From positions 368 through 64,367 of the forward strand of contig JAGQXQ010000110.1 in assembly GCA_020436535.1 (NCBI GenBank): a DNA stretch of 64,000 nt, in the 5' to 3' direction. Below, piece by piece: positions 1 to 64,000 of this stretch; position 1 is the first letter of the stretch, and each line of letters opens with the position of its first letter. This DNA comes from Phaeodactylibacter sp. (GTDB lineage: Bacteria > Bacteroidota > Bacteroidia > Chitinophagales > Saprospiraceae). Under the pieces are notes generated by a model, which did not search any database, was not told where the DNA came from, and was given only the letters and a program-made list of their open reading frames with translations. The position numbers were made by a program, and so were the translations under genes.

Positions 1-891
1 TACTCCATCCGCCGGGTCAAGCAAAGAAGACCACACGGCGACCAGAGCATAGCCCCATTGGTATTCTTTCGAAAGGGCGCCAACGGCCGTTGTGTCCAGA
101 TAGGGCGGCGGCCCCGGATCATGATAAATCCAATAATCGTTTCCGTTTCTTTGAAATATCTTTGCGCTGTTCGGGTTGAGGGAAAAAGGCAGTACCCGCC
201 CCCATTCGGGGCTGACAAAAGGAGGTACAAAATTGCCGAACGGGTTGCCGCTTTGGTCAACAAATTGAGCAAATGCCAGAGGCTGCCAGCGGTTGAGGTC
301 TGCAATATCCGGGTTTCCCGGCACTTCGACAAACAATGGGGGGTTCACCGGTTGGTAAAATAAGTTGGCATATCTCCCTGCTTCATTCGAGCCGTCCTGC
401 AGGCCATAACGAATGACCTGCTGGGCGATATAGTTTCCCAGCTCCGCCGGGCCGCATTTGTAATCGACGGAAATATTTTCCCGGTCATAGCCGAGTGAAT
501 CCATTAAAAAATTTATCTCATAAACCAAACCGGCCTCTCCCGGGGAGCCGGCAAAGCGGTGTCTCAGCAGGCGGTATACGGCAAAACTGATGGCCTCCTC
601 CTGCGCCGCCTTAATGTCCTTCGGGATGGGAGTGCCGGTGAAAGGGCAGGTATACCCATGCACTGTCTTTCCTAATAAATAGGTGTCACCCGTTTCACTA
701 AACACGGTCCAGGCGTCGTACATGGCCAGGCTGGTATGGAAGAGGTTGCGGGCGTGGACGGTCGGCCGCGCCAGGTCGCCCCGGATGCCGTCGAGTACAG
801 CTTCGTTCCAAAGTCGGGCAATAGAGCGCTGAGCCAGGAGGCTGATACTAAAAACAAGGAAAAACAGGTATAAAGAGATTGCTTTTTTCAT
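1..891 (-). CDS. Vanadium-haloperoxidase-like / PAP2-superfamily secreted protein (DUF6851-type N-terminus); 3' end cut by window edge
   Basis: Minus-strand frame is open from ATG at 889-891 to position 1. It is absent from the ORF track because it has no stop inside the window. Hand translation: MKKAISLYLFFLVFSISLLAQRSIARLWNEAVLDGIRGDLARPTVHARNLFHTSLAMYDAWTVF... This is a signal peptide followed by the ARPTVHARNLFH..AMYDAW signature I associate with Bacteroidota haloperoxidase-like proteins. The catalytic C-terminus lies outside the window, so the family call is tentative. Confidence 0.45.
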   Translation of the reverse strand, partial: MKKAISLYLFFLVFSISLLAQRSIARLWNEAVLDGIRGDLARPTVHARNLFHTSLAMYDAWTVFSETGDTYLLGKTVHGYTCPFTGTPIPKDIKAAQEEAISFAVYRLLRHRFAGSPGEAGLVYEINFLMDSLGYDRENISVDYKCGPAELGNYIAQQVIRYGLQDGSNEAGRYANLFYQPVNPPLFVEVPGNPDIADLNRWQPLAFAQFVDQSGNPFGNFVPPFVSPEWGRVLPFSLNPNSAKIFQRNGNDYWIYHDPGPPPYLDTTAVGALSKEYQWGYALVAVWSSLLDPADGV

Positions 892-1084
892 ATCGACTCC
901 TTTAGGATCTTGCGTGCCAAAACACTATTAACCATCCGGCAATATAACCATTGTCTCTAAATCAGGCGATTAATGTTTCGCTTCCAAAGAAGAATATGTT
1001 GAAACCAGCTTTACGGGCAGGTCCAAAGGCTTTGGATTCGTTGAAATGCCGAACGATGACGAAGCACAGGCGGCTATCAACGTT

Positions 1085-2677
1085 TTACCAGATGGAATCA
1101 ACTCCGGCAATGGACCCTTCAACTACTTTCACGCCATCGCCTTCAACCACCAGTTCCGCCTTTGTGAAGTCTTCATTCGGAAAGAATAGATCCGTCATAA
1201 CCACTTTGCCGCCGTCAGCGAATAGCTCCACGGAACTGACATCCACCAACAGGCGCAGCTGTGTTTTATTTGAGGGGTTCTCCCGTGGTGCCAGATGAAC
1301 GGCTTCAAATGGATTCCGGCGGTCGATGAAAAACTGCCCGGCTGAAGGCTTCAATCCCACGTGTACCGACTCTCCTTTACTATTCGAAAGCACAACCGCT
1401 ACTGCGGTGGGGGCTGCATCCTCCGGCCATTCCAGTTCCAAGTAGATATCCAGGGTACTGGAAGCCTCCTTTAATTGGCTGCTCAAGTTGATACGGGAAG
1501 ACACTTCCTGCGGCGGAATTTCCTGAACTTCGTCGAGAATGCTTTGTAGTTCTTGCACCGGGTTGGAATACACCCTTAAGCCTTGCGGCGTTTGTTGAAG
1601 CTCCAATGTCCGAGCTACTGTCATTGCACTTCGCCAACGCTCAGTTGGAACGATATTTGCGTAGCTCCAGTTGCTCATCCATCCGATAAACAGGCGCCGG
1701 CCATCCTCCTCAGGAATATCTGACCAGGTGACGCCGGCATAGTTGTCACGGCCATAATCCAGCCAGTAGGCCGGCCGGCCGGCTGAAAGCTGTTGAGTGT
1801 AGCCTTCTTCCAAAGTGAACTGGCTTCCATCAAAGCTGCCCACAAAATACTGAGTACCCGACCCACCGTTTGGCGCTCCGGGGTTGATGCTCACCAGCAT
1901 CACCCATTTTTTGTTCTCTTCATTTCTATCTACAGGCAGTTCAAAAAGGTCGGGGCACTCCCATACGCCACCGTGAGCGCCAATGCCTCTTCCGAAATCG
2001 CTTTCGTGCCGCCAGTCTTTTAAGCCGGGTGAAGAATAGATTTTGACCTGGTCGGCAGCTGCAAAGATCATTATCCAGTGTTGGGTGGGTTCATGCCAAA
2101 ACACTTTAGGGTCCCGAAAATCGCGGATTCCGGGGTTGGGGATCACCGGGTTGCCTTCGTACTTTGTCCAGGTCCGGCCTTTATCCAGGCTATAGGCGAT
2201 GCTTTGGTACTGGAAATCATTTCTTCCAGCTTTTTCTCCCTCCATCAAATGATGAGTAAAAATAGCGATCAACGGAGGCTTGCCTTCCTGCCCAAAGCCA
2301 CTGGTATTGTTCCAATCCACCACCGCGCTACCGGAAAAAATCAGCCCCAACTTATCCGGATACAGGGCTATGGGCAAGTGTTGCCAATGCACCAGGTCAG
2401 TGCTCACCGCATGGCCCCAGTGCATTGGGCCCCATACGGTGCTATAGGGGTGGTACTGATAAAACAGGTGATATTCCCCTTCATAATAGACCATGCCGTT
2501 GGGGTCGTTCATCCACATGCTGTCCGGGGAGAAGTGGAACTGCGGGCGGTGGGGCTCCTGGTAGTAGCCATCCTTTGAAACGGGGAGGGCTTCCATGTCG
2601 TTATCCTGTTTTTTGCATGCTCCTGCAGAGAAGAATATACCTACCAATATTGCCAATGTAGTTATTTTGTATTTCAT
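1085..2677 (-). CDS. GH32 beta-fructofuranosidase (exo-levanase/inulinase type), lipoprotein
   Basis: 530 aa. Lipoprotein signal LAILVGIFFSAGAC. GH32 blocks: WMNDPNG (nucleophile Asp), WGHAVS, FSGSAVVD, FRDPKVFW (RDP), WECPDLF (acid/base Glu). C-terminal beta-sandwich region present. Confidence 0.9.
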   Translation of the reverse strand: MKYKITTLAILVGIFFSAGACKKQDNDMEALPVSKDGYYQEPHRPQFHFSPDSMWMNDPNGMVYYEGEYHLFYQYHPYSTVWGPMHWGHAVSTDLVHWQHLPIALYPDKLGLIFSGSAVVDWNNTSGFGQEGKPPLIAIFTHHLMEGEKAGRNDFQYQSIAYSLDKGRTWTKYEGNPVIPNPGIRDFRDPKVFWHEPTQHWIMIFAAADQVKIYSSPGLKDWRHESDFGRGIGAHGGVWECPDLFELPVDRNEENKKWVMLVSINPGAPNGGSGTQYFVGSFDGSQFTLEEGYTQQLSAGRPAYWLDYGRDNYAGVTWSDIPEEDGRRLFIGWMSNWSYANIVPTERWRSAMTVARTLELQQTPQGLRVYSNPVQELQSILDEVQEIPPQEVSSRINLSSQLKEASSTLDIYLELEWPEDAAPTAVAVVLSNSKGESVHVGLKPSAGQFFIDRRNPFEAVHLAPRENPSNKTQLRLLVDVSSVELFADGGKVVMTDLFFPNEDFTKAELVVEGDGVKVVEGSIAGVDSIW

Positions 2678-2740
2678 ACTTGTTTTTTTGATGTTGATTT
2701 AATATGCAGTTCAATTGTGGTGTGGCGCCAGACCGGCCGG

Positions 2741-5020
2741 TCAGTGCAGGATCACCTTTCGGGTAACTACAGAGGTATTCACTCCTTCCACGCGGAGAAA
2801 ATAAAGGCCGCCGGGAAGGCTTTTCGGTAAAGTAATCCGTATAGCCCCATCGCCTGACACTTCTTGCTCCACCTCAATGTATTGGCTATCAACATTCATC
2901 AGGTGTACTTCCTTCAGTGCTTCTCCAATTGAGGACACAAAAAGATAAGCCCGGGCGGGATTGGGGAACACCTCCACCTGAAAGCTACCAGGCTCGCCCG
3001 GTTCCTGTACTCCAACCGCCGGATTCCAGATGCTTCTAAGCTGCCAAAAATTGAAATCGCTTACCTGAGCGCCGTTGCCCTGCTGAAAAAAACGGATACC
3101 ACGCCATCCGAAAAACGGGAATATTCTTGCTGTGATCACCCGCTCGCCTTCATTGACGAACACTTCAATCGAAGATTCATCGAGGAAGATGTGAAAAGTG
3201 ACTGCTTCATCTGTATTTTCCAAAGGCGCGGAGAAGTACTCCTCGAAATCGCCGTAATAATTGGTATTGCCGGAGGCAGAGCGATCCACATAAACTTCGT
3301 TGGCTACGGCATCGAACCCAACTCTGACGCCATCATTCTGATTCTCTCGAAGGAGAATACCGGCGTTGGAGGCACCTCCTGTCCGGAGGGTGAATTTCAG
3401 TTCACATACGCCAGCCCGGAGGTTATTGTCCTCAATAAACTGGTTGGCTTCTGATATGGATTTATTTTCGAATAGCTGGTTGCCGGCACGCAGGGTTTCC
3501 AATTCCCGGACGGGTTCCTGAACCAGGCGCAGCCCATAAGAATATTGCTTCAGTTTCATCCCCCGCGGCAAAGACATGCTTCCACGCCAGGTAGAGGTAG
3601 GGATACTGCCGGCGTAGGCCCAGTTGCTCATCCAGGCCAGCCAGACTCTCTGGTATCCGTTGTCCGGCATGTTTTCCCAGGAGCGGCCTGCATAAAAGTC
3701 GGGGCCGTAATCTGTCCAGAAAGCCCGATCCTCCACATTCTGAGCCAGCTCATCTGAAAAAAGGATGTGGTCGATGTTGATGTGCCCCCAACTGCCGGTT
3801 TCCTGGTCAATGATCTGAATACGCGCCGACTGGTTTACCCATTCACTTACGTTCCAGCCTTCCCACACCAACCTTTCCTGATTCCGGCCAGTAGTGCTTT
3901 TTACAACCTGGCCATTGATCACCAGGCGGATACCTGTACCGCCTGGGTGGTTGCCACCACCGATCAGGAAATTGATGTAATTTTTTTCGATTGTAAAAGC
4001 CGGAGAAGTCAGCGACCCTACCGGCTGGTCGCCATTGAGAAAAGTGTTAACCAGGCCATTGCCTAAATAACCGGTTACAGTTTGTTGGTTCGGCAGCGTG
4101 CCCGGAGCAGGCTCCGTTCCGAAAGCAAGCCCGGCAACCTGCCAACCCGCATAACTTGTGTTTTCAAAGTCTTCGAAAACTTCCCCTTCCGGAACATAGT
4201 TGTCCGAATTAAGCACCTCATCGAACGCTTCATCCAGCAGGAATTGGCTGCCGTCGAAATCGCCGATAAAGTACTGAGTGCCCGACCCACCGGCCGGCCC
4301 GCCCGGGTTAAGGCTGACCATCAGCACCCATTTCTCTTCACCGGTTTCTTCAACTGTAATTGGAAAAAGATCCGGACATTCCCAGACTCCTCCGTGGGCT
4401 CCGATGTTGGCTCCAAAGGCACTCTCGAAGCTCCAACTCTTCAAATCACTTGAAGAGAAAAATTCAATGCGGTCCAGAACCGCCAGGCTCATCACCCATT
4501 TGAAACCAGGGGCATACCAGAAAACCTGGGGATCCCGAAAATCAGGAACGCCTTGATTTTCTAAAACCGGATTGCCGGTATACTTTGTCCACGAGCGGCC
4601 GTTGTCTGTACTGTAAGCAATACTCTGTTGCTGGGTAGCGCCAGCGTGAGTGAATAGCGCGACAATAGCCTCGTTTTCAGCAGTGTTGAAACCGGCTGTA
4701 TTATCCAAATCAACAATTGCTCCGCCTGAAAAAATGGCACCGAGGCCATCTTCGTACAGAGCTACCGGTAAATTTTCCCAGTGCACCAGGTCCCTGGAGA
4801 CAGCATGCCCCCAAGACATGTTACCCCATTGTGTGCCCTGTGGATTGTACTGATAAAACAAGTGGTACTCCCCATCGTAATAAACATTGCCACAGGGGTC
4901 GTTGATCCAGTTTGCCGGAGGGGAAAAATGGATTTGCGGGCGATAGAGCTCCTGGTAGTCTTGCCCCTTTAGCGGCAGAGACACAGCAATTCCTAACATT
5001 AGCATAAATATTCCTTTCAT
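2741..5020 (-). CDS. GH32 fructan hydrolase with nested extra beta-sandwich-like module and T9SS C-terminal sorting domain
   Basis: The ORF track gives 2741..5173 (810 aa). A canonical signal peptide MKGIFMLMLGIAVSLPLKGQ begins at the internal ATG 5018-5020, so the shorter start is preferred. GH32 blocks: WINDPCG, WGHAVS, FSGGAIVD, FRDPQVFW, WECPDLF. About 150 extra residues (FEDFENTSYAGW...WGHINIDHILFSDE) lie between YFIGDFDGSQF and FWTDYGPDFYAG. The C-terminus VEVFPNPARAYLFVS...GLYFLRVEG...KVILH looks like a T9SS sorting domain. Confidence 0.85.
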   Translation of the reverse strand: MKGIFMLMLGIAVSLPLKGQDYQELYRPQIHFSPPANWINDPCGNVYYDGEYHLFYQYNPQGTQWGNMSWGHAVSRDLVHWENLPVALYEDGLGAIFSGGAIVDLDNTAGFNTAENEAIVALFTHAGATQQQSIAYSTDNGRSWTKYTGNPVLENQGVPDFRDPQVFWYAPGFKWVMSLAVLDRIEFFSSSDLKSWSFESAFGANIGAHGGVWECPDLFPITVEETGEEKWVLMVSLNPGGPAGGSGTQYFIGDFDGSQFLLDEAFDEVLNSDNYVPEGEVFEDFENTSYAGWQVAGLAFGTEPAPGTLPNQQTVTGYLGNGLVNTFLNGDQPVGSLTSPAFTIEKNYINFLIGGGNHPGGTGIRLVINGQVVKSTTGRNQERLVWEGWNVSEWVNQSARIQIIDQETGSWGHINIDHILFSDELAQNVEDRAFWTDYGPDFYAGRSWENMPDNGYQRVWLAWMSNWAYAGSIPTSTWRGSMSLPRGMKLKQYSYGLRLVQEPVRELETLRAGNQLFENKSISEANQFIEDNNLRAGVCELKFTLRTGGASNAGILLRENQNDGVRVGFDAVANEVYVDRSASGNTNYYGDFEEYFSAPLENTDEAVTFHIFLDESSIEVFVNEGERVITARIFPFFGWRGIRFFQQGNGAQVSDFNFWQLRSIWNPAVGVQEPGEPGSFQVEVFPNPARAYLFVSSIGEALKEVHLMNVDSQYIEVEQEVSGDGAIRITLPKSLPGGLYFLRVEGVNTSVVTRKVILH

Positions 5021-5181
5021 GATATTGTCTGGTTTGTAATTTCCCCACCCGATAGCAAGCGAATTGTTATCACTAGTGCCTCGGGCATTAAGTAACGGGG
5101 CAGTTCCCGTCTGTTTAGCCGGGCAAGATTTGTTTGCGCAATCCCTAAATGACGAATGGAGCCCTGACAACATATTTGGCC

Positions 5182-7071
5182 TTATTTAACCTGCACAAAC
5201 TTTTTAGTGCTTACCGTATCTTTTCCCCTGATACATACGACCAGAATAGGCGTATCAAAATTGGATAAGGCAATTTTCTGGCTCTGGTTGGGCAGGAAAA
5301 AGAGTTCCTGCCGCTTGATTACCCTGCCGATCATATCGCTCACCACCAGGGTGCATTCGTAAAATTGATAACCCTGGTAGTCCAGCTCGACACGCTGGCT
5401 GGCTGGATTGAACCGTATCTTCATATCCTGTTGTAGAAAAATGCCCTCTGTACTTACTCTTTCCTCCGCCGATTCGCGCTGCACGATGCGATGTACCTGA
5501 TTAATAGCCGGAGTATAGATCGTTTCCATATTCCCACCCGGCCAAAAGACCTGGACAGAATCAACCTGATCCAAATCGGCCAGGCCGAAGTGCACTACCG
5601 AAGAATGTTGAGAAGCATGGCTGGAACCGCCGCTCACCTCTTGTATCCTTTTCCGCCAACCGTGGTGGAGGACAACCTTCGCTCCAAAAGCATCGCGATT
5701 GGATAAATTGCCTTCGAGGCGAAAGGCGATCCAGTTCCTGTCGGATGAACGGTTTTCGTAGTACTGCAAGAAATTTGTCGGGCCCGGAAAAAGGATATCG
5801 TTGGTTACGGTTAACAGGTCGATTTTCCCGTCTCTATTAAAATCAGCATAGACAGCCCCACGGGATAAGCCTTCGAAGGTTATGCCACTTTCGGCGCCAA
5901 CATTTTCAAATTGGTGGTTTTGCCCCCCTAGCAGCAAGTGGTCCTCTTGCCTGTATCCGTCCCGGTCAATAGCAGAGGCTACAAAGCCATTGGCGATAAA
6001 GAGGTCGAGGTAAGTATCGTTGTTCACATCCGCGAAAAAGGTTCCCCAACCCGTAGTGTACAGGGCAGTACCAAGGGCATAGGCGTCTTCCAGGCCTAAA
6101 TATGGCGCCAGGTCGGCAAATGTCTTGTTTCCCTGGTTTTCGAAAAAACGGTTGGCGGCAATATTGGTGATGTAAAAATCAGGATCCAGGTCCTCATCAT
6201 AATCTCCAACGGCAATGCCCATACCATACATTTCAGCATCCATGCCCGAGGCTTCACTGATGTCTGCGAAAGAAGGTGCCGGATAGTCGTTTTGGTATAA
6301 AGCGTTGGGCAAAACCCAGCGGCCGAAATCATTGGCGACTAAGAGGTCGGGGTCGCCGTCCAGGTCGATGTCGGAGGAAGTAGCAGCCAATGTACACCCA
6401 TCATTGATCAATCCATAGATTACTGAACGGTCTGAAAAGAATTGCTTACCGTTATTGATGTATAGAGGGTTGCGGCCGCAATTGTGGTCAAAACCTACCA
6501 CTTGGCTTCCCTCCGTGATGACGCCCGGTTCCTCTACATAATTGAGGACGTAGAGGTCGAGAAAACCGTCCAGGTTGACATCAAAGAAGTGGCCTCCCAT
6601 GCAGAAGGACTTATCCTTTAATCCGAAATCCATAGCGTGATCTTCAAATTGGTTGAGTTCCGCATTAAATTGGAGCAAAAGGTTTTTGCTCCATACTCCT
6701 TCTGTATTAACCGGGCCAATGGTACCGACAAATATCTCACGAAGGCCATCATTGTCTATGTCGCCAGTCGTGACCGAAGTAGTCACCACATTTTTAGTCA
6801 GCTCCACAATACCAAACTGCTCGCTGACATTGGTAAAATTACCGGCGCCATCGTTGAGGAATAAGGCGTCATGCTCAGTGCCTCCGGTTACGTACAAATC
6901 TTCATCGCCATCATTGTCCACATCGAAAGCGGCAGCTCCGCCGCCCATCAACAGCATTCCGTTGTGTACGAACTGCAAGCCGGCACTTAAAGAACGCTCC
7001 TCGAACGAAACTTGTGCCGTTGCAGTTTGCAAGACAGACAGGATTATAATGGCCTGTAAAATTCTGGACAT
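5182..7071 (-). CDS. FG-GAP/VCBS repeat + UnbV_ASPIC (CRTAC1-like) protein with T9SS C-terminal domain
   Basis: 629 aa. Signal peptide MSRILQAIIILSVLQTATAQ. Repeated Ca-binding FG-GAP loops: DVDNDGDEDLY, DIDNDGLRE, DVNLDGFLDLY, DIDLDGDPDLL, DYDEDLDPDFY, DVNNDTYLDLF, DFNRDGKIDLL. UnbV_ASPIC-like segment SGGSSHASQHSSVVHFGLADLDQVDSVQVFWPGG. The C-terminal ~80 aa (IRFNPASQRVELDY...KFVQVK) resembles a T9SS sorting domain. Confidence 0.8.
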   Translation of the reverse strand: MSRILQAIIILSVLQTATAQVSFEERSLSAGLQFVHNGMLLMGGGAAAFDVDNDGDEDLYVTGGTEHDALFLNDGAGNFTNVSEQFGIVELTKNVVTTSVTTGDIDNDGLREIFVGTIGPVNTEGVWSKNLLLQFNAELNQFEDHAMDFGLKDKSFCMGGHFFDVNLDGFLDLYVLNYVEEPGVITEGSQVVGFDHNCGRNPLYINNGKQFFSDRSVIYGLINDGCTLAATSSDIDLDGDPDLLVANDFGRWVLPNALYQNDYPAPSFADISEASGMDAEMYGMGIAVGDYDEDLDPDFYITNIAANRFFENQGNKTFADLAPYLGLEDAYALGTALYTTGWGTFFADVNNDTYLDLFIANGFVASAIDRDGYRQEDHLLLGGQNHQFENVGAESGITFEGLSRGAVYADFNRDGKIDLLTVTNDILFPGPTNFLQYYENRSSDRNWIAFRLEGNLSNRDAFGAKVVLHHGWRKRIQEVSGGSSHASQHSSVVHFGLADLDQVDSVQVFWPGGNMETIYTPAINQVHRIVQRESAEERVSTEGIFLQQDMKIRFNPASQRVELDYQGYQFYECTLVVSDMIGRVIKRQELFFLPNQSQKIALSNFDTPILVVCIRGKDTVSTKKFVQVK

Positions 7072-7111
7072 AGGATATAGTTTTAATGGACTAATCGTAA
7101 TGTCATTGCGC

Positions 7112-9352
7112 TTACCGATCCAAAACAGTTAACTTTACTACGATTGTTTCTTTCTCGGAACGCAATGCCACCAGGTAAAAACCCGGGGGCAAATCGATAG
7201 GTATGCCATTGGAATTGACATTGTTTTGCCTGAAAGCCAACTTGCCGTCGGCAGTAAAAATAATGAAGTCCCATGCTACTCCACCCTCTGAAAATTGTTC
7301 GAGCCAAAGCGTCTCTCCTTGCCGAACGGGATTGGGAAAAAGCACTGCGTCATTGGATGCGGGCCGCACCGGCGTTGAACCAGTTGGCAACACTCCCCAG
7401 ATGGAAGCCAATTGCCAAGCCCTGAGGCTGGACATACTTACCGGTGCATTTTTGGAAAACAACTCGATGCCCAAGGCGTCTTCTGCAGGAAATATCAGGG
7501 AAGTAAATACATATTCTCCGTCATTGACAAAAACTTCAGCGGACAACTGGTCGATGAAAATATGGAAAGTAATCTGAGGCACCTTGGGGATGACTGGGGC
7601 CCTGGACTCCGAATTGAAATTAGCAATAAATACATCACTGGCGTTCACCCGGTTGAGATATAATTCTGATGTTTTTTCATTGTAGCCCAATACGAGCTTT
7701 TTATTGCCTTTGACACATAAATTCAAGCCAAAATCCTGGCCGCTGCCGGCTTGTACGTCAAAGGTAACGATCATTTCATAGGTGTTCCTGGAGGGTTCAA
7801 ATTGGTTTAAGGGCAGGGTGTTTTCAATTATGCCAGAACCTACTACAACAGAATCTTCTCTTAATTTTTTCAACTCTTCTATCGGTTGTTGCACCAGTTT
7901 GTAACCTTGCGTAGAAGAAGAGACAAGGCTTAGGGAACGCGGAACAGAATGTCCAGTGCTTGCCCCCCAGGTTGTAGGAATATTATTAGCATAACGCCAA
8001 TTATTCATCCATCCAAGCCAGACTACCCTGTCCTCGGCGTTATCATAATCTTTAAAGGATTTGGCAGCGTAAAAATCCGGCGCCCAATCGGCCCAATACG
8101 CGTGTTCTACCTTGGTACCCATGCTGGTATTCGAGAAGTAAATGTTGTCAACCAGGATATGCCCCCAGCCCCAGATGGCATTATCCACAATCTGAAGCTT
8201 TGCCGTTGCGCCCAAAAATTCTGAAACATCCCAGGATTCCCAGAACAAAATCTCTGAATTATTCCCCTGAGCCGCCCGGGCGGTTTGGCCATCGACGATC
8301 AGCCTGATCTCGGTATTGCCGGCAAAATTGCCGCCTGAGATCAAAAAATTAATAAAGCTGTGGTTGATCTGAAAATCAGGGGAAGTCAGCATACCAGTGG
8401 CGAAATCACCGTTCTGGTAAGTATTGGCCAAAAAATCGCCGAGGAAACCCAACACCCTACCCTGGTTGCCCAAAGCTCCCGGCGCTGGGTTGGCCCCAAA
8501 GGCATTGCCCGTCGCCGTCCAGCCATTGTAGCCATTTTCGAAATCTTCAAATAGTACTTCGCCAATTCCCTCGCCATGATTGATATAACCATCCGCCACT
8601 TCGTCCATGGTGAATGTGGTTCCATCAAAATCGCCCACCCAGTATTGAGTCCGGTTGGGGCCCATTCCACAAGTCATCACCCATTTCATGTTGGAAGGGT
8701 CGCCATCCAGCGGCAATTGGAATAGGTCGGGCACCTCCCATACTTCCTTCTGAGCCCCTTCTCTTTCAAACTTGCTCAGATATGTCCAGGAGATCAGGTC
8801 ATCGGAAGCATAAACCTCAATGGCCCGGTCCAGCGGCCGGGTGATCACCATGATCCAGCGTTCGGTTTGAACATCCCAAAAAACTTGCGGATCTCTGAAA
8901 TCGGTACTGTTGGACGGGATGACCGGGTTGCCGGAATAGTACTGAAACTGCTCATAGTCTAAACTCGTCGAAATCCCCTGCGATTGAAACCCTGTAATGC
9001 GGTTATTCATGGTGTAAATGGCCACCATTGCGGTATCCATGGCTGTGCCAAAACCGCTCCTATTATTGACATCCACGACGACGGAACCGGTGTAATAGTC
9101 AAAGGTGCCGTTGTCGCCCGTCATGGCCCACCCTTTATCTTCCCAAAAAACCAGGTCTTCCGAGGTAGCCTGCCCCCACCAAAAAAGGCGGTAAGTATCC
9201 TGAAACCGGATGGCACCGGTGGGGTCGCCTATCCATCCACTTGCCGGGCTGAAGTGAAACTGAGGGCGGTATTTTTGGGTATAATCCTGCGCCGGCAGGG
9301 TTGAAAACCCGACTGAGACAAAGAACAAAAACAGCCTATAAGATTTTTTCAT
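7112..9352 (-). CDS. Divergent GH32 fructan hydrolase with nested extra module and T9SS C-terminal sorting domain
   Basis: The ORF track gives 7112..9394. The signal peptide MKKSYRLFLFFVSVGFSTLPAQ starts at ATG 9350-9352, 1 nt after the upstream stop at 9354-9356. GH32 blocks are present but variant: WIGDPTG, WGQATS, YTGSVVVD, FRDPQVFW, WEVPDLF. The inserted module is FEDFENGYNGW...WGHILVDNIYFSN. The C-terminus AVLFPNPVRQGETLWLE...GFYLVALRSEKETIVVKLTVLDR is T9SS-CTD-like. Confidence 0.85.
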   Translation of the reverse strand: MKKSYRLFLFFVSVGFSTLPAQDYTQKYRPQFHFSPASGWIGDPTGAIRFQDTYRLFWWGQATSEDLVFWEDKGWAMTGDNGTFDYYTGSVVVDVNNRSGFGTAMDTAMVAIYTMNNRITGFQSQGISTSLDYEQFQYYSGNPVIPSNSTDFRDPQVFWDVQTERWIMVITRPLDRAIEVYASDDLISWTYLSKFEREGAQKEVWEVPDLFQLPLDGDPSNMKWVMTCGMGPNRTQYWVGDFDGTTFTMDEVADGYINHGEGIGEVLFEDFENGYNGWTATGNAFGANPAPGALGNQGRVLGFLGDFLANTYQNGDFATGMLTSPDFQINHSFINFLISGGNFAGNTEIRLIVDGQTARAAQGNNSEILFWESWDVSEFLGATAKLQIVDNAIWGWGHILVDNIYFSNTSMGTKVEHAYWADWAPDFYAAKSFKDYDNAEDRVVWLGWMNNWRYANNIPTTWGASTGHSVPRSLSLVSSSTQGYKLVQQPIEELKKLREDSVVVGSGIIENTLPLNQFEPSRNTYEMIVTFDVQAGSGQDFGLNLCVKGNKKLVLGYNEKTSELYLNRVNASDVFIANFNSESRAPVIPKVPQITFHIFIDQLSAEVFVNDGEYVFTSLIFPAEDALGIELFSKNAPVSMSSLRAWQLASIWGVLPTGSTPVRPASNDAVLFPNPVRQGETLWLEQFSEGGVAWDFIIFTADGKLAFRQNNVNSNGIPIDLPPGFYLVALRSEKETIVVKLTVLDR

Positions 9353-9353
9353 C

Positions 9354-12300
9354 TCACTGAAGGTTGAGGGTATATTGAAACAATTGTAAGGCACCGTTAT
9401 TATTCACGACTAAAATGCCGGTTTTGCCACCCGCCAATGAGATGCGCTTCATGTTTATCACATCATTTGGGACGAAAAAACCGCTTTGCGACACTGTCAA
9501 TTGCTGGAAGTTGCCGTTTTTGTCCGCCTGCAACACCAAGCCTATCCCGGCATCTGCCCGGGTCGTTTCCACTTCTGCCGCATAGTGATTGCCCCCTAAC
9601 ACCAGGTCTTTGATGTTGTCTTGATTCACATCGGTTACGACAATGCCTTTAAGGGGGAACATTTGCGCCTCAATGGGTAAGTTTATGATCCTGAACCGGC
9701 CGCCTTCATTGATCAGCATTACGCTTTCGAAGATATGGGCCTCGTAAGTAAAGGCTTCTTTGATGTTTTCAGCGCCGTAAATTTGCAGGACATTGGCGTC
9801 GGCAAATGCGCTGAAGGTTGGAAATTTTTCTTTCAGGCTGGGGGTTTGCACCGAAGAACAGGTTTTACCCCGGATGGGCATGTAGTCGCCTTGCACTTCT
9901 TTGGTTAAAACGATCTCCACCGTGCCGTTTTTATCAAAATCGCCGGCGTATACTTTGAATGGTTTTTCAGGAGAAGTATGGAATTTATAATTCAGGCCCA
10001 GGTTGCCGGCTATAAAATCCAGGTCGCCGTCGCCATCGATATCATGTGCGGCAATCCGGTTCCACCAACCTCTGGTTTGGCTTAAACCAAGATCCTCGGT
10101 CGCCAGTTGGAGCAAGCCCCCATTGTTTTTGAAAACTTCAATACGCATCCACTCCCCTACCACGATCAGGTCATCGTCCTGATCGCCATCTGCATCCGCC
10201 CAAATGGCGTCCGCCACCATGCCAATCTCCTGCATTTCGGCTGTTGTAGCTTCCGCAAATTTCCCCCTATCGTTCCTGAGTAAATAACTTTTCGGGGTGA
10301 AAGGATATTGATCGGGCAAAATGCGCCCTCCGACGAACAGGTCCAGGTCGCCGTCTTGGTCATAATCAGCGGCGGCGACGCTACCACCACTGGCGTTTAT
10401 GACAGGAAGTGCAGCTACGGCCAGAGAAAAAGCACCGTTATTATTCAGATACAGCCTATCCTGATATTCTTGCCCGGTAGCTCCAAATTCACTGCCGCCA
10501 CTCACCACATACAGGTCGTTGTCCCCGTCCTGGTCAGCGTCGAAAAGCAGGGCACCAACATCTTCGTAGTTATTATCTTTTTCAAAAGCAGGCTGGTTGC
10601 TTTTTGAAAAAGAACCGTTTTGATATTGGAGATATAAACAACCTGCCTGCCGGGTAGCTCCACCCACAAAAAAATCTTCCAGCCCATCCCCATTTACATC
10701 GCCGACAGCCAGGGAGGGGCCGTTGGCAGATTCACGGTGGGGCAGTAAGACCTGATTTTTGAAATCGTCGAATTCATTTTCCTGGTGTACAAAAGGGGGA
10801 ATGATGGATGACGTTTTTTCGGTAAAATAGGGGGTGGCAGGGGATTGAGGCTTTGCCGCAGGTTGTGCTGTTTTGTAATCAATGGCCAGCACCTGATTAG
10901 TGGCTACGTTTTCCAGGCGGCTTACCTGGCCATCCAGCCAAACCACTTCTACCAACGGAATTTCTGTTAAGCGCCCGGTTCCAAAATGCAGGGTACTTTC
11001 CGAATTAGACAGATACCCCCTGGTGACAATCGCTTCCTGAAACTGTAGAATCTTGCCGTTTCCGTCTTTTAAATAGGCCTTGGCGTTGCGGGGCTTCACT
11101 TGTTTTGAGCCTTTCAGGTTTATCCTCAGATAACCGTTTTCGAGCTTTTCACTTTTGTTTTCAAATAAAAAGGCTTTGCTGTCTGAATTATTGGTGACGA
11201 TATCCAGGTCGCCGTCATTGTCGAGGTCCGCCACCACGCAGCCGTTAGAAAAAGACAAAGTATCCAGCCCCCAGGTGGTTGAATAATCCGAAAACGCCAA
11301 CCCGTTGCCATCATTTCGATACATAAAGTTTTTCGCCTCTCCCGAAGGCAGGTCATTGAGCAAATCCTCTATTTTTTCGGGATAGTTCTGGGTCCGGTAA
11401 CGCTCTTCTATTTTGGCGGCAAAATCCTGGTCGGTGACGTATTTTTTCAAACCGTTGGTGATGTAAATGTCTTTGTATCCGTCGTTGTCAAAATCGGCGA
11501 GGTGCCCCGCCCAGCTCCAATCCGATTTTGACACTCCTGCCAGTTGCGAGATTTCGCTGAAGGGCACGACCTGTTCAGGCCGGCCCTGGTTGCCGCCGTT
11601 GTTCAACTGCAGCATATTGTGCCCGTACTGGTAGTTGTAGCCCCATTCAATCGACTTTTTAAATGCCACAGGATCAACCATGGCCATAGAGGTTTTGCTG
11701 CGTTTATAGTCCTTGGGCATCATATCCAGCACGAAAAGATCGGTCAGGCCGTCATTGTTGATATCTGCGGCATCCGACCCCATGCTAAATAGAGAGGTAT
11801 GCTTGAAATATTCCTTGCTTTGTTCCCTGAAGGTGCCGTCGCCCTGATTGATATAGAGATAATCGGGCGTTACAAAGTCATTCCCAATGAAGACATCCGT
11901 CCAGCCGTCGTCATTAAAGTCGGCCGACAGTACGCTCAGGCCAAAGCCTATATCCGATAAAATGCCGGCTGCTGCGGAGACATCGGCAAAGGTGCCGTCG
12001 CCGTTGTTTTGATACAAAATATCATTTGAATTGAGCGCTTTAAACCCTTCCTCCTGGTGGAAATAATCCATCTTGCCCATCTTGCGGGTATAGGAAAAAT
12101 CAGTTGTTGTATTGATCAGGAACATATCCAGGTCGCCGTCTTTATCATAATCGAAGAAGGTCGACTGGATGGAATTCCGGGGGTCGTCCAGGCCATAGTT
12201 TTTTGCGGATTCAGTGAAGGTGGCGTCGCCGTTATTGATGTACAGCAAATTGCGTTTGATAAAATCTTCTTTATACCAGCCGGAGCGACAGATATAGATA

Positions 12301-12698
12301 TCCAAAAACCCATCGTCGTTGATGTCGACCATGTTGGCACCTGTGCGGAAACCTTCATTGGCGCCTACGCCGGCTGCTTCGGTAATGTCTTCAAATTGCA
12401 GGTTGCCTCGGTTGAGGTACAATTTGTTCTGGCCGAAATTCGAATTGAAATACAGGTCCGGCAGCCCGTCGTTATTGATGTCGCCGACGGCAATGCCCGC
12501 GCCCATATAAAGCTGCATAAAGACGAAATAATTGACCGTACGGTTCTCAACGATGAAGTTGTTAAAATCAATGCCGGATTGTTCGGGGGGTATCAGCTCA
12601 AATAGTTTGATAGCGGCAGAGTCATTCCCGAGATCCAGACGGTTTTGGCAAGATCCAATTATTGTGATCAATAAAATATATAGTGCTGTCTTTTTCAT
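9354..12698 (-). CDS. Large FG-GAP/VCBS repeat + UnbV_ASPIC (CRTAC1-like) lipoprotein
   Basis: 1114 aa. Lipoprotein signal ILLITIIGSC. About 14 FG-GAP Ca-loop repeats (DINNDGLPDLY, DINDDGFLDIY, DYDKDGDLDMF, DFNDDGWTDVF, DINNDGLTDLF, DFDNDGYKDIY, DLDNDGDLDIV, DVNGDGLEDFF, DADQDGDNDLY, DYDQDGDLDLF, DIDGDGDLDFI...). Central UnbV_ASPIC-like segment TRGYLSNSESTLHFGTG...VVWLDG. Apparent architecture is propeller-UnbV-propeller. Confidence 0.85.
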   Translation of the reverse strand: MKKTALYILLITIIGSCQNRLDLGNDSAAIKLFELIPPEQSGIDFNNFIVENRTVNYFVFMQLYMGAGIAVGDINNDGLPDLYFNSNFGQNKLYLNRGNLQFEDITEAAGVGANEGFRTGANMVDINDDGFLDIYICRSGWYKEDFIKRNLLYINNGDATFTESAKNYGLDDPRNSIQSTFFDYDKDGDLDMFLINTTTDFSYTRKMGKMDYFHQEEGFKALNSNDILYQNNGDGTFADVSAAAGILSDIGFGLSVLSADFNDDGWTDVFIGNDFVTPDYLYINQGDGTFREQSKEYFKHTSLFSMGSDAADINNDGLTDLFVLDMMPKDYKRSKTSMAMVDPVAFKKSIEWGYNYQYGHNMLQLNNGGNQGRPEQVVPFSEISQLAGVSKSDWSWAGHLADFDNDGYKDIYITNGLKKYVTDQDFAAKIEERYRTQNYPEKIEDLLNDLPSGEAKNFMYRNDGNGLAFSDYSTTWGLDTLSFSNGCVVADLDNDGDLDIVTNNSDSKAFLFENKSEKLENGYLRINLKGSKQVKPRNAKAYLKDGNGKILQFQEAIVTRGYLSNSESTLHFGTGRLTEIPLVEVVWLDGQVSRLENVATNQVLAIDYKTAQPAAKPQSPATPYFTEKTSSIIPPFVHQENEFDDFKNQVLLPHRESANGPSLAVGDVNGDGLEDFFVGGATRQAGCLYLQYQNGSFSKSNQPAFEKDNNYEDVGALLFDADQDGDNDLYVVSGGSEFGATGQEYQDRLYLNNNGAFSLAVAALPVINASGGSVAAADYDQDGDLDLFVGGRILPDQYPFTPKSYLLRNDRGKFAEATTAEMQEIGMVADAIWADADGDQDDDLIVVGEWMRIEVFKNNGGLLQLATEDLGLSQTRGWWNRIAAHDIDGDGDLDFIAGNLGLNYKFHTSPEKPFKVYAGDFDKNGTVEIVLTKEVQGDYMPIRGKTCSSVQTPSLKEKFPTFSAFADANVLQIYGAENIKEAFTYEAHIFESVMLINEGGRFRIINLPIEAQMFPLKGIVVTDVNQDNIKDLVLGGNHYAAEVETTRADAGIGLVLQADKNGNFQQLTVSQSGFFVPNDVINMKRISLAGGKTGILVVNNNGALQLFQYTLNLQ

Positions 12699-12701
12699 GT
12701 T

Positions 12702-15700
12702 TTAATACTTTTCAATCAGCTCAACGAAATCATTGTTCCTGGCAAACAACCAAGCTTTTCGGGTTCTCGCCAGTTGTATGGCTGCTCCGCTTTTCACATC
12801 CCCTTTCAGATACAATCCACTTTGAAAAGGTGGCAGTACTTTGAAAAAACCTGCTTTGTCATTTATCAGCACCAAGCCATAACCGGCGTCGTTCCTCGGG
12901 GTTTCGACTTCAGATTGGTAAAGGTTGCCGGCGACAATAACATCGGAAAAACCATCGTCATTCAAATCTGTGATTTCGATGACGTTGATAGAAGAGAGTT
13001 GAGCCATCGCCGGCAAAACCCGAACCTCGAAATCACCTCCTCCTTTATTTTCGAAATAGGTGGAGGCGAAAGTTTTAGCCGTGTAATGCATGGCCTCCTC
13101 CAGGCCCATATCTCCATAAACCTGTTTTAAAGTAGCCTTGCCGAAGGCATCGTAGGTAGGGAATTTTTCTTTGATCTGCGGCACCTGCTGGGCGCTGCAT
13201 TGCCGGCCTCTAAGCGGGTATAAATTGCCGCCATTGTAATAGCCCAGAGCGATGTCCTGGCTTCCGTTTTTATCAAAATCGGTGGCATATACTTCAAAAG
13301 GCGCTTCAACCGAAGCTTTATATTTATAATTCAGCCCCAGGTTGCCGGCGATGAGGTCGAGGTCGCCGTCCTGGTCAAAATCGCCGGTTTGCAGACTGGA
13401 CCACCAGCCTTGTGTATTGGCCAAACTTTCCGTTTCCAGCCGCTCAAATTTTCCGTCCTTTTGTTCAAAAATAGTGACGGGCATCCACTCCCCTACCAGG
13501 ATCAGGTCTAACTTGCCGTCCCCTGTAACGTCCGCCCAATTGGCGTCTGTCACCAGGCCAATGTTGTTCAGATCAGGCAGGATATCGGTAGTTATATTTT
13601 TGAATACGGCCTTGTCTCTGGTGCTCAGGTTTTTCAGGATCAGGCTGCTTGCCGGCAGAGGATATTGTTGAGGGATCAACCGCCCTGCGACGAAAAGATC
13701 CGTTTTCCCATCCTGGTCATAATCCGCCGCCACTACTTTCCCGCCACTGCTTGAAATATAAGGTATGGCTGTGGCAGAAAACTGTCCCAGCCCGTCATTA
13801 AGGTATAACCTGTCCTGGTAATCCAGGTGAAGAGCGGGATATTCATTGCCACCGCTCACTACATACAGATCCTGGTCGCCATCACCCTCTACATCGAGAA
13901 ACAAGGCGCCGACATCTTCATATTTTTTATCTGCTTCTGTAAAGGAGGCAGGCTGTTTTTCAAATGTCCCGTCTTCCCGCTGAAAATACAGGGCCCCTTC
14001 ATAGCCCATGGCGCCGCCGATATAGAAATCATCCAGGCCGTCGCCATTTGCGTCAGCTATAGCTAAGGCCGGCCCGAATTCCGACATTTTATGGGGTAGC
14101 AGCACTTCTTTTTCAAAATCATCGTAGCTGTTTTCGATATGCCGGTGGTGAAGGCGGGCGGCTTTGGTACTGTTTTTTAAAAAAGGCCGGCTAGTGGCTC
14201 TCTGTGTTTTGGTGTTGCCGGCATCGGCATATTTGAGGGTTACTCTTTGATCAGCCCGAACACTGGGCAGCAATTGTTCTTTGCCATCCGGCCAGATGAC
14301 GATGAGGGTGTCAACCATTTTTTGGATGCCCAGGCCAAAATGCAACAACGGCTCCACCGAAGATTGATAACCCCGGCTGAGCTGCATTTCATGGAGCTGA
14401 ATTTGGCCATCGTATTTTAAAGCTACTCTTGTGCCAATGCCAAGCGGATTCTGAGCGGTGCCTTCCAGTTTGATTTGTAAATAGTGGTGCTGCGTCAGAT
14501 TCGAAGTATTGTTTTCATAAATAACCGCCGGCTCACCGGTCATGTTGGCCACTATATCCATATCGCCGTCGCCGTCCAGGTCGGCGTAAGCGGCGCCGGT
14601 AGCCACATTTTCCCAATCGCCCGCCGCCCAAGTTTCAGAAACATTGGCAAACTGTAAATTTCCCTGGTTTCTGAAGAAGTAATTGCGTTTGGGGCGTTGG
14701 GGCATTTTTTCCAGCACATCTTTAATGTATTGTCCCAACAACTGAGGATTTTCACGACCTTGCATTTGGGCCTCCATTTGAGCCATACGCTGCTTTTTGT
14801 AGGCCAGGAAATCATTGTTCCGAAAATCCCTTTTGATGCCGTTGGACACAAACAGGTCTCTATAGCCGTCATTGTCCATGTCGATGAGCAAAGGCGCCCA
14901 ACTCCAGTCCGTACTGGAAATGCCAGCTAACTGGCCGATCTCCGAAAAGTATGGATAAAGGTTCCCTTCGGCATTTCCGTTGTTCAGTTGAAGGGAGTTG
15001 AACATATACTGATGGTGCAGCCCCAGATTGACGTGCAATTGGAACAGGCCGGGGTTCATCGCGCTCATACTTGTTTTAATGCCGTAGTTGTCTTCGGACA
15101 CCATATCTAACGCCACGATGTCCAGCCAGCCATCGTTGTTCACATCGGCAATATCGTTGCCCATAGCGTAGTTGGAAATGTGGTTGGTTGCCTCTTTGGC
15201 TACTTCGGAAAAAGTCCCGTCCTGGTTGTTCAGGTACAGGAAATCTCTTTCTGAAAAGTCATTGCACAGATAAATATCCGCCCAACCATCGTTGTTGACA
15301 TCGCCAATGCCCACGCCCAGGCCATCGCCCAGCAAAGAATTTTTCATTCCAGCCTGCTCAGAAACATCGGTAAAATGAGCATCATCGTTGCGGTACAGCC
15401 GGTCGCCCCACAGCTCGGCCCAGGTTTGGCTGAACATTTCCAGGTCTTGATCGGTATAGGGTTTTAACCCATAATTGGAAAAGAACACATCGAGGTCGCC
15501 ATCTTTATCGTAATCAAAAAATGCCGCCTGGGTAGTCGTATATAGTACATCCAGGTTGTACTTTGCCCCTTCTTCTTTGAAGGAGGGAATACTGTTTTCA
15601 TTTACACCCTGATTGACATACAACACATTTCGGGTCAAATCCGCCCCAAAGGCGCCTGACTTGCAAACATAAATATCCAGCAGGCCATCTGCATTGATAT

Positions 15701-16076
15701 CCACCATGGTAGTGCCAGTATGGTATCCCAGCCCACCCCACACATTAGCTTCAGCGGTAACATCTTTGAATTTCAGGTGACCCAGGTTAAGGTACAAGCG
15801 GTTGGTGTCGAGGTTAGAAACAAAGTAAATATCGGGAAGGCCATCTCCGTTGACATCACCGACAGCCAGGCCGGCGCCGTTGTAGTAATAATCGTGAAAA
15901 AGGGCGTTGAGTTGAAGGGTTTCTTTCACGTCATTGACAAATGCGATACCTGTATTTTCAGATTTCAGAATGGAGAAAAGAGGCAATGTGGAGGTATCCT
16001 CTACCTTCTGCTTCTGACAAGAAACGAAAGCAAGCGCCATACAAATGCCAATGATAAGATAACCCCGCTTCAACAT
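12702..16076 (-). CDS. Large FG-GAP/VCBS repeat + UnbV_ASPIC (CRTAC1-like) lipoprotein, tandem paralog of 9354..12698
   Basis: The ORF track gives 12702..16121. The lipoprotein signal MLKRGYLIIGICMALAFVSC starts at ATG 16074-16076. It has the same repeat architecture: DVNGDGLPDIY, DINADGLLDIY, DYDKDGDLDVF, DVNNDGWADIY, DVNNDGWLDIV, DMDNDGYRDLF, DLDGDGDMDIV, DANGDGLDDFY, DVEGDGDQDLY, DYDQDGKTDLF, DFDQDGDLDLI. UnbV-like segment SRGYQSSVEPLLHFGLG...VIWPDG. The stop is 3 nt from the next start. Confidence 0.85.
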   Translation of the reverse strand: MLKRGYLIIGICMALAFVSCQKQKVEDTSTLPLFSILKSENTGIAFVNDVKETLQLNALFHDYYYNGAGLAVGDVNGDGLPDIYFVSNLDTNRLYLNLGHLKFKDVTAEANVWGGLGYHTGTTMVDINADGLLDIYVCKSGAFGADLTRNVLYVNQGVNENSIPSFKEEGAKYNLDVLYTTTQAAFFDYDKDGDLDVFFSNYGLKPYTDQDLEMFSQTWAELWGDRLYRNDDAHFTDVSEQAGMKNSLLGDGLGVGIGDVNNDGWADIYLCNDFSERDFLYLNNQDGTFSEVAKEATNHISNYAMGNDIADVNNDGWLDIVALDMVSEDNYGIKTSMSAMNPGLFQLHVNLGLHHQYMFNSLQLNNGNAEGNLYPYFSEIGQLAGISSTDWSWAPLLIDMDNDGYRDLFVSNGIKRDFRNNDFLAYKKQRMAQMEAQMQGRENPQLLGQYIKDVLEKMPQRPKRNYFFRNQGNLQFANVSETWAAGDWENVATGAAYADLDGDGDMDIVANMTGEPAVIYENNTSNLTQHHYLQIKLEGTAQNPLGIGTRVALKYDGQIQLHEMQLSRGYQSSVEPLLHFGLGIQKMVDTLIVIWPDGKEQLLPSVRADQRVTLKYADAGNTKTQRATSRPFLKNSTKAARLHHRHIENSYDDFEKEVLLPHKMSEFGPALAIADANGDGLDDFYIGGAMGYEGALYFQREDGTFEKQPASFTEADKKYEDVGALFLDVEGDGDQDLYVVSGGNEYPALHLDYQDRLYLNDGLGQFSATAIPYISSSGGKVVAADYDQDGKTDLFVAGRLIPQQYPLPASSLILKNLSTRDKAVFKNITTDILPDLNNIGLVTDANWADVTGDGKLDLILVGEWMPVTIFEQKDGKFERLETESLANTQGWWSSLQTGDFDQDGDLDLIAGNLGLNYKYKASVEAPFEVYATDFDKNGSQDIALGYYNGGNLYPLRGRQCSAQQVPQIKEKFPTYDAFGKATLKQVYGDMGLEEAMHYTAKTFASTYFENKGGGDFEVRVLPAMAQLSSINVIEITDLNDDGFSDVIVAGNLYQSEVETPRNDAGYGLVLINDKAGFFKVLPPFQSGLYLKGDVKSGAAIQLARTRKAWLFARNNDFVELIEKY

Positions 16077-16096
16077 ATTAATCCGGGTTTGAGGCC

Positions 16097-16137
16097 GGCA
16101 AGTTTCCGGCAAAACCATCATTTTACGGAAACTTGCC
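16097..16137 (-). repeat. 12-bp perfect inverted repeat (intercistronic hairpin) between the DUF4960-like gene and the first FG-GAP gene
   Basis: ggcaagtttccg (16097-16108) and cggaaacttgcc (16126-16137) are exact reverse complements with a 17-nt loop. No T-tract follows on the transcribed (minus) strand, so it is not a classic terminator. Confidence 0.5.
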
Positions 16138-16152
16138 AGGCCAAGCCTCGTG

Positions 16153-17394
16153 CTAATTCTTTATCAAATAATTGATGGAGTTCTTTGCCATCGTTTCCAG
16201 GTTACCCTGGTATGCATTAATACCGTCCGGATTAATCTCAGACTCAGCGCCATTTTCACCGGTTGCATTCTGATTAAACTCCGCTCCGCCTACCCCATTG
16301 TAGATCACCCGGCCCTGGTACTCTCCGGAGGGCAAAAATTCCAACATGCCGGCCACCCGGTAATCGTTTTGCCAGTCCCATGAGCCTAGCCAAACCACGT
16401 CAAATTCAGAGGTGAATTCTTCGTAAATCCGCTCCACCGGCTGGTCGAATGGCTCGCCGTAGTAGTCAGGCAGTTTATCCATCATGTAGTTCCGGTCTTC
16501 CTTCCATCCCGGGCTGCTGACCGGGATCCATTTCTGGCTGCCATTGTCTTCAAACTGAATGCCTGCAAAGACGGGGTGGCTACTCATATCATGAATGGCA
16601 CCCGGCACCACCCCGATACCCCAGGTGTCAGGATTGTCAAAACCTGGGCCGCCGCCGCCGATAGCCGGCCCCAGGATCGTATTGGTGGGCATCCGGCCGG
16701 TCAGAAAGATCATCTGGCAACCGTATTGGTACAGGTACATGTTGCCTCCAGCTTTAAACCAGTCGGTGATAGCACCCAAAACATCCGGGTCGACCGCCAT
16801 AGGCGGCGTCCAGAAAGCAAGGGTTACCGGGTCGCCGTCCAGCAGCCACCAAAGAACTTTGATGTCATCGAGTACGGTTGGGTCTGCTTTAATATCGTCG
16901 AAGCTGACAAAACGGGTAACCTCCTTATCAAAAGTGTTGAAGAGCCACTCAGCAGCAGCCGACTCGTCATCATCGGTGATGGCGGCAGGGCTGGAATGGT
17001 GGCTTAAAAAACCTACAATACACAACACATCGGCCGAGACGGTATACGTACTGAACAGGTTGCCATTGGTGATGGTGTATTGCACCGGCGATGAAAGGTC
17101 AACGCTGGTACCGGAAGCGGGGGTGATAGAAGCGCCAGAGGAGATGCTTATATTCGGGGTGATGCTCTTCACGTCTGTACCACAAGGATACTTGAGCGTG
17201 ACCGTTTTGTTGCTTTCATTAATAATGACCTCATCCGCTCCATTGACGGTGAAATCTTGTATTAACAACTCCTTGTCAAAAATATCCAGGGTAATATCAT
17301 CCAGTTTTTCCTTTTTACAGGAGAAAAAAGACAATGCCAGGAGAAGGAGCAGGCCTAACTTGCCGGGCTGTATGTTTAAAAAATTCATGATCAT
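16153..17394 (-). CDS. Surface lipoprotein, DUF4960-like; candidate surface glycan-binding protein of the fructan PUL
   Basis: 413 aa. Lipoprotein signal LLLLLALSFFSC. It lies immediately downstream of SusD, the position occupied by the SGBP in Bacteroides fructan PULs. There is an N-terminal Ig-like segment (FTVNGADEVIINESNKTVTLKYPCGTDVKSITPNISIS) followed by a segment IVGFLSHHSSPAAITDDDESAAAEWL...IKVLWWLLDGD, which I recall as DUF4960-like. This has not been verified by HMM. Confidence 0.6.
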   Translation of the reverse strand: MIMNFLNIQPGKLGLLLLLALSFFSCKKEKLDDITLDIFDKELLIQDFTVNGADEVIINESNKTVTLKYPCGTDVKSITPNISISSGASITPASGTSVDLSSPVQYTITNGNLFSTYTVSADVLCIVGFLSHHSSPAAITDDDESAAAEWLFNTFDKEVTRFVSFDDIKADPTVLDDIKVLWWLLDGDPVTLAFWTPPMAVDPDVLGAITDWFKAGGNMYLYQYGCQMIFLTGRMPTNTILGPAIGGGGPGFDNPDTWGIGVVPGAIHDMSSHPVFAGIQFEDNGSQKWIPVSSPGWKEDRNYMMDKLPDYYGEPFDQPVERIYEEFTSEFDVVWLGSWDWQNDYRVAGMLEFLPSGEYQGRVIYNGVGGAEFNQNATGENGAESEINPDGINAYQGNLETMAKNSINYLIKN

Positions 17395-17481
17395 CTGTTT
17401 TTTTCACTTTGTTAAATAGATAGAAAATAAGGATTTATCCTGTAAAGAAAAAGCCGTGCAGGGTAAATGCCGTGTAAAACC

Positions 17482-19194
17482 CTAATATCCAGGGAGTTGC
17501 TGATACAATCCACCACTGATATTGATCTGCTGCTGAGGAATAGGCATATATTCATGATGCCCCTGTTCAAATATGGCGTCTTTCAGGTACTCCTTTCTGG
17601 TTTTCTCCACAGCCAGATAGGCGTCGATGGTTTCTTTGGCCACGCCCCAGCGCACCAGGTCGAAGAATCTCCAGCCTTCCAAACCCAGTTCCAAACGCCG
17701 TTCCAAACGCAATGCCTGGCGGGCATATTCCTGAGTCCAGTTGGAGCCGTCATATTGGCTGATATTGTAAATGGAAGCATTGTTAAGCCTGCCGGTGCTG
17801 TTGGCAGCTCGTTGCCGGATTTGGTTGATGATGGGCAGGGCTTCCATCTGGCGTCCCAACTCAATAAGGGCCTCGGCTTTCCACAACAGTACATCTGCGT
17901 AACGGATAAGGACCGTATTCATCGAAGAAATGGTGAACGGGCCATTGGCGGCGCGGCAGGGGCAATCAGGATGTACCAGTTCTTTCATGGAACCGAAGGC
18001 GCCATATACATTGGGCGCCCGTGCCCAGGCATTGCCATCGACGATCAAGCTGGGATCATATTTGAATGGCTTGCCATCCATATAGACGGTGTGGTCCAGG
18101 CGGGGGTCAACCGCGTCAACGGCCGGGTTGTAATTCGCATCATTGAAAGTGTCAAACAAGGGCAACCCATCAGAACCAGTTTTAAAGGCATTGACAAAGT
18201 TTTCAGTGGGCACGTGAAAACCACAGCATCCGAATTCTGCCGATTGTGGGTAGTTCAAAGCGGTGGACCAAGTGCCGCGCCCGTCGGGAGAACCATCATT
18301 GATAGATCTTTGAATTGCAAAAACGGATTCAGTGTTGTTTTCAAATTCCCAAAGGAAGTTCTCGGCGAAGTCTGCTACCAGGGCATATTGGCCGGAGGCT
18401 TCTATTTGATCCACCAGGCTAACCACTTCTTCCAGTTTGGCGTTGTCGATATTGATAACCTGATGCTTATCATCCTGCACATAAGCCTGGTAAAGCAGTG
18501 CCTTGGCCAGGTAGGCCATAGCGGTAAACTTATTGACCCGGCCTACCTCCGGCTGTGTTTCGGGCAGATTGCTGACCCCAAACCGGAATTCATCTGCAAT
18601 TTTAGTCCACAGTTCCTGGTCGGATAGGGCAACATTGGAAATCTTCGTGATCTCGTCGTCCGGGACAGTCTCATCAAAATAGGGCACAAGCTTATGATGA
18701 ATCTTCAGGTCAAAATAGAAGTGCCCCCGCAGAAAACGAAGCTCCGCCTGGCGCACGGCTTTTAATGGAAAATCCGCTTCGCTTACTTCATTGAGCACTC
18801 TCAAAGCCGAATTGCAGCGAACAATGCCGGTATACTGCCGCTGCCATTTATTGTTGTTGTGGTCGGTGAAATCCGGCGGATAAGAAGACATATCGGCAAT
18901 GATCAGTGGGTAAACCGACAAGGCGTGGTAGATAAAAATGTCGCCGGGCCCGTTGCCGCCCTTATGGGCGTCGCCCGCTCTGAGGTTGCCGGTAGTCCAC
19001 AAATAGTTTGGCGCCGTGTAGTGGTCGTTGCCCAACCAGGAATAAGCCGCTATAACCAGCCGGTCGATGTTGTCGAGCGTTTTCACCTGGTCTTCACTGA
19101 GCACCGCCTTGGGCGTCTCGTCGAGAAAATCTTTACAGCCGAACAAGCTGGCCGCCAGCACCGCTAGGATGAAGTATTTTTTAATATTTCTCAT
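17482..19194 (-). CDS. SusD/RagB-family nutrient-binding outer-membrane lipoprotein
   Basis: 570 aa. Lipoprotein signal ILAVLAASLFGC followed by KDFLDETPKAVLSEDQV, typical of SusD N-termini. It lies 19 nt downstream of SusC. Confidence 0.9.
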   Translation of the reverse strand: MRNIKKYFILAVLAASLFGCKDFLDETPKAVLSEDQVKTLDNIDRLVIAAYSWLGNDHYTAPNYLWTTGNLRAGDAHKGGNGPGDIFIYHALSVYPLIIADMSSYPPDFTDHNNNKWQRQYTGIVRCNSALRVLNEVSEADFPLKAVRQAELRFLRGHFYFDLKIHHKLVPYFDETVPDDEITKISNVALSDQELWTKIADEFRFGVSNLPETQPEVGRVNKFTAMAYLAKALLYQAYVQDDKHQVINIDNAKLEEVVSLVDQIEASGQYALVADFAENFLWEFENNTESVFAIQRSINDGSPDGRGTWSTALNYPQSAEFGCCGFHVPTENFVNAFKTGSDGLPLFDTFNDANYNPAVDAVDPRLDHTVYMDGKPFKYDPSLIVDGNAWARAPNVYGAFGSMKELVHPDCPCRAANGPFTISSMNTVLIRYADVLLWKAEALIELGRQMEALPIINQIRQRAANSTGRLNNASIYNISQYDGSNWTQEYARQALRLERRLELGLEGWRFFDLVRWGVAKETIDAYLAVEKTRKEYLKDAIFEQGHHEYMPIPQQQINISGGLYQQLPGY

Positions 19195-19213
19195 GGTCAG
19201 AATTTTTAGAAAT

Positions 19214-22200
19214 TTAAAAGGTTAGACTAAGGCCAAAGGTCACCCTTTGGGGCACCGGAAAGGTAGCGCTAGGCGCTTCGGGATCCTGAGCGATCGTTTC
19301 GCTGGGTTTTATCGTCAGCAGGTTTTGCCCCTGGACGTAAAACCGGGCGTTTTGCATGCCAAATCTTTTAATAAGGGATTCCGGCGGCGTATAGCCCAGT
19401 GTGAGATTCCTGAGTTTCAGATAAGAGCCGGGCTCCCAATAATAGGAAGATTCCCGTGCCTCGTTATTGTTGTCCACTAACGTCAGGGCGGGGATACTGG
19501 AGTTGGGGTTTTGAGGCGACCAGGCCTCCAGGGTCCGCCCTCCATAATTGGAGCCTACGTTGAGTGAAGTGAAATCGGTAAATAACTTCCAGCCGTTCCG
19601 GATCTCCCCGCCGGAAACCCCCTGGAAGAAGACGGCCAGGTCAAAGCCTTTGTAAGCGATGTTGAAATTCATTCCGTAGATGAAATCCGGATTATCGAAA
19701 ATGGCAAAGAAGTCCTGGTCTTCGTCATTGATCTCTCCATCATTGTTCAAGTCCATGTATCTGATCCTGCCGGGCGCTGCGCCGGATTGGGTGGCGTGGT
19801 CATCCACTTCCCCCTGGTTTTGAAAGATGCCATCAAATATAAAGCCGTAAACCGAATTGACCGAACGGCCCAGAATGGTCTTGTCCTGCCCGTTGCCCGG
19901 GAAAGAATTCACGACTTCTTCCGGTAGGGCGATGACCTCGTTCTTGGCAGTAGACAGGTTGCCTGATATATCTAGCCGGAGTTTTCCTATTTTGCCCTGG
20001 TAGCCGAGCAGGAACTCCAGGCCGGAATTCTCTACTGTTCCGCCATTTACAATCCGCTGCGCGCCTTCTCCTTCCGTTGCCAGCGGAACGGTCGTGGTCA
20101 GGATGTCTTTTGTCTCTTTTGTGAAATAATCAACGCTGCCGTAGAGCTTGTAGTCGAGCAAGCTGAAATCCACACCAAAGTTAGTCTGGGTAGAAGTTTC
20201 CCATTTCAGGTCCGGGTTGGCGCTTTGTATCCGGGCAAAGCCGGAGGGCAGCGTACCCTGGTCGGCGCCGTTGATGTCATAAGCAGTGCCATTGTCCTGA
20301 TTGGCGCCGCCAAACAGGGAAGTCGTGGCATAACGGGGAGCAAAAATGGCGTATTGGGCCAGGGTGCTGATTTCCTGGTTGCCGTTCTGGCCCCAGCTGG
20401 CTCTAACCTTCAGGTCAGAAATAGCATTTACATCGATCAATTCACTGATCCGGATACCGGCGGAGGCTGCCGGGAAAACGCCCCAGCGATTGTTTGAACC
20501 GAAACGGGAAGAGCCGTCCCGGCGTACGGTTCCCGATAGCAGCAGGGTATTGTTGTACACGTAATCTACTTTGCCGAAGTAAGACTGTAACGCCCAGCTG
20601 TCGCCGCCGCCATTAACCAACTGGCCGGTGGTGCCCTGAGAAAGAAAGGCAAAGTCGCGGTCCTGTGAAGCAAAACCTTGAGCTACCCCTTCGAAAGATT
20701 CAGCATTATATTTAATGGATTCAGTACCAGCCAGGAAGTTGAAGTCATGCCGGTTCGCCAGGTTCAGATGATAGGTGGCGGTATTAGACCACACCCAGTT
20801 TCCGTAGCGGTTGTTAAAGGTAGACAGGCGGTCTTCAAAGTTGAGGCTGCCCGCTGTGAAAGCTTTCCGGAAGTTCCGGTTGTAGAAAAAGTTATACTCG
20901 ACCCCAAAGCTAGAGCGCAAGTTGAGACCGGGTAGAGGGGTTAATTCTACAAATAAGTTGCCCAGTACTTTATTGAAGTTGGATGTATTATCTTTGTTCA
21001 TTTCGATCAGGCGTACCGGATTATCCCGGTCGGTGATACCGCCGGTGGGGCCGCCCCAGCCCAACCCATCTGCCGTCCTGATCGGAACGATGGTCTGCTG
21101 CTCGATGGATAACCCTATTGCGCCCTCAGCCAGATCGTTTACCTGGTTGGCCTGCTGGTTGGTCAGCGTAAGGTTTTCACCGATCTTCAGCATTCCCGGA
21201 ATGATGTTGTAATCCGAATTGAGCCGCACGGTATAGCGTTCAAATTGAGACTCTTTGACAACACCCTGGTGGTTGTAGTACCCGCCGGAGAGGTAGTACT
21301 GGCCTCTCTCGCTGCTGTTGGAAACGGCGAGGTTATAATCTTGCAACACGGAGGTTTGGGTAATTTCGTCGAACCAATCGGTATTCGCAGGATTCATGGT
21401 CCGGCGGCCGTCGATAAACTCCGGCAGCAAGATCTTATTCAGCTGAGGATTATTGAAATCCCCGTTCCAGTCGTACCGGTACAACGGGCTGGCGTTGTTC
21501 GGGTTGGTGCCGTCGTTGACCGCTGCTTGCCATACGACTGCGGCCCGCTGTTCCGTATTCAGCGGATTCACTTCATAGCTGAAGTTTTCGGCCGATACAT
21601 TCGCTCTCAGGTTTACCCGAACCTGGCCTGCCCGCCCCTTCTTAGTCGTGATGATGATCACCCCATTGGCGGCGCGAGACCCATAAATACTGGCTGAAGC
21701 GGCGTCTCGTAACACTTGCAAGGATTCTATATCATTGGGGTTGAGCTCGTGCATACCCGAAATGGTAGGAATGCCATCGACTACATACAGCGGATTATTG
21801 AAGCCCAGGCGGCCCAGGCCAACCCCTCTGATCCGGACATTAGCGGTGGAGTTTGGATTTCCGTTCGCGGTGATGTTAACCCCCGGTATCCGCCCCTGTA
21901 AATTTTTCATGGCATTGCCCGCCGGCAGGGTCTCCACTTCCTTTATGTCAACGGCCGTCACCGCACCGGTCAGGTCGGCTTTTCGTTGAGTGGTATATCC
22001 AACGACCACTACCTCATCCAGCACTGTTCCGGAAGACAAGGCTACATTCAAAGAGTTGACACCTTCAATAGATACCTGTTGTGGGGTGTAGCCAGTGTAG
22101 GAAATGGTCAAAGAAGCAGCATCCTCCGGAACCTCCAGCGAGAAGTTTCCGTCAAAATCGGTAACGGTTCCGGATGAAGTTCCGGTAACAACTATATTGG

Positions 22201-22318
22201 CGCCAATGAGCGTCTCATTGGTTTCTGCATCAGTCACCGTCCCCGTAATCGTCCGCTGGGCGTACGAGAACTGCAGGCCAAACAGCAAACAGCCTAGTGT
22301 GAGTAATTTAATTCTCAT
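19214..22318 (-). CDS. SusC-family TonB-dependent outer-membrane transporter
   Basis: 1034 aa. Signal peptide, then a carboxypeptidase-regulatory-like N-domain (ITGTVTDAETNETLIGANIVV...DFDGNFSLEV). Plug region LDEVVVVGYTTQRKADLTGAV...RGVG. Terminal aromatic residue ...FGLSLTF. Paired with SusD. Confidence 0.9.
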   Translation of the reverse strand: MRIKLLTLGCLLFGLQFSYAQRTITGTVTDAETNETLIGANIVVTGTSSGTVTDFDGNFSLEVPEDAASLTISYTGYTPQQVSIEGVNSLNVALSSGTVLDEVVVVGYTTQRKADLTGAVTAVDIKEVETLPAGNAMKNLQGRIPGVNITANGNPNSTANVRIRGVGLGRLGFNNPLYVVDGIPTISGMHELNPNDIESLQVLRDAASASIYGSRAANGVIIITTKKGRAGQVRVNLRANVSAENFSYEVNPLNTEQRAAVVWQAAVNDGTNPNNASPLYRYDWNGDFNNPQLNKILLPEFIDGRRTMNPANTDWFDEITQTSVLQDYNLAVSNSSERGQYYLSGGYYNHQGVVKESQFERYTVRLNSDYNIIPGMLKIGENLTLTNQQANQVNDLAEGAIGLSIEQQTIVPIRTADGLGWGGPTGGITDRDNPVRLIEMNKDNTSNFNKVLGNLFVELTPLPGLNLRSSFGVEYNFFYNRNFRKAFTAGSLNFEDRLSTFNNRYGNWVWSNTATYHLNLANRHDFNFLAGTESIKYNAESFEGVAQGFASQDRDFAFLSQGTTGQLVNGGGDSWALQSYFGKVDYVYNNTLLLSGTVRRDGSSRFGSNNRWGVFPAASAGIRISELIDVNAISDLKVRASWGQNGNQEISTLAQYAIFAPRYATTSLFGGANQDNGTAYDINGADQGTLPSGFARIQSANPDLKWETSTQTNFGVDFSLLDYKLYGSVDYFTKETKDILTTTVPLATEGEGAQRIVNGGTVENSGLEFLLGYQGKIGKLRLDISGNLSTAKNEVIALPEEVVNSFPGNGQDKTILGRSVNSVYGFIFDGIFQNQGEVDDHATQSGAAPGRIRYMDLNNDGEINDEDQDFFAIFDNPDFIYGMNFNIAYKGFDLAVFFQGVSGGEIRNGWKLFTDFTSLNVGSNYGGRTLEAWSPQNPNSSIPALTLVDNNNEARESSYYWEPGSYLKLRNLTLGYTPPESLIKRFGMQNARFYVQGQNLLTIKPSETIAQDPEAPSATFPVPQRVTFGLSLTF

Positions 22319-22465
22319 GGTGAAATGGTTTATTAATAAATGGACTTAAAGTTTCTGTTTGAGGTACACTTAACAAGTTTTGACGAGAGAGCTTATTCGA
22401 AACTTGTCAAGTCTTCCGTGCTTACCCTGTAACAGGGCAATAAAATGGCTGGCCGCCTTAAGCAG

Positions 22466-22473
22466 CAAAAGTA
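22466..22473 (-). promoter_or_regulatory. Candidate Bacteroidota -7 promoter box (TACTTTTG, consensus TAnnTTTG) for the susC operon
   Basis: Forward caaaagta is TACTTTTG on the minus strand, about 150 nt upstream of the susC ATG and about 30 nt downstream of the fructokinase stop. This is a motif match only. Confidence 0.2.
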
Positions 22474-22502
22474 TACTTTGTGAGGAGTAATGAAGTTTTT
22501 CT

Positions 22503-23390
22503 TTAGCTAATTCTCGCAATCATCGCTTCTACATCCTGCTGCGTGATCGCCGGAGTGCCCCCCTTGTGGGTGGCTACCAACGCGCCCGTAGCGCAGGCAA
22601 ACTGCAAAGCTTCCTGTATCGGCGCTTCCTTCAGGTATTTTACCAGAAAACCCGCCAGGAAGGAGTCTCCGCTGCCGATGGTGTCCTGCACGGTAACGGG
22701 AATGGCCGATTGGCGGTACACGTTTTCCGGCTCCACCAATAAGGCGCCTTTGCTGCCAATAGTCATAATGATGGACTTCAGCCCATAACGCTGTAGCAAA
22801 GCCTGAGCGCCAGCGATATCTCCCTGCCCTCCGTGCCAGCCGGCGATGATCTCCAGTTCTTCTTCGTTTACCTTCACGATATCGGATTTGGAAAGCAGTT
22901 CTTCCAGCAATTCTCTGGAGTAAAAGGGAGGGCGGAGGTTGACATCAAATACTTTCAAAACCGCTACATCGAGCAGATCCATCAGCGTCTTTTTCGTTCG
23001 TTCAGTGCGGCACGCCAGGCTGCCAAATGCCAGCGCGGCGGCTTTTTTCACAGCTTTCTCCGCTTCTTTTGAAGAATGGATAAAATCCCAGGCGACCGGC
23101 TGGACAATTTCGTAAGAAGGCGAATTTTTATCGTCCAGTTCGACTTTAACCACGCCGGTCGGGAACGTATGGTCCACCTGTATCAGATCAGTCGAAACGC
23201 CTTTGCCTTTCAGGAAATCGAGCAATTCCCTGCCTAGGTCGTCGGCCCCTACTTTACTCACCATTTTGGAGGCCAACCCCAGGTTAGTAGCATGGACGGC
23301 TACGTTCATCGGCGCTCCTCCTGGAAGTTTCCCCGAAGGCAACAAGTCCCAGAGCACTTCTCCGAAGCATATCAGTGTTTGGTTAGGCAT
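22503..23390 (-). CDS. Fructokinase (PfkB/ribokinase family)
   Basis: 295 aa. N-terminus LICFGEVLWDLLPSGKLPGGAPMNVA, typical of bacterial fructokinases. PfkB signature DTIGSGDSFLAGFL. Sits in a fructan PUL context. Confidence 0.85.
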   Translation of the reverse strand: MPNQTLICFGEVLWDLLPSGKLPGGAPMNVAVHATNLGLASKMVSKVGADDLGRELLDFLKGKGVSTDLIQVDHTFPTGVVKVELDDKNSPSYEIVQPVAWDFIHSSKEAEKAVKKAAALAFGSLACRTERTKKTLMDLLDVAVLKVFDVNLRPPFYSRELLEELLSKSDIVKVNEEELEIIAGWHGGQGDIAGAQALLQRYGLKSIIMTIGSKGALLVEPENVYRQSAIPVTVQDTIGSGDSFLAGFLVKYLKEAPIQEALQFACATGALVATHKGGTPAITQQDVEAMIARIS

Positions 23391-23471
23391 GATCGGATTC
23401 TTTAAAAAGAAGTTCGGAAGAGGGAACTCCCGATACTCCGGTATATAATGTATGAAACAAACTTAATCTTT

Positions 23472-24830
23472 CTAGACCAACTCTTCCTGTACGGCGCCGC
23501 CCACCGGTTTGATCAGTTGCTTCTGCAGCTCTTCCAGCGAAACGCCTTTGGTTTCGGGCATCAGTTTGTATACATAAAGCAATTGCAGGACCATCATGAA
23601 GGCGAAGAAACTGAATACATAACCGGGATTGCTCGCATTAACCAGTACCACCGGGAGAAAGACGGTGATCACAGCTGCCGATATCCAGTGGGTAAAACTG
23701 CCCAGCGATTGTCCTTTGGCCCGCAGATGATTGGGGAAAATCTCGGAAATAAATACCCATATCACCGTCCCCTGCCCTATGGCGTGAGCTGCAATAAACA
23801 GGAAGAAAAAAATGGGCACCGTTATGCCATGCCAATTCATAAAGAAGGCGGAGGAAACCAGGCTGAGCGATACGATGTAACCAAAAGACCCGATGTACAT
23901 GAGTACTTTGCGGCCTAAACGGTCGATTAAATATAACCCCAGTAACGTGAAAACCATATTGATTATGCCAATGCCGATGCTGCTGAGCAAAGCGGTGTTT
24001 GCCCCGAGCCCTGCCGTTTCAAATATCCTCGGAGCATAATACAGAAAAGCATTGATGCCGGACATCTGGTTGAAAAACGCGATCAGGAAGGCCAGAACTA
24101 CCGGGAAGCGGTACCGGGGGTTGAAGAGGCTTTCACTTTTATCCGTGCTGTTTTCCTCTGCCACCATAGCATCGAGGGCATGCTCGATATCAGCACTCGG
24201 ATTAATGGCTCGCAGCACTTTTCCTGCCTCCACCCGGTCGTTGTTGTGGAGCATTAACCAGCGAGGGCTGCGGGGTATGGTCAGGACCATTAGGGTGTAG
24301 ATAAAAGCCGGAAAGGCCTCTACTCCGATCATCCACCGCCAGGCATTCTCGCCGATATCTTTCAACAAGTAATTGGAAATGAAAGCGATCAATATGCCGA
24401 AAACAATATTGAACTGGTAAAGCGCCACCAGTTTCCCCCGGTTTTCCGGAGGGGCGATCTCGGAAACATAAGCGGGGGCGGCAATAGTGGAAGCCCCTAC
24501 GCCCAAACCGCCAATGAAGCGGAAAAAAGAAAAAGTATAGGGGTCGGATACCACCGCGCAGCCTGCCGCCGAAATGAAGTACAATACCCCGATCCAGAAA
24601 AGGGTTCGCTTCCGGCCCAGGCGGTCGGCAGGAATATTCCCGAACAAAGCACCGATTACCGTGCCCCACAACGCCATAGACATCACGACAAAGCCGTGAA
24701 ACAACGAACTTGTTTGCCATAAGGCCTCCAATTGCTTATCCGCTCCTGAAATAACAACCGTATCAAAACCAAACAGGAAACCGGCTAATGCGACGGTGAT
24801 GGCCCAGAAAAAAACTTTGCGGTGATTCAT
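23472..24830 (-). CDS. MFS sugar porter (sugar:H+ symporter family), probable fructose importer
   Basis: Sugar-porter motifs: DRLGRKRTL, PRSPRWL, PETKGVSLEE. About 12 hydrophobic segments. The track start at 24854 is TTG; the ATG at 24828-24830 (MNHRKVFFWAITVALAGFLFGFD) is preferred. Confidence 0.85.
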   Translation of the reverse strand: MNHRKVFFWAITVALAGFLFGFDTVVISGADKQLEALWQTSSLFHGFVVMSMALWGTVIGALFGNIPADRLGRKRTLFWIGVLYFISAAGCAVVSDPYTFSFFRFIGGLGVGASTIAAPAYVSEIAPPENRGKLVALYQFNIVFGILIAFISNYLLKDIGENAWRWMIGVEAFPAFIYTLMVLTIPRSPRWLMLHNNDRVEAGKVLRAINPSADIEHALDAMVAEENSTDKSESLFNPRYRFPVVLAFLIAFFNQMSGINAFLYYAPRIFETAGLGANTALLSSIGIGIINMVFTLLGLYLIDRLGRKVLMYIGSFGYIVSLSLVSSAFFMNWHGITVPIFFFLFIAAHAIGQGTVIWVFISEIFPNHLRAKGQSLGSFTHWISAAVITVFLPVVLVNASNPGYVFSFFAFMMVLQLLYVYKLMPETKGVSLEELQKQLIKPVGGAVQEELV

Positions 24831-24851
24831 TTTGTATGTTTTCCGTTTTAA

Positions 24852-24859
24852 CAAATTTA
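24852..24859 (-). promoter_or_regulatory. Candidate Bacteroidota -7 promoter box (TAAATTTG) for the MFS porter/fructokinase unit
   Basis: Forward caaattta is TAAATTTG on the minus strand, 22-29 nt upstream of ATG 24830. This is a motif match only. If real, it argues against the TTG start at 24854. Confidence 0.25.
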
Positions 24860-24999
24860 CTACAATGCCTCGTGACCAAACTGTAGGATCGTTCCAAATT
24901 TCTTCAAATAAGTTGCATTATATTTTGACTACACAAATCCTTGTAAAACAATGTTTTAAACTTAGTGTTTGAATCACAAAAAGTCAATAAATCTTGGAT

Positions 25000-25028
25000 A
25001 TTGTTGCGCTGATCCAGACAATTGTTGC
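25000..25028. repeat. Direct repeat ATTGTTGC-N13-ATTGTTGC (21-bp periodicity) in the HTCS/MFS intergenic region
   Basis: attgttgc occurs at 25000-25007 and again at 25021-25028. This is about 170-200 nt upstream of the MFS start and about 70 nt downstream of the HTCS stop. Confidence 0.4.
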
Positions 25029-25096
25029 ATCAAAATTGCACAAATCTGATAGAAATTCTCAATAAGATTTTAAAAGGCGAGGGCAAATCCGTATCA

Positions 25097-27901
25097 TTAA
25101 TCATTGGTTTTGTCCAACAATTCTTTCTTAAACTGAGAAGGAGCGGCATTATATTTTGCCTTGAACACGGTGGAGAAATAGTCCGGCGAAGCATAACCTA
25201 CCTGATAAGCTATTTCGGCAATCGATAATTCTCCCGCCAACAGTAGTTCTTCCGCCTTTTTCAAACGGGTGTTCTGAATGAAATCGCTAATGCTTTGCCC
25301 GAGGAGCGCTTTGACCTTTCTGTAAAGTTGTGACCGGGAGAGGTTCATTTGCCGGCTCATGTCCGAAACATTAAAATCCTGGCGGTCAAAATTTTGGTTT
25401 ACGTAGGCTGCGAAATTTTTGATGAACTCCTGGTCCATCGGGTTGAGTTGGGAGGGTTGCTGAAGGTCGATCAGGTCATTGCCAAAGGCCTCCTTCAGAA
25501 TTTGCCGGTTGTGCAACAGGTTTTTGACCTTTTCCTGGAGAAAATGGATATTGAAGGGTTTGGTAATGTACTCATCAGCTCCGGCCCGGGTACCTTCGAT
25601 CTGCTGTTCCACGGTAGACCGCGCTGAGAGTAGAATGATTGGAATATGTGAGGTACGCAGGTCGGATTTGAGTGTTTTGGTGATCTCCAGGCCATCCATC
25701 CGGGAGCCCGGCAAAATAATATCACAGATGATGAGATCGGGAAGAGTCTCAAAGGCCTGGATCAAGCCTGTTTCACTATCCGCTGCTTCCAATACTTCAT
25801 AGGCTAAGCCCAGCTTCTTTTTCAGGAAAAACTGAAGGTCATCGTCATCTTCAATAACCAGCAACTGGTGCCTGGGCGCGTCTTTCTCCAGACCAGCCAT
25901 GCTTTCGAAACCCTGTTCACTTTCCGGATATCCCATGTAATCGTTGCTAAGAAAAGATTCATCGGGGGCGGAAAGCAACTGGTCCTCCGTAAAATGCGCC
26001 TTTCCTAGCGGCAAAACCACCGTAAAGCGGCTGCCTTTGTCCTTTATGCTTTGCAATGAAATATCTCCATGATGAAATCCAACCAATGCCTTAGAAAGTG
26101 GTAAGCCCAGCCCCGTGCCCGCCTTCTTTTTGTGTTCTACCTGGTAAAATGGTTCGAAAACATGGGCCGCATCTTCTTCATCCATCCCCTTTCCACTATC
26201 CTCTACCTTAATCCGCACGATGTTATCCAGTTGGTCTACCGAAACGGACACTTGTATCCTCCCACCTTCGGGCGTGAATTTAAATGCATTAGATAAGAGG
26301 TTGTAAAATACCTTATCCATCATATTGGCGTCAAACCAAACCGGAAGTTGCTCGTGGCGCGTGATGAGGGAGAAGTCGATATTCCACTTCCGGGCCATAT
26401 TCTCATAAGACCTCATGACGTTGCGGATAAAGTCCACCAGGTCATTTTTACTTGCCCTGACTTTCATTTTGTCGCTTTCGATCTTTCTGAAGTCCATGAG
26501 TTGGTTAACCAGGCGCAACAACCGAAAAGCATTTTCTTTAATGAGAAGAATAGCCTGCTGAACATCCTTGCTCAGTTTTTGGGAAGGAAGCAAATCTTCC
26601 GCAAAGCCCAGGATCAAAGTCAGGGGCGTTTTAAACTCATGAGAGATATTGGTGAAAAAGTTGACTTTGGCATTGGATATCCGGCGCACTTCTTCCGACA
26701 TTTCAATGATCTGATTCCGCTGTTCGAGTATCTCCTCGTTTTTTTCCTTCAGGTGCTTGTTGATCTTTTTCTTCTCCCGAAGGTTGTATGCAAACAAGCC
26801 CCCCAGAATGGCCACTACCAGCAATGCAAAACTCAGCAGGTACAGCACTACTTTTTGGTTTTGATAAATCCTTCGCTGCTCTTCAATTTTTTCTCCCAGG
26901 TCTTTGACGTTTTTTTGCTTTTCCTGTATCCGGTTCTCATGCAATTGCAGGATTTGCACATTAGAGGAATCAATGGCTGTAGTCGGCAGGATATTCTCCT
27001 TTTCATAAGCCTCTTTCCTCAGAATCTTTCCGGCGATCCGGATAGCCTCTTCTCCTCCGGTTGGATATAGAAACGTGGCGTCCAAAATACCTTTGGCAAC
27101 AAACTGAACCCCTCCTGTGCTGCCTGCCAGCCCGTCGACTCCCAAAAAACGGACATCCTGACCTATGCCTTTCTCCTTAAATATTTTATAGGCGCCCAGC
27201 GCCATCACGTCATTGTGCGCAAACACCATGTCTATCTTCGGCGCCCCTTCTTCCAAAAATTGCCTTACTTCCTGTTCCGCCACTTCTTTCAACCACTGTC
27301 CATGGACGCTGTCCGCCACGATCACATCAGGATACCCGCGCAGCGCATCCCTGAATCCACGGTGCCGGTCCCGGGCTGGAGATGAGCCTTTGAGCCCCCA
27401 TATCTCCAGCACCCGGCCCTTCCCCTTTAATAAATTGATGGCGTATTTGCCCGCGATCTTCCCGATTTGGTAATTATCGGCGCCAACGTAAGCGGAATAC
27501 AATTCCGAACTGGTCCGGCGGTCAATGACAATGACAGGTATTCCATCGGTAAAAATCTTTTCCACAGCCGGAGTGATGGGGTCCGATTCATTGGGAGAGA
27601 CAATCAGGAGGTCAATGCCTTCTTCGATCAGTTCCCCGATCTGCTGCACCTGCAACTCACTGTTCCCTTTGGCGTCTTTTATTTTTATTCTGAGCCCGGG
27701 GTGAAGCAACAGTTCTCTTTCCATACTCTCTTCCATGGCCTTGCGCCAGGCGTCCCCGCTGGTGCATTGGGAGAAGCCGATAAGAAACTGTTTTTGCTCT
27801 TCGAGCGGGCCTTTGCAACCCGAGAAAAACAGAAAAGCAGTCAACAACTGGATGCTAAGCGCTTTGGTTTTCAACCGGTTAATGGCCAGGAACTTCCTCA
27901 T
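25097..27901 (-). CDS. Hybrid two-component system sensor kinase/response regulator with periplasmic sugar-binding domain and AraC output (fructose-sensor type)
   Basis: 934 aa. N-terminal type-I periplasmic-binding fold (FLIGFSQCTSGDAWRKAM...IPVIVIDRR). TM segment VVLYLLSFALLVVAILGGLFAY. H-box FFTNISHEFKTPLT. HATPase motifs (DSGKGM, GTGLGLPL). Receiver domain (LLVIEDDDD...IICDIILPG). AraC HTH (IAEIAYQVGYASPDYFSTVFK). The architecture matches the fructose-sensing HTCS BT1754 of B. thetaiotaomicron. Confidence 0.9.
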   Translation of the reverse strand: MRKFLAINRLKTKALSIQLLTAFLFFSGCKGPLEEQKQFLIGFSQCTSGDAWRKAMEESMERELLLHPGLRIKIKDAKGNSELQVQQIGELIEEGIDLLIVSPNESDPITPAVEKIFTDGIPVIVIDRRTSSELYSAYVGADNYQIGKIAGKYAINLLKGKGRVLEIWGLKGSSPARDRHRGFRDALRGYPDVIVADSVHGQWLKEVAEQEVRQFLEEGAPKIDMVFAHNDVMALGAYKIFKEKGIGQDVRFLGVDGLAGSTGGVQFVAKGILDATFLYPTGGEEAIRIAGKILRKEAYEKENILPTTAIDSSNVQILQLHENRIQEKQKNVKDLGEKIEEQRRIYQNQKVVLYLLSFALLVVAILGGLFAYNLREKKKINKHLKEKNEEILEQRNQIIEMSEEVRRISNAKVNFFTNISHEFKTPLTLILGFAEDLLPSQKLSKDVQQAILLIKENAFRLLRLVNQLMDFRKIESDKMKVRASKNDLVDFIRNVMRSYENMARKWNIDFSLITRHEQLPVWFDANMMDKVFYNLLSNAFKFTPEGGRIQVSVSVDQLDNIVRIKVEDSGKGMDEEDAAHVFEPFYQVEHKKKAGTGLGLPLSKALVGFHHGDISLQSIKDKGSRFTVVLPLGKAHFTEDQLLSAPDESFLSNDYMGYPESEQGFESMAGLEKDAPRHQLLVIEDDDDLQFFLKKKLGLAYEVLEAADSETGLIQAFETLPDLIICDIILPGSRMDGLEITKTLKSDLRTSHIPIILLSARSTVEQQIEGTRAGADEYITKPFNIHFLQEKVKNLLHNRQILKEAFGNDLIDLQQPSQLNPMDQEFIKNFAAYVNQNFDRQDFNVSDMSRQMNLSRSQLYRKVKALLGQSISDFIQNTRLKKAEELLLAGELSIAEIAYQVGYASPDYFSTVFKAKYNAAPSQFKKELLDKTND

Positions 27902-28051
27902 TATAATTATTATAGTGAGTGCTTTATTATCCTGTTAAAGATAAGATTTATTGACAACTTATCCCGGCCACTTTTTTCTGAACACAGATGACGTACCAGT
28001 CCCCATTGAGCGCCGGATATAAATCATCCACCGCAATAGTGAACCCTTCTT

Positions 28052-29479
28052 TCAATTTTTATTGTGGTACGCCTTCAACCCTATCTCTTTCCCCTTATCC
28101 AGCATGAACTGGTAAGCAGCTTCATATTCATTAGGGATGTCTCCATCCAGTATAGCCTCGCGGATGGCATTTTTGATGATGCCCACTTCCCGGGAAGGAG
28201 GAATGTTAAAAACATCCATGATCAACTCGCCGGAAACGGGAGGCTGCCAGTTGCGCAGGTGGTCTTTTTCTTCCACCTCCTTCAGGCGGTCGCGCACCAT
28301 CTCGTAATTTTCCAGATAGCGCGCCACTTTTTTTGGGTTTTTGGAAGTGATATCCGCCTCGCACAACAACATGAGGTCGTCGATATCATCGCCGGCGTCG
28401 TAAAGCAGGCGGCGGATAGCCGAGTCGGTAATGTTCTCTTTGGTTAGGCTGATGGGGCGCAGGTGCAGGCGGACGAGCTTCTGCACGTACTTCATCTTGG
28501 CGTCTAAGGGGAGTCTCAGCTTTTTGAAGATGCGGGGCACCATGGCGGCGCCGAGCGCCTCGTGGCCGTGGAAGGTCCATCCCTGTTCGGGGTCAAAGCG
28601 TTTGGTGGGAGGCTTGGCAATGTCGTGCAACAGGGCAGCCCAGCGCAACCAGAGATTGTGGGTTTTCCGGCTTAGGTTGTCCAGCACCTGGAGGGTATGG
28701 TAAAAATTGTCTTTATGAGCGCGGCCGTTGCGGACGTCGACGCCCTGCAGGGCGGCCACCTCCGGAAAAACCAGTTGCAGAAGGCCCGTGTCGAAGAGCA
28801 GTTTAAATCCGACAGAAGGCTCATCCGCCTCGATGATCTTGTTGAATTCAGTGGTGATGCGTTCCCTGGAAATAATATTGATCCGGTTGCGGTATTTGCC
28901 GATGGCCTGAAAGGTTTCCGGGTCGATGGAAAAACCAAGCTGAGTCGCAAAGCGGATGGCGCGCATCATGCGAAGAGGGTCGTCGGAAAAAGTCTTTCCT
29001 GGTTCCAAAGGAGTTTTGATCAGCTTCGCTTCCAGGTGCTCCAGGCCGTCGAAGGGATCGATAATCGAACCGTAGTCCTCTTCGTTGAGGCTGGCCGCCA
29101 GGGCGTTGATCGTAAAATCCCGCCGGTTTTGGTCGTCTTCCAGGCTCCCCTCTTCCACCGTCGGCTTGCGGGAATCGGAACGGTAGGATTCCTTTCGGGC
29201 GCCGACGAATTCAATTTCCATATCCCGGTGTTTCAGCATGGCTGTGCCAAAGCGCTTGTATACGGTCACCCTGGGGATGGGCCTCAGCAGGGCCGCCACA
29301 TTTTGAGCCAGGCGGATGCCGCTCCCCACGCAAACGATGTCCATGTCTTTAGAAGGCCGCGCCAACAGGCGGTCTCTAACGTATCCTCCGACGACGTAAA
29401 CGGGGTAACCCAGTTCGGCAGCAGCACGGCTGATTACTTCAAAGACTTTTCGTTCGTGTGGCTCGATGTTAAAGACCAA
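28052..29479 (-). CDS. CCA tRNA nucleotidyltransferase / poly(A) polymerase family protein with HD domain
   Basis: 475 aa. Nucleotidyltransferase head YVVGGYVRDRLLARPSKDMDIV...RRDFTINALA. HD region LLHDIAKP. The only in-frame start after the upstream stop is TTG at 29477-29479. Confidence 0.8.
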   Translation of the reverse strand: MVFNIEPHERKVFEVISRAAAELGYPVYVVGGYVRDRLLARPSKDMDIVCVGSGIRLAQNVAALLRPIPRVTVYKRFGTAMLKHRDMEIEFVGARKESYRSDSRKPTVEEGSLEDDQNRRDFTINALAASLNEEDYGSIIDPFDGLEHLEAKLIKTPLEPGKTFSDDPLRMMRAIRFATQLGFSIDPETFQAIGKYRNRINIISRERITTEFNKIIEADEPSVGFKLLFDTGLLQLVFPEVAALQGVDVRNGRAHKDNFYHTLQVLDNLSRKTHNLWLRWAALLHDIAKPPTKRFDPEQGWTFHGHEALGAAMVPRIFKKLRLPLDAKMKYVQKLVRLHLRPISLTKENITDSAIRRLLYDAGDDIDDLMLLCEADITSKNPKKVARYLENYEMVRDRLKEVEEKDHLRNWQPPVSGELIMDVFNIPPSREVGIIKNAIREAILDGDIPNEYEAAYQFMLDKGKEIGLKAYHNKN

Positions 29480-29554
29480 GTGTAAACTCTTTTGTTATAG
29501 CTAAATAATAGTCCAGGAAGAAATGCCGCTTTCCTGCCAATCATGCGTATCCTG

Positions 29555-30559
29555 TCATCCTGTCAATACGGGAATCTCCATTTCGCTGTAGTGTGCCTCA
29601 ATCTCGTGAAGGGCTTCAAAGAGGACAGCCGGGTCGTCTTCAGAGACCAGCCTTTTGCGAAATTCCTTAATGCCCGGGTACCCCCTGAAATAATTGGTGT
29701 AATGGCGGCGCATTTCCAGCACGCCCAGCTTTTCTCCCTTCCACTCCAGAGAACGGCGCAGGTGTTCCATCGTAGCTTCCACCCGTTCGTGGACAGTAGG
29801 AGGCGGCAACAGCTCTCCTGTACTGAAATAATGCTTGATCTCCCGGAATATCCAGGGATAACCGATGCTGGCCCGGCCGATCATAATGCCGTCTACGCCG
29901 TAGCGCTGCCGGTATTCCGCCGCCTTTTGGGGGCTATCTATATCGCCGTTACCGAATATGGGGATATGGATGCGAGGATTTTCCTTAATTTTTCCGATGA
30001 GCGTCCAGTCGGCTTCCCCTTTATACATCTGCTTGCGGGTACGCCCGTGGATAGACAGTGCTTTGATGCCCACATCCTGTAAGCGCTCGGCGACTTCTTC
30101 GATGTATTTAGTCTGGTCATCCCATCCCAGGCGGGTTTTCACGGTAACCGGCAAGTTGGTGGATTTCACCACGGCTTCGGTCAGTTCCACCATCTTGTCA
30201 ATATCCTGCAGGATGCCTGCTCCGGCCATTTTGCAGACCACCTTTTTTACCGGGCAGCCAAAGTTGATATCCAGTACTTCTGGTTTAGCCTCTTCAACGA
30301 TCTCGGCCGCCCGCATCATCGACTCCAGTTCCGCGCCAAATATCTGTATGCCGATTGGCCGTTCATAGTCGTAGATGTCCAGTTTCTGTACACTTTTGTC
30401 GGCATCGCGGATCAACCCTTCAACGGAGATGAACTCCGTATACATCATATCACACCCCTGAGCCTTACAGAGGGCCCGAAAGGGGGGGTCGCTGACATCC
30501 TCCATAGGGGCCAGTAATAAGGGGAATTCTCCAACTTCAACGTCTCCGATCTTTACCAT
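29555..30559 (-). CDS. dusB: tRNA-dihydrouridine synthase
   Basis: 334 aa. LAPMEDVSDPPFRALC and INFGCPVKKV (catalytic Cys region). TIM-barrel Dus signature HGRTR. Confidence 0.85.
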   Translation of the reverse strand: MVKIGDVEVGEFPLLLAPMEDVSDPPFRALCKAQGCDMMYTEFISVEGLIRDADKSVQKLDIYDYERPIGIQIFGAELESMMRAAEIVEEAKPEVLDINFGCPVKKVVCKMAGAGILQDIDKMVELTEAVVKSTNLPVTVKTRLGWDDQTKYIEEVAERLQDVGIKALSIHGRTRKQMYKGEADWTLIGKIKENPRIHIPIFGNGDIDSPQKAAEYRQRYGVDGIMIGRASIGYPWIFREIKHYFSTGELLPPPTVHERVEATMEHLRRSLEWKGEKLGVLEMRRHYTNYFRGYPGIKEFRKRLVSEDDPAVLFEALHEIEAHYSEMEIPVLTG

Positions 30560-30765
30560 TCTATATACTTTCTTTCTTCAACTTGCAAAAATAAGGAAAA
30601 GCTGTACACCACAAAACGCATTAATGAACAAACAGTTCCACCAGTGATCATTTTATAGAATTATCTAAAAAAGATAGGCACAGCAGTAAGAAAATTATAT
30701 TTTTAGGGCTGCCGGGCGACTTCAAGCGCCAAAACAGAACTGTTAATACCAACAAGAACATCCAC

Positions 30766-32172
30766 ATGATCACAGCAGTTATTCTTTGTTTTATTCTCGG
30801 CTATCTGACCATAGTCTTTGAGCATCCGTTACGCCTTGACAAGACGGTTCCCGCGCTTATTATGGCGGCATTATGCTGGGCGTTACTCGCAGTCGGCTTT
30901 AATTACGGCTGGTTGTCCGTTATAGATACCCATGAGGAGGTATTCAGTTTGATAGGAGCAGGTGGCCATGCGGCTGAAGGCCATGGGGGGCCGAGTGACG
31001 GGTTCAACAACACTTTGCTTCACCACCTGGGCAAAACAGCCGAAATCCTGATCTTCCTCATTGGCGCTATGACCATCGTGGAGATCATCGACCTGCACCG
31101 GGGCTTTGAAGTCCTGAAAAGCTATGTCCGGACCAAGAGTAAGAAAAGATTACTCTGGATAGTGGGTATATTGGGCTTTATTCTTTCAGCTATTATCGAT
31201 AACCTGACAGCCACCATCGTATTGGTCACACTGCTTCGGAAGTTGGTTACCAACAAGGACGAGCGTATTTGGTTTGTCTCTCTGATCGTGATCGCAGCCA
31301 ATGCGGGCGGAGCCTGGTCGCCTATTGGTGACGTGACCACTACCATGTTATGGATCGGCAATAAAGTCTCCGCCGGAGGGCTGATCGAGCATCTCGTTAT
31401 TCCTTCTATCGTTTGTTTTGCCCTTCCAACTTTTATTGCCACCCTATTGCCTCCATTTAAAGGAGAAATAACTTTAGATGAAGACGCCGGCGACTTAAAG
31501 GCACAGAAGTTACTAAGCAGCCAGATCATGCTATTCCTGGGGCTGGGCGCCATTGTCTTTGTCCCCATATTCAAAACATTAACCCACCTTCCTCCCTATA
31601 TTGGTATGATGCTAAGTTTAGGGGTGGTCTGGCTGGTTTCAGAATATATCCATCCCGAGGAAGACTTCACAGAATCCCGGCGGCACATGTTCTCTGCCCA
31701 TAAAGCCCTTTCCAGGATAGAGATGTCCAGCATTCTGTTTTTCCTCGGCATCCTGCTGGCCGTTGCGGCTCTGGAAAGCCTGGTATTCGGAACAGTCATG
31801 CATGAAGGCGCCGAAATACAGGTGGGCACCTTGCGCTATTTAGCTGAATGGCTCGACAAGGTGATCCCCAACCAGGATGTCGTCATCATCCTACTGGGCT
31901 TTGCTTCCGCTATCATTGATAACGTACCGCTGGTCGCCGCCTCAATGGGTATGTATGACCTGCCGATGGATGCCAAGATTTGGCAATTCATTGCCTACTC
32001 CGCAGGTACAGGTGGAAGCATGCTGATCATTGGCTCCGCTGCGGGGGTAGCAGCTATGGGGATGGAGCGCATCGACTTCATCTGGTACCTCCGAAAAATT
32101 GCCTGGCTTGCTTTGCTTGGCTTCCTGGCGGGGGCAGTTGCTTTCCTTTTGCTTATTCCTTTGTTACCCTAA
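30766..32172 (+). CDS. nhaD: NhaD-family Na+/H+ antiporter (ArsB/NhaD permease superfamily)
   Basis: 468 aa polytopic membrane protein. IIDNLTATIV and IIDNVPLVAA repeats are typical of the NhaD/ArsB fold. Confidence 0.75.
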   Translation: MITAVILCFILGYLTIVFEHPLRLDKTVPALIMAALCWALLAVGFNYGWLSVIDTHEEVFSLIGAGGHAAEGHGGPSDGFNNTLLHHLGKTAEILIFLIGAMTIVEIIDLHRGFEVLKSYVRTKSKKRLLWIVGILGFILSAIIDNLTATIVLVTLLRKLVTNKDERIWFVSLIVIAANAGGAWSPIGDVTTTMLWIGNKVSAGGLIEHLVIPSIVCFALPTFIATLLPPFKGEITLDEDAGDLKAQKLLSSQIMLFLGLGAIVFVPIFKTLTHLPPYIGMMLSLGVVWLVSEYIHPEEDFTESRRHMFSAHKALSRIEMSSILFFLGILLAVAALESLVFGTVMHEGAEIQVGTLRYLAEWLDKVIPNQDVVIILLGFASAIIDNVPLVAASMGMYDLPMDAKIWQFIAYSAGTGGSMLIIGSAAGVAAMGMERIDFIWYLRKIAWLALLGFLAGAVAFLLLIPLLP

Positions 32173-32188
32173 CCCTCAATTCGTTTTC

Positions 32189-32237
32189 AAACAACAAAAG
32201 CCACAGCGCATTGCTGTGGCTTTTGTTGTTTATTTTT
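32189..32237 (+). terminator. Rho-independent terminator of nhaD
   Basis: 19-bp perfect stem aaacaacaaaagccacagc / gctgtggcttttgttgttt (32189-32207 / 32213-32231), 5-nt loop, followed by attttt. Confidence 0.8.
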
Positions 32238-32318
32238 AAGGTTCTCTTAAATTTGCAGCGCTTTACAACCTAAGCACCAGATAAGTGATTTTAAGAAGGA
32301 ATAACAACTCAAGAGGAA

Positions 32319-32687
32319 ATGAATCAATCATTCAAAGCATATCTTTTTCTGCTATTGCTACTGGCAGCCTGCTCTCCTGTGGATAAAAGCCTGATAAAAG
32401 GACAATGGGCTGGGATTGCCGTCATCGAGGAGGGCTCCCCCATCAATATTGATCCCAAGGAGATAAAGATATCGTTTGAGGATAAGGGATATATCTATTC
32501 CAGCACCCTCAACTACAAAGAGGCCGGTGTTTATTACATCGACTCCAAGTATTTATACACGACCGATACGCTTAACCAGGCCTCGACGGAAAAAGCGGTG
32601 GAGATCGTAAAGCTGACTGCCGATTCTCTGGTCCTGAAAATGAATGAAGCCGGCAAAGAACGTTTTCTGATAATGGAAAAGCAATAA
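32319..32687 (+). CDS. Small lipoprotein of unknown function (lipocalin-like size and pattern)
   Basis: 122 aa. Lipobox LLLLLAACS. Beta-rich sequence. No recognisable catalytic motif. Confidence 0.6.
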   Translation: MNQSFKAYLFLLLLLAACSPVDKSLIKGQWAGIAVIEEGSPINIDPKEIKISFEDKGYIYSSTLNYKEAGVYYIDSKYLYTTDTLNQASTEKAVEIVKLTADSLVLKMNEAGKERFLIMEKQ

Positions 32688-32700
32688 TAGCTAAACGGCA

Positions 32701-34062
32701 TCAATTGAGCCCGTTGACATTAATGTTTAAGCGCCCGCTTAAAGCGAGGTCTACAATAATAGCCTCCGGAGCCAGGAAGGCATTCTGAATAGAAATATCC
32801 TTAAGTTCTCCTTTCAGAGTGACATCATCTGAAATTTTAAATGATTCTAACTGTTCCTGAAACTGAGCCTGCATTTCTTGAAGATTGTAGTCCAGCAAGA
32901 AATTCATATTCTCTTCTATTTTGTTCTTCATGGTGCTCTTCAGCAGCCACCCGGCCGATTTGAGCAGAAAATTCCTGCTGCTGAGTTCGTAGTCGAGCTT
33001 TTCAATTTCAATGGTATTCTTGCGGAAATTGTAATTGGGTTTGCCGACCAGGTAAATACTTCCATTGTAACTGCCTGATAAAACTGTATTGACAACAATC
33101 TTGTTTCCTTGCCCGTAGAGTTCCAGGCCTTGCACCGTGACCGACCTTTTGCCCTGCGAGAAGGTTTCTCCCAGAAGTTGGGTTTTGGCAATACGCTCCG
33201 CTTCTTCGTAGGATATCTCAGTATTTATATGAATGGTAAAATCATCGCCGGCCTCCTGACGGAGCTGAAGGTTGGGCAGTGGTTGTGGCCTGATGTTTCC
33301 CGGGGCCCGGCCGATGTTTACCCGGGGTTGGCTTTCCACTAATATGGTCCCTCTGATTTTATCCCCTTTCATTTCCAGAGGAGTCATGCCAATTGCCTGA
33401 GGATTGACGACCAGCCAGGTATTGTAGGCCTCCGATACCAGCATAGGCTCATACATTTTCCCCCAGGCTTCGCCGACCAGTTCCCTCAGATTGAATCGTT
33501 CCTGCACCAGGTCATCAATGCTTCGGGTCAACGCTGCTTTGCTGTTTTTTAAAACCAGATCGGCAATAAAACCAATAGGCAGGCTCACTACGCCCATTTT
33601 CAGGCGCGGCTTTTTCAGCCAGTCATGACGTACAACCTCCGTCACGGTAATGATATTCCAGTCTTCCGTTATGGCAAAAGCCGTTTTAAAATCGATGGAC
33701 AGTTCCCCTTCCGCCTCCACCTTGCTGATGCCCAGGTCATACTGAATCCACAGTGACAAAGGCACCCGATATTTAATAAGTTGGCTGTCAATACCCAGGC
33801 GTATATCCTGGCGTTTTTCCGCCCGTACCCGCATATTGTCCCCATCGTTAAGGTCCTTATCTTCATAAATGAGCCCGTTCATCTGTTGGTTGAGTGAACG
33901 CTCCAGCTCCCGAAGGCTGATATCGACCGGAATATTGATTACGGACAAGCGCTCTTCGAAGAGGGCCGCGTATTGTTCCGCCGGACGAACGGGCTCTTTC
34001 GTTTTGCACCCCACTATGAACAGGATCGGCGTTATAGCTAAAAGTATTCGTAATATTCTCAT
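32701..34062 (-). CDS. Hypothetical lipoprotein, possibly DUF4403 family
   Basis: 453 aa. Signal/lipobox ILFIVGC. The size and the lack of motifs fit DUF4403, which is recalled rather than verified. Confidence 0.55.
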   Translation of the reverse strand: MRILRILLAITPILFIVGCKTKEPVRPAEQYAALFEERLSVINIPVDISLRELERSLNQQMNGLIYEDKDLNDGDNMRVRAEKRQDIRLGIDSQLIKYRVPLSLWIQYDLGISKVEAEGELSIDFKTAFAITEDWNIITVTEVVRHDWLKKPRLKMGVVSLPIGFIADLVLKNSKAALTRSIDDLVQERFNLRELVGEAWGKMYEPMLVSEAYNTWLVVNPQAIGMTPLEMKGDKIRGTILVESQPRVNIGRAPGNIRPQPLPNLQLRQEAGDDFTIHINTEISYEEAERIAKTQLLGETFSQGKRSVTVQGLELYGQGNKIVVNTVLSGSYNGSIYLVGKPNYNFRKNTIEIEKLDYELSSRNFLLKSAGWLLKSTMKNKIEENMNFLLDYNLQEMQAQFQEQLESFKISDDVTLKGELKDISIQNAFLAPEAIIVDLALSGRLNINVNGLN

Positions 34063-34464
34063 GCTTTTAATGGGTCAATGAGTAAATTGTTCCGAAGGTA
34101 GTTAGCAGATAGCTTTGAATAAAGAAGAATGAAGTTTTTTTCCTGCTCGTCAAAACCTGATGAGCACTCAGCCAGGCCCTGCCAAAGAAGCAACCCTTTG
34201 AATTCAGAAAGTGTCTTTTGTGATGAAGTTGCTTTTAACTTATACTGACGTACGCCTGGCTTCTTGCAACACACAATCAACGAGGAGGCCAGCAAATGCT
34301 GGCTGTAAACAAAGCTTGTCGTACATCAGCATACAAGTCCTTATTTAACAAAAAAGTGTTACCGATGGACGGGTGAACCTTTTTCAGCAAGCCTCTTTGT
34401 CTTTAACCTCTAGAAGCTGCGGCTGATAAAGCGCTCAATGCCCACCATTAGAAAAAACAAAAAG

Positions 34465-35595
34465 ATGAAGTACTTTGCTATTCTCATGGCTTGCCTGCTT
34501 TGGGCAAACCACCTGTCTGCCCAATACACAAACAGGGAACCAGCTTTTCTGGGCATCTATTCCGAACAACTTCCTAAAGAAAAAGCGCGTAAACTTGGCT
34601 TCGACAACCTCTACGGCAGTTATGTCAGCCGGGTGGTGGAAAACAGTGCAGCTGAACGGGCAAGAGTTCAGCCCTTTGACTACATCTATGGCATCGATGA
34701 GTATCGTACCGGAAAAGAACAATCGCTGACTCAGATCATCCGAAAATACCACCCTAATCAGAATGCTACGCTTCACCTTTACCGCAAAGGGGGAAACCGT
34801 ACGCTCAACGTCACCTTCAGCGCCCGTAGTGATAGCAAAGCAAAAGCCAGGGATAAGTGCAATGACCCCTTCTTCGGCATCAGTGCTGCCGAAATGAATG
34901 AGGAAGAAATGGAAGGGGTCACTGTAAATATTATTGACAATTCTACAGCGAAAGCCATCGGAATGGAGAATGGAGACCGTATCATAGCGATCAATGGCTA
35001 CCGAATGTTGGATTGGCAGGACATTAGCACCGCCATTAATACCATGGAGGTAGGCAATAAAATAACAGTTGAGTTTGTAAGGAATGGACAAAAGCTGAAA
35101 AAAAATGGCCCGATCAAGTCCTATTGCGAAACCAAACCAGAGGAAGCTATGCATATGGAGATCAAAGTGGCTCCCCAGCCAGGAGAGTGGTTTGATCGCT
35201 ATTTCAAAAAAGGAGAAGAGCAAACCATTATTTTCAGTGCTGCCGATGAGGTGCAGGCCAACGTCCAAAGCCTCAGCTCCGATGAGGCTGCCAGGGTAAA
35301 CAGGGAGAAAGGAATAAGCCTGAAAGCTGCCAACAACCTGGCGGTGGAGGGGCTATCCGTCGAGCAGAATAAAGATCTTTTTGAACTGGAGTTCACCCTT
35401 GCTGGTAGTGGAGACACCAACATACGCATATTCAATGACGCCGGCCGGATGATCTATCAATATGACCTTGGCAACTTCTCCGGAGATTTCACAGATGAGG
35501 TAAACTTATCGCAAAACGGTAAAGGCAATTTCTTCCTGGAAATACAGCAAGGCAATAGATCCGTAACCAAGAAGATCACGTTGTCTTCCAAATAA
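34465..35595 (+). CDS. Secreted tandem-PDZ protein with T9SS-type C-terminal domain
   Basis: The signal peptide MKYFAILMACLLWANHLSAQ starts at ATG 34465 (track start is 34438). Two PDZ-like segments are present: FLGIYSEQL...GSYVSRVVENSAAERARVQPFDYIYGID and FFGISAAEM...GVTVNIIDNSTAKAIGMENGDRIIAINGY. C-terminus NIRIFNDAGRMIYQYDL...GNFFLEIQQGNRSVTKKITLSSK. No protease domain. Confidence 0.7.
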   Translation: MKYFAILMACLLWANHLSAQYTNREPAFLGIYSEQLPKEKARKLGFDNLYGSYVSRVVENSAAERARVQPFDYIYGIDEYRTGKEQSLTQIIRKYHPNQNATLHLYRKGGNRTLNVTFSARSDSKAKARDKCNDPFFGISAAEMNEEEMEGVTVNIIDNSTAKAIGMENGDRIIAINGYRMLDWQDISTAINTMEVGNKITVEFVRNGQKLKKNGPIKSYCETKPEEAMHMEIKVAPQPGEWFDRYFKKGEEQTIIFSAADEVQANVQSLSSDEAARVNREKGISLKAANNLAVEGLSVEQNKDLFELEFTLAGSGDTNIRIFNDAGRMIYQYDLGNFSGDFTDEVNLSQNGKGNFFLEIQQGNRSVTKKITLSSK

Positions 35596-35640
35596 GGGCA
35601 ACGTACAAACAAGCTCTACCCCCTTTCTTTTGTCAGCCCC

Positions 35641-35678
35641 AAAAGCGCGCCTGGTTTGCCCGGGTGCGCTTTTTTTCT
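35641..35678 (+). terminator. Rho-independent terminator after the PDZ-protein gene
   Basis: aaaagcgcgcctgg / cccgggtgcgctttt form a stem of about 14 bp including two G-U pairs, followed by a T7 run. Confidence 0.6.
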
Positions 35679-35743
35679 TAGAACTGGCAGAAAAAAATTA
35701 ACTTCCCGGACCAGATTTCCCTTTCTTGAAAAATCGATCATTC

Positions 35744-38700
35744 ATGAAAAAAACAACGACTCTGCTTTTCACTCTTTTGGCAATAGCTCTGTCAGGGGCA
35801 CAACCACTAATTGCCCAGCAGGCAAAAAAGGAGGCGCAACAAACCGTTCAATTCAACCCCAAGCTGTATAAGGCTATGGAATGGCGCAATATCGGCCCTT
35901 TTCGGGGTGGCCGTTCGGCGGCTGTTACCGGCGTTTCGGGTAAGCCCAACCTCTTCTACTTCGGCTCCACCGGTGGAGGTGTTTGGCGCACTTTAGACGG
36001 AGGGCAAAGCTGGAATAATATTTCCGACGGCTATTTTGGCGGCTCCATCGGTGCAGTGGCGGTTAGTGAATACGACCCCAATGTGATCTACGCAGGAGGA
36101 GGCGAAAAGACGGTTCGGGGCAATGTTTCCTCCGGTTATGGCATATGGAAAAGTATGGATTCAGGCAAAACCTGGGAACAGATGGGCCTTCGACAATCCC
36201 GGCATATCTCCCGCATCAGAATACATCCTCAAAACCCGAGCCTGGCTTATGCTGCTGTGATGGGCGACCTGTATCAGCCCAGTGAAGAACGAGGGGTGTA
36301 TCGCACCAAAGATGGAGGTAAAAACTGGGAACGCATACTCTTCTCCAACGCGGACGCCGGCGCTGTTGACCTGCTCCTTGACCCCAACAACCCCCGGGTC
36401 ATTTTCGCTTCTACCTGGCGAGTACGCCGTACACCGTACACCCTGGAAAGCGGTGGCGAAGGCTCAACCCTCTGGCGAAGCACCGATGGAGGCGACAGCT
36501 GGTTGAACCTCTCCGAAAAAGAAGGCTTTCCTCAAGGGCTCAAGGGAATCATCGGAGTGGCCGTATCTCCCATGAATTCCAATCGTGTATGGGCTATCAT
36601 TGAAGCGGAAGACGGAGGCGTTTTCCGTTCTGAAGACGGAGGCGACACCTGGCTGAAAATCAATGATGACCGTGCGCTACGGCAACGCGCCTGGTACTAT
36701 AGCCGCATTTACGCCGATACCCAGGATGAAGAAGTCGTTTATGTCTTGAACGTGAGATATCATAAATCTACCGACGGCGGCAAAACCTTTAAGCCCTATT
36801 CAGCTCCGCATGGCGACCACCATGACCTGTGGATAGCTCCTGAGGACAACCAACGTATGATCATTGGCGATGACGGCGGCGCTCAGGTCTCTTTTGACCG
36901 CGGGGAAAACTGGAGCACCTATCACAATCAACCAACCGCCCAGTTCTACCGGCTTACAACCGACAACCACTTCCCCTACCGCATCTATGCTGCTCAACAG
37001 GATAACTCTACTGTCCGTATCCTGCACCGTACAGAATCAAGTACAATCTCTGAACGGGACTGGGAACCCACTGCGGGTGGGGAGAGCGCCCATATCGCGG
37101 TAAGCCCCAAAGACGATGAAGTTGTCTTTGGAGGTAGTTACGGCGGCTTCCTGACCCGGAAAAACCACCGAACAGGTGAAAGTCAGGCCATCAATGTTTG
37201 GCCCGACAACCCCATGGGGTACGGGGCGGAGGGCATGAAGTACCGTTTTCAATGGAACTTCCCCATTTTCTTCTCCCCGCATGATCCGAACAAGCTTTAC
37301 GCTGCCTCCAATCACTTGCATGTAACCTACAACGGAGGGCAAAGCTGGGAACTGATCAGCCCGGACCTCACCCGCAATGACTCCACCCGGCTGGGGCCTT
37401 CCGGAGGCCCGATCACTAAAGATAATACCGGCGTAGAATACTATTGCACCATTTTTGCCGCCACCGAGTCGCCCTACGAAGAGGGCCTGCTATGGGTTGG
37501 TTCCGATGACGGGTTGGTTCACCTTTCCCGTGACGGGGGTAAAAACTGGAAGAATGTAACACCTCCCAATATGCCGGAGTGGATGATGATTAACAGTATC
37601 GAACCCGACCCATTTACACCGGGAGGCGCTTATATAGCAGGCACTCGATATAAAATGGGGGACTACCGGCCCTACCTGTATAAAACCAAGGACTATGGCC
37701 AAAGCTGGCAGCTCATTGTCAATGGCATCGATGAAGAACATTTTACCCGAGTGGCCCGCGCCGACCCCGGACGCCAGGGCTTGCTTTATGCCGGCACTGA
37801 AACAGGCCTGTACATCTCCTTTGACGACGGGGCCAGCTGGGTGGAGTTTCAGCTGAATCTTCCCATCGTTCCGATTACGGACCTGGCCATCAAAAACAAC
37901 AACCTCATTGCTGCTACTCAAGGCCGTTCTATTTGGATCCTCGACGACCTCACCCCCTTGCACCAGCTCAACGATCAGGTTGAAAAAAGAGAAATGTTCC
38001 TCTACCAACCCGCTGATTCCTACCGAATGGACGGCGCTCAGAACTCCAAGGCCAAAAATGCGGGTAGGAACCATCCGGGTGGAGTGATGGCCTACTATTA
38101 TATAAAAAAGATGCCGGAGGATTCCGCAGCCCTCATCACACTCTCTTTTCACGAGGAGAATGGCCAATTGATCCGGGAGTTTAGCAACCAGGCAGAGGAG
38201 AAAGAAAATAAACTGGAAGTCAAAGAAGGAGCCAACCTTTTCGTCTGGAATATGCGTTACCCCAAGGGCAAAGATTTTGAAGGCATGGTGCTTTGGTGGG
38301 CCGGATTGAACGGGCCCAAAGCAAGGCCCGGGAACTATCGGGTCAGGTTGAAAATGGGGGGCGAAGAAATAGAACGGCCTTTTTTAATAAAGAAAGACCC
38401 CCGCTCCAGCAGTACGCCCGAAGAGCTTCAGGCTCAGTTCACCTTCATGCAGGAAGTCAATAAAAAAGTTTCTGAAGCCCATCAGGCAATTATTGACATC
38501 CGGGAAGTGCGTGGCCAACTGCAACACTTCACCAGCCGGTGGAAAGAAGATGATGGCAAAAAGGACTTACTGGAAAAGGCGAAAGCCATTGATTCTGTTA
38601 TGACTATGGTGGAAAACGAGCTGTATCAGACCCAAAACCGGAGTGGCCAGGATCCGCTTAACTATCCCATAAAACTGACAAATAAGCTGGCGCACCTCAA

Positions 38701-38896
38701 TTCTCTGGTTGGCATTGGCGACTTCAAGCCCACCGAACAGGCATACGATGCCAAACTAGCCCTTACCAAGGAAGTTGACCAACAACTCGCTGTCTTTTAT
38801 CAGCTAAAAGAAGTAGATATTCCTGCATTTAACGATATGGTAAAAGCAGCGGCAGTGGACGTGATCATGCTCCAGGAAACAGAACCCGGCCGATAG
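35744..38896 (+). CDS. BNR/Asp-box repeat, sortilin/VPS10-like beta-propeller protein (annotated in relatives as glycosyl hydrolase-like)
   Basis: The signal peptide MKKTTTLLFTLLAIALSGAQPLIAQ starts at ATG 35744 (track start 35726 is TTG). At least 11 Asp-boxes: TLDGGQSW, SMDSGKTW, TKDGGKNW, STDGGDSW, SEDGGDTW, STDGGKTF, SFDRGENW, TYNGGQSW, SRDGGKNW, TKDYGQSW, SFDDGASW. Confidence 0.8.
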   Translation: MKKTTTLLFTLLAIALSGAQPLIAQQAKKEAQQTVQFNPKLYKAMEWRNIGPFRGGRSAAVTGVSGKPNLFYFGSTGGGVWRTLDGGQSWNNISDGYFGGSIGAVAVSEYDPNVIYAGGGEKTVRGNVSSGYGIWKSMDSGKTWEQMGLRQSRHISRIRIHPQNPSLAYAAVMGDLYQPSEERGVYRTKDGGKNWERILFSNADAGAVDLLLDPNNPRVIFASTWRVRRTPYTLESGGEGSTLWRSTDGGDSWLNLSEKEGFPQGLKGIIGVAVSPMNSNRVWAIIEAEDGGVFRSEDGGDTWLKINDDRALRQRAWYYSRIYADTQDEEVVYVLNVRYHKSTDGGKTFKPYSAPHGDHHDLWIAPEDNQRMIIGDDGGAQVSFDRGENWSTYHNQPTAQFYRLTTDNHFPYRIYAAQQDNSTVRILHRTESSTISERDWEPTAGGESAHIAVSPKDDEVVFGGSYGGFLTRKNHRTGESQAINVWPDNPMGYGAEGMKYRFQWNFPIFFSPHDPNKLYAASNHLHVTYNGGQSWELISPDLTRNDSTRLGPSGGPITKDNTGVEYYCTIFAATESPYEEGLLWVGSDDGLVHLSRDGGKNWKNVTPPNMPEWMMINSIEPDPFTPGGAYIAGTRYKMGDYRPYLYKTKDYGQSWQLIVNGIDEEHFTRVARADPGRQGLLYAGTETGLYISFDDGASWVEFQLNLPIVPITDLAIKNNNLIAATQGRSIWILDDLTPLHQLNDQVEKREMFLYQPADSYRMDGAQNSKAKNAGRNHPGGVMAYYYIKKMPEDSAALITLSFHEENGQLIREFSNQAEEKENKLEVKEGANLFVWNMRYPKGKDFEGMVLWWAGLNGPKARPGNYRVRLKMGGEEIERPFLIKKDPRSSSTPEELQAQFTFMQEVNKKVSEAHQAIIDIREVRGQLQHFTSRWKEDDGKKDLLEKAKAIDSVMTMVENELYQTQNRSGQDPLNYPIKLTNKLAHLNSLVGIGDFKPTEQAYDAKLALTKEVDQQLAVFYQLKEVDIPAFNDMVKAAAVDVIMLQETEPGR

Positions 38897-38925
38897 CGAG
38901 AACGAGCGGATAGATGCTATGGATA

Positions 38926-38967
38926 GGATGTCTCTTTTGGGCCTGTAAGGGCTCAAAAGAGACATCC
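38926..38967 (+). terminator. Rho-independent terminator after the BNR-repeat gene
   Basis: ggatgtctcttttg / caaaagagacatcc is a 14-bp perfect stem (38926-38939 / 38954-38967), extendable inward. It is followed by gtggtttcttc. Confidence 0.55.
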
Positions 38968-39401
38968 GTGGTTTCTTCAAAAATTAACCTAAAATTCCTT
39001 TGTGAAAATGGAACTTACGGCGAAACTCACCCGTATAGAATAGTATACACAAATTCTACAACTTTCCCCTTGATGCGATTCTCTGTTCTCTCAATGCAGA
39101 GAGCAGGATAAATGAAAAGGCCACCCCGGGCTATCCCGACGAAAACACAATTATCATCAAATCATAAAGCACTCAGTTGTAATATTTTCAAATAATTACC
39201 TGAGCCCCTGTATCCAAACCAAGCATTTTACGTCAAAACACAGCAGGCAAAGATTAAAGAGGGCGCAAATAGCCAGCCCCTCAATGTTGATAAGCCCTTC
39301 ATCCCGACTAAAGAAATATTTTTCAGCCTTGCCCAGGAGCTGGTAAAAGGCAGGGCTGAAAAGGTTCTTTCGCATTTATCCCATGATCAAACAGACATAC
39401 A

Positions 39402-41750
39402 ATGAAGGACAAATGGATCAATTTCAGGCGCCGCTTTGCAGTCAGCTGGTATAATTTCTGGATCGACTATCCTGCTGCCGGATGGGCGGTCAAAGGTATC
39501 AAAATTTCCCTCGTTCTTGCGATGATTGGCGGAACAGCGTTCATCAGCAGCGTTGCCGCCGGAGCATTCGGCAAACTTCCAACGGAAGAAGACTTGGCCG
39601 GAGTTACTCATTATGTAGCCTCCGAAGTTTTTGCATCAGATAGCACCATTTTGGGCCGTTACTATTTCGAAAACCGAAGCAACGTCCGGTACAAAGATGT
39701 TTCGCCCCATTTCATCCACGCTCTGGTAGCCACTGAAGATGCGCGTTTTTTCGAACACAATGGCATAGACTTTCGGGCCTGGGCAAGAGTATTTTTTAAG
39801 ACATTGTTAAAGCGGGAGCGTTCTTCAGGAGGAGGAAGCACCATCAGCCAGCAATTAGCCAAAAATATTTATCCCCGTGAAGATTACGGCAAATACTCTC
39901 TGATCATCAATAAAATAAAGGAGGTATTCATCGCCATACGCCTCGAAAAATTGTACCATAAGGAAGAATTGCTGGAACTGTATATGAACACGGTTCCTTT
40001 CAGTGAAAACACCTTCGGCATCAAAGTCGCGTCTCAGCGTTTTTTCAATACCAGCCCGGCCCGCCTGACCCCTTCCCAATCGGCAGTATTGGTCGCCATG
40101 CTGAAGGCCACCACCCTGTACAACCCCGTCACCCAACCACAGAAAGCCCTGGAAAGGCGTAACCTCGTATTGGGCCAAATGTCCAAATATGGCTTCCTGT
40201 CCCAGCGCCTGGCAGACTCTCTGGTCAAAGAGCCCATATCGCTGAACTATTTTCCCATCACCCACAACAAAGGCCCGGCGCCATATTTCCGCGAACACCT
40301 CCGCCTGGAACTCAAGAAATTGATCAAAGATAAGCGGAAGCCCAATGGAATGGCTTACAACCTGTACACCGATGGGCTGAAAATATACACTACCCTGAAC
40401 TCCCGGATGCAGTCCATTGCCGAAGACATAGTTGCAGAACAGATGCAAAGCCTGCAGAAAGACTTTACCCAACACTTAAACGGAGCCGACCCCTGGGAAA
40501 CGGAAGGCGTTCTCGAAATGGCCAAGCGGCAGTCTGCGCGATACCAGGGACTTAAAAGTGCCGGCCTGGACAGCATGGGCATTGATTCGGTTTTCCGCAT
40601 TCCGGTCGAGATGTACATCTATAGCGGGAAAGGAGGAAAAGAACTGCGAAAAATGAGCCCCATTGATTCTATCAAATTCTATCTGGGGCTGCTCAACGCC
40701 GGTTTTCTGGCAATGGACCCCAATTCAGGAGAAGTGCTGGCATGGGTCGGCGGGATCAATCACGAATTCTTTCAATACGACCACATTTTATCCACCCGTC
40801 CGGTGGGCTCCACCTTCAAGCCAATTGTATACGCCGCCGCACTCCAAAAGGGCGTCGCCCCCTGCTCTTATTACCCCAACCAGTTGAGGGTTTATCCGCA
40901 ATATGAGTACTGGATGCCTAAGAACGCCACTAATGAGTACGGCGGTTACTATTCGCTGGAAGGCGGCTTGATCAATAGTGTCAATACCGTATCGGTTCAG
41001 GTAATGATGCGGGCACGCCCTTCCAATGTTGTCCGCCTGGCACACAGCCTGGGGATCAGTACCGAAATTCCGGCAGTTCCGGCCATTGCTCTGGGGGCGG
41101 TGGATGTATCCCTCCGGGATATGGTCACCGTTTACAGCACCTTTGCCAAAAAGGGAGCTCGCCCGGACCTTCACTACATCCGCCGGATAGAGACCCCGGA
41201 TGGTATAGTGCTCATCGACAATGAATGGAAAAAGGACACCTGCAATTGGGAGCGGCCCCTGTGGGAAGAAGAGGCAGATATGATGAACCAGATGCTGCAG
41301 GCCGTTGTCGACCGGGGAACGGCGCGCCGAATCCGCTATCGGTATAATATGAAATTCCCACTGGCCGGCAAAACCGGCACCAGCCAAAATCATTCAGATG
41401 GATGGTTTATTGGTTATACTCCCAAGATCGTAGCCGGCGCCTGGGTAGGGGCCGAATCGCCAGCCGTGCGCTTCCGGAACCTCCGCCTGGGACAAGGCGC
41501 CAATACCGGCCTACCTATTGTTGCCTTTTTTCTGCAAAAACTCACAGAGGAGGAACCGCTGGCTGACTATGTTAATGCTCCCTTCCCCAAGCCAGGTTCA
41601 ACGGTAGAACAAATGCTCTCCTGCCCGAGTGTGGTATGGCCGGAACAAAAAACAGAAACGGAAGGCGTGGAAGAAAAGTCAACCGCTCAAACGGCTGGTA
41701 AAGAAAATGCCTCCGCCTCCTCTGAAGTCACCGCCAAATTGAATGAGTGA
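39402..41750 (+). CDS. Class A penicillin-binding protein (PBP1A: GT51 transglycosylase + transpeptidase)
   Basis: 782 aa. N-terminal TM anchor. GT51 motifs EDARFFEHNGID, GGSTISQQLAKN, RLEK. Transpeptidase motifs STFKP (SxxK), SVN (SxN), KTGTS (KTG). Confidence 0.9.
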   Translation: MKDKWINFRRRFAVSWYNFWIDYPAAGWAVKGIKISLVLAMIGGTAFISSVAAGAFGKLPTEEDLAGVTHYVASEVFASDSTILGRYYFENRSNVRYKDVSPHFIHALVATEDARFFEHNGIDFRAWARVFFKTLLKRERSSGGGSTISQQLAKNIYPREDYGKYSLIINKIKEVFIAIRLEKLYHKEELLELYMNTVPFSENTFGIKVASQRFFNTSPARLTPSQSAVLVAMLKATTLYNPVTQPQKALERRNLVLGQMSKYGFLSQRLADSLVKEPISLNYFPITHNKGPAPYFREHLRLELKKLIKDKRKPNGMAYNLYTDGLKIYTTLNSRMQSIAEDIVAEQMQSLQKDFTQHLNGADPWETEGVLEMAKRQSARYQGLKSAGLDSMGIDSVFRIPVEMYIYSGKGGKELRKMSPIDSIKFYLGLLNAGFLAMDPNSGEVLAWVGGINHEFFQYDHILSTRPVGSTFKPIVYAAALQKGVAPCSYYPNQLRVYPQYEYWMPKNATNEYGGYYSLEGGLINSVNTVSVQVMMRARPSNVVRLAHSLGISTEIPAVPAIALGAVDVSLRDMVTVYSTFAKKGARPDLHYIRRIETPDGIVLIDNEWKKDTCNWERPLWEEEADMMNQMLQAVVDRGTARRIRYRYNMKFPLAGKTGTSQNHSDGWFIGYTPKIVAGAWVGAESPAVRFRNLRLGQGANTGLPIVAFFLQKLTEEEPLADYVNAPFPKPGSTVEQMLSCPSVVWPEQKTETEGVEEKSTAQTAGKENASASSEVTAKLNE

Positions 41751-41977
41751 TCGAAAGGCAACTTAAAGAGCTGTAGGACAGGACTTAAGCCAAACACTTT
41801 CCCCCACAGCCTTTTTGCATTTTGAGTGCTCGCTGCCTTATCCGTCATCCTGCTGTCAAAATTTAGTTAAGCATCTTTCCATTTTTTTTGATTTTTTTGG
41901 AAAAAGGATTAACTTTCTTCTGCTTATCAAATAAGAGGATTGTTATCCTTTGATTTCCTAATTAAATTTCTTCAGCG

Positions 41978-42247
41978 ATGAATATTACATTCGAGGAGCT
42001 GCGAGCCATCAAGCACAAGCTGCCTACCGGCAGCATTCACAGAATTGCCAAAGAATTGAACCTGAGCGAGCAGACCGTACGCAACTATTTTGGAGCCAAT
42101 AAATTCGGCGAAGGCGATATTGCAGATAAACACATCCAACCAGGGCCCCATGGTGGTATAGTTCATCTGGAGGATACCAGCATCCTGGAAGCGGCAAAAA
42201 AAATATTGACAGAAACTGAATCCGAATTGCAGAAAGAAGAGAGCTGA
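41978..42247 (+). CDS. Small (89 aa) putative helix-turn-helix DNA-binding protein
   Basis: HTH-like stretch SIHRIAKELNLSEQTVRNYF. Acidic C-terminal tail. ATG start. Followed directly by a strong terminator. Confidence 0.5.
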   Translation: MNITFEELRAIKHKLPTGSIHRIAKELNLSEQTVRNYFGANKFGEGDIADKHIQPGPHGGIVHLEDTSILEAAKKILTETESELQKEES

Positions 42248-42260
42248 CGAAAGTCAAAAA

Positions 42261-42297
42261 GAAAAACGGGAAATGATCGGTTCATTTCCCGTTTTTC
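42261..42297. terminator. Bidirectional Rho-independent terminator between convergent genes
   Basis: 16-bp perfect stem gaaaaacgggaaatga / tcatttcccgtttttc (42261-42276 / 42282-42297), 5-nt loop. An A-run lies upstream and a T-run downstream, so it can function on both strands. Confidence 0.75.
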
Positions 42298-42324
42298 TTT
42301 TACCTGCTTCCTATTTGTCAATAG

Positions 42325-43056
42325 CTACATCTTTAAATAAAATTCTCCCGCCAGCTTAATATACTCCTCTGTCCAGGCATTTCTCTTTTTGTGCTGAATG
42401 ACAAGGCTGCCTCTTTCCACTGTTTTGGCCTGCCGCTCGAATTGCATGAGCAGGCGCTCTACAGGCTTATCCTTTGTAGGCATTACTTCCGTTACCCGGG
42501 TACAGTTTAAATGGTAATCTTGAGACAACTCCTGGAAACGAAGGCCTTCAATGTAGGGCAACACAAGGCAAAACCGCCCCTGTGGCGACAGCAAGCTGCG
42601 TACCGCCGATAAAAGGTCTCCGTGAGGAAGCTTTACAGTATGTCGTACGCTATTGCGGTCCTGGTTGTGCGAAAAGGTGCCTCCGGAGAAAAAAGGCGGA
42701 TTACTGACGATCAGGTCATAATGAGTGGAAGCAGACCGGGCATAGTCCTGAATAGCCATATTAAAGACCTGCAGGCGCCCGGCCCAGGGGGATGCCTCCA
42801 TGTTTTCGCGGGCCTGCCCGGCCGCAGTTTGGTCTACTTCTACAGCATGGATATTGGCCTGTGCCGCTCTTTGAGCCAGCATAATGGCAATGAGGCCACT
42901 TCCCGTCCCCACATCCAGGATGTGAGCAGTACTTTCCGTATCAGCCCAGGCGCCAAGAAGCACGCCATCAGTGCCTACCTTCATCGTGCATCGGTCCTGA
43001 TGGATCGTGAATTGCTTGAAGTAAAAGGGCTTCGCTTTTTTCTCTGGCATGGTCAT
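42325..43056 (-). CDS. trmN6: tRNA1(Val) (adenine37-N6)-methyltransferase (YfiC/TrmN6 type)
   Basis: 243 aa. FKQFTIHQDRCTMKVGTDGVLLGAWA. SAM motif ILDVGTGSGLIAIMLAQR. Catalytic NPPF in IVSNPPFF. Confidence 0.8.
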   Translation of the reverse strand: MTMPEKKAKPFYFKQFTIHQDRCTMKVGTDGVLLGAWADTESTAHILDVGTGSGLIAIMLAQRAAQANIHAVEVDQTAAGQARENMEASPWAGRLQVFNMAIQDYARSASTHYDLIVSNPPFFSGGTFSHNQDRNSVRHTVKLPHGDLLSAVRSLLSPQGRFCLVLPYIEGLRFQELSQDYHLNCTRVTEVMPTKDKPVERLLMQFERQAKTVERGSLVIQHKKRNAWTEEYIKLAGEFYLKM

Positions 43057-43090
43057 AACTCAAATATACGCTTAAAAAACTGGTTACTTG

Positions 43091-43126
43091 ACAAATCCGG
43101 TGATTCGAACTGGCCACCGGATTTGT
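43091..43126. repeat. 12-bp perfect inverted repeat (hairpin) at the left edge of the AT-rich block
   Basis: acaaatccggtg (43091-43102) and caccggatttgt (43115-43126) are exact reverse complements with a 12-nt loop. It lies in the divergent spacer between trmN6 and the LTD gene. Confidence 0.45.
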
Positions 43127-43300
43127 TAAAGAAGGAAAACACTACTGTTCTACATCGCAGTAAGCCTATGTCATTTTTGAGGCAAAACATAAGCTTAACA
43201 GGCTCTGTATATCTTTTAAAATCAAAAATCACTACCTTTGTTTTCCTGTTTTTGAGATTTATATCTATAATTTTTTCTTAAAATCTTAAATGCCAAGTAA

Positions 43301-44446
43301 ATGAATAAACTCTTACCATTTTTTTGCCTTTTGTTATTCGCTGTGACCGCAAATGCACAGTGTGATGACCTTTTTTTCTCAGAGTACGTTGAAGGATATG
43401 CCAATAATAAGGCGTTAGAAATCTATAACCCAACAGATGCCGCCATCAATCTTTCTAGCTACTCTATCGTTCGTTTCTCAAACGGTAGCACAACCGCTGG
43501 AAGCGATAAGGTCATATCATTACCAAATGAGATGTTGGAAGCAGGTGATGTTTTTGTAGTAGTAGTTGACTTGACAGATACAATGGACTGGGACTCTCAA
43601 TTTGATAAGCCAGCCTGGAATGGTTACAATCTTATTGACACCATTTTTGATGCGGTAACGGGAGAAGTCGTCATAGATGAAGAAACAGGAGAGCCATTAT
43701 TGGGCCCTCAGTACCAGGATGGGAATGCTCTTTTTGGAACAGAATACAATGAAAAATATGATCTTCAATGCAAAGCTGACGCTTTCCTTTGCCCCGATTA
43801 TGAAACGAATAATGCCATGTATTTTAATGGAAATGATGCAATGGCACTGATAACAGGAACTACTATAGCAACTGATGGGTCTAATATTCTGGACGTTATC
43901 GGTGTTATAGGAGAAAACCCAGAGAATTGGAGTATGCCCCAAGATGCTTGGATTACTGAAGATGGGGGATGGATTACTAAAGATAAGACTATTGTTAGAA
44001 ATGCTAATGTTATGACTGGTAGAAATACATTATCTGACGTAATTTCTTCTTTGGGCGGTAGTTTTGTAGGAGAAGAATGGACTATCTATGGGAAAAACGA
44101 TTTTAGCTACCTGGGTATACACAAGAGTGGATGTCATCCAGAACAGGAATCTGTTCAGTATAGCTGTATAACCGGAGCAGTGTCAGGTACATCAGTCATC
44201 AATGCGATCGAATTTAAAGTTTATCCTAATCCAAATAGTGCTGGATCTCTTGATATCCAAGCTGATGAAAATATTGATAGAGTTGAAATTGTAAATCTAA
44301 TGGGACAAACAGTCTTGGCAGAAAATTACAACTATTCGCAGTCAGCAGTATCTTTTAGTTTGGGATCAATTGCGAAAGGAGTTTATGTTGTTAAGGTGCA
44401 TTTCGCTGACAACATGATCTCGACTCAGAAATTAATCGTACAGTAA
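43301..44446 (+). CDS. Secreted lamin-tail-domain (LTD) protein with T9SS C-terminal sorting domain
   Basis: 381 aa. Signal peptide MNKLLPFFCLLLFAVTANAQ. LTD signature as in the N-termini of ExeM/NucH-type extracellular nucleases: DLFFSEYVEGYANNKALEIYNPT...LSSYSIVRFSNG, then later YFNGNDAMALI...ILDVIGVIGENPENW...KTIVRN. C-terminus FKVYPNPNSAGSLDIQ...KGVYVVKVHF...QKLIVQ is T9SS-CTD-like. Confidence 0.75.
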   Translation: MNKLLPFFCLLLFAVTANAQCDDLFFSEYVEGYANNKALEIYNPTDAAINLSSYSIVRFSNGSTTAGSDKVISLPNEMLEAGDVFVVVVDLTDTMDWDSQFDKPAWNGYNLIDTIFDAVTGEVVIDEETGEPLLGPQYQDGNALFGTEYNEKYDLQCKADAFLCPDYETNNAMYFNGNDAMALITGTTIATDGSNILDVIGVIGENPENWSMPQDAWITEDGGWITKDKTIVRNANVMTGRNTLSDVISSLGGSFVGEEWTIYGKNDFSYLGIHKSGCHPEQESVQYSCITGAVSGTSVINAIEFKVYPNPNSAGSLDIQADENIDRVEIVNLMGQTVLAENYNYSQSAVSFSLGSIAKGVYVVKVHFADNMISTQKLIVQ

Positions 44447-44458
44447 AGACTTTGAATA

Positions 44459-44489
44459 CAGGGTAGAGCAGTTGTATGGCTCTACCCTG
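44459..44489 (+). terminator. Intercistronic hairpin (weak terminator/attenuator candidate) between the LTD gene and the TonB-dependent receptor gene
   Basis: 11-bp stem cagggtagagc / gctctaccctg with a 9-nt loop. No T-tract follows. Confidence 0.3.
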
Positions 44490-44563
44490 TACCATTGAAG
44501 AATAACTTATTCCCCTTCTTTCTAGGCCTTCTAAAGATCACTTTCTCCTATTACTTAACACAA

Positions 44564-47173
44564 ATGAAGCTAATGAATAAGGCCATAATTTGGAGTGTTT
44601 GTTTATGTTTTTTTAGCTCTGTACTGTTAGGACAAAAAAGTACTTTATCAGGAGTCGTTACAGATGAAACTTCTGGCGACGTACTTATTGGCGCCACCAT
44701 TACCGTTGGAACCACAGGTGCAGTTACAGATTTAAATGGAAAATATTCTCTGGATTTGGAGAATGGCGAGTACAGTATTAAGTATTCTTATGTTGGATAC
44801 GCTACTCAAGACATCAATGTAAGTATGCGCGGAGACCAAACGATCGATGTCGCGATGAGGTCTAGTTTGGTGCTGGAAGAAGTTGTAGTGACTGCCGATA
44901 TTGCCATCGAAAGAGAAACGCCTGTCGCTTTTTCCAATATACCCAGTATAAAAATTGAAGAAGAGCTAGCAACCCAGGATATTCCAATGCTATTGAACTC
45001 TACGCCAGGGGCCTATGCAACAGAAGCCGGCGGAGGTGATGGAGATGCCCGAATTTCGATCCGGGGGTTCGACCAAAGATACGTAGCTGTGATGTTGGAT
45101 GGCATTCCCGTTAATGATATGGAAAACGGAGAGGTGTACTGGTCTAATTGGTTTGGTTTAGACTTAGTAACCCAAACCATGCAAGTCCAAAGAGGATTAG
45201 GAGCTTCTAAAATATCAATACCTGCGGTTGGTGGTACCATTAATATTCTCACTAAGGGGATCGATGCTAAAAAAAGCCTTAGAATCAGGCAAGAAGTTGG
45301 CAATAATGGCTACCTGAGAACAACGCTAGGCTTGACTACCGGAAGGCTCAAAAATGGTTGGGGCGTTTCCCTAGCCTCATCATATAAACAAGGTGACGGT
45401 TGGGTAGACGGTAATTTTACGCAAGGCTTTTTCTATTACGCCAGAATTGATAAGCAGTTAGGGAACCATTTATTAAGTGTTACGGGCTTTGGTGCGCCTC
45501 AAAAACATGGGCAAAGGCCGTTTTCGGCAGAAGCAGGTTTGGTGGATACCGCTTATGCGCTTAGCATAGGGGTTCCGCAGTCTGCTATCGAGGAATTGAG
45601 CATAAAAAATAAAGGCCGCCGATTTAATGATGCCTGGGGATACAGAGATGGAAAGTTATTAAATACCCGACAAAATTATTACCACAAACCTCAATTTAGT
45701 CTTCGTCATAGTTGGCAGGCAAGTGATAAATTGTTTTGGTCGAATATTGCCTATTTATCTATTGGTGATGGTGGAGGTGTAGCTCCGGAAGGTGCTTCTA
45801 TACCAAAAACGGAAGATGATCAACTAGATATAGAGCAAACTATTTTAAATAATCAGCCTACTCTTTTTAATCCTGATGGCATTTCAAATACCATCCTTAG
45901 GTCGAACAGGAATAATCATTTCTGGTATGGTATCCTATCGACACTACGTTATAATATAAATGCAAATATGACTTTGTCAGGAGGCGTTGATGGCCGGTCT
46001 TATGATGGTGATCATTTTAGAGAAGTATATGATTTGCTAGGTGGCTCGGGCTGGCAAGAAGGACAAGTGTCGCCTAACAGTCCCGTTTATCAAGTGGGCG
46101 ATAAATATGAGTATAATTATACCGGTAAAGTACGCTCTATGGGGGCGTTCGGATTGTTAGAGTTCAAAAAAAATCGCTGGGCTTCCTTTGTGAATTTATC
46201 AGTAGCGAATGCTAAATATGGTTTTGTGAATAATTTCACAAAATTCGAACTCCCATTTGTTGATGTGCAAACTTATACCGCTAAATTAGGTGCAACCTAT
46301 AAGTTTAATACACAAAACAGCCTGTTTTTTAACACCGGGATTTTGAATAAAGCACAGCCCTACAGAAACGTCATCATAACCAACTTCTGGGCAACTGACG
46401 TCGATGCACAAGTGGCCAATAACTATGAAAACGAAGATATTCGGGCTTTCGAAGTCGGGTATAGTTACAAAAGCAGGCGTTTTTCTGCTAACGTGAATAC
46501 TTATTATACCATTTGGGGCAACAAACCTTTAGATCGCTTACCGACGATAGCCGAAGATGAAAGCGACCCGGAATCAGATCGGATACCGGTTAATATTCCG
46601 GGTATTGATGCCCTGCATAAAGGCATTGAAATTGACTTTGCATTCAAACCTATACCTAATTTATCTATTGAAGGCTTAGCATCGATTGGTGATTGGACAT
46701 GGCAATCTGGAGAGACCGTTAAAGGTGTATTGCCTAATGGTGTTGCTTATACTTATGAGTTTGATGCTGCTGGCGTACATGTTGGTGATGCTGCTCAATT
46801 TCAGATTGGCGGACAGGTTAGGTATGAGCCCATCAAAGATTTTTATGTAAAATTGAATACGACATTTTTTGATAATAATTATGCTGATTTTCAACCAGAA
46901 AACCTTCAGGGTGATAATGGCGGAAGAGAATCCTGGCGAATGCCTTCTTATTATCTGTCTTCTTTCCACACGGGCTACTTTTTCAAATGGAATAAAGTGG
47001 CTATGAACGTTCGACTCAATGTATTGAATGTATTTGATGCTTTGTATTTGACGGATGCCAGAGATAATGATGATTTCAATTCACCAAGTTTTAATGACTT
47101 TGATGCAAAATCTGCTTCTGTGTTTTATGGACAGGGACGCCGGTGGAGCTTATCATTGCAGGCTAGTTTTTAA
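44564..47173 (+). CDS. TonB-dependent outer-membrane receptor (CarboxypepD_reg N-domain + plug + barrel), no SusD partner
   Basis: The track start at 44495 is TTG. The signal peptide MKLMNKAIIWSVCLCFFSSVLLGQ starts at ATG 44564. N-domain LSGVVTDETSGDVLIGATITV...DLNGKYSLDL. Plug region RISIRGFDQRYVAVMLDGIPVND. C-terminal ...WSLSLQASF ends in a terminal Phe. Confidence 0.85.
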   Translation: MKLMNKAIIWSVCLCFFSSVLLGQKSTLSGVVTDETSGDVLIGATITVGTTGAVTDLNGKYSLDLENGEYSIKYSYVGYATQDINVSMRGDQTIDVAMRSSLVLEEVVVTADIAIERETPVAFSNIPSIKIEEELATQDIPMLLNSTPGAYATEAGGGDGDARISIRGFDQRYVAVMLDGIPVNDMENGEVYWSNWFGLDLVTQTMQVQRGLGASKISIPAVGGTINILTKGIDAKKSLRIRQEVGNNGYLRTTLGLTTGRLKNGWGVSLASSYKQGDGWVDGNFTQGFFYYARIDKQLGNHLLSVTGFGAPQKHGQRPFSAEAGLVDTAYALSIGVPQSAIEELSIKNKGRRFNDAWGYRDGKLLNTRQNYYHKPQFSLRHSWQASDKLFWSNIAYLSIGDGGGVAPEGASIPKTEDDQLDIEQTILNNQPTLFNPDGISNTILRSNRNNHFWYGILSTLRYNINANMTLSGGVDGRSYDGDHFREVYDLLGGSGWQEGQVSPNSPVYQVGDKYEYNYTGKVRSMGAFGLLEFKKNRWASFVNLSVANAKYGFVNNFTKFELPFVDVQTYTAKLGATYKFNTQNSLFFNTGILNKAQPYRNVIITNFWATDVDAQVANNYENEDIRAFEVGYSYKSRRFSANVNTYYTIWGNKPLDRLPTIAEDESDPESDRIPVNIPGIDALHKGIEIDFAFKPIPNLSIEGLASIGDWTWQSGETVKGVLPNGVAYTYEFDAAGVHVGDAAQFQIGGQVRYEPIKDFYVKLNTTFFDNNYADFQPENLQGDNGGRESWRMPSYYLSSFHTGYFFKWNKVAMNVRLNVLNVFDALYLTDARDNDDFNSPSFNDFDAKSASVFYGQGRRWSLSLQASF

Positions 47174-47211
47174 CGAACTTATTAGGTACTATACATTAAA
47201 CAAAATATAAA

Positions 47212-49425
47212 ATGCTTAGAATATTACTTTCCCTTCTTGTCTCTTTAAGCTTTAGCTTAACTTATGCTCAGGATGATATAGCAGATGCAAGAAGCATGCC
47301 TCAAGGCACCACAGTGACCATACAGGGAATTGCAACCAATGGTGACGGTTTAGGAATTATCAGATATATACAAGATGAGACAGGAGCTATAGCTGTATAT
47401 CCAGGAACGGGATCTGCAGCTGGTTTTCCTGACGCTGTGGATAGAGGTGACCTGATAGAAGTAACAGGTGTCCTTAAGGATTATAATGGATTGCTCGAAA
47501 TAGATCCGGTGATGTCATTTAATGTAATCTCTTCGAATAATCCATTGCCAGCGGCTTTGGTGACTACGCCAGGTGGCATAGGCGAAGCTACCGAAGCTAG
47601 ATTACTTCAAATCAATGGTGTTAATTTCACAGCTGGTGGTAGTTTGTTCTCCGTTGGAAATTATGAATTCACAGCTAATGGAGAAACGTCAGAAATTTAT
47701 GTTCGTACAGGCCACAGTTTGATTGGAACTGAAATTCCTTTAGCTACCGTTAACCTAACCGGCATAGCATCCCAGTTCAATTCAATCTATCAATTGTTAC
47801 CTAGAGACGTTAACGATTTAGAGATCGCCGACGATTTTTATTTGACATCTGCTCCAGCTCAAACCAATCTTTCAACAAATGGTTTTACAGTGAGCTGGGA
47901 AACGAACGTAGCCGCCAATTCAACTATTCGATACGGTACATCAGCAACTAATCTGGATCAAATGCTTGATGAGCCCGCTCTAACAACTACCCATAGCTTG
48001 GATGTTACAGGCCTGGAACCAGCTACTTTCTACTATGTTGAAGTGTCTTCCAATAATGGGACATCAACAGTGACATCGACGCAGAAAATTTTCAGTACTG
48101 CTTCTACTTCTTCTGGTACCATGAAAATATACTTTACTGGCGGCGTTGACCCAAGCTATTCAACGGGTAGTTTCCCTACCGGAACAACAGGTGCGGCAAT
48201 TGAGGGTGAAATCATTAATAGGATAAATGCGGCTCAAGTTTCTATTGATTGCGCTATATACAATATCAACAGAACGACAATTGTTGCTGCCTTGACGGCT
48301 GCTCATAATAGAGGTGTTGTCGTCAGATATGTTGCAGATAATGAGACCGCTAACCTGGCACTGCAAAACCCTGTTCCGCCATTTGGCATACTAAGAGGAA
48401 ATCCAGATGGATTAATGCACAATAAGTTTTTTGTATTTGATGCAGATGATAATGATAATTCATGGGTGATGACGGGTTCTACCAACATGACAGATAATAA
48501 CCTGGCAACTGATTTTAATAGCACGGTCTTTATTCAAGACAAGGCATTGGCTAAGGCCTATACCTTAGAATTTGAAGAAATGTGGGGTACAGATGGCCCT
48601 TCACCAGGCGTTTTTAGTGTGTTATTTGGAGCAGATAAGACCAATAATACCCCCCACACGTTTTTAGTCAATGATATACTCATGGAATCTTATTTCTCCC
48701 CTTCGGATAATACAACTATTGGTATTGCTAAAGCAATTGAAAGTGCAGACACCGATCTTCAATTTGCATTGTTGGTATTTACAAATAATGAACTAGGAAC
48801 CGCAGTGTTAAGCGAGCACAATAGCGGTGTTGCGGTACGTGGAATTATCGATCAAGTGAATAGCCAGGGATCTGAATTTGACTATTTAGTCAATCAGGGT
48901 GTCAATGTAACAGAAGATAATAATGTTGTTCAGACCCACCACAAATACTGTATTATTGATGCGACCGATGTAAATTCTGACCCACAGGTTGTTTTGGGGT
49001 CACACAACTGGTCGGCTGGAGCAGAAAATAGTAATGATGAAAATACATTGATTGTTCACGATGCAAATGTTGCCAACATATACTTACAGGAATTTGAAGC
49101 GAGGTGGTGTGAAGCGCAAGGTAGCCCGGATTGTGCTACAACCGATGTTGACGAGCAAAATGTAATTGAAGGGGTTGCGTTAGAAATCTATCCAAACCCT
49201 GCGCGTACTAGTACAACGGTCAATATCAATCTAGAGAAAAAAGAAAACCTGGTTTTGAGTTTGCTCGATTTTAGAGGCATTTTCCTGCAGAGCATCGTTG
49301 TGAACAATGTACAAGGCCAGCATACTGAATCTTTGGATGTTCAGGCGCTACCCGCTGGCCAATACATTATTCAGTTACAAATTGGAGAGGAACAGATGTC
49401 ACGGATCATTCAGGTCGTGAAGTAA
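47212..49425 (+). CDS. Secreted phospholipase-D/nuclease-superfamily protein (two HKD motifs) with N-terminal OB-like domain, FN3-like domain and T9SS C-terminal sorting domain
   Basis: 737 aa. Signal peptide MLRILLSLLVSLSFSLTYAQ. The N-terminal segment TVTIQGIATNGDGLGIIRYIQDETGAIAVY...GDLIEVTGVLKDYNGLLEIDP resembles the OB-like domains of extracellular nucleases. FN3-like segment GFTVSWETNVAANSTIRYG...ATFYYVEV. HKD motif 1 HNKFFVFD...GSTN. HKD motif 2 HHKYCIID...GSHNWSAGAENSNDEN. C-terminus LEIYPNPARTSTTVNI...GQYIIQLQI...IIQVVK. Confidence 0.8.
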   Translation: MLRILLSLLVSLSFSLTYAQDDIADARSMPQGTTVTIQGIATNGDGLGIIRYIQDETGAIAVYPGTGSAAGFPDAVDRGDLIEVTGVLKDYNGLLEIDPVMSFNVISSNNPLPAALVTTPGGIGEATEARLLQINGVNFTAGGSLFSVGNYEFTANGETSEIYVRTGHSLIGTEIPLATVNLTGIASQFNSIYQLLPRDVNDLEIADDFYLTSAPAQTNLSTNGFTVSWETNVAANSTIRYGTSATNLDQMLDEPALTTTHSLDVTGLEPATFYYVEVSSNNGTSTVTSTQKIFSTASTSSGTMKIYFTGGVDPSYSTGSFPTGTTGAAIEGEIINRINAAQVSIDCAIYNINRTTIVAALTAAHNRGVVVRYVADNETANLALQNPVPPFGILRGNPDGLMHNKFFVFDADDNDNSWVMTGSTNMTDNNLATDFNSTVFIQDKALAKAYTLEFEEMWGTDGPSPGVFSVLFGADKTNNTPHTFLVNDILMESYFSPSDNTTIGIAKAIESADTDLQFALLVFTNNELGTAVLSEHNSGVAVRGIIDQVNSQGSEFDYLVNQGVNVTEDNNVVQTHHKYCIIDATDVNSDPQVVLGSHNWSAGAENSNDENTLIVHDANVANIYLQEFEARWCEAQGSPDCATTDVDEQNVIEGVALEIYPNPARTSTTVNINLEKKENLVLSLLDFRGIFLQSIVVNNVQGQHTESLDVQALPAGQYIIQLQIGEEQMSRIIQVVK

Positions 49426-49431
49426 TAACCC

Positions 49432-50733
49432 ATGGCAATCGACAAAAAACCGTTAGAACTCAGCCCCGATTTCAAATACGCGCTAGACCGGATCGAAAAG
49501 CAAGAGCAGAATGTGTTCATCACAGGGAGGGCCGGCACCGGCAAATCTACCTTGTTGCAGCTGTACCGCAACACTACCCGCAAGAAAGTCGTCGTTCTGG
49601 CCCCTACCGGCATCGCCGCGCTGAATGTGAAGGGACAGACCATCCATTCTTTCTTTGGTTTCCCGCCCCGGCCGCTGGCCCTCTCCGAAATAAAAAAACG
49701 CCGCAATCGCCGGTTGTATCAAAATATGGAAGTGTTAGTCATCGATGAGATTTCCATGGTACGAGCCGACCTGCTGGACAACATCGACTGGTTTCTGCGC
49801 ATCAACCGGGATGTCCCGTTGCCTTTTGGCGGCGTACAGGTTGTGTTCTTTGGCGACTTGTTTCAATTGCCCCCGGTAGTTGCCAACGATCTGGAAGCCA
49901 TGCGATTCCAGTCGGAATACGACTCGCCTTATTTCTTTTCCGCCCGTGCCATGCAGGAAGATGTTTTTGTTATGGAAAAGATGGAGCTGCAAAAAGTATA
50001 CCGGCAGGAAAACCGCCATTTTCTCCGCCTGTTGGAAGCTGTGCGGCTGAACCGCGTCGATTACGATGACCTGGAAGACTTAAATAACCGCTGCCTGCCC
50101 CAATTTGAACCAGAAGATTTCTACATCACCCTCTCCGCCCGAAACGCCACCGTCGACTCTATCAACAACAAAGAACTGGGGCAGATTCCTTTGCCGGAAA
50201 GGCTCTATCTAGCCAGCACCACCGGCAATTTCAATCCCAAGCTCTACCCTACCGAGCCGGCGCTGCGGCTCAAACTCGGCGCTCAGGTCATGTTCATCAA
50301 GAATGACCCGGAGAAACAGTTCGTCAACGGCACTATCGGTATGGTCGTGGATATGGACGATAACACGATTACGGTTACCGTACAGGAAGAAGGCGGGCAG
50401 ATCCGCCGCATTGAAGTCGGCCCAATGGAGTGGGAAATACTGCGCTACCAACCCAGCCTTACTGATCCTGATAAGATCGAAACGGAAACCATTGGCACTT
50501 TCCGGCAATTTCCAATAAAACTGGCATGGGCTATCACCATCCATAAATCTCAGGGTAAGACCTTCGACAAGGCCATCATCGACCTTGGCCGGGGCGCTTT
50601 CGAACACGGGCAGGCCTATGTGGCCCTCAGCCGTTGCCGCAGCCTGGAGGGTATCGTGCTGAAACAACCGATCCGAATGCAGGATATCATTACCGACGAG
50701 AAGGTAGTCGAGTACTATGAATCACACTTTTGA
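49432..50733 (+). CDS. pif1: Pif1-family (RecD-like, SF1B) ATP-dependent DNA helicase
   Basis: 433 aa. Walker A GRAGTGKSTLL. Walker B LVIDEISMV. FGDLFQLPPV. Late SF1B motifs AITIHKSQGKTFD and YVALSRCRSLEGIVL. The size and motifs match compact bacterial Pif1 helicases. Confidence 0.85.
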   Translation: MAIDKKPLELSPDFKYALDRIEKQEQNVFITGRAGTGKSTLLQLYRNTTRKKVVVLAPTGIAALNVKGQTIHSFFGFPPRPLALSEIKKRRNRRLYQNMEVLVIDEISMVRADLLDNIDWFLRINRDVPLPFGGVQVVFFGDLFQLPPVVANDLEAMRFQSEYDSPYFFSARAMQEDVFVMEKMELQKVYRQENRHFLRLLEAVRLNRVDYDDLEDLNNRCLPQFEPEDFYITLSARNATVDSINNKELGQIPLPERLYLASTTGNFNPKLYPTEPALRLKLGAQVMFIKNDPEKQFVNGTIGMVVDMDDNTITVTVQEEGGQIRRIEVGPMEWEILRYQPSLTDPDKIETETIGTFRQFPIKLAWAITIHKSQGKTFDKAIIDLGRGAFEHGQAYVALSRCRSLEGIVLKQPIRMQDIITDEKVVEYYESHF

Positions 50734-50824
50734 CGCTAAGAACTTCCTTAAAAAAGAACCTTTCCTGTAGTTTTTACGTCAAAGAGTCAGGCAGTATTGA
50801 TTTAAATTTGAGAAAAACAAATAT

Positions 50825-52039
50825 ATGGCACGCCGAGACATTCCCAATCCCACGGGATCCAGAAATACACTAAGGGCCTTTTTACTCATTGTGGCCTTTA
50901 GCCTGATCGCCATCATCCTTTATAAAAAGTACGTCTCGCCTCCCGGTTACTCTAATATACCCAAAGAGCTACAGGTCAATTATGTCCCTTCCGACTTCAA
51001 GATCAACATCGATGAAGAGAATGCCCTGGCGATCTTATCCAACCCGCATCGTTACCGGAAGGAATTCAACAATTTGGTGTACGACATCAACCTGTCCATC
51101 CTTTATCATGTCGCCAACCGCATGGGCCTCAGTGAGGAGGATAAAGGGCGATTGCAGGAAGAATATGAAAAACACCACCCCTACCTGCGCAACCTCTATT
51201 TCCATGATTTTGTGGCGTTGAAGGATACCACCTCCAACCTATACCAGACCTGGTACGATAATGAAGGCTCCAATGCCATCGAAGTACTAAAGGAAGTGGC
51301 AGCCAAGTATACCTGCTTTCTGGTCACACAGATCATGACTACACTAGTGCCCACCAAAGGGGGGAGTATTTATGCCAAGGGACAAAGTGTGGATACGCCC
51401 TGTGGTGTGGCCATGCAGGAAGCACTCAATCCTTTGCTGAGCCGCCTTAAGGAAAGAGCCGCCATAGAGGATTTCAGCCGGTCCCGGGGCTTGCTGCAGG
51501 AAAAAGTGGAAAAAGCGATCGCCGAATTGGCCACCATGGAAGTAAGGGATAAAAAGGGATTGAATAAACAACTGCAAACCAGGGTATTAGGCTTTGCTGT
51601 TTCCTCTTCCGATATAGAGGTATCCGCCATTAGCATATTAAAAGTCGGTTTTCGCCTGACCGATTACTTCGACATCAGCCTGAATCCCAAACTGGGCATC
51701 GTCACCGTCACTTTACCCGAACCGACGATCCTGTCTCACGAGGTTTATCCCAAGATCGACAAGCTGGATATTGGCTGGATGCGCGAAGTAAAAAGTATCG
51801 ACCTCAACAAGAACTTCAATGCACTTCGCGGGGAATTCCGCAGGGAAGCGCTGGACAGCGACATCATGGACAAGGCCAAAACGCAGGCCATCGAATTGAT
51901 GAATACCATGTTCACCCCGGCTATCAAGGGGATGAACAACCGGTATAACCTGAGGGTGCAATTCCGGCAGGTAACGGAACAGCAGGAGTTCAACCCCGAA
52001 TATTCCTCTTCAACGTATGATTACGAAAACAAAGATTAA
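50825..52039 (+). CDS. Membrane-anchored hypothetical protein, C-terminal half DUF4230-like
   Basis: 404 aa. A single N-terminal TM segment, LRAFLLIVAFSLIAIILY. The C-terminal segment ...ISILKVGFRLTDYFDISLNPKLGIVTVTLPEPTILSHEV... resembles the DUF4230 pattern, which is recalled rather than verified. Confidence 0.55.
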   Translation: MARRDIPNPTGSRNTLRAFLLIVAFSLIAIILYKKYVSPPGYSNIPKELQVNYVPSDFKINIDEENALAILSNPHRYRKEFNNLVYDINLSILYHVANRMGLSEEDKGRLQEEYEKHHPYLRNLYFHDFVALKDTTSNLYQTWYDNEGSNAIEVLKEVAAKYTCFLVTQIMTTLVPTKGGSIYAKGQSVDTPCGVAMQEALNPLLSRLKERAAIEDFSRSRGLLQEKVEKAIAELATMEVRDKKGLNKQLQTRVLGFAVSSSDIEVSAISILKVGFRLTDYFDISLNPKLGIVTVTLPEPTILSHEVYPKIDKLDIGWMREVKSIDLNKNFNALRGEFRREALDSDIMDKAKTQAIELMNTMFTPAIKGMNNRYNLRVQFRQVTEQQEFNPEYSSSTYDYENKD

Positions 52040-52136
52040 GCCGCAGGCAGCACACACTTATCTAAACTAAGTCTAAATAAATTTGTTGGAATGGAGCTAG
52101 ATCGTTAATTTCGCCAAGCAACCATTTCATATACCA

Positions 52137-52805
52137 ATGCGGCCAATATCTATCATTCTTGCTGATTCTCAGTATCTTGTCCGGCTAGGGTTAAGACACC
52201 TCATCCGAAGCAAAGAACAGTTCAAGGTGGTTGCTGAAGCCACAAAGGAGCAACAATTACTTCAACAGATAAAGACTTTTACCCCCCAGGTTGTAATTCT
52301 CGATTACAACCAACCGGAAAACTTCAGTCAGTCTACCGTTGAGCAGATCAAGCGCGCCGCACCCCGCACCAACATCCTCATCATAAGCGCCGATAACAAT
52401 AAAAAGAACATCTATGATATTCTGGAGTTGGGCGTGAACAGTTATCTGACAAAGGCCTGCGGGGAAGACGAGATCATTGACGCAATAAGAGCAACGGCCC
52501 GAGGAGAAAAATTCTTTTGCACCAAGGTTTTGGATTTCCTGCTGGAAAAGACCTTTTCCAAAAACAATGGCAGCGAACTTTGCAATACCACCCCTCTTAC
52601 CCCCAGAGAGGTCGAAATTGTCCAACTGATCGCCCAGGGGTTAATTGCCAAGGAGATCGCCGGCCGGCTCAACTTAAGTACCCATACGGTCTATACCCAC
52701 CGGAAAAATATCATGAAAAAACTGAAATTCAATACTGCTTCAGAGTTAGTGTTGTACGCAGTTAATATGGGCATTGTGAAAAATAATCGGCCTTCCCCTC
52801 AGTAA
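52137..52805 (+). CDS. NarL/LuxR-family response regulator (REC + LuxR HTH), orphan
   Basis: 222 aa. Receiver domain with putative phospho-Asp in VVILDYN and conserved Lys in YLTKAC. LuxR HTH LTPREVEIVQLIAQGLIAKEIAGRLNLSTHTVYTHRKNIMKKL. No histidine kinase is adjacent. Confidence 0.8.
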   Translation: MRPISIILADSQYLVRLGLRHLIRSKEQFKVVAEATKEQQLLQQIKTFTPQVVILDYNQPENFSQSTVEQIKRAAPRTNILIISADNNKKNIYDILELGVNSYLTKACGEDEIIDAIRATARGEKFFCTKVLDFLLEKTFSKNNGSELCNTTPLTPREVEIVQLIAQGLIAKEIAGRLNLSTHTVYTHRKNIMKKLKFNTASELVLYAVNMGIVKNNRPSPQ

Positions 52806-52978
52806 ATGCACAAAAATGCAATCTTTTTGTTGTATCCTCCGTTTAACGAATGTATAAGGAGCTCCAATTCCGGGGCTAACTTGCATAAGTTACTGATTTC
52901 ATTTACCTTACTAAGGTTTTGAGCTTGCTCAGGATAAGCTCTGGTTTGGTTTCAGGCATGCTAATAAATTGATCCAAC

Positions 52979-54952
52979 ATGAAAAAATTCTTTCCGGCAC
53001 TTTTTTTCACGCTTCTTTTTAGTGCCTCTGCACACGCTGCCAGTCTTTACATCCTTTATGACCCGGCTTGTATGGACCGCTTGGAGTATGTCTCACTCAA
53101 TGGTAACGATAAAAGTGAATACATCGTATATCATGTCAACACCAGCCCGGGAGTGAAAGTAATCCTGGAAGTAGGCACAGAAAGTACAACTTCCCAGGAC
53201 TTTCCGCCCGCTCAGGTGATCAAATGCAGTAATGCGGTATTTGATGAAAAACTGGTCAATGCGATCAACAGTAATATCGAAAGGGTCTTCATGGTAGTCA
53301 AGAAAGGCAACAACCGGTACTTCATCTCGCCTATCACTCTGGCCGCCCGCTATCTCAGGGCCAATGACTACATCCTTTACGATTCCCCCAAATACCGCTT
53401 CCAATTCGATACCCAACTGGGGACGATTGGTGAAAATATCGCCTACAAAAACCCCAAGACGGAAGTGTATTTTGAAGGTATGCTGGAAAACGATTGTTCC
53501 GGCACCCTACTCTTCCAGCAGAAAGCGGAATTTGCCGGTAACCCGCACACCAATATAGAACTCGTACCTGAGGTCGGCATTGTCGAGGAGCGCAGCGGCA
53601 TCAATGCAGCAGACGCCATGCGTAATGTCCTTCGGCTGGAAAAAGTCAACGGAAAAAAACTAGCGCCCTACCTGCGGCAGATCTGTAAAGGCATTGTAGA
53701 ACCGGATGAAGTAGGGGCCGTTACCAACGCCGGCCAGCCGGCAGATGAATTTCTCGCGGTTGAGCCCCGAATTGGAACAACAACCGCCAAGGGCGAAGCA
53801 CCAGCCGTAGAAACATTAAAGGCGCCGGCAACCTCTGAAACGACGGCCGAATTCCACCCAGTAAAGAAAGGTGAAACCCTCTATCGGATCTCCAAAAAAT
53901 ATAATGTAACGGTTGATCAGCTAAAAACCTGGAATAATAAAGGCAACTCCAATACGATCCTCGTTGGTGAAAAACTTCGGGTTGCGCCTCAAAGCCAGGT
54001 ACAAGAACGCACAGCGCCGGCGGAAGGCCAGATCCGAATCCTGGGCGGCCCAATCGGTTTCGACAACACAGGAACCACCCCTTCTCAGCCATCTGCTGTA
54101 CCCAGTTTATCCGCCAAAGGCGGCGGTGGCGGTGGATCCAGTGACCAGTACCATGTTGTTAAGCCTGGCGAAACGGTAGCATCTATTGCCATGCGCTATG
54201 GCTACACCGAACAACATTTCCGGGAGTTCAACAATCTGGGAAGGAACGACGTGGCCAAGATCGGCCAAACCCTGAAAACAACCGATTGTGATTGCCCACA
54301 AATGCAACCCGCCGCCCCGGCTATTGGCCAAAAGAGTGCAGCGGGAGCAGAATCCGGCCTCAGCAGTTATGCCGCTACTCAGCCGAGGATAAGTACCCAG
54401 TACTACAATCAACAGAATAGCAGCGCAGGCAGCAGCCCTACCCTGTCATCCGCCACCACCACCCCGGCTCCTGAAGAATCTTTTTATAATCAGGATCTCG
54501 GCCGGAGCAGTAGTTATTCCACCCAGGAGTACGACAACCTCAATACTCCTCTGTTCCTGGACCGCCCAAGTGCACCACCTCCACCTCCGGCGGTGGCTCA
54601 ACCGGCCACCCCGGCTAACACACAGGGCCGTGAATATAGCCCTCAGGGCGATTTTTACAGCATCACCGGTGGCAGAATTGATAGCGGCAACACAGACAAT
54701 AGTAACCTAACCAGCAAGGGCATCATTTCAAGCAGTTTTTCCAGCCGCTCTCCAGTCGTCAGCGGCGTTGTCCAGGAAAATAGAAGCACCGCAAAAACCA
54801 ATCAGTCGCGTAGTTTTTATGTGGTCAAGGAAGGTGATACCCTTTTCAGCATTGCACGCAGGTACGGAATGACCGTAGAACGCCTCCGGGACATCAACAA
54901 CCTGGGCGGTAGCGAAGTGATCATTCCCTACCAAAAGCTCTATCTTAATTAG
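52979..54952 (+). CDS. Secreted protein with unknown N-terminal domain, low-complexity linkers and three LysM domains
   Basis: 657 aa. Signal peptide MKKFFPALFFTLLFSASAHA. LysM 1: HPVKKGETLYRISKKYNVTVDQLKTWNN. LysM 2: YHVVKPGETVASIAMRYGYTEQHFREFNN. LysM 3: YVVKEGDTLFSIARRYGMTVERLRDINN. S/T/P/Q-rich spacers and a GGGGGG run. Confidence 0.8.
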   Translation: MKKFFPALFFTLLFSASAHAASLYILYDPACMDRLEYVSLNGNDKSEYIVYHVNTSPGVKVILEVGTESTTSQDFPPAQVIKCSNAVFDEKLVNAINSNIERVFMVVKKGNNRYFISPITLAARYLRANDYILYDSPKYRFQFDTQLGTIGENIAYKNPKTEVYFEGMLENDCSGTLLFQQKAEFAGNPHTNIELVPEVGIVEERSGINAADAMRNVLRLEKVNGKKLAPYLRQICKGIVEPDEVGAVTNAGQPADEFLAVEPRIGTTTAKGEAPAVETLKAPATSETTAEFHPVKKGETLYRISKKYNVTVDQLKTWNNKGNSNTILVGEKLRVAPQSQVQERTAPAEGQIRILGGPIGFDNTGTTPSQPSAVPSLSAKGGGGGGSSDQYHVVKPGETVASIAMRYGYTEQHFREFNNLGRNDVAKIGQTLKTTDCDCPQMQPAAPAIGQKSAAGAESGLSSYAATQPRISTQYYNQQNSSAGSSPTLSSATTTPAPEESFYNQDLGRSSSYSTQEYDNLNTPLFLDRPSAPPPPPAVAQPATPANTQGREYSPQGDFYSITGGRIDSGNTDNSNLTSKGIISSSFSSRSPVVSGVVQENRSTAKTNQSRSFYVVKEGDTLFSIARRYGMTVERLRDINNLGGSEVIIPYQKLYLN

Positions 54953-54969
54953 AGTCGGTTATTGCTTTA

Positions 54970-55019
54970 GAAAATAGCGAGAGCCATCCGCTTAAAGTAG
55001 GATGGCTCTCGCTATTTTC
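54970..55019 (+). terminator. Rho-independent terminator after the LysM gene
   Basis: 20-bp perfect stem gaaaatagcgagagccatcc / ggatggctctcgctattttc (54970-54989 / 55000-55019) with a 10-nt loop. Confidence 0.65.
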
Positions 55020-55177
55020 CCGCTTTCCATCTCACTGCTTTGATAGGTTTCGAAGCATCAGGCCATCTGAAAACCAGAGATTTTATCTCTCTTTTTATTC
55101 ATTGTTTGGGTTTTCAGCGCCTCCGCGAAATTTGTCAAAGCAGGAAACTTTCTTAATTTCGCAGGCAAACCAGCAAC

Positions 55178-56278
55178 ATGTTGTTGATCCTTTTCTTTTT
55201 ACTCTCTATCTGCTTTTCCTTCCTATGCTCGATTTGGGAGGCAGTGTTGTTAAGCGTCACCCCTTCCTTTGTCGAAATCAAGAGTAAACAGGGTACTCAG
55301 ACCGGAAAACTACTCAAGCAATTCAAGGATGACATCGACCGGCCGCTATCCGCCATACTCACTTTGAATACCATTGCTCATACCCTGGGCGCTATTGGAG
55401 TTGGCGCACAGGCCACCAAAGTATTCGGCAGTAGCTACATGGCCATCGGAGGGGTACAATTACCCTTCTCCATGGAAGCCTTTGTCGGTGCAGTTATGAC
55501 CCTGGCCATTCTCATCTTGTCCGAGATTATCCCTAAGACTTTGGGCGCCAACTACTGGGAACAACTCTCCGGATTTACCGCCCACGCCATCCATATTCTA
55601 ATCTATTCCCTGCTTCCGCTGGTGTGGCTTAGCCAGTTCATCACCAAAAAATTGAAAAAGGACAAATCCAAGAGCGTCCTGAGCCGGGCAGATTTCACCG
55701 CCATGGCTGAGATCGGTGAAAAGGAAGGCATTTTCAGAAGCAACGAATCCAAGATCATACGGAACCTCCTAAGGCTGAATACCATACGAGCCAAAGATAT
55801 TATGACTCCCAGAACGGTGGTCAAAGCCGCCGACCAGGAAAGAACGATCGAGAGTTTTTATCAGGCCAATCAAAAACTACAATTTTCCCGTATTCCCGTA
55901 TTCCGGGATACCAAAGACCATATCAACGGCTTTGTCCTTAAAGATGAAATACTGAGCGCTATGATCCACAGCAATGGAGATATGCCCTTGAAAGATATCA
56001 TGCGGGAAATACTGATCATCAATGAACAAATGGCCCTGCCCGACCTTTTCAACCGCCTGATGGAAAAGCGGGAACACATTGCCCTGGTCGTCGACGAATT
56101 TGGAGGGATGGCAGGTATTATCACCATGGAAGACGTCATCGAAACACTGATCGGCATGGAGATCGTCGATGAGCAGGACAATATTGAAGACATGCAATCC
56201 CTGGCCCGGAAAAACTGGGAAAAACGAGCGCGCAGCCTCGGCCTGATCGATGAAGAAGGTAGGGAGAAAAGTGATTGA
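55178..56278 (+). CDS. CNNM/DUF21 + tandem CBS domain transporter (hemolysin/CorC-related, lacking the CorC_HlyC tail)
   Basis: 366 aa. Four N-terminal hydrophobic segments (DUF21), with PKTLGANYWE. CBS pair region ...IMTPRTVV...ALVVDEFGGMAGIITMEDVIETLIG. Confidence 0.75.
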   Translation: MLLILFFLLSICFSFLCSIWEAVLLSVTPSFVEIKSKQGTQTGKLLKQFKDDIDRPLSAILTLNTIAHTLGAIGVGAQATKVFGSSYMAIGGVQLPFSMEAFVGAVMTLAILILSEIIPKTLGANYWEQLSGFTAHAIHILIYSLLPLVWLSQFITKKLKKDKSKSVLSRADFTAMAEIGEKEGIFRSNESKIIRNLLRLNTIRAKDIMTPRTVVKAADQERTIESFYQANQKLQFSRIPVFRDTKDHINGFVLKDEILSAMIHSNGDMPLKDIMREILIINEQMALPDLFNRLMEKREHIALVVDEFGGMAGIITMEDVIETLIGMEIVDEQDNIEDMQSLARKNWEKRARSLGLIDEEGREKSD

Positions 56279-56334
56279 GCGTTACCCGGCTAAGCAGGCG
56301 GAAAGCGATGGAAGGATGGAGAAAGCCTTCAAGG

Positions 56335-57321
56335 TCAAAAGTCTGCATATACTTCTTCCCTCGGTACTCGCTGAGGTAAAGGCCCAAAATGAGCCAGTTT
56401 CAATTCTGCCATGCGCCGGCCGGCCTTGGCCCGGTTGATCAAGGGTTCATTGTCGAGCCAGGCGGTTAGGTAACCCGACCAAAAAGCGTCACCTGCGCCG
56501 GTAGTATCCTTGACTTCCACTTTCCTGGCCGGCAAAAAGAGCCCGCCTTCCTGATTGGCTACATAGCAACCTTCGCTCCCCATCGTAATACAGGCTTCAG
56601 AGGCCCCCAGCTCCAAAAAGTGGGTAGCCGCTTTTTCAGGATCGGCCAGCTTTGAATCGTAGAGGCGCTCCCAATCCACTTCACTCACTTTGACAAGTGC
56701 CCCCAAACCGCAGTATTCCGATACAATTTGCTGCGCTTGCTGCTGATCCCGCCAGATCTTTCGGGCGTAGTTGGCATCGATGCTCAACTGACAACCTTTT
56801 TGTACAGCCAGCCGTGCAGCACGCATGATGCTGCTTTGCGCCGGCTCTTTGCTCAGGGCAAAACAAGTGGTGTGAAACAGGGCAATCTCATCGAACAGGC
56901 TGGCGGGAAACTGCTCATCGATGATCTCACAATCGGCGCCCCGGTAAGCCTCGAAATTGGATACATTGCGCGAACGCGTTACAAGTATAAGCGTGGTGGG
57001 AATGTCTATGGACCGCACATTGTGACAATCTACCCCTAAGCTTTGTACATACTTGAGCAGGTAGTGCCCCATATCATCATTGCCCAGAGAAGCCAGGAGT
57101 TTGGATCGGTTGCCCAGGCGCGCCATATTCATACACATATTCGCCGGGCTTCCCCCCTGAAGACGTTTAAAATTATGCACTTCATCTAGATTATCAGCAA
57201 AATCTGTGGAAATAAAGTCGATCAGTAGCTCTCCTACTGCTAAAATGTCATATTTTTTGTTGCGCCGGCTTGACATTGCAAACATTTTCGTTTTTGTCGG
57301 TTTATTATTAATGTAAAACAT
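56335..57321 (-). CDS. PfkB-family carbohydrate kinase (substrate unassigned)
   Basis: DILAVGELLIDFIS N-terminal motif and DTTGAGDAFWSGYL signature. Start is ambiguous: ATGs at 57321, 57285 and 57276. Confidence 0.75.
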   Translation of the reverse strand: MFYINNKPTKTKMFAMSSRRNKKYDILAVGELLIDFISTDFADNLDEVHNFKRLQGGSPANMCMNMARLGNRSKLLASLGNDDMGHYLLKYVQSLGVDCHNVRSIDIPTTLILVTRSRNVSNFEAYRGADCEIIDEQFPASLFDEIALFHTTCFALSKEPAQSSIMRAARLAVQKGCQLSIDANYARKIWRDQQQAQQIVSEYCGLGALVKVSEVDWERLYDSKLADPEKAATHFLELGASEACITMGSEGCYVANQEGGLFLPARKVEVKDTTGAGDAFWSGYLTAWLDNEPLINRAKAGRRMAELKLAHFGPLPQRVPREEVYADF

Positions 57322-57409
57322 ATTTACTTATTGTGTTTTTCACACAAAGCCTCTATATTCTACACCCTGTAAAATAGTAGAATTTCCTACAATTTCAAAC
57401 TTCACCGAC

Positions 57410-59077
57410 ATGAACCTATTGTCCTCCATTAATCGAAAAGAAATCATCGCGAGACTACAAAATGAGCCATACGACCTGGCCGTAGTTGGCGGCGGCATCA
57501 CCGGCGCAGGTATTGCCCTGGATGCAGCTTCCAGGGGCATGAAAGTCGCATTAGTTGAGAAAGATGATTTCGCATCAGGCACCAGCAGCAAATCTACCAA
57601 GCTGATACATGGAGGGCTTCGTTATCTAAAACAATTCGAAATTGGCCTAGTCCGCGAGGTAGGCCGCGAACGGGCTATTGTCCATAAACTGGCGCCACAT
57701 CTGGTGCTGGCGGAAAAAATGCTGCTCCCCCTGGTCAAAGGAGGCACTTTCGGCCCGCTTGGTACTTCTATTGGATTATTTGTTTACGATCTACTGGCCG
57801 GTGTCAAGGGAGACGACAAAAGGAGAATGCTGAACAAGAACCAAACCCTGGAAAAAGAACCTTTGCTAAAGGGCCAGAGCGAGGTGCTCAATGGCAGTGG
57901 CTATTATGCCGAATACCGCACCGATGACGCCAGGCTCACCATCGAGAATATCAAAACAGCAGCAAAATACGGTGCAGTATGCATCAACTATGTCAAGGTA
58001 GAGGACTTACTGTATCAGGGTGGGAAAGTAACAGGCATTCAGTGTAGTGATCTGGAAACCGAGGAAACACTGGAAGTGAAAGCAGCCTATGTGGTGAGCG
58101 CCGCCGGGCCTTGGGTCGACACCTTGCGCAGAAAGGATAACTCCTTGAAGGGTAAGCGCGTTTTCATGTCAAAAGGCGTTCATATTGTAGTCCCTCATGA
58201 ACGCTTCCCCGTTCAGCAGTCACTATATTTTGATATTCCGGACGGCCGGATGGCCTTCGCCATTCCGCGGCAACGGGTAACGTATATAGGCACTACGGAC
58301 ACCCCCTACGAGGGAGACCCCAATAAAATCCCCATCGACCAGGAGGATGTAGACTATCTGCTGAATGCCACCAATCAAATGTTCCCCGGGGCCGAACTCA
58401 CGTCCGAAGATGTGGAATCCAGTTGGGCCGGCGTGCGGCCGCTCATCTATGAAGAAGGCAAATCCGCCTCCGAAATGTCCCGAAAAGATGAGATCTTTGA
58501 GTCTGAATCCGGGCTGATCTCCATTGCGGGAGGCAAGCTTACCGGCTACAGGAAAATGGCGGAACGAATCACCAGCCTTTTAGGGCAAAAATTTCAGGAG
58601 GACCACAACCGAACCCTTCAGCCAAGCCGAACCAGGCAGATCCCATTGTCGGGTGGGGCGTTCCGAAATGCAGATGAAGTGGAGGCCTACAAGAAAACGG
58701 TAGCCCAACATTTGAAGGGACTGGGGCTTAACAGCTATCATGCCGACTATCTGATATCCAACTATGGAAAACAGACGGACGAAATCCTGAACAAATCCAG
58801 GTCATACCAGGATAATCCAGAGGTGGCATTGGCCAGAGCGGAGGCCTGGTATGCCATACACCACGAACTGGCGCTCCACCCCATGGATTTTTTCAACCGT
58901 CGGACCGGCAGGTTGTACTTCAACCTCCCCAGCATCAGCGCTGTGATGAAACCTGTTCTAGAAGATTTCCAGGCCTACTTCAAATGGAGTGAAAGCGAGC
59001 TGAAAGAGGAAACCGAAAAAGTCCGGGAGGAAATTCGGTGGGTTTCTGAATTTGAATACGCCTCAAAGGGGGTGTGA
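57410..59077 (+). CDS. glpD: FAD-dependent glycerol-3-phosphate dehydrogenase/oxidase
   Basis: 555 aa. DLAVVGGGITGAGIALDAASRGMKVALVEKDDFASGTSSKSTKLIHGGLRYL is the classic GlpD N-terminus. Confidence 0.85.
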   Translation: MNLLSSINRKEIIARLQNEPYDLAVVGGGITGAGIALDAASRGMKVALVEKDDFASGTSSKSTKLIHGGLRYLKQFEIGLVREVGRERAIVHKLAPHLVLAEKMLLPLVKGGTFGPLGTSIGLFVYDLLAGVKGDDKRRMLNKNQTLEKEPLLKGQSEVLNGSGYYAEYRTDDARLTIENIKTAAKYGAVCINYVKVEDLLYQGGKVTGIQCSDLETEETLEVKAAYVVSAAGPWVDTLRRKDNSLKGKRVFMSKGVHIVVPHERFPVQQSLYFDIPDGRMAFAIPRQRVTYIGTTDTPYEGDPNKIPIDQEDVDYLLNATNQMFPGAELTSEDVESSWAGVRPLIYEEGKSASEMSRKDEIFESESGLISIAGGKLTGYRKMAERITSLLGQKFQEDHNRTLQPSRTRQIPLSGGAFRNADEVEAYKKTVAQHLKGLGLNSYHADYLISNYGKQTDEILNKSRSYQDNPEVALARAEAWYAIHHELALHPMDFFNRRTGRLYFNLPSISAVMKPVLEDFQAYFKWSESELKEETEKVREEIRWVSEFEYASKGV

Positions 59078-59227
59078 TCCTAGTCTGTATCCCCTCCTTA
59101 GGTTAGGGGCCTATTGATGCCTAGCGGGGGAGTAGAGGCTTATTTGGGGCCTTATTTGGGGTTTAGAAAGGTTTAGCTTGCCGTTAGAGGGCACTTTACA
59201 AAACATCGAAAAATTAACTATAAATTG

Positions 59228-61732
59228 ATGGCAGATCAAACTGGCAAAACTCCCGTTTCCTCAATGATTAAGGATGAGGAAACCGCTACCGGAGAACGTT
59301 ATCCGGACATTTACCACGAATATCGGCCGAATGCGGCCGTCCTGCAATATCAGGAAAAGGACGACATTTTTGTCTATGAAGCAGACAATGGCGCAGCGCT
59401 GAAGGTGGAAGTGGTTTCCGAAGATATTTTCCGCTTTCGATACGCCCCTGAAGGGCATTTCGAGCGCGACTTCTCCTACGCTATTGACCCATCCTTAAAA
59501 TACAGCCTTCCGCGAGTAACCATGGGAGGAGATGAGACCCATTATTTCATCCACACCCATAAAGTGTTTTGCCGGATAGACAAGCAAAACCTCCAGGTCA
59601 GCCTCTACCAGGCAGAGGGGCAGAAGCTGATCTGTGAAGATGCAGAACCCTATTATTGTCGCCGGACCATGCTCCGGGGTACGGACCAGGTAAGGATCAC
59701 CAAGAAAGCGCCACCGTCTGAGGCTTATTTTGGGATGGGCGATAAAACCGGCCCGGCCAACCTTCGGGGCAACAAGGTTCAAAACTGGAATACGGACTCT
59801 TTCTCTTATAAAAAAGGGCAGGATCCGCTCTACCGCTCTATACCGTTTTACTTTGGGTTAAGGAACGGTTTGGGCTACGGTATTTTTGTCAACAACAGCT
59901 ACCGGACCCACTTTGACTTCGACAGTGAGCAACAGGGCCTGACCAGTTTTTGGGCCGATGGAGGAGAAATGGATTACTACTTCATTCACGGCCCGGCTCT
60001 CATGGACGTGGCCCGGCGATACGCCTGGCTCACCGGGCGCCCCGAACTCCCTCCTATGTGGGCGCTGGGCTTTCACCAATGCCGCTGGAGCTATTACCCG
60101 GAAAGCCGGGTCATGGAGTTGGCTCAGGAGTTCCGCGGCAGACAGATTCCCTGCGATGCGATTTATCTCGATATTGATTATATGGATGGCTATCGTTGCT
60201 TTACCTGGAACAAGGACTATTTCCCCAATCCTGCCGGTATGATCGGCAAACTCAGGGAACAGGGGTTCCAAACGGTGGTTATGATCGATCCCGGCATCAG
60301 GGTGGATCAACAGTATCCGGTTTATAAGAAAGGGTTGGAACAAGATGCCTTCGTTTACCGGTCAACCGGAGAACTCATGAGGGGGCCGGTATGGCCCCCT
60401 GATTGTGTATTTCCGGATTTCACGCACCCAAATGTTCGCGAATGGTGGGGGCAGCTCTACAAGGGCCTTTATCTGGAAGACGGTGTCAGTGGTTTCTGGA
60501 ATGACATGAACGAGCCGGCTGTTTTCAAATTGGATATCGCCACCTGTCCGGATAATGTGCTCCACCACTATGATGGCGCACCCTGCGACCATCGCAAAGC
60601 CCACAATATCTATGGGCAGCAAATGTCCAGAGCCACCTTTGAGGGGTTGAAAAGCCTGAAGCCCGATAAGCGCCCCTTTGTGCTGACCCGGGCGACCTTC
60701 AGCGGCGGCCAGCGCTTCGCTTCCGTCTGGACCGGAGACAATGCGGCCACCTGGGAACACCTTCGGCTGGCTAACCTGCAGTGCCAGCGCCTCGCCGCTT
60801 CGGGCTTTTCTTTTGTCGGCACCGATATTGGCGGCTTTAATAAGCAACCAGATGGAGAACTCTTCATTCGCTGGATCCAACTGGCGGTTTTCCACCCACT
60901 CTACCGGGTTCACTCCATGGGCAATAACCTGGACGGCGCCGCCGAAGCCGAAGCGGAACTAATCCAGGCAGCGGAGCAGGAAAACCGCATGGACCAGGAG
61001 CCCTGGTCCTATGGAGAAGACAATACCCTACTGGCCAAAAAGGCCATCGAGTTGCGCTACCAGCTTCTACCTTATATTTACACAGCTTTTTATCAGCATA
61101 TAAAAAACGGAGCCCCCGTTATTCGAAGCCTTTTCCTCTACAGCCAGGAAGACCCCACCGCCATCGAGCGAGAAGAAGAATTTTTATTTGGAGACCATCT
61201 CCTGGTGGCGCCTATTCTGGAGCCCGGCATCGAAACGGTTCAGGTGTACCTTCCCCAGGGCAGGTGGTATGACTACTGGAACGGCGCGCTCTACGAGGGA
61301 AAACAAATGGCTAACTTCAAGACACAGGCGGACCGCATTCCCATCCTGGTCAAGGCGGGAGCCGTCATCCCCAATTACCCGGTTCAACAGTATGTTGGGG
61401 AGCAGCAATTTGAGGAAATCTCCCTTTGCGCCTATTTCGGCGAGGGGCGCAGCACCCTTTATGAGGATGCCGGTGAAGGTTACGGCTACCGGGAAGGCCA
61501 ATACAAACTGCGTACATTCACAACAAAAGCAGGCAAAAACAGCTTTTCTCTGATGCAGGAATTACAGGGAAAATATCAAACGTCTTACAGGACTTTCCAA
61601 CTGTCGATAGTGGGGCTCTCCTTCAAAGTGAGTAGTTGCCGGGCAGATGGCAAGGAAACAGCGTTTGAACAGGATGGCGCTCAGTTGCGGGTAAAGGTTC
61701 AGGAAGGCTTTAAAGAGGTGGTATGGAAGTAG
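59228..61732 (+). CDS. GH31 alpha-glucosidase family enzyme
   Basis: GH31 nucleophile signature GFWNDMNEP. SVWTGDNAATW. Acid/base region FVGTDIGGF. The track start at 59225 is TTG; the adjacent ATG is at 59228. Confidence 0.85.
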   Translation: MADQTGKTPVSSMIKDEETATGERYPDIYHEYRPNAAVLQYQEKDDIFVYEADNGAALKVEVVSEDIFRFRYAPEGHFERDFSYAIDPSLKYSLPRVTMGGDETHYFIHTHKVFCRIDKQNLQVSLYQAEGQKLICEDAEPYYCRRTMLRGTDQVRITKKAPPSEAYFGMGDKTGPANLRGNKVQNWNTDSFSYKKGQDPLYRSIPFYFGLRNGLGYGIFVNNSYRTHFDFDSEQQGLTSFWADGGEMDYYFIHGPALMDVARRYAWLTGRPELPPMWALGFHQCRWSYYPESRVMELAQEFRGRQIPCDAIYLDIDYMDGYRCFTWNKDYFPNPAGMIGKLREQGFQTVVMIDPGIRVDQQYPVYKKGLEQDAFVYRSTGELMRGPVWPPDCVFPDFTHPNVREWWGQLYKGLYLEDGVSGFWNDMNEPAVFKLDIATCPDNVLHHYDGAPCDHRKAHNIYGQQMSRATFEGLKSLKPDKRPFVLTRATFSGGQRFASVWTGDNAATWEHLRLANLQCQRLAASGFSFVGTDIGGFNKQPDGELFIRWIQLAVFHPLYRVHSMGNNLDGAAEAEAELIQAAEQENRMDQEPWSYGEDNTLLAKKAIELRYQLLPYIYTAFYQHIKNGAPVIRSLFLYSQEDPTAIEREEEFLFGDHLLVAPILEPGIETVQVYLPQGRWYDYWNGALYEGKQMANFKTQADRIPILVKAGAVIPNYPVQQYVGEQQFEEISLCAYFGEGRSTLYEDAGEGYGYREGQYKLRTFTTKAGKNSFSLMQELQGKYQTSYRTFQLSIVGLSFKVSSCRADGKETAFEQDGAQLRVKVQEGFKEVVWK

Positions 61733-61884
61733 GCTAATCCAACTTCGGCTGCCACTCGATTTCCAAATTTATCCAGGGAGCGCTCTAAGGCGATGCCCCC
61801 AACAGGCGCAAGGTGGTTGTTGGTAATTCTTTTTTCCTGCCTGCCGTCATTCGGGTAGATAATGGTTTTCGGCAGGCCGGCGGC

Positions 61885-63783
61885 TTATTTTTTTCGTTTT
61901 TTCTGTTGTTGTGTTTCCTTTTGTCCCTGGACACGCTGCTGCTCTTTGAGCGCAGTTTCCAGCCGCTGCTGAAACCCACCTTTTTTCTTGGGTTTCTTCC
62001 GGTACGCTTCCAGTTCCTTTTCGATCTTTTCGTTATCGATGATGTAATTCTTGGTTACAATGGTCTGCGTGATGTTGAAGAGGTTACTAAAGAGCAGGTA
62101 ACAAGTCAGCCCCGAAGCAAAGGTATTGAAGAAACCCAGGAACATGACCGGCATGATATACTGCATGTATTTCATGGCAGGGTTGGCCGACATATCCATG
62201 TGGCGGGTATTATAATAGGTATAGATCAGGGTAGTCACCGCCCAAAGGACTGTAAACAAACTGATATGGGCTCCCATGTGAAAAGGCAACTCAAAAGGCA
62301 GATTGACAAATACATCGTAGGAAGAGAGGTCATCCGCCCAAAGAAAGCCGGCTTGCCGAAACTCGATAGAAGCCGGGAAAAAGCGGTACAGGGCAAACCA
62401 GATCGGCATCTGCAACACCATCGGCATGCAGCCCCCCAGTGGGTTTACCCCAAATTCCCGATAGAGTTTCATGGTTTCCATTTGTTGTGCCTGGGGGTCC
62501 TCTTTAAACTTTTCTTTCATCCCTTCCAGCCGTGGCTTCAGAGCGCCCATCTTCGACTGAGAGTAGAGCATCCGGTAAGTGAGCGGATAGAGTAAAAGTT
62601 TGACGATGAGGGTCAGAAAGAGAATAACAATGCCCTTACTTCCAATAAAACTGGACAGGAAGTTGAACAAGGGGCGAATCACCCATCGGTTGATCGTTCC
62701 AAAAATACTCCAACCAAAAGGGATGACATCTTCCAGGTCATTGCCCAGCGCATTCAAGCGGTCAAACTCGTTGGGCCCAACGTAGAACTCCATGGCAAAG
62801 GCTTCGCTTGCCTCATGCTTGTAAGGAACGTTGATCTCCGAAACAAGCAGTTTAAGGTCTTCCGCATCCTCCGGCAACATCTTCGTTTCGAGGGTGGCCC
62901 CATCGAAGGCGTCTTCTGCCACCAGGGAACTGTTGAAGAACTGGTTGGCGTTGGATACCCATTTCACGCGCTTGCCGGCCACCTCCTCTCTGTCATCAGA
63001 GGTACAAGAGCAATAATCAGGATCTTCATCGACCGGTTTGAAGTAAACACTGGAATAACGGCGTTCGTATGTGGTGTTTTTCTCCAATTTGCCGAGGTAA
63101 TTGACCCAATTGAGACGGATCTCATCCGAATTCTGGCTGATCAGCGTATTGAGGTTTTCAAATTTGATATCGTATTCGATATTATAGGTTCCGTCGACTA
63201 TTTTATATTCCTGTTCGAAATAACCGCCATTATCTGCCAACGCCCGGAAGGTAACAGACTGCTTATCCGCTTTCACTACCTCGAAATACAAATCGCCACT
63301 GCTGACCCCGCCGGTAGGCAGGTTGGCGATCGGGAAGAAATATTCGAACTTATTTTTCTCGTCCTCAAGTAAAGAAAGAGGTACTTTAACATCCTTGCCT
63401 TTTTCTTTACCAACGATCCTGAAATAATTTTTCAGCAGTGCGTCCTTAATCCGTCCGCCTTTGTTGCTAAAGGTCAGCTTGAAGAGGTCATTTTCCAGGA
63501 TGACATCCTGGTCCGTTCCGGAAGCAGCGCCACTAAAGGGGCCGAAGGCAGCCTGCTGACGCAGGAGCTTGAGAGTGTCCGCTTCTGTTTCTACCAAAGC
63601 CAGGCCGGAAGTCGTGTCTTCCTCAATTTCCTCTAAGTTATCCTGTCGTTGTTGAACCGCTTCGATCGAATCCTGCCGTTGTTGCTGCTCCTGGATCTCT
63701 TCCTCTGAAGGCTGCATAACCTGTTGCCAGGCCAACAGTAAAATAAAAATAAGCGTTAAACCAATTATCGTATTCCTATCCAT
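61885..63783 (-). CDS. yidC: Membrane protein insertase YidC (long Bacteroidota form)
   Basis: N-terminus MDRNTIIGLTLIFILLLAWQQ starts at ATG 63781-63783 (the track ORF extends to 63846). Large periplasmic domain. Conserved core ...PLGGCMPMVLQMPIWFALYRFF.... Lys/Gln-rich C-terminal tail. Confidence 0.85.
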   Translation of the reverse strand: MDRNTIIGLTLIFILLLAWQQVMQPSEEEIQEQQQRQDSIEAVQQRQDNLEEIEEDTTSGLALVETEADTLKLLRQQAAFGPFSGAASGTDQDVILENDLFKLTFSNKGGRIKDALLKNYFRIVGKEKGKDVKVPLSLLEDEKNKFEYFFPIANLPTGGVSSGDLYFEVVKADKQSVTFRALADNGGYFEQEYKIVDGTYNIEYDIKFENLNTLISQNSDEIRLNWVNYLGKLEKNTTYERRYSSVYFKPVDEDPDYCSCTSDDREEVAGKRVKWVSNANQFFNSSLVAEDAFDGATLETKMLPEDAEDLKLLVSEINVPYKHEASEAFAMEFYVGPNEFDRLNALGNDLEDVIPFGWSIFGTINRWVIRPLFNFLSSFIGSKGIVILFLTLIVKLLLYPLTYRMLYSQSKMGALKPRLEGMKEKFKEDPQAQQMETMKLYREFGVNPLGGCMPMVLQMPIWFALYRFFPASIEFRQAGFLWADDLSSYDVFVNLPFELPFHMGAHISLFTVLWAVTTLIYTYYNTRHMDMSANPAMKYMQYIMPVMFLGFFNTFASGLTCYLLFSNLFNITQTIVTKNYIIDNEKIEKELEAYRKKPKKKGGFQQRLETALKEQQRVQGQKETQQQKKRKK

Positions 63784-64000
63784 CAATTCAGCTTTAGGAC
63801 AAATGAAACAGGCTGCGATAAACAGCCATGTGGGAAAGCCCCCCACTCAGGTTTCTAATCCTACTTTTATGAAAATCAATACTTTACAGCGTAACCAATG
63901 AAACGAAACGCTCCATTCCTTCGCAAAGCACCGCAAAGGTACAATTTTGTAAGTTGATACCGTAACCCGAATAGATGATTATTGTTCAGGCTTCGACGAA

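Follow-up and report, generated by a model that had tools for sequence, protein, structure and literature searches.

The three CRTAC1-like proteins VCBS-A, VCBS-B and VCBS-C are best read as accessory proteins of a SusC/SusD fructan-uptake locus, located at the cell surface and most probably without catalytic activity, a reading to which we assign a probability of about 0.45. They are encoded within a fructan polysaccharide utilization locus (PUL) in a 64,000-nucleotide stretch of DNA from a Phaeodactylibacter sp. metagenome-assembled genome, referred to here as the window. Because the large family to which VCBS-A and VCBS-B belong follows SusC/SusD in loci for many sugars, these two are probably general surface accessory proteins rather than new fructan enzymes. 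The analysis shows their domains, signals and fold, the conserved synteny, the general association with SusCD and the pattern of conservation; we infer that all three are exposed at the cell surface, act by binding rather than catalysis and are expressed together with the PUL.

Table 1. Genes of the fructan PUL in the window.
Feature	Position	Strand	Basis
HTCS: periplasmic PBP sugar sensor + HisKA/HATPase + receiver + AraC HTH	25097..27901	-	Pfam
MFS sugar transporter, inner membrane	23472..24854	-	Pfam Sugar_tr E 3e-105
PfkB-family sugar kinase, fructokinase position	22503..23390	-	Pfam PfkB E 6e-54
SusC-like TonB-dependent transporter	19214..22318	-	Pfam CarbopepD_reg_2 + Plug + barrel
SusD-like lipoprotein	17482..19194	-	Pfam SusD_RagB + SusD-like_3
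DUF4960 / SGBP_levan-binding homologue, lipoprotein (LSFFSC)	16153..17394	-	Pfam PF16324, 58 bits
VCBS-A, lipoprotein, 1,124 aa	12702..16076	-	Pfam, lipoprotein signal, AF2 model
VCBS-B, lipoprotein, 1,114 aa	9354..12698	-	Pfam, lipobox
GH32, signal peptide + T9SS CTD (secreted/surface fructanase)	7112..9352	-	Pfam GH32N/C; TIGR04183 29.8 bits
VCBS-C, 629 aa	5182..7071	-	Pfam, signal peptide, AF2 model
GH32 with T9SS C-terminal domain	2741..5020	-	ORF reaches 5173; signal peptide from M52 (nt 5020)
GH32 lipoprotein (FSAGAC), 530 aa, exo-fructosidase-like	1085..2677	-	Pfam

The window contains a complete Bacteroides-type fructan PUL, with HTCS, MFS transporter, PfkB kinase, SusC, SusD, the DUF4960 surface glycan-binding protein (SGBP) and three GH32 genes, two with a T9SS CTD and one encoding a lipoprotein (Table 1). 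The HTCS is of the fructose-sensing type, as in the Bacteroides fructan PUL, and its orthologue stands at the head of the same PUL in the related locus L094; orthologues of SusC in related fructan PULs score 1,700+ bits. DUF4960, renamed SGBP_levan-binding in newer Pfam releases, is the canonical levan SGBP of fructan PULs. Every part of the Bacteroides thetaiotaomicron levan PUL (BT1754-BT1765, with BT1761 as SGBP) is present. In that PUL the surface GH32 is a lipoprotein, and we know of no FG-GAP/ASPIC proteins in it. The locus described here differs in that the T9SS is predicted to export two of its GH32 enzymes and probably VCBS-C, and in having 8.6 kb of propeller genes interspersed among the others.

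The three propeller genes were found on the minus strand where the initial annotation had placed them, and the Pfam annotation agrees with their proposed position between the SusD/DUF4960 genes and the GH32 genes. The four reported gaps of 1, 3, 40 and 76 nt were verified, and gaps of this size imply co-transcription of the VCBS genes. The 1-nt gap between VCBS-B and the following GH32 gene holds only if that gene is taken to start at 9352, a start that gives the enzyme a signal peptide; the gap between VCBS-C and the next GH32 gene is 8 nt for the long ORF or 161 nt for a start at M52. A promoter/terminator scan found no convincing intrinsic terminator in the intergenic gaps, and its counts were uninformative, lying at chance level. 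At 8,610 nt, the VCBS genes do outsize the three GH32 genes (~6.1-6.3 kb), as had been stated.

Profile searches placed all three proteins above the Pfam gathering scores for the domains first proposed from the sequence. FG-GAP_3 was matched with E values of 1e-72, 6e-75 and 4e-31 in VCBS-A, VCBS-B and VCBS-C respectively (241, 248 and 108 bits against a cut-off of 26.9), FG-GAP was matched in all three alike, and UnbV_ASPIC reached 76, 54 and 66 bits (cut-off 23.4). The strict calcium-loop motif D.[DN].[DN]G..[DE] occurs 12, 12 and 5 times, compared with 0.02-0.03 times in shuffled sequences, and these DxDxDG loops are putative Ca2+ sites. Each of the ASPIC motifs quoted earlier is present in its own protein: GYQSSVEPLLHFGLG in VCBS-A, GYLSNSESTLHFGTG in VCBS-B and SQHSSVVHFGLA in VCBS-C.

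The VCBS-A ORF extends to 16121, and the lipoprotein signal MLKRGYLIIGICMALAFVSC beginning at 16076 confirms the start previously chosen. The protein consists of a first propeller (~aa 34-540), an UnbV_ASPIC beta-sandwich (~aa 550-630) and a second propeller (~aa 665-1124). VCBS-B, with the lipobox IIGSC, shares this double-propeller architecture and 43-44% identity with VCBS-A, and it keeps all family-invariant residues. Neither protein matches a curated NCBIfam model, and across the family the residues after the lipid-modified cysteine give a noisy pattern without a clear surface-export signal. VCBS-C has a cleavable Sec signal peptide (MSRILQAIIILSVLQTATAQ) followed by a propeller (aa 23-440), an UnbV_ASPIC domain (aa 446-530) and a T9SS-type C-terminal beta-sandwich (aa 548-629; window 5185-5430). 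This tail aligns with positions 4-74 of the 75 in the Por_Secre_tail profile at a sub-threshold 20.5 bits (cut-off 27; E 6e-4), and a TIGR04183 match was not found in the NCBIfam search. Most homologues at 45-50% identity carry PF18962, and the AF2 model forms a seven-strand beta-sandwich from residues 550 to 626. The division into lipoproteins and putative T9SS cargo mirrors that of the GH32 enzymes, as had been noted, with lipoboxes on VCBS-A and VCBS-B and a signal peptide and CTD-like sandwich on VCBS-C.

AF2 models of VCBS-A (pLDDT 92.7, pTM 0.92) and VCBS-C (pLDDT 93.2) both place the beta-sandwich after a propeller. The best Foldseek match of each is CRTAC1 (9etn_A; E 1e-25 and TMt 0.74 for VCBS-A, E 2e-30 and TM 0.67/0.76 for VCBS-C), which is the only strong relative by sequence (E 1e-13 to 1e-33) as well as by structure. 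CRTAC1/ASPIC, represented by the mouse crystal structure, has the same FG-GAP calcium-loop propeller followed by an UnbV_ASPIC beta-sandwich, but it belongs to the extracellular matrix of eukaryotes, carries an EGF-like tail, lacks the lipid anchor, T9SS domain and second propeller, and is only 18-22% identical. To our knowledge CRTAC1 has no role in glycan use. Weaker matches, with TM about 0.45, are the integrin-like GlcNAc lectins PAL, PVL and AAL2, followed by integrin alpha. The fungal lectins (Psathyrella PVL/PAL and Agrocybe AAL2; PDB 2bwr, 5mb4, 4tqm) are the next-best structural match to VCBS-C (E about 1e-7), and their seven-bladed, GlcNAc-binding FG-GAP-type propellers show that proteins of this fold can be lectins. 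An ASPIC domain is absent from them, however, and the match to VCBS-C is weak, with TM about 0.32/0.45 and 12-14% identity. Some sources name VCBS-type proteins UnbV or "enediyne biosynthesis protein E4" after the UnbV_ASPIC domain family; here the context is a PUL, with no enediyne genes nearby, and we know of no function for UnbV itself.

The double-propeller lipoproteins of ~1,100 aa form a family of 4,515 clusters at 50% identity. We surveyed the neighbourhoods of family members in other species using 80 matches, the best among at least 590 seeded by two peptide patterns, so that the sample is not random, and gene calling was crude. SusC lies within 10 kb of the large VCBS gene in 60 of these 80 loci, the direct order SusC-SusD(-like)-VCBS occurs in 45, and 26 hold two to four large copies in one same-strand cluster. 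Neighbouring genes include PAP2, GH20, GH29, GH2, GH95, sulfatase and ECF/FecR; GH32 was found inside the VCBS cluster in none of the 80. The large copies in fructan PULs are polyphyletic, which rejects a fructan clade of large VCBS genes, and their nearest relatives lie in non-fructan, ECF/FecR-controlled SusCD loci. Conservation also sets the family apart: VCBS sequences retain 42.5% identity (0.73 bits/residue), against 30% (0.32) for the cognate SusC and 25% (0.12) for the cognate SusD; evolution of the large VCBS proteins is much slower than that of these substrate-specific partners.

This pattern invites comparison with SGBPs of the SusE/SusF type, which are lipoproteins, often in several copies, encoded just downstream of susD. 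VCBS-A and VCBS-B lie where SGBP genes lie, within the PUL and by susC and susD, and they are predicted to share the non-catalytic character of SusE/SusF. Known SGBPs are chains of Ig-like or CBM-like beta-sandwiches, poorly conserved and glycan-specific. The VCBS proteins, in contrast, are double propellers conserved above SusC itself, and identities of ~45-55% across PULs for different glycans are unusual for glycan-specific binding proteins. We tentatively suggest, at well below even odds, that the double-propeller lipoproteins are a substrate-independent "third core component" of many SusCD machines in environmental Bacteroidota and apparently Gemmatimonadota, acting as a capture or scaffold module or as a hidden enzyme, with VCBS-C a fructan-specialised, T9SS-secreted offshoot. 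SusCD loci are the main route of polymer uptake for Bacteroidota in oceans, soils and guts, and the models in use today, which derive from gut Bacteroides, contain SusC, SusD, SGBPs and enzymes. The survey adds a strongly conserved propeller lipoprotein family that follows SusC-SusD in most of the sampled environmental loci. Full-text literature searches found no published role for the FG-GAP/VCBS + UnbV_ASPIC family in glycan use or uptake, in agreement with the initial annotation. If these proteins are capture or scaffold modules, or enzymes, PUL annotation, and likewise models of how glycans are turned over in marine and soil settings, would have to include one more component.

The mechanism we propose is that VCBS-A and VCBS-B, lipid-anchored double propellers of a family normally found directly after SusC-SusD whatever the target glycan, would have entered the fructan PUL from at least two branches of the large family and would work there with VCBS-C, a single-propeller paralogue probably secreted by the T9SS. 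Loops on the upper propeller face, opposite the Ca2+ loops, may keep the polymer, or else some conserved partner, at the surface of the cell, placing it close to the GH32 fructanases delivered by the T9SS and to the complex of SusCD and levan-SGBP; such placement could increase substrate capture and hand-over.

Classified by the secondary structure of the model, 50 conserved positions fall in B-C loops, 13 in D-A loops and three in C-D loops. We take the B-C and D-A loops to be the top face, after integrin-type FG-GAP topology, and on this assignment the residues conserved outside the calcium loops cluster on the upper face of the modelled propellers. The invariant polar and charged residues comprise H299, S301, K334, S336, H354, Q356, Y357, D390, K415 and R419, together with E863, K918, R956, R958, C960, E1056, E1058, R1061 and D1063. 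One partner for such a surface might be a conserved non-glycan component (the SusC barrel, outer-membrane LPS or anchors of T9SS cargo); the double-propeller lipoproteins would then scaffold or stabilise the SusCD utilisome and make no contact with the glycan. In favour of this, invariant Arg/Lys/Glu-rich loops lie on one face, CRTAC1 and integrins bind proteins, VCBS is far better conserved than SusC/SusD when loci with different CAZymes are compared, and the polyphyly of the large copies in fructan PULs makes these modules look interchangeable. However, SusC and SusD, the presumed partners, show poor conservation of their own, a large copy is absent from two of the six to seven related fructan PULs (from three with L096 included), and two to four paralogues in one same-strand cluster are hard to explain for a pure scaffold; we regard such a structural or organising role as somewhat unlikely.

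The same invariant H, S, K, R, E and D residues might just as well make an active site. The loop face would then belong to an unrecognised enzyme family, with a chemistry common to many substrates, such as a shared decoration or phosphorylated or anionic groups, or with a new glycan-active reaction. The density of these residues, an enzyme-like level of conservation and frequent pairing with PAP2/vanadium-haloperoxidase-like proteins are consistent with this, but no likeness to any enzyme was found in sequence or structure, and among characterised folds the closest ones belong to binding proteins. Neither a CAZyme nor a propeller polysaccharide lyase (e.g. PL11, PL24/25, PL42) was among the 50 best Foldseek PDB matches listed for either model; catalytic domains of GH32, GH68, GH91 and GH172 were not found by Pfam, NCBIfam, PDB sequence or Foldseek searches, and sequence and fold searches returned no hydrolase or lyase relatives. 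Three GH32 enzymes already cover fructan breakdown fully, and fructans lack anionic groups. We consider an enzymatic role unlikely, and the new class of fructan-active enzymes that had been suggested is not supported by the models, which resemble CRTAC1, integrins and propeller lectins.

The initial annotation had read all three proteins as dedicated to fructan, either binding and presenting it or acting on it enzymatically. The link itself stands. An orthologue of VCBS-C, 57-61% identical and with its domain structure intact, is kept in six to seven related fructan PULs (L001, L084/85, L086, L089, L094 and L096) across three gene orders, which rejects the possibility that the adjacency is unique to one genome. 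A large VCBS gene is present in four of these PULs (L001, L089 and L094 among them), with an orthologue of VCBS-B at 77% identity in L001. A metagenome scan with a profile of the VCBS-C clade returned two loci, one of them useful (L094). The clade is small: in all seven loci examined it sits in a fructan PUL of Saprospiraceae type, and among the loci examined it occurs only in fructan PULs, in contrast to its sister clade at 45-52% identity.

Fructan specificity found only partial support. Evolution of all three proteins for the fructan PUL would account for their tight, conserved co-location with GH32 genes and for the restriction of the VCBS-C clade, but the large family follows SusC-SusD beside unrelated CAZymes, the nearest relatives of the large copies are in non-fructan loci, GH32 is missing from the surveyed clusters, and the PUL already contains a levan-SGBP homologue. 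The fructan clade of VCBS-C has only 14 clade-specific positions and no aromatic or obvious sugar-binding platform, and so lends no support to a fructan-specific site. We consider dedication of all three proteins distinctly improbable; it could still hold for VCBS-C alone. Gene order among related PULs is fluid and large copies are dispensable in some, which would fit passenger genes inserted by rearrangement with no part in fructan use, but VCBS-C survives three rearrangements intact, the short gaps imply co-transcription, and all family-invariant residues are retained; we regard this reading as very improbable. With a defined, commercially available substrate and a known enzyme set, the fructan PUL and its six to seven relatives are a simple test setting, in which natural variants with and without large VCBS copies exist.

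The locus comprises twelve co-directional genes at 1085-27901, identified with Pfam and NCBIfam, and is a complete Bacteroides-type fructan polysaccharide utilization locus (PUL) plus three additional genes, VCBS-A, VCBS-B and VCBS-C. Its backbone is the known Bacteroides-type one; what varies is that propeller genes are interleaved with it and that two GH32 enzymes are delivered by the T9SS. At VCBS-A the window matches a protein from a Phaeodactylibacter sp. MAG (Saprospiraceae) with 100% identity.

Genes of the fructan PUL and the databases behind their assignment
Gene	Position	Strand	Basis
Hybrid two-component regulator, periplasmic sugar-binding sensor	25097-27901	-	Pfam/NCBIfam
MFS sugar transporter	23472-24854	-	Pfam/NCBIfam
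PfkB kinase	22503-23390	-	Pfam/NCBIfam
SusC	19214-22318	-	Pfam/NCBIfam
SusD	17482-19194	-	Pfam/NCBIfam
DUF4960 lipoprotein (SGBP_levan-binding in newer Pfam)	16153-17394	-	Pfam/NCBIfam
VCBS-A, large FG-GAP/VCBS + UnbV_ASPIC protein	12702-16076	-	Pfam
VCBS-B, large FG-GAP/VCBS + UnbV_ASPIC protein	9354-12698	-	Pfam
GH32 with T9SS C-terminal domain	7112-9352	-	Pfam/NCBIfam
VCBS-C, 629-aa FG-GAP + UnbV_ASPIC protein	5182-7071	-	Pfam
GH32 with T9SS C-terminal domain	2741-5020	-	Pfam/NCBIfam; start at signal peptide
GH32 lipoprotein	1085-2677	-	Pfam/NCBIfam

The initial annotation had assigned all three additional proteins to the FG-GAP/VCBS + UnbV_ASPIC (CRTAC1-like) family, and every testable family feature was found in them: domain scores exceed the Pfam cut-offs by a wide margin, there are 12, 12 and 5 strict Ca-loop motifs where shuffled sequences give about 0.02, and the ASPIC motifs it quoted are present. 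Lipoboxes on VCBS-A and VCBS-B agree with their description as lipoproteins, and VCBS-C carries a cleavable signal peptide. The T9SS tag proposed for VCBS-C is sub-threshold by its own score (20.5 bits vs 27, E 6e-4) but is backed by PF18962-bearing homologues and a seven-stranded beta-sandwich in the model. Gaps of 76, 3, 1 and 40 nt between these genes and their neighbors were verified. In the GH32 open reading frame at 2741-5173 the first ATG lacks a signal peptide, and a good one (MKGIFMLMLGIAVSLPLKGQ) begins at M52 (nt 5020), most likely the true start; the gap 3' of VCBS-C is therefore probably 161 nt, which would leave space for an internal promoter.

The large proteins, ~1,100-aa double-propeller lipoproteins of the VCBS-A/VCBS-B type, had been put forward as possible fructan binders or fructan-active enzymes; specificity for fructan was not borne out, as they are members of a generic SusCD-associated family. 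At least 590 relatives came from a scan in which each species was represented by one genome, and the best 80 loci were examined; these span Flavobacteriaceae, Cytophagales, Chitinophagales, Saprospiraceae, Bacteroidales, Rhodothermales and Gemmatimonadota and, as the best-scoring part of a pattern-seeded scan, are not a random sample. Genes were called by a simple ORF rule and classed by phmmer against the window proteins and by pooled Pfam scans, some divergent SusD being missed by phmmer and regained through Pfam only. Within these best 80 of at least 590, 60 loci have SusC no more than 10 kb from a large VCBS gene, the direct order SusC-SusD(-like)-VCBS is seen in 45 (37 of the 63 that extend 6 kb or more upstream), same-strand clusters hold two to four large copies in 26, and GH32 was found inside the VCBS cluster in none. 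The proteins closest to VCBS-A, at 54-55% identity, are encoded in ECF/FecR-controlled SusCD loci without GH32. By BLASTP, VCBS-A, VCBS-B and the copy in L089, a related fructan PUL, each have a different nearest relative, ruling out a single clade of fructan-PUL copies and implying at least two to three recruitments. The large family amounts to 4,515 clusters at 50% identity (E <= 1e-30).

A Pfam census of 105 downstream and 114 upstream or intervening genes of the 80 loci gave PAP2/vanadium-haloperoxidase-like neighbors (12 downstream, 5 upstream or intervening), GH20 (7), GH29 (3 + 2), GH2, GH95, sulfatases, GH97 and trehalase, about 14 extra SusD-like proteins, 5 FecR and 3 ECF sigma factors. 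The PAP2/vanadium-chloroperoxidase-like proteins (~440-460 aa; PF01569, VCPO_2nd, DUF6851) are the commonest non-Sus neighbor, lying just after or between large VCBS genes in loci L048, L061, L063, L064, L065, L075, L077, L082 and others, and SusC-SusD-VCBS-PAP2-VCBS is the typical order in Cytophagales, Chitinophagales and Gemmatimonadota. In Gemmatimonadota MAGs (L057, L063, L075, L077, L079) one large VCBS gene, or two, come after a SusC-SusD-like pair, so the module is not restricted to Bacteroidota. A third architecture, a ~740-aa FG-GAP + UnbV_ASPIC protein (L093:3631-5856, L039:10294-12510, L047:13351-15630, L012:6170-9094), is often encoded immediately 3' of a large VCBS gene. In one Chitinophagaceae MAG (L068:4945-23229) a SusC-SusD-VCBS cluster and a separate fructan PUL (GH32/SusD/SusC/PfkB/MFS) stand tail-to-tail, and the genes of that PUL look fragmented, probably through assembly frameshifts.

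Confident AlphaFold2 models were obtained from alignments of 116 (VCBS-A) and 106 (VCBS-C) sequences, with pLDDT 92.7 and pTM 0.92 for VCBS-A and pLDDT 93.2 and pTM 0.85 for VCBS-C. The predicted VCBS-A has a first propeller at about residues 34-540 with helical insertions at 330-350 and 421-457, an ASPIC sandwich at about 550-630 and a second propeller at about 665-1124 with a helical insertion at 958-994; VCBS-C is modeled as a single propeller followed by the ASPIC sandwich and a C-terminal sandwich. Among the PDB matches listed, mouse CRTAC1 (9etn) is the sole strong relative of both models (E 1e-25 and 2e-30, TM up to 0.76), and no glycoside hydrolase or lyase of relevance appears. For VCBS-C, CRTAC1 is followed by integrin alpha-V and by PAL, PVL and AAL2, integrin-like GlcNAc lectins from fungi (E ~1e-7, TM ~0.45). 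When the PDB was searched by sequence and by profile, CRTAC1 and integrin alpha chains were the only matches.

When the window proteins were set against 40 SusC-SusD-VCBS triplets, VCBS was the most conserved member (median identity 42.5%, 0.73 bits per residue), against 30% and 0.32 for SusC and 25% and 0.12 for SusD. Mean column identity within the large family is 52-58%, with many invariant residues beyond the Ca loops (alignments of 21 and 116 members), and VCBS-A and VCBS-B retain all the invariant ones. When 323 conserved positions were sorted by the strands and loops of the model, conservation reached 40% in strands (99/245), 51% in the A-B (Ca) loops (45/88), 27% in B-C loops (50/187), 14% in D-A loops (13/95) and 6% in C-D loops (3/53). 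Integrin-type FG-GAP propellers bind ligands at their upper face, which is made up of the B-C and D-A loops; the lower face consists of the Ca hairpins and C-D loops. Given that topology, and with the upper face assigned from secondary-structure order rather than 3D mapping, each propeller would bear a conserved putative functional surface opposite the calcium sites. This predicted surface is formed mostly by the insertions HHQYMFN, DWSW, NGIKRDFRNNDF, PLRGRECS...KFPTY and SEVETPRNDAGYG, and is unchanged across PULs with different glycans.

We tentatively favor, with a probability of about 0.45, a role for the three proteins as non-catalytic surface binding or tethering modules, which may help to hold the polymer, or a conserved partner, beside the secreted GH32 enzymes and the SusCD/levan-SGBP complex. 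A purely structural component of the utilisome, independent of substrate, is plausible, if rather unlikely. The proteins would less probably be an unrecognized enzyme: the many invariant charged residues and an enzyme-like degree of conservation favor this idea, but it lacks fold support, and among the matches listed there were neither known fructan-active enzyme families, by sequence or fold, nor propeller lyases, by fold.

The link of the propeller genes with the fructan PUL extends beyond a single genome, with VCBS-C orthologues in six to seven loci. L001, a Chitinophagales MAG, has a 73%-identical VCBS-A orthologue and a gene arrangement identical to that of the window. VCBS-C orthologues of 57-61% identity are encoded by related fructan PULs (SusC and SusD each over 1,000 bits against those of the window) in the orders SusC-SusD-DUF4960-GH32-GH32-VCBS-C (L084/85, L086, L096) and SusC-SusD-DUF4960-VCBS-C-large VCBS-GH32-GH32(-GH32) (L089 and L094, the latter also with HTCS, MFS and PfkB genes). 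VCBS-C has therefore been kept through three rearrangements, and large copies are present in 4 of the six to seven PULs. That the propeller genes are passengers seems barely credible. The case for a new class of fructan-active proteins is weakened. Dedicated fructan binders or enzymes are improbable, though the idea may still apply to VCBS-C alone; against a dedicated fructan site, the locus already encodes a canonical levan-SGBP homologue and the fructan VCBS-C clade has just 14 clade-specific residues. The next VCBS-C relatives, a sister clade at 45-52% identity with a clear T9SS CTD, are encoded outside PULs, in a neighborhood conserved across three genomes (L087:5857-14504, L090:892-14505, L097:3753-12514). 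The gene order there is a histidine kinase (HisKA) of 1,175 aa, a ~160-aa protein, the VCBS-C relative, an FGE-sulfatase-like protein of 494 aa and a protein of ~380 aa; sucD, enolase and carA adjoin. From this setting, the PUL VCBS-C looks like a duplicated paralogue of a T9SS protein with a core-genome function.

No study of the FG-GAP/VCBS + UnbV_ASPIC family in glycan uptake was found in the literature. The broader point, that a large, highly conserved and uncharacterized family follows SusC-SusD across environmental Bacteroidota, deserves a test, and the fructan PUL of the window is a handy system for it.

Elsewhere in the window, 43301-49425 has a GC content of 0.40-0.44, against ~0.50 for the rest. 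Its products include a TonB-dependent receptor, a protein that combines a lamin-tail domain and a T9SS CTD, and a PLD-like nuclease that also carries DUF5689, the N domain of purple acid phosphatases and a T9SS CTD. The region resembles a cluster for scavenging extracellular nucleic acids or phosphate and was possibly acquired horizontally. A 1,056-aa Sortilin/Vps10-BNR repeat protein is encoded at 35726-38896 and a GH31 alpha-glucosidase-type enzyme at 59225-61732.

What the first reader, a model, noticed from the sequence alone, without database searches (positions are those of the whole stretch)
43057..49431. AT-rich three-gene block: secreted LTD protein + SusD-less TonB-dependent receptor + secreted double-HKD PLD/nuclease. 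Candidate extracellular DNA/phosphodiester scavenging system
Seen: three same-strand genes are separated by 117 and 38 nt. My hand counts of sampled 60-nt lines give roughly 30-48% G+C inside the block and roughly 52-62% in the flanking trmN6 and pif1 genes. The shift at the right edge is abrupt, within about 10 nt of 49430. The two flanking proteins have signal peptides and T9SS CTDs, and the middle gene is an outer-membrane TonB-dependent transporter. Established: lamin-tail domains and OB-like N-domains are hallmarks of ExeM/NucH-type extracellular nucleases. The HKD superfamily includes Nuc-type DNases as well as phospholipases. TBDRs import scarce substrates. Inference: this looks like a self-contained module to bind a polyanionic substrate (eDNA, or possibly teichoic-acid or phospholipid head groups), cleave it extracellularly and import the products. 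It was likely acquired horizontally. I know of no characterised system with this gene trio.
Basis: partly seen in the sequence, partly recalled or inferred. Interest (0 to 1): 0.72.

Follow-up and report, generated by a model that had tools for sequence, protein, structure and literature searches.

The report
Imported DNA-capture, nuclease and transporter operon
This is a three-gene outer-membrane module, probably used to catch, cut and import extracellular DNA: an untested, widespread variant of the DNA-uptake loci recently described in other Bacteroidota, and this Phaeodactylibacter genome took its copy from a Lewinella-like relative.

Summary
Three co-directional genes occupy 43301-49425. 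They encode an LTD + T9SS-CTD protein, a SusD-less TonB-dependent transporter (TBDR), and a protein of DUF5689 + fn3-like domain + two intact HKD domains + T9SS-CTD.

The block has 40.3% G+C against 49.5% elsewhere. GC3 is 0.32-0.35 against 0.586±0.037 (z about -7), while GC2 is normal.

The trio is conserved in order in at least 21 loci from Saprospiraceae, Flavobacteriales and Bacteroidales, including cultured Lewinella cohaerens.

The N-domain of the HKD protein is DUF5689. That is the proposed DNA-binding partner (DdbD) of the TBDR DdbC in the B. thetaiotaomicron ddbABCDEF DNA-utilization locus (PNAS 2025), and part of the Riemerella natural-transformation pair (2021). The window's TBDR is a full-length homologue of TBDRs that sit beside standalone DUF5689 proteins and nucleases. 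The HKD domains are closest to Nuc, NucT, Zucchini and PLD3/4 nucleases.

My best reading is a T9SS-adapted Ddb-like variant with the DNA-binding module fused to an HKD nuclease. Function is inferred, not shown.

Horizontal acquisition is strongly supported. The block is 82% identical in DNA (TBDR 89% in protein) to Lewinella cohaerens, while the adjacent TrmN6 is only 48-50% identical. The copy lies inverted between the trio's usual neighbours, with sharp junctions.

Verdict: a new variant of a known kind, of moderate interest.

The parts
42325..43056 (-). Left flank: trmN6 (tRNA m6A37 methyltransferase). Native composition; not part of the module.
   Evidence: NF047853 E 7e-79 (265 bits, below the 350-bit cut-off). 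GC3 0.574. Only 48-50% aa identity to the TrmN next to the Lewinella trio.
43088..43129 (-). 15-nt-arm palindrome followed (on the - strand) by T6. Possibly the leftover terminator of a replaced resident PLD gene that once read into trmN6.
   Evidence: Repeat I11. RNA fold -21.7 kcal/mol, z -3.9. It has no counterpart in the aligned Lewinella-group upstream regions. L013 has an analogous hairpin between PLD and trmN6. The relic reading is inference.
43155..43300 (+). Imported upstream region of the operon, with the left junction at about 43150-43160. The core 43161-43258 is conserved and contains a Bacteroidota -7-like TAnnTTTG motif (TACCTTTG, 43233-43240).
   Evidence: blastn gives 90-92% identity to L. 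cohaerens-type loci over 98 nt, higher than the 82% in the coding DNA. Alignment A3. No Rfam match. Promoter assignment is by eye only.
43301..44446 (+). Secreted lamin-tail-domain protein with a T9SS type A CTD (MCB0564013.1). No catalytic domain found. Proposed surface accessory or DNA-binding protein.
   Evidence: PF00932 45.9 bits, PF18962, TIGR04183, and a partial match to the LTD part of ExeM. AF2 model pLDDT 75; Foldseek found only Ig-like folds and T9SS CTDs. It lies directly upstream of the TBDR in all 21 trio loci.
44564..47173 (+). SusD-less TonB-dependent transporter (MCB0564014.1). It has a signal peptide, a CarboxypepD_reg N-domain, a TonB-box-like LEEVVVTA (aa 104-111), a plug and a divergent barrel.
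   Evidence: Pfam. Full-length homology to TBDRs paired with DUF5689/DUF5017 proteins: L027 23% identity, E 3e-46; L045 33%; Aureibacter L099 phmmer 1.7e-43 covering both plug and barrel. The window's own SusC matches only aa 10-168.
47212..49425 (+). Secreted multidomain HKD nuclease candidate (MCB0564015.1), 737 aa.
   Evidence: Pfam and NCBIfam. PDB sequence hits: Zucchini 3e-15, Nuc 8e-11. AF2 model pLDDT 83; Foldseek top hits include PLD3/PLD4. More than 1000 homologues share this architecture.
47275..47826 (+). DUF5689 domain (aa ~22-205) of the nuclease: two five-stranded beta units. Proposed DNA-binding and transporter-docking module.
   Evidence: PF18942 35.1 bits, cut-off 28.6. Secondary structure of the model. 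phmmer hit to the Aureibacter DUF5689 protein. DdbD is a DUF5689 protein with a p202-like DNA-binding fold, as stated in PMC12478041.
48199..49119 (+). Two HKD (PLDc_2) catalytic domains. The motifs are H403-x-K405-x4-D410 (48418-48441) and H576-x-K578-x4-D583 (48937-48960).
   Evidence: The motif residues are invariant in a 28-sequence alignment. PLDc_2 matches in two stretches.
49186..49422 (+). T9SS type A C-terminal sorting domain of the nuclease.
   Evidence: PF18962 41.6 bits; TIGR04183 37.6 bits.
49426..49431 (.). Right junction of the imported segment: the 6-nt spacer TAACCC between the PLD stop and the pif1 ATG.
   Evidence: Homology to the Lewinella loci ends at the TAA stop. The pif1 N-terminus is intact relative to homologues.
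49432..50733 (+). Right flank: pif1-family helicase. Native composition. It now lacks its own upstream region.
   Evidence: PF05970 E 7e-31. GC3 0.654. In six relatives (L002, L005-L007, L011, L012) pif1 lies divergently upstream of the LTD gene instead.

Best explanation
WHAT IT IS. The block is a three-gene operon for handling extracellular nucleic acid at the cell surface. It is a T9SS-adapted variant of the Bacteroidota 'TonB-dependent transporter + DUF5689 + secreted nuclease' loci, namely ddbABCDEF of B. thetaiotaomicron and the Riemerella RA0C_RS04915/04920 pair.

PROPOSED MECHANISM (inferred).
- The LTD protein and the HKD enzyme cross the inner membrane by Sec. The type IX secretion system then places them on or near the cell surface through their C-terminal sorting domains.
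- The tandem-beta DUF5689 domain at the N-terminus of the HKD enzyme binds DNA and docks on the SusD-less transporter. It would play the role that the separate DdbD protein is proposed to play for DdbC.
- The two HKD domains form one Nuc-like active site and cut the bound DNA (or RNA).
- The TonB-energised barrel imports the resulting oligonucleotides or single strands into the periplasm. Further processing is encoded elsewhere.
- The LTD protein is an accessory substrate-binding or tethering factor, comparable to DdbE or SusE/F.

WHAT IS SHOWN HERE.
- Domain content and intact catalytic motifs.
- Conservation of the gene order across classes.
- Homology of the transporter to DUF5689-partnered transporters.
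- Nuclease-clade affinity of the HKD domains.

ORIGIN OF THIS COPY. It is xenologous. A ~6.27-kb segment (about 43155-49425) came from a Lewinella cohaerens-like donor. It sits between pif1 and trmN6, the usual neighbours of this locus, in the opposite orientation to all relatives.
For: ARCHITECTURE..

HKD DOMAINS. The HKD motifs are invariant. The nearest solved sequences are Zucchini/MitoPLD (3e-15) and Nuc (8e-11). The best NCBIfam hits are the NucT models. The AF2 model (pLDDT 83) matches the PLD3/PLD4 ssDNA exonucleases, then Zucchini, Nuc and NucT.

LINK TO DNA SYSTEMS. DUF5689 is matched above Pfam's cut-off. DdbD (DUF5689) is proposed to be the DNA-binding partner of the TBDR DdbC in a locus shown genetically and biochemically to deplete DNA (PMC12478041). 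The Riemerella TBDR and its DUF5689/DUF5017 protein are essential for transformation (PMC8459023).

ALTERNATIVE LOCUS CONTENTS.
- Between pif1 and PLD-trmN6, Lewinellaceae carry a homologous TBDR plus a standalone 2xDUF5689 protein (441 bits), followed by the PLD gene (L027, L030, L048).
- Aureibacter pAT2 carries a PGAP-annotated TBDR + 2 DUF5689 + endonuclease + 2 EEP nucleases. Its TBDR matches the window's over both plug and barrel.
- The window's own SusC matches only the N-terminus.
- L058 encodes one protein with LTD + DUF5017 + DUF5689 fused, next to a trio.

CONSERVATION. The trio is conserved in 21 loci from three classes.

HORIZONTAL TRANSFER.
- GC3 z about -7 with normal GC2.
- 82% nucleotide identity over 6.2 kb to L085/L001, ending at the stop codon.
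- TBDR 89% identical to L. cohaerens WP_020535704.1. The window's copy nests inside the Lewinella group: window-L097 89%, L097-L087 79%.
- TrmN6 only 48-50% identical to the Lewinella TrmN, but 60-61% to Saprospiraceae whose trio is only 55-58% identical.
- Another Phaeodactylibacter MAG has TBDR-PLD with GC3 of 0.51-0.54 and 61-65% identity.
- In other genomes the trio's G+C stays within about 4 points of its flanks.
Against: - No member of this trio has been assayed. Nuclease rather than phospholipase activity is inferred only from sequence and fold neighbours, and the top Foldseek hit is an entry titled 'phospholipase D' (7e0m).
The family link rests on intermediates.
- DUF5689 here is fused to the enzyme rather than being a separate lipoprotein, so docking on the barrel is conjecture. 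No complex model could be made.
- The role of the LTD protein is unknown. LTD deletion only reduced ExeM activity (PMC6085458).
- No periplasmic nuclease, nucleotidase or nucleoside transporter lies beside the trio.
- In L. cohaerens itself the trio's GC3 is also somewhat below its flanks, so the ultimate source lineage is not settled.
Confidence: 0.65

Rival explanations
1. The same machinery serves natural transformation rather than nutrition. The transporter would thread DNA across the outer membrane, as proposed for Riemerella RA0C_RS04915/04920. The HKD enzyme would trim or convert dsDNA to ssDNA at the entry site, as proposed for the HKD nuclease NucT in Helicobacter pylori transformation.
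For: The TBDR + DUF5689 pair is essential for transformation in Riemerella. The best NCBIfam hits of the HKD domains are the NucT models. The Ddb authors regard the two functions as evolutionarily linked. The NucT role in H. pylori transformation is from my own knowledge, not from a tool result.
Against: No ComEC, DprA or ComF gene is near the trio in the 64-kb window. A nuclease fused to the DNA-binding module fits degradation better. PLD-only loci without a transporter are common. Competence is not known in Saprospiraceae (my knowledge).
Confidence: 0.15
2. The secreted nuclease mainly remodels extracellular DNA in a biofilm or floc matrix, or defends against it, as shown for BT3563 in bile-induced B. 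thetaiotaomicron biofilms. Import would be secondary.
For: The homologous BT3560-3563 operon (TBDR, hypothetical protein, two nucleases) was first found through a biofilm phenotype that depends on DNase activity (PMC8851478). Saprospiraceae are attached or epiphytic floc bacteria.
Against: Tight, class-wide linkage of the nuclease to a TonB-dependent importer argues that uptake is part of the function. The biofilm phenotype in B. thetaiotaomicron was attributed mostly to one nuclease.
Confidence: 0.1
3. The HKD protein is a true phospholipase or other phosphodiesterase acting on phospholipid head groups, teichoic acids or polyphosphate, and the transporter imports those products. DNA is not the substrate.
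For: The HKD superfamily includes phospholipases, cardiolipin and phosphatidylserine synthases and PPK1. Foldseek also returns 7e0m ('phospholipase D'), PssA and PPK1. Public annotations call the homologues 'cardiolipin synthase-like'.
Against: The significant sequence matches are to the nuclease clade: Nuc, NucT and Zucchini. The cardiolipin synthase model reaches only E 1e-3. Each HKD domain is of the compact ~130-140-aa Nuc size. The fused DUF5689 domain and the neighbouring alternatives (DUF5689 proteins, endonuclease and EEP nucleases) all point to nucleic acid.
Confidence: 0.07
4. The low G+C is not due to transfer. It would reflect gene-specific codon usage or the amino-acid composition of secreted and outer-membrane proteins in a vertically inherited locus.
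For: In L. cohaerens the trio's GC3 (0.32-0.35) is also lower than that of its neighbours (0.38-0.48).
Against: GC2 is normal, and other secreted or outer-membrane genes in the window (SusC, SusD, CTD proteins) have GC3 of 0.55-0.63. In other genomes the trio's G+C stays within about 4 points of its flanks. Identity to Lewinella is 82-89% for the trio against 48-50% for the adjacent TrmN6. A congeneric MAG has a version with GC3 of 0.51-0.54.
Confidence: 0.03

Closest known systems
ddbABCDEF DNA-utilization locus of Bacteroides thetaiotaomicron (BT3560-3563 region; Sharan et al., PNAS 2025, PMC12478041)
   Same: Both have a SusD-less TonB-dependent transporter with a CarboxypepD_reg N-domain, encoded next to a DUF5689 module and secreted nucleases. 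Both follow PUL-like logic: surface binding, extracellular cleavage, then import. Subtypes are exchanged between strains without tracking taxonomy, which parallels the xenologous replacement seen here.
   Different: The window has three genes rather than six. DUF5689 is fused to the nuclease instead of being a separate DdbD protein. The nuclease is a double-HKD (PLD-superfamily) enzyme; neither 'PLD' nor 'phospholipase' appears as a word in the paper. Surface delivery is by T9SS CTDs rather than lipoprotein signals. An LTD protein is present, and there is no periplasmic nuclease gene.
Riemerella anatipestifer natural-transformation pair RA0C_RS04915 (CarboxypepD_reg outer-membrane protein) and RA0C_RS04920 (DUF5689 + DUF5017) (PMC8459023)
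   Same: Both have an adjacent TBDR-like barrel and a DUF5689-containing surface protein. The Lewinellaceae loci between pif1 and PLD-trmN6 (L027, L030, L048) have exactly this pairing upstream of the same PLD nuclease.
   Different: The Riemerella system was shown to act in transformation, not degradation. Its partner protein is non-catalytic. The window's transporter is only about 23% identical to the type paired with standalone DUF5689 proteins.
ExeM/NucH extracellular nucleases (Shewanella, Vibrio, Aeromonas; PMC6085458)
   Same: Both combine an N-terminal lamin-tail domain with OB-like nucleic-acid-binding domains and an extracellular nuclease function. The LTD protein matches the LTD part of the ExeM model.
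   Different: In ExeM all the domains are in one polypeptide, with an EEP catalytic domain and a GlyGly-CTERM anchor. Here the LTD is on a separate non-catalytic protein and the nuclease is HKD-type. The ExeM model score is 69.7 against a 1300 cut-off.
HKD nucleases: Nuc (pKM101/Salmonella), NucT (H. pylori), Zucchini/PLD6, PLD3/PLD4
   Same: The catalytic motif is the same HxK(x)4D. These are the best sequence matches (Nuc, NucT, Zucchini) and fold matches (PLD3/4). Like PLD3/4, the window's enzyme has two HKD domains in one chain.
   Different: Nuc, NucT and Zucchini are single-domain homodimers of about 150-200 aa. None carries DUF5689, fn3 or T9SS CTD domains, and none is encoded with a TonB-dependent transporter. 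NucT equivalog scores are far below their cut-offs.
SusC/SusD polysaccharide-utilization loci
   Same: Both have an outer-membrane TonB-dependent importer co-encoded with surface binding and hydrolytic proteins. A canonical fructan PUL lies in the same window for comparison.
   Different: The trio has no SusD. Its barrel is not recognised by PF00593 and is homologous to SusC only in the N-terminal ~170 aa. The enzyme is a phosphodiesterase, not a glycoside hydrolase.

Membership tests
Ddb-type DNA-utilization / DNA-uptake loci (DdbC-DdbD; Riemerella RS04915-RS04920) | Transporter is a DdbC/RA0C_RS04915-family TBDR (CarboxypepD_reg + plug + barrel, no SusD). | tested here: inconclusive
   The architecture matches. 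There is full-length homology to TBDRs that sit beside DUF5689 proteins and nucleases: L027 E 3e-46, Aureibacter L099 1.7e-43 covering plug and barrel, and Phocaeicola L098 33% identity. Ordinary SusC matches only the N-terminus. The DdbC and RA0C_RS04915 sequences themselves were not obtainable, so there was no direct comparison.
Ddb-type DNA-utilization / DNA-uptake loci | A DUF5689 protein encoded directly next to the transporter. | tested here: met
   PF18942 scores 35.1 bits (cut-off 28.6) in the gene 38 nt downstream of the TBDR. The domain is fused to a nuclease rather than standing alone, which is the variant feature.
Ddb-type DNA-utilization / DNA-uptake loci | Secreted nuclease(s) in the locus. 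| tested here: inconclusive
   The protein has a signal peptide and a T9SS CTD, two intact HKD motifs, and nearest relatives that are nucleases. Enzymatic activity was not tested.
Ddb-type DNA-utilization / DNA-uptake loci | Locus required for DNA depletion or uptake. | not testable with these tools
   This needs genetics or biochemistry. Lewinella cohaerens DSM 23179 carries the trio and is a candidate organism.
PLD superfamily (HKD) | Two HxK(x)4D motifs forming one active site. | tested here: met
   H403/K405/D410 and H576/K578/D583 are invariant in 28 sequences. PLDc_2 matches twice, 136.8 bits.
NucT / Nuc equivalogs (NCBIfam PRK13912) | Score above the equivalog cut-off; single HKD domain of about 170 aa. 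| tested here: not met
   The best score is 51.8 bits against a cut-off of 297. The window's protein has two domains and 737 aa. It is related to these enzymes but is not a member.
ExeM/NucH extracellular exonuclease (NF033680) | LTD + OB + EEP nuclease in one protein, with a score above the cut-off. | tested here: not met
   The score is 69.7 bits against a cut-off of 1300, and only the LTD portion aligns. No EEP domain is present.
SusC/SusD PUL | SusC-like TBDR with an adjacent SusD-family lipoprotein. | tested here: not met
   No SusD family hit occurs in the trio or in any trio locus. The window's real SusCD pair is at 17482-22318.
T9SS type A cargo | C-terminal sorting domain (TIGR04183 / PF18962) above the cut-off, plus an N-terminal signal peptide. 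| tested here: met
   The LTD protein scores 41.8 bits and the PLD protein 37.6 bits against a cut-off of 23. Foldseek matches the LTD protein's C-terminus to the RemA CTD.
Horizontally acquired segment | Atypical synonymous composition, phylogenetic incongruence with the flanks, and defined junctions. | tested here: met
   No integrase, transposase, tRNA target or terminal repeats were seen in the 42000-51000 region, so it is not a recognisable mobile element.

The most novel reading that the evidence does not exclude
The trio may be a distinct, self-sufficient outer-membrane DNA-import machine, widespread in environmental Bacteroidota. In it, an HKD exonuclease docks through its own DUF5689 domain onto a TonB-dependent barrel and feeds single strands or oligonucleotides through it, with the LTD protein as a new class of surface DNA receptor. 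The locus may also behave as a swappable cassette. Around the same pif1 and trmN6 neighbours, different lineages carry PLD alone (trmN6 only), TBDR + DUF5689 + PLD, or LTD + TBDR + PLD. Whole cassettes would be replaced between genera, as here from Lewinella to Phaeodactylibacter. That mirrors the strain-level mutual exclusivity of ddb subtypes in gut Bacteroidales and hints at diversifying selection on DNA-uptake specificity.
Probability: 0.3. Interest if true: 0.7.

Novelty: new variant of a known kind. Interest (0 to 1): 0.52.

Why it matters
Extracellular DNA is a large pool of phosphorus, nitrogen and carbon in sediments, flocs and the sea, and Bacteroidota are repeatedly implicated in its turnover. 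How they take it across the outer membrane was described only recently, and only for gut Bacteroides and Riemerella.

This trio extends that principle in three ways:
- to marine and freshwater Saprospiraceae, Flavobacteriales and environmental Bacteroidales;
- to a different nuclease class (HKD);
- to T9SS-delivered rather than lipoprotein components.

The natural fusion of DUF5689 to a nuclease is independent genomic support for the idea that DUF5689 handles DNA at the transporter.

The trio occurs in a cultured strain, Lewinella cohaerens DSM 23179, so the predictions can be tested. The clean, inverted, cross-genus replacement is also a neat example of cassette exchange at a conserved locus.

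Tried and rejected
1. Direct comparison with DdbC, DdbD or RA0C_RS04915 was not possible.
- The papers give only accession numbers, and no supplementary files are held.
- My third homologue search, seeded with a Bacteroidales TBDR (L045), returned only relatives of at least 67% identity. None came from Bacteroides, Phocaeicola or Riemerella.
- The Phocaeicola TBDR I found (WP_165933237.1) is not one of the accessions named in the paper, at least among the cluster members read.

2. Searches around the block found few sequence signatures.
- No terminal inverted repeats lie at the block edges.
- No integrase, transposase or tRNA gene was seen among the genes scanned in or next to the block; no dedicated tRNA scan was run.
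- The block and its upstream region have no Rfam match.

3. The LTD protein gave nothing beyond LTD and CTD.
- The PDB sequence search was empty.
- Foldseek on the AF2 model gave only generic Ig-like folds and T9SS CTD matches.
- A lenient Pfam scan added nothing.

4. Plasmid search. The PLD protein hits only the small Nuc-like genes of enterobacterial plasmids, at 31-34% identity over about 45% of its length. No plasmid-borne copy of the trio was found.

5. Amino-acid composition as the cause of the low G+C is rejected, because GC2 is normal and only GC3 is shifted.

6. An ExeM/NucH or PUL classification is rejected on the membership tests.

7. The neighbourhoods of Lutibacter and Paludibacter type-B TBDRs show only a TBDR plus a partner without Pfam hits, so they were uninformative about nucleases.

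Full report
OBSERVATION

Three co-directional ORFs occupy 43301-44446 (381 aa), 44564-47173 (869 aa from the ATG) and 47212-49425 (737 aa). The gaps are 117 and 38 nt.

Pfam and NCBIfam give the following:
- Gene 1: lamin-tail domain plus a T9SS type A C-terminal sorting domain.
- Gene 2: CarboxypepD_reg plus Plug. There is no PF00593 hit and no adjacent SusD gene.
- Gene 3: DUF5689 (35.1 bits, cut-off 28.6), an fn3/Pur_ac_phosph_N-like domain, two PLDc_2 domains (136.8 bits) and a T9SS sorting domain.

The flanking genes are trmN6 (42325-43056, - strand) and a pif1-family helicase (49432-50733, + strand).

The block has 40.3% G+C against 49.5% for the rest of the window. It is the lowest of all 6.4-kb windows. 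The shift lies in synonymous sites. GC3 is 0.32, 0.35 and 0.34, against 0.586 +/- 0.037 in 29 other genes (z -6.4 to -7.2). GC2 is ordinary. Tetranucleotide distance also peaks over the block.

WHOSE GENOME

The three proteins are identical to MCB0564013.1, MCB0564014.1 and MCB0564015.1 of a Phaeodactylibacter sp. MAG. Five further metagenome contigs carry the identical LTD gene, and every flanking gene they retain is in the same order.

CONSERVATION OF THE TRIO

The 737-aa HKD protein belongs to a large family of constant architecture. These come from Saprospiraceae, Lewinellaceae, Flavobacteriales, Bacteroidales, Hymenobacter, Adhaeribacter and others.

I mapped the window's proteins onto 84 fetched loci. 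The order LTD-TBDR-PLD is conserved in 21 of them:
- Saprospiraceae: L001, L002, L005-L008, L011-L013 (L017 is labelled only Bacteroidota).
- Flavobacteriales and Cryomorphaceae: L022 (labelled only Bacteroidota), L025, L033, L053.
- Bacteroidales: L049, L051, L055, L058, L074.

It is also conserved in cultured Lewinella cohaerens DSM 23179 (L097). Conservation of order across classes, with short intergenic gaps, argues for an operon with a joint function.

WHAT THE PARTS ARE

(a) The HKD enzyme.
- Both HxK(x)4D motifs (H403/K405/D410 and H576/K578/D583) are invariant in a 28-sequence alignment.
- The only solved structures matched by sequence are Zucchini/MitoPLD (3e-15) and the Salmonella nuclease Nuc (8e-11).
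- The best NCBIfam hits are the NucT models, all far below their equivalog cut-offs. The cardiolipin synthase model reaches only E 1e-3.
- An AlphaFold2 model (pLDDT 83, pTM 0.80) matches two-HKD single-chain enzymes. These are mostly the lysosomal ssDNA 5' exonucleases PLD3 and PLD4, followed by F13, PPK1, PssA, Zucchini, Nuc and NucT.
- A nuclease assignment is therefore the best supported. A phospholipase is not excluded.

(b) The N-terminal 'OB-like' region. It is Pfam DUF5689. In the model it forms two five-stranded beta units.

(c) The transporter. It has a signal peptide, a CarboxypepD_reg domain, a TonB-box-like LEEVVVTA, a plug and a divergent barrel.

(d) The LTD protein. It has no recognisable catalytic domain. 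Its model (pLDDT 75) matches only Ig-like sandwiches and T9SS CTDs. Residues are strongly conserved along its whole length.

LINK TO KNOWN SYSTEMS

A full-text search for DUF5689 found two directly relevant papers.

- Sharan et al. (PNAS 2025, PMC12478041) show that B. thetaiotaomicron ddbABCDEF is required for depletion of exogenous DNA. The locus encodes three nucleases, the TonB-dependent transporter DdbC, the DUF5689 protein DdbD and one more surface protein. They propose that DdbD is the DNA-binding cap of DdbC, based on an AlphaFold3 interface and on similarity to the p202 DNA-binding domain. They also relate the locus to Riemerella.
- Huang et al. (2021, PMC8459023) show that RA0C_RS04915, annotated as a 'carboxypeptidase regulatory-like domain' outer-membrane protein, and RA0C_RS04920 (DUF5689 + DUF5017) are essential for natural transformation.
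- The same B. thetaiotaomicron operon (BT3560-3563) had earlier been tied to an extracellular DNase needed for bile-induced biofilm (PMC8851478).

I could not obtain the DdbC or RA0C_RS04915 sequences, so the link for the transporter is indirect. It is nevertheless consistent:

- In Lewinellaceae (L027, L030, L048), the stretch between pif1 and PLD-trmN6 holds a TBDR that is 23% identical to the window's over its full length (E 3e-46). It is followed by a standalone 2xDUF5689 protein (441 bits) and then the PLD gene.
- Bacteroidales (L045, L047, L078) and Phocaeicola massiliensis (L098) have a TBDR 33% identical over its full length, followed by a DUF5017 protein.
[quoted passage not shown] The window's TBDR matches that transporter across both plug and barrel (phmmer 1.7e-43).
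- By contrast, the window's own SusC and other TBDRs match only the N-terminal ~170-270 residues.
- In L058 a single 971-aa protein fuses LTD, DUF5017 and DUF5689 immediately upstream of a trio. This ties the LTD to the same functional context. LTD is also the N-terminal domain of the extracellular nuclease ExeM, where its deletion lowers activity (PMC6085458).

MECHANISM (INFERRED)

- The LTD protein and the HKD enzyme are exported by Sec and then by the T9SS, and are displayed on or released at the cell surface.
- The DUF5689 domain of the enzyme binds DNA and docks on the SusD-less barrel.
- The paired HKD domains cleave the DNA.
- TonB-energised transport brings oligonucleotides or single strands into the periplasm.
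- The LTD protein assists in capturing or positioning the substrate.

The steps shown here are domain content, motif integrity, gene linkage and homology to DNA-handling systems. Substrate, activity, docking and what is imported are all inference. I put this reading at about 0.65.

The rivals are:
- a Riemerella-like transformation role (0.15);
- matrix or biofilm eDNA remodelling (0.10);
- a non-nucleic-acid phosphodiester substrate (0.07).

HORIZONTAL ACQUISITION

Several lines of evidence agree.

- In other genomes the trio's G+C stays within about 4 points of its flanks. The largest gaps are +4.3 in L074 (only 633 nt of flank) and -4.0 in L019. Only the window shows a 9-point deficit.
- blastn aligns window 43270-49425 contiguously at 82% identity to the L. 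cohaerens-type loci L085 and L001, and the match ends at the PLD stop codon. A further 98 nt upstream (43161-43258) match at 90-92%.
- Protein identities to L. cohaerens-type loci are 82% (LTD), 89% (TBDR) and 85-86% (PLD). The adjacent TrmN6 is only 48-50% identical.
- Against Saprospiraceae such as L013 and L010 the pattern reverses: the trio is 50-58% identical and TrmN6 60-61%.
- The window's TBDR nests inside the Lewinella group. Window-L097 is 89% and window-L087 is 81%, while L097-L087 is 79%.
- Another Phaeodactylibacter MAG (L089) carries TBDR-PLD at 61-65% identity with GC3 of 0.51-0.54, which is native-like composition.

The GC3 of the window's copy equals that of the Lewinella copies despite 18% DNA divergence. 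This suggests an unsampled Lewinella-like donor rather than long residence (inference). In L. cohaerens itself the trio is somewhat AT-richer than its flanks, so the ultimate source is open.

POSITION AND ORIENTATION

In no other locus with these neighbours does the window's arrangement occur. Where pif1 is adjacent to a trio, it lies divergently upstream of the LTD/TBDR end. Where trmN6 is adjacent, it follows the PLD gene co-directionally. In the window it is the reverse: trmN6 faces the LTD gene, and pif1 starts 6 nt after the PLD stop.

The imported cassette therefore sits between its usual neighbours but inverted. Among trio loci no other contig shows both neighbours; some have pif1 and others trmN6. 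Only the Lewinellaceae TBDR + DUF5689 + PLD loci (L027, L030, L048) show both.

The junctions are sharp:
- The left junction lies at about 43150-43160.
- The right junction lies within the spacer TAACCC.

There are no terminal repeats or mobility genes. A stable hairpin plus T-run on the minus strand at 43088-43129 (-21.7 kcal/mol, z -3.9) lies just outside the left junction. It resembles the PLD-trmN6 intergenic hairpin of L013. It may be the terminator left behind by the displaced resident PLD gene, but this is speculative.

NOVELTY AND VERDICT

The claim that nothing comparable is characterised is out of date, because the TBDR + DUF5689 + nuclease principle is now known.

What is new is the variant:
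- an HKD nuclease carrying the DUF5689 module;
- a dedicated LTD protein;
- T9SS delivery;
- a three-gene format that is widespread in environmental Bacteroidota and present in a culturable strain.

I classify it as a new variant of a known kind, with interest of about 0.5.

Noticed in passing
window 1085-27901: A canonical fructan-type polysaccharide-utilization locus lies here. It has three GH32 enzymes, a SusC/SusD pair (19214-22318 and 17482-19194), a DUF4960 protein, and a hybrid two-component regulator with a periplasmic sugar-binding domain (25097-27901). Three FG-GAP/ASPIC (UnbV) proteins are interspersed. It served as the internal control for what a 'normal' SusC looks like.
   Followed up: partly
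window 43161-43258: The 98-nt non-coding stretch upstream of the LTD gene is 90-92% identical to Lewinella cohaerens-type loci, more conserved than the coding DNA (82%). It contains TACCTTTG (43233-43240), which resembles the Bacteroidota -7 promoter element. There is no Rfam match. It could be a promoter and regulatory region, or a leader.
   Followed up: partly
window 43088-43129 (- strand): A perfect-stem hairpin (15-nt arms, -21.7 kcal/mol, z -3.9) followed by T6 lies between the trmN6 start and the left junction of the imported segment. It has no counterpart in the aligned Lewinella-group upstream regions. It may be a relic terminator of the replaced resident gene.
   Followed up: partly
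window 49423-49434: The pif1 start codon lies only 6 nt after the PLD stop codon, so the helicase gene has lost its former divergent promoter region. It must now be read through from the imported operon or from a promoter inside the PLD gene.
   Followed up: no
L027 5124-12151; also L030 and L048: Between pif1 and trmN6, Lewinellaceae carry a different cassette: a distantly related TBDR (23% identity), a standalone 2xDUF5689 (+DUF5017-like) protein, and the same PLD nuclease. Other Saprospiraceae have PLD-trmN6 alone. The locus seems to accept alternative modules.
   Followed up: partly
L058 6-2921: A 971-aa T9SS protein fuses LTD, DUF5017, DUF5689 and a cadherin-like domain, immediately upstream of an LTD-TBDR-PLD trio in a Bacteroidaceae MAG. 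This domain fusion links LTD to the DUF5689 context.
   Followed up: partly
L099 7782-17122 (Aureibacter tunicatorum pAT2): A 295-kb replicon carries a fully annotated ddb-like array: a CarboxypepD_reg TBDR, two DUF5689 proteins, one endonuclease and two EEP nucleases. It is a useful reference locus from a cultured Cytophagales strain.
   Followed up: partly
L097 8662-14910 (Lewinella cohaerens DSM 23179): Even in the donor-like genome the trio's GC3 (0.32-0.35) is below that of its neighbours (0.38-0.48). In the lower-GC relative L087 it matches the flanks. The trio may have moved more than once within this group.
   Followed up: partly
window 42257-42301: A perfect 20-nt inverted repeat with a 5-nt loop lies between the unannotated 89-aa ORF (41978-42247) and the 3' end of trmN6. 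It is probably a bidirectional terminator.
   Followed up: no
L098 8959-13306 (Phocaeicola massiliensis): A gut Phocaeicola has a TBDR (WP_165933237.1) that is 33% identical to the window's over its full length, followed by a DUF5017 protein. It may correspond to the 'Pv-type' ddb loci of the 2025 paper, but the accession numbers did not match among the cluster members that were read.
   Followed up: partly
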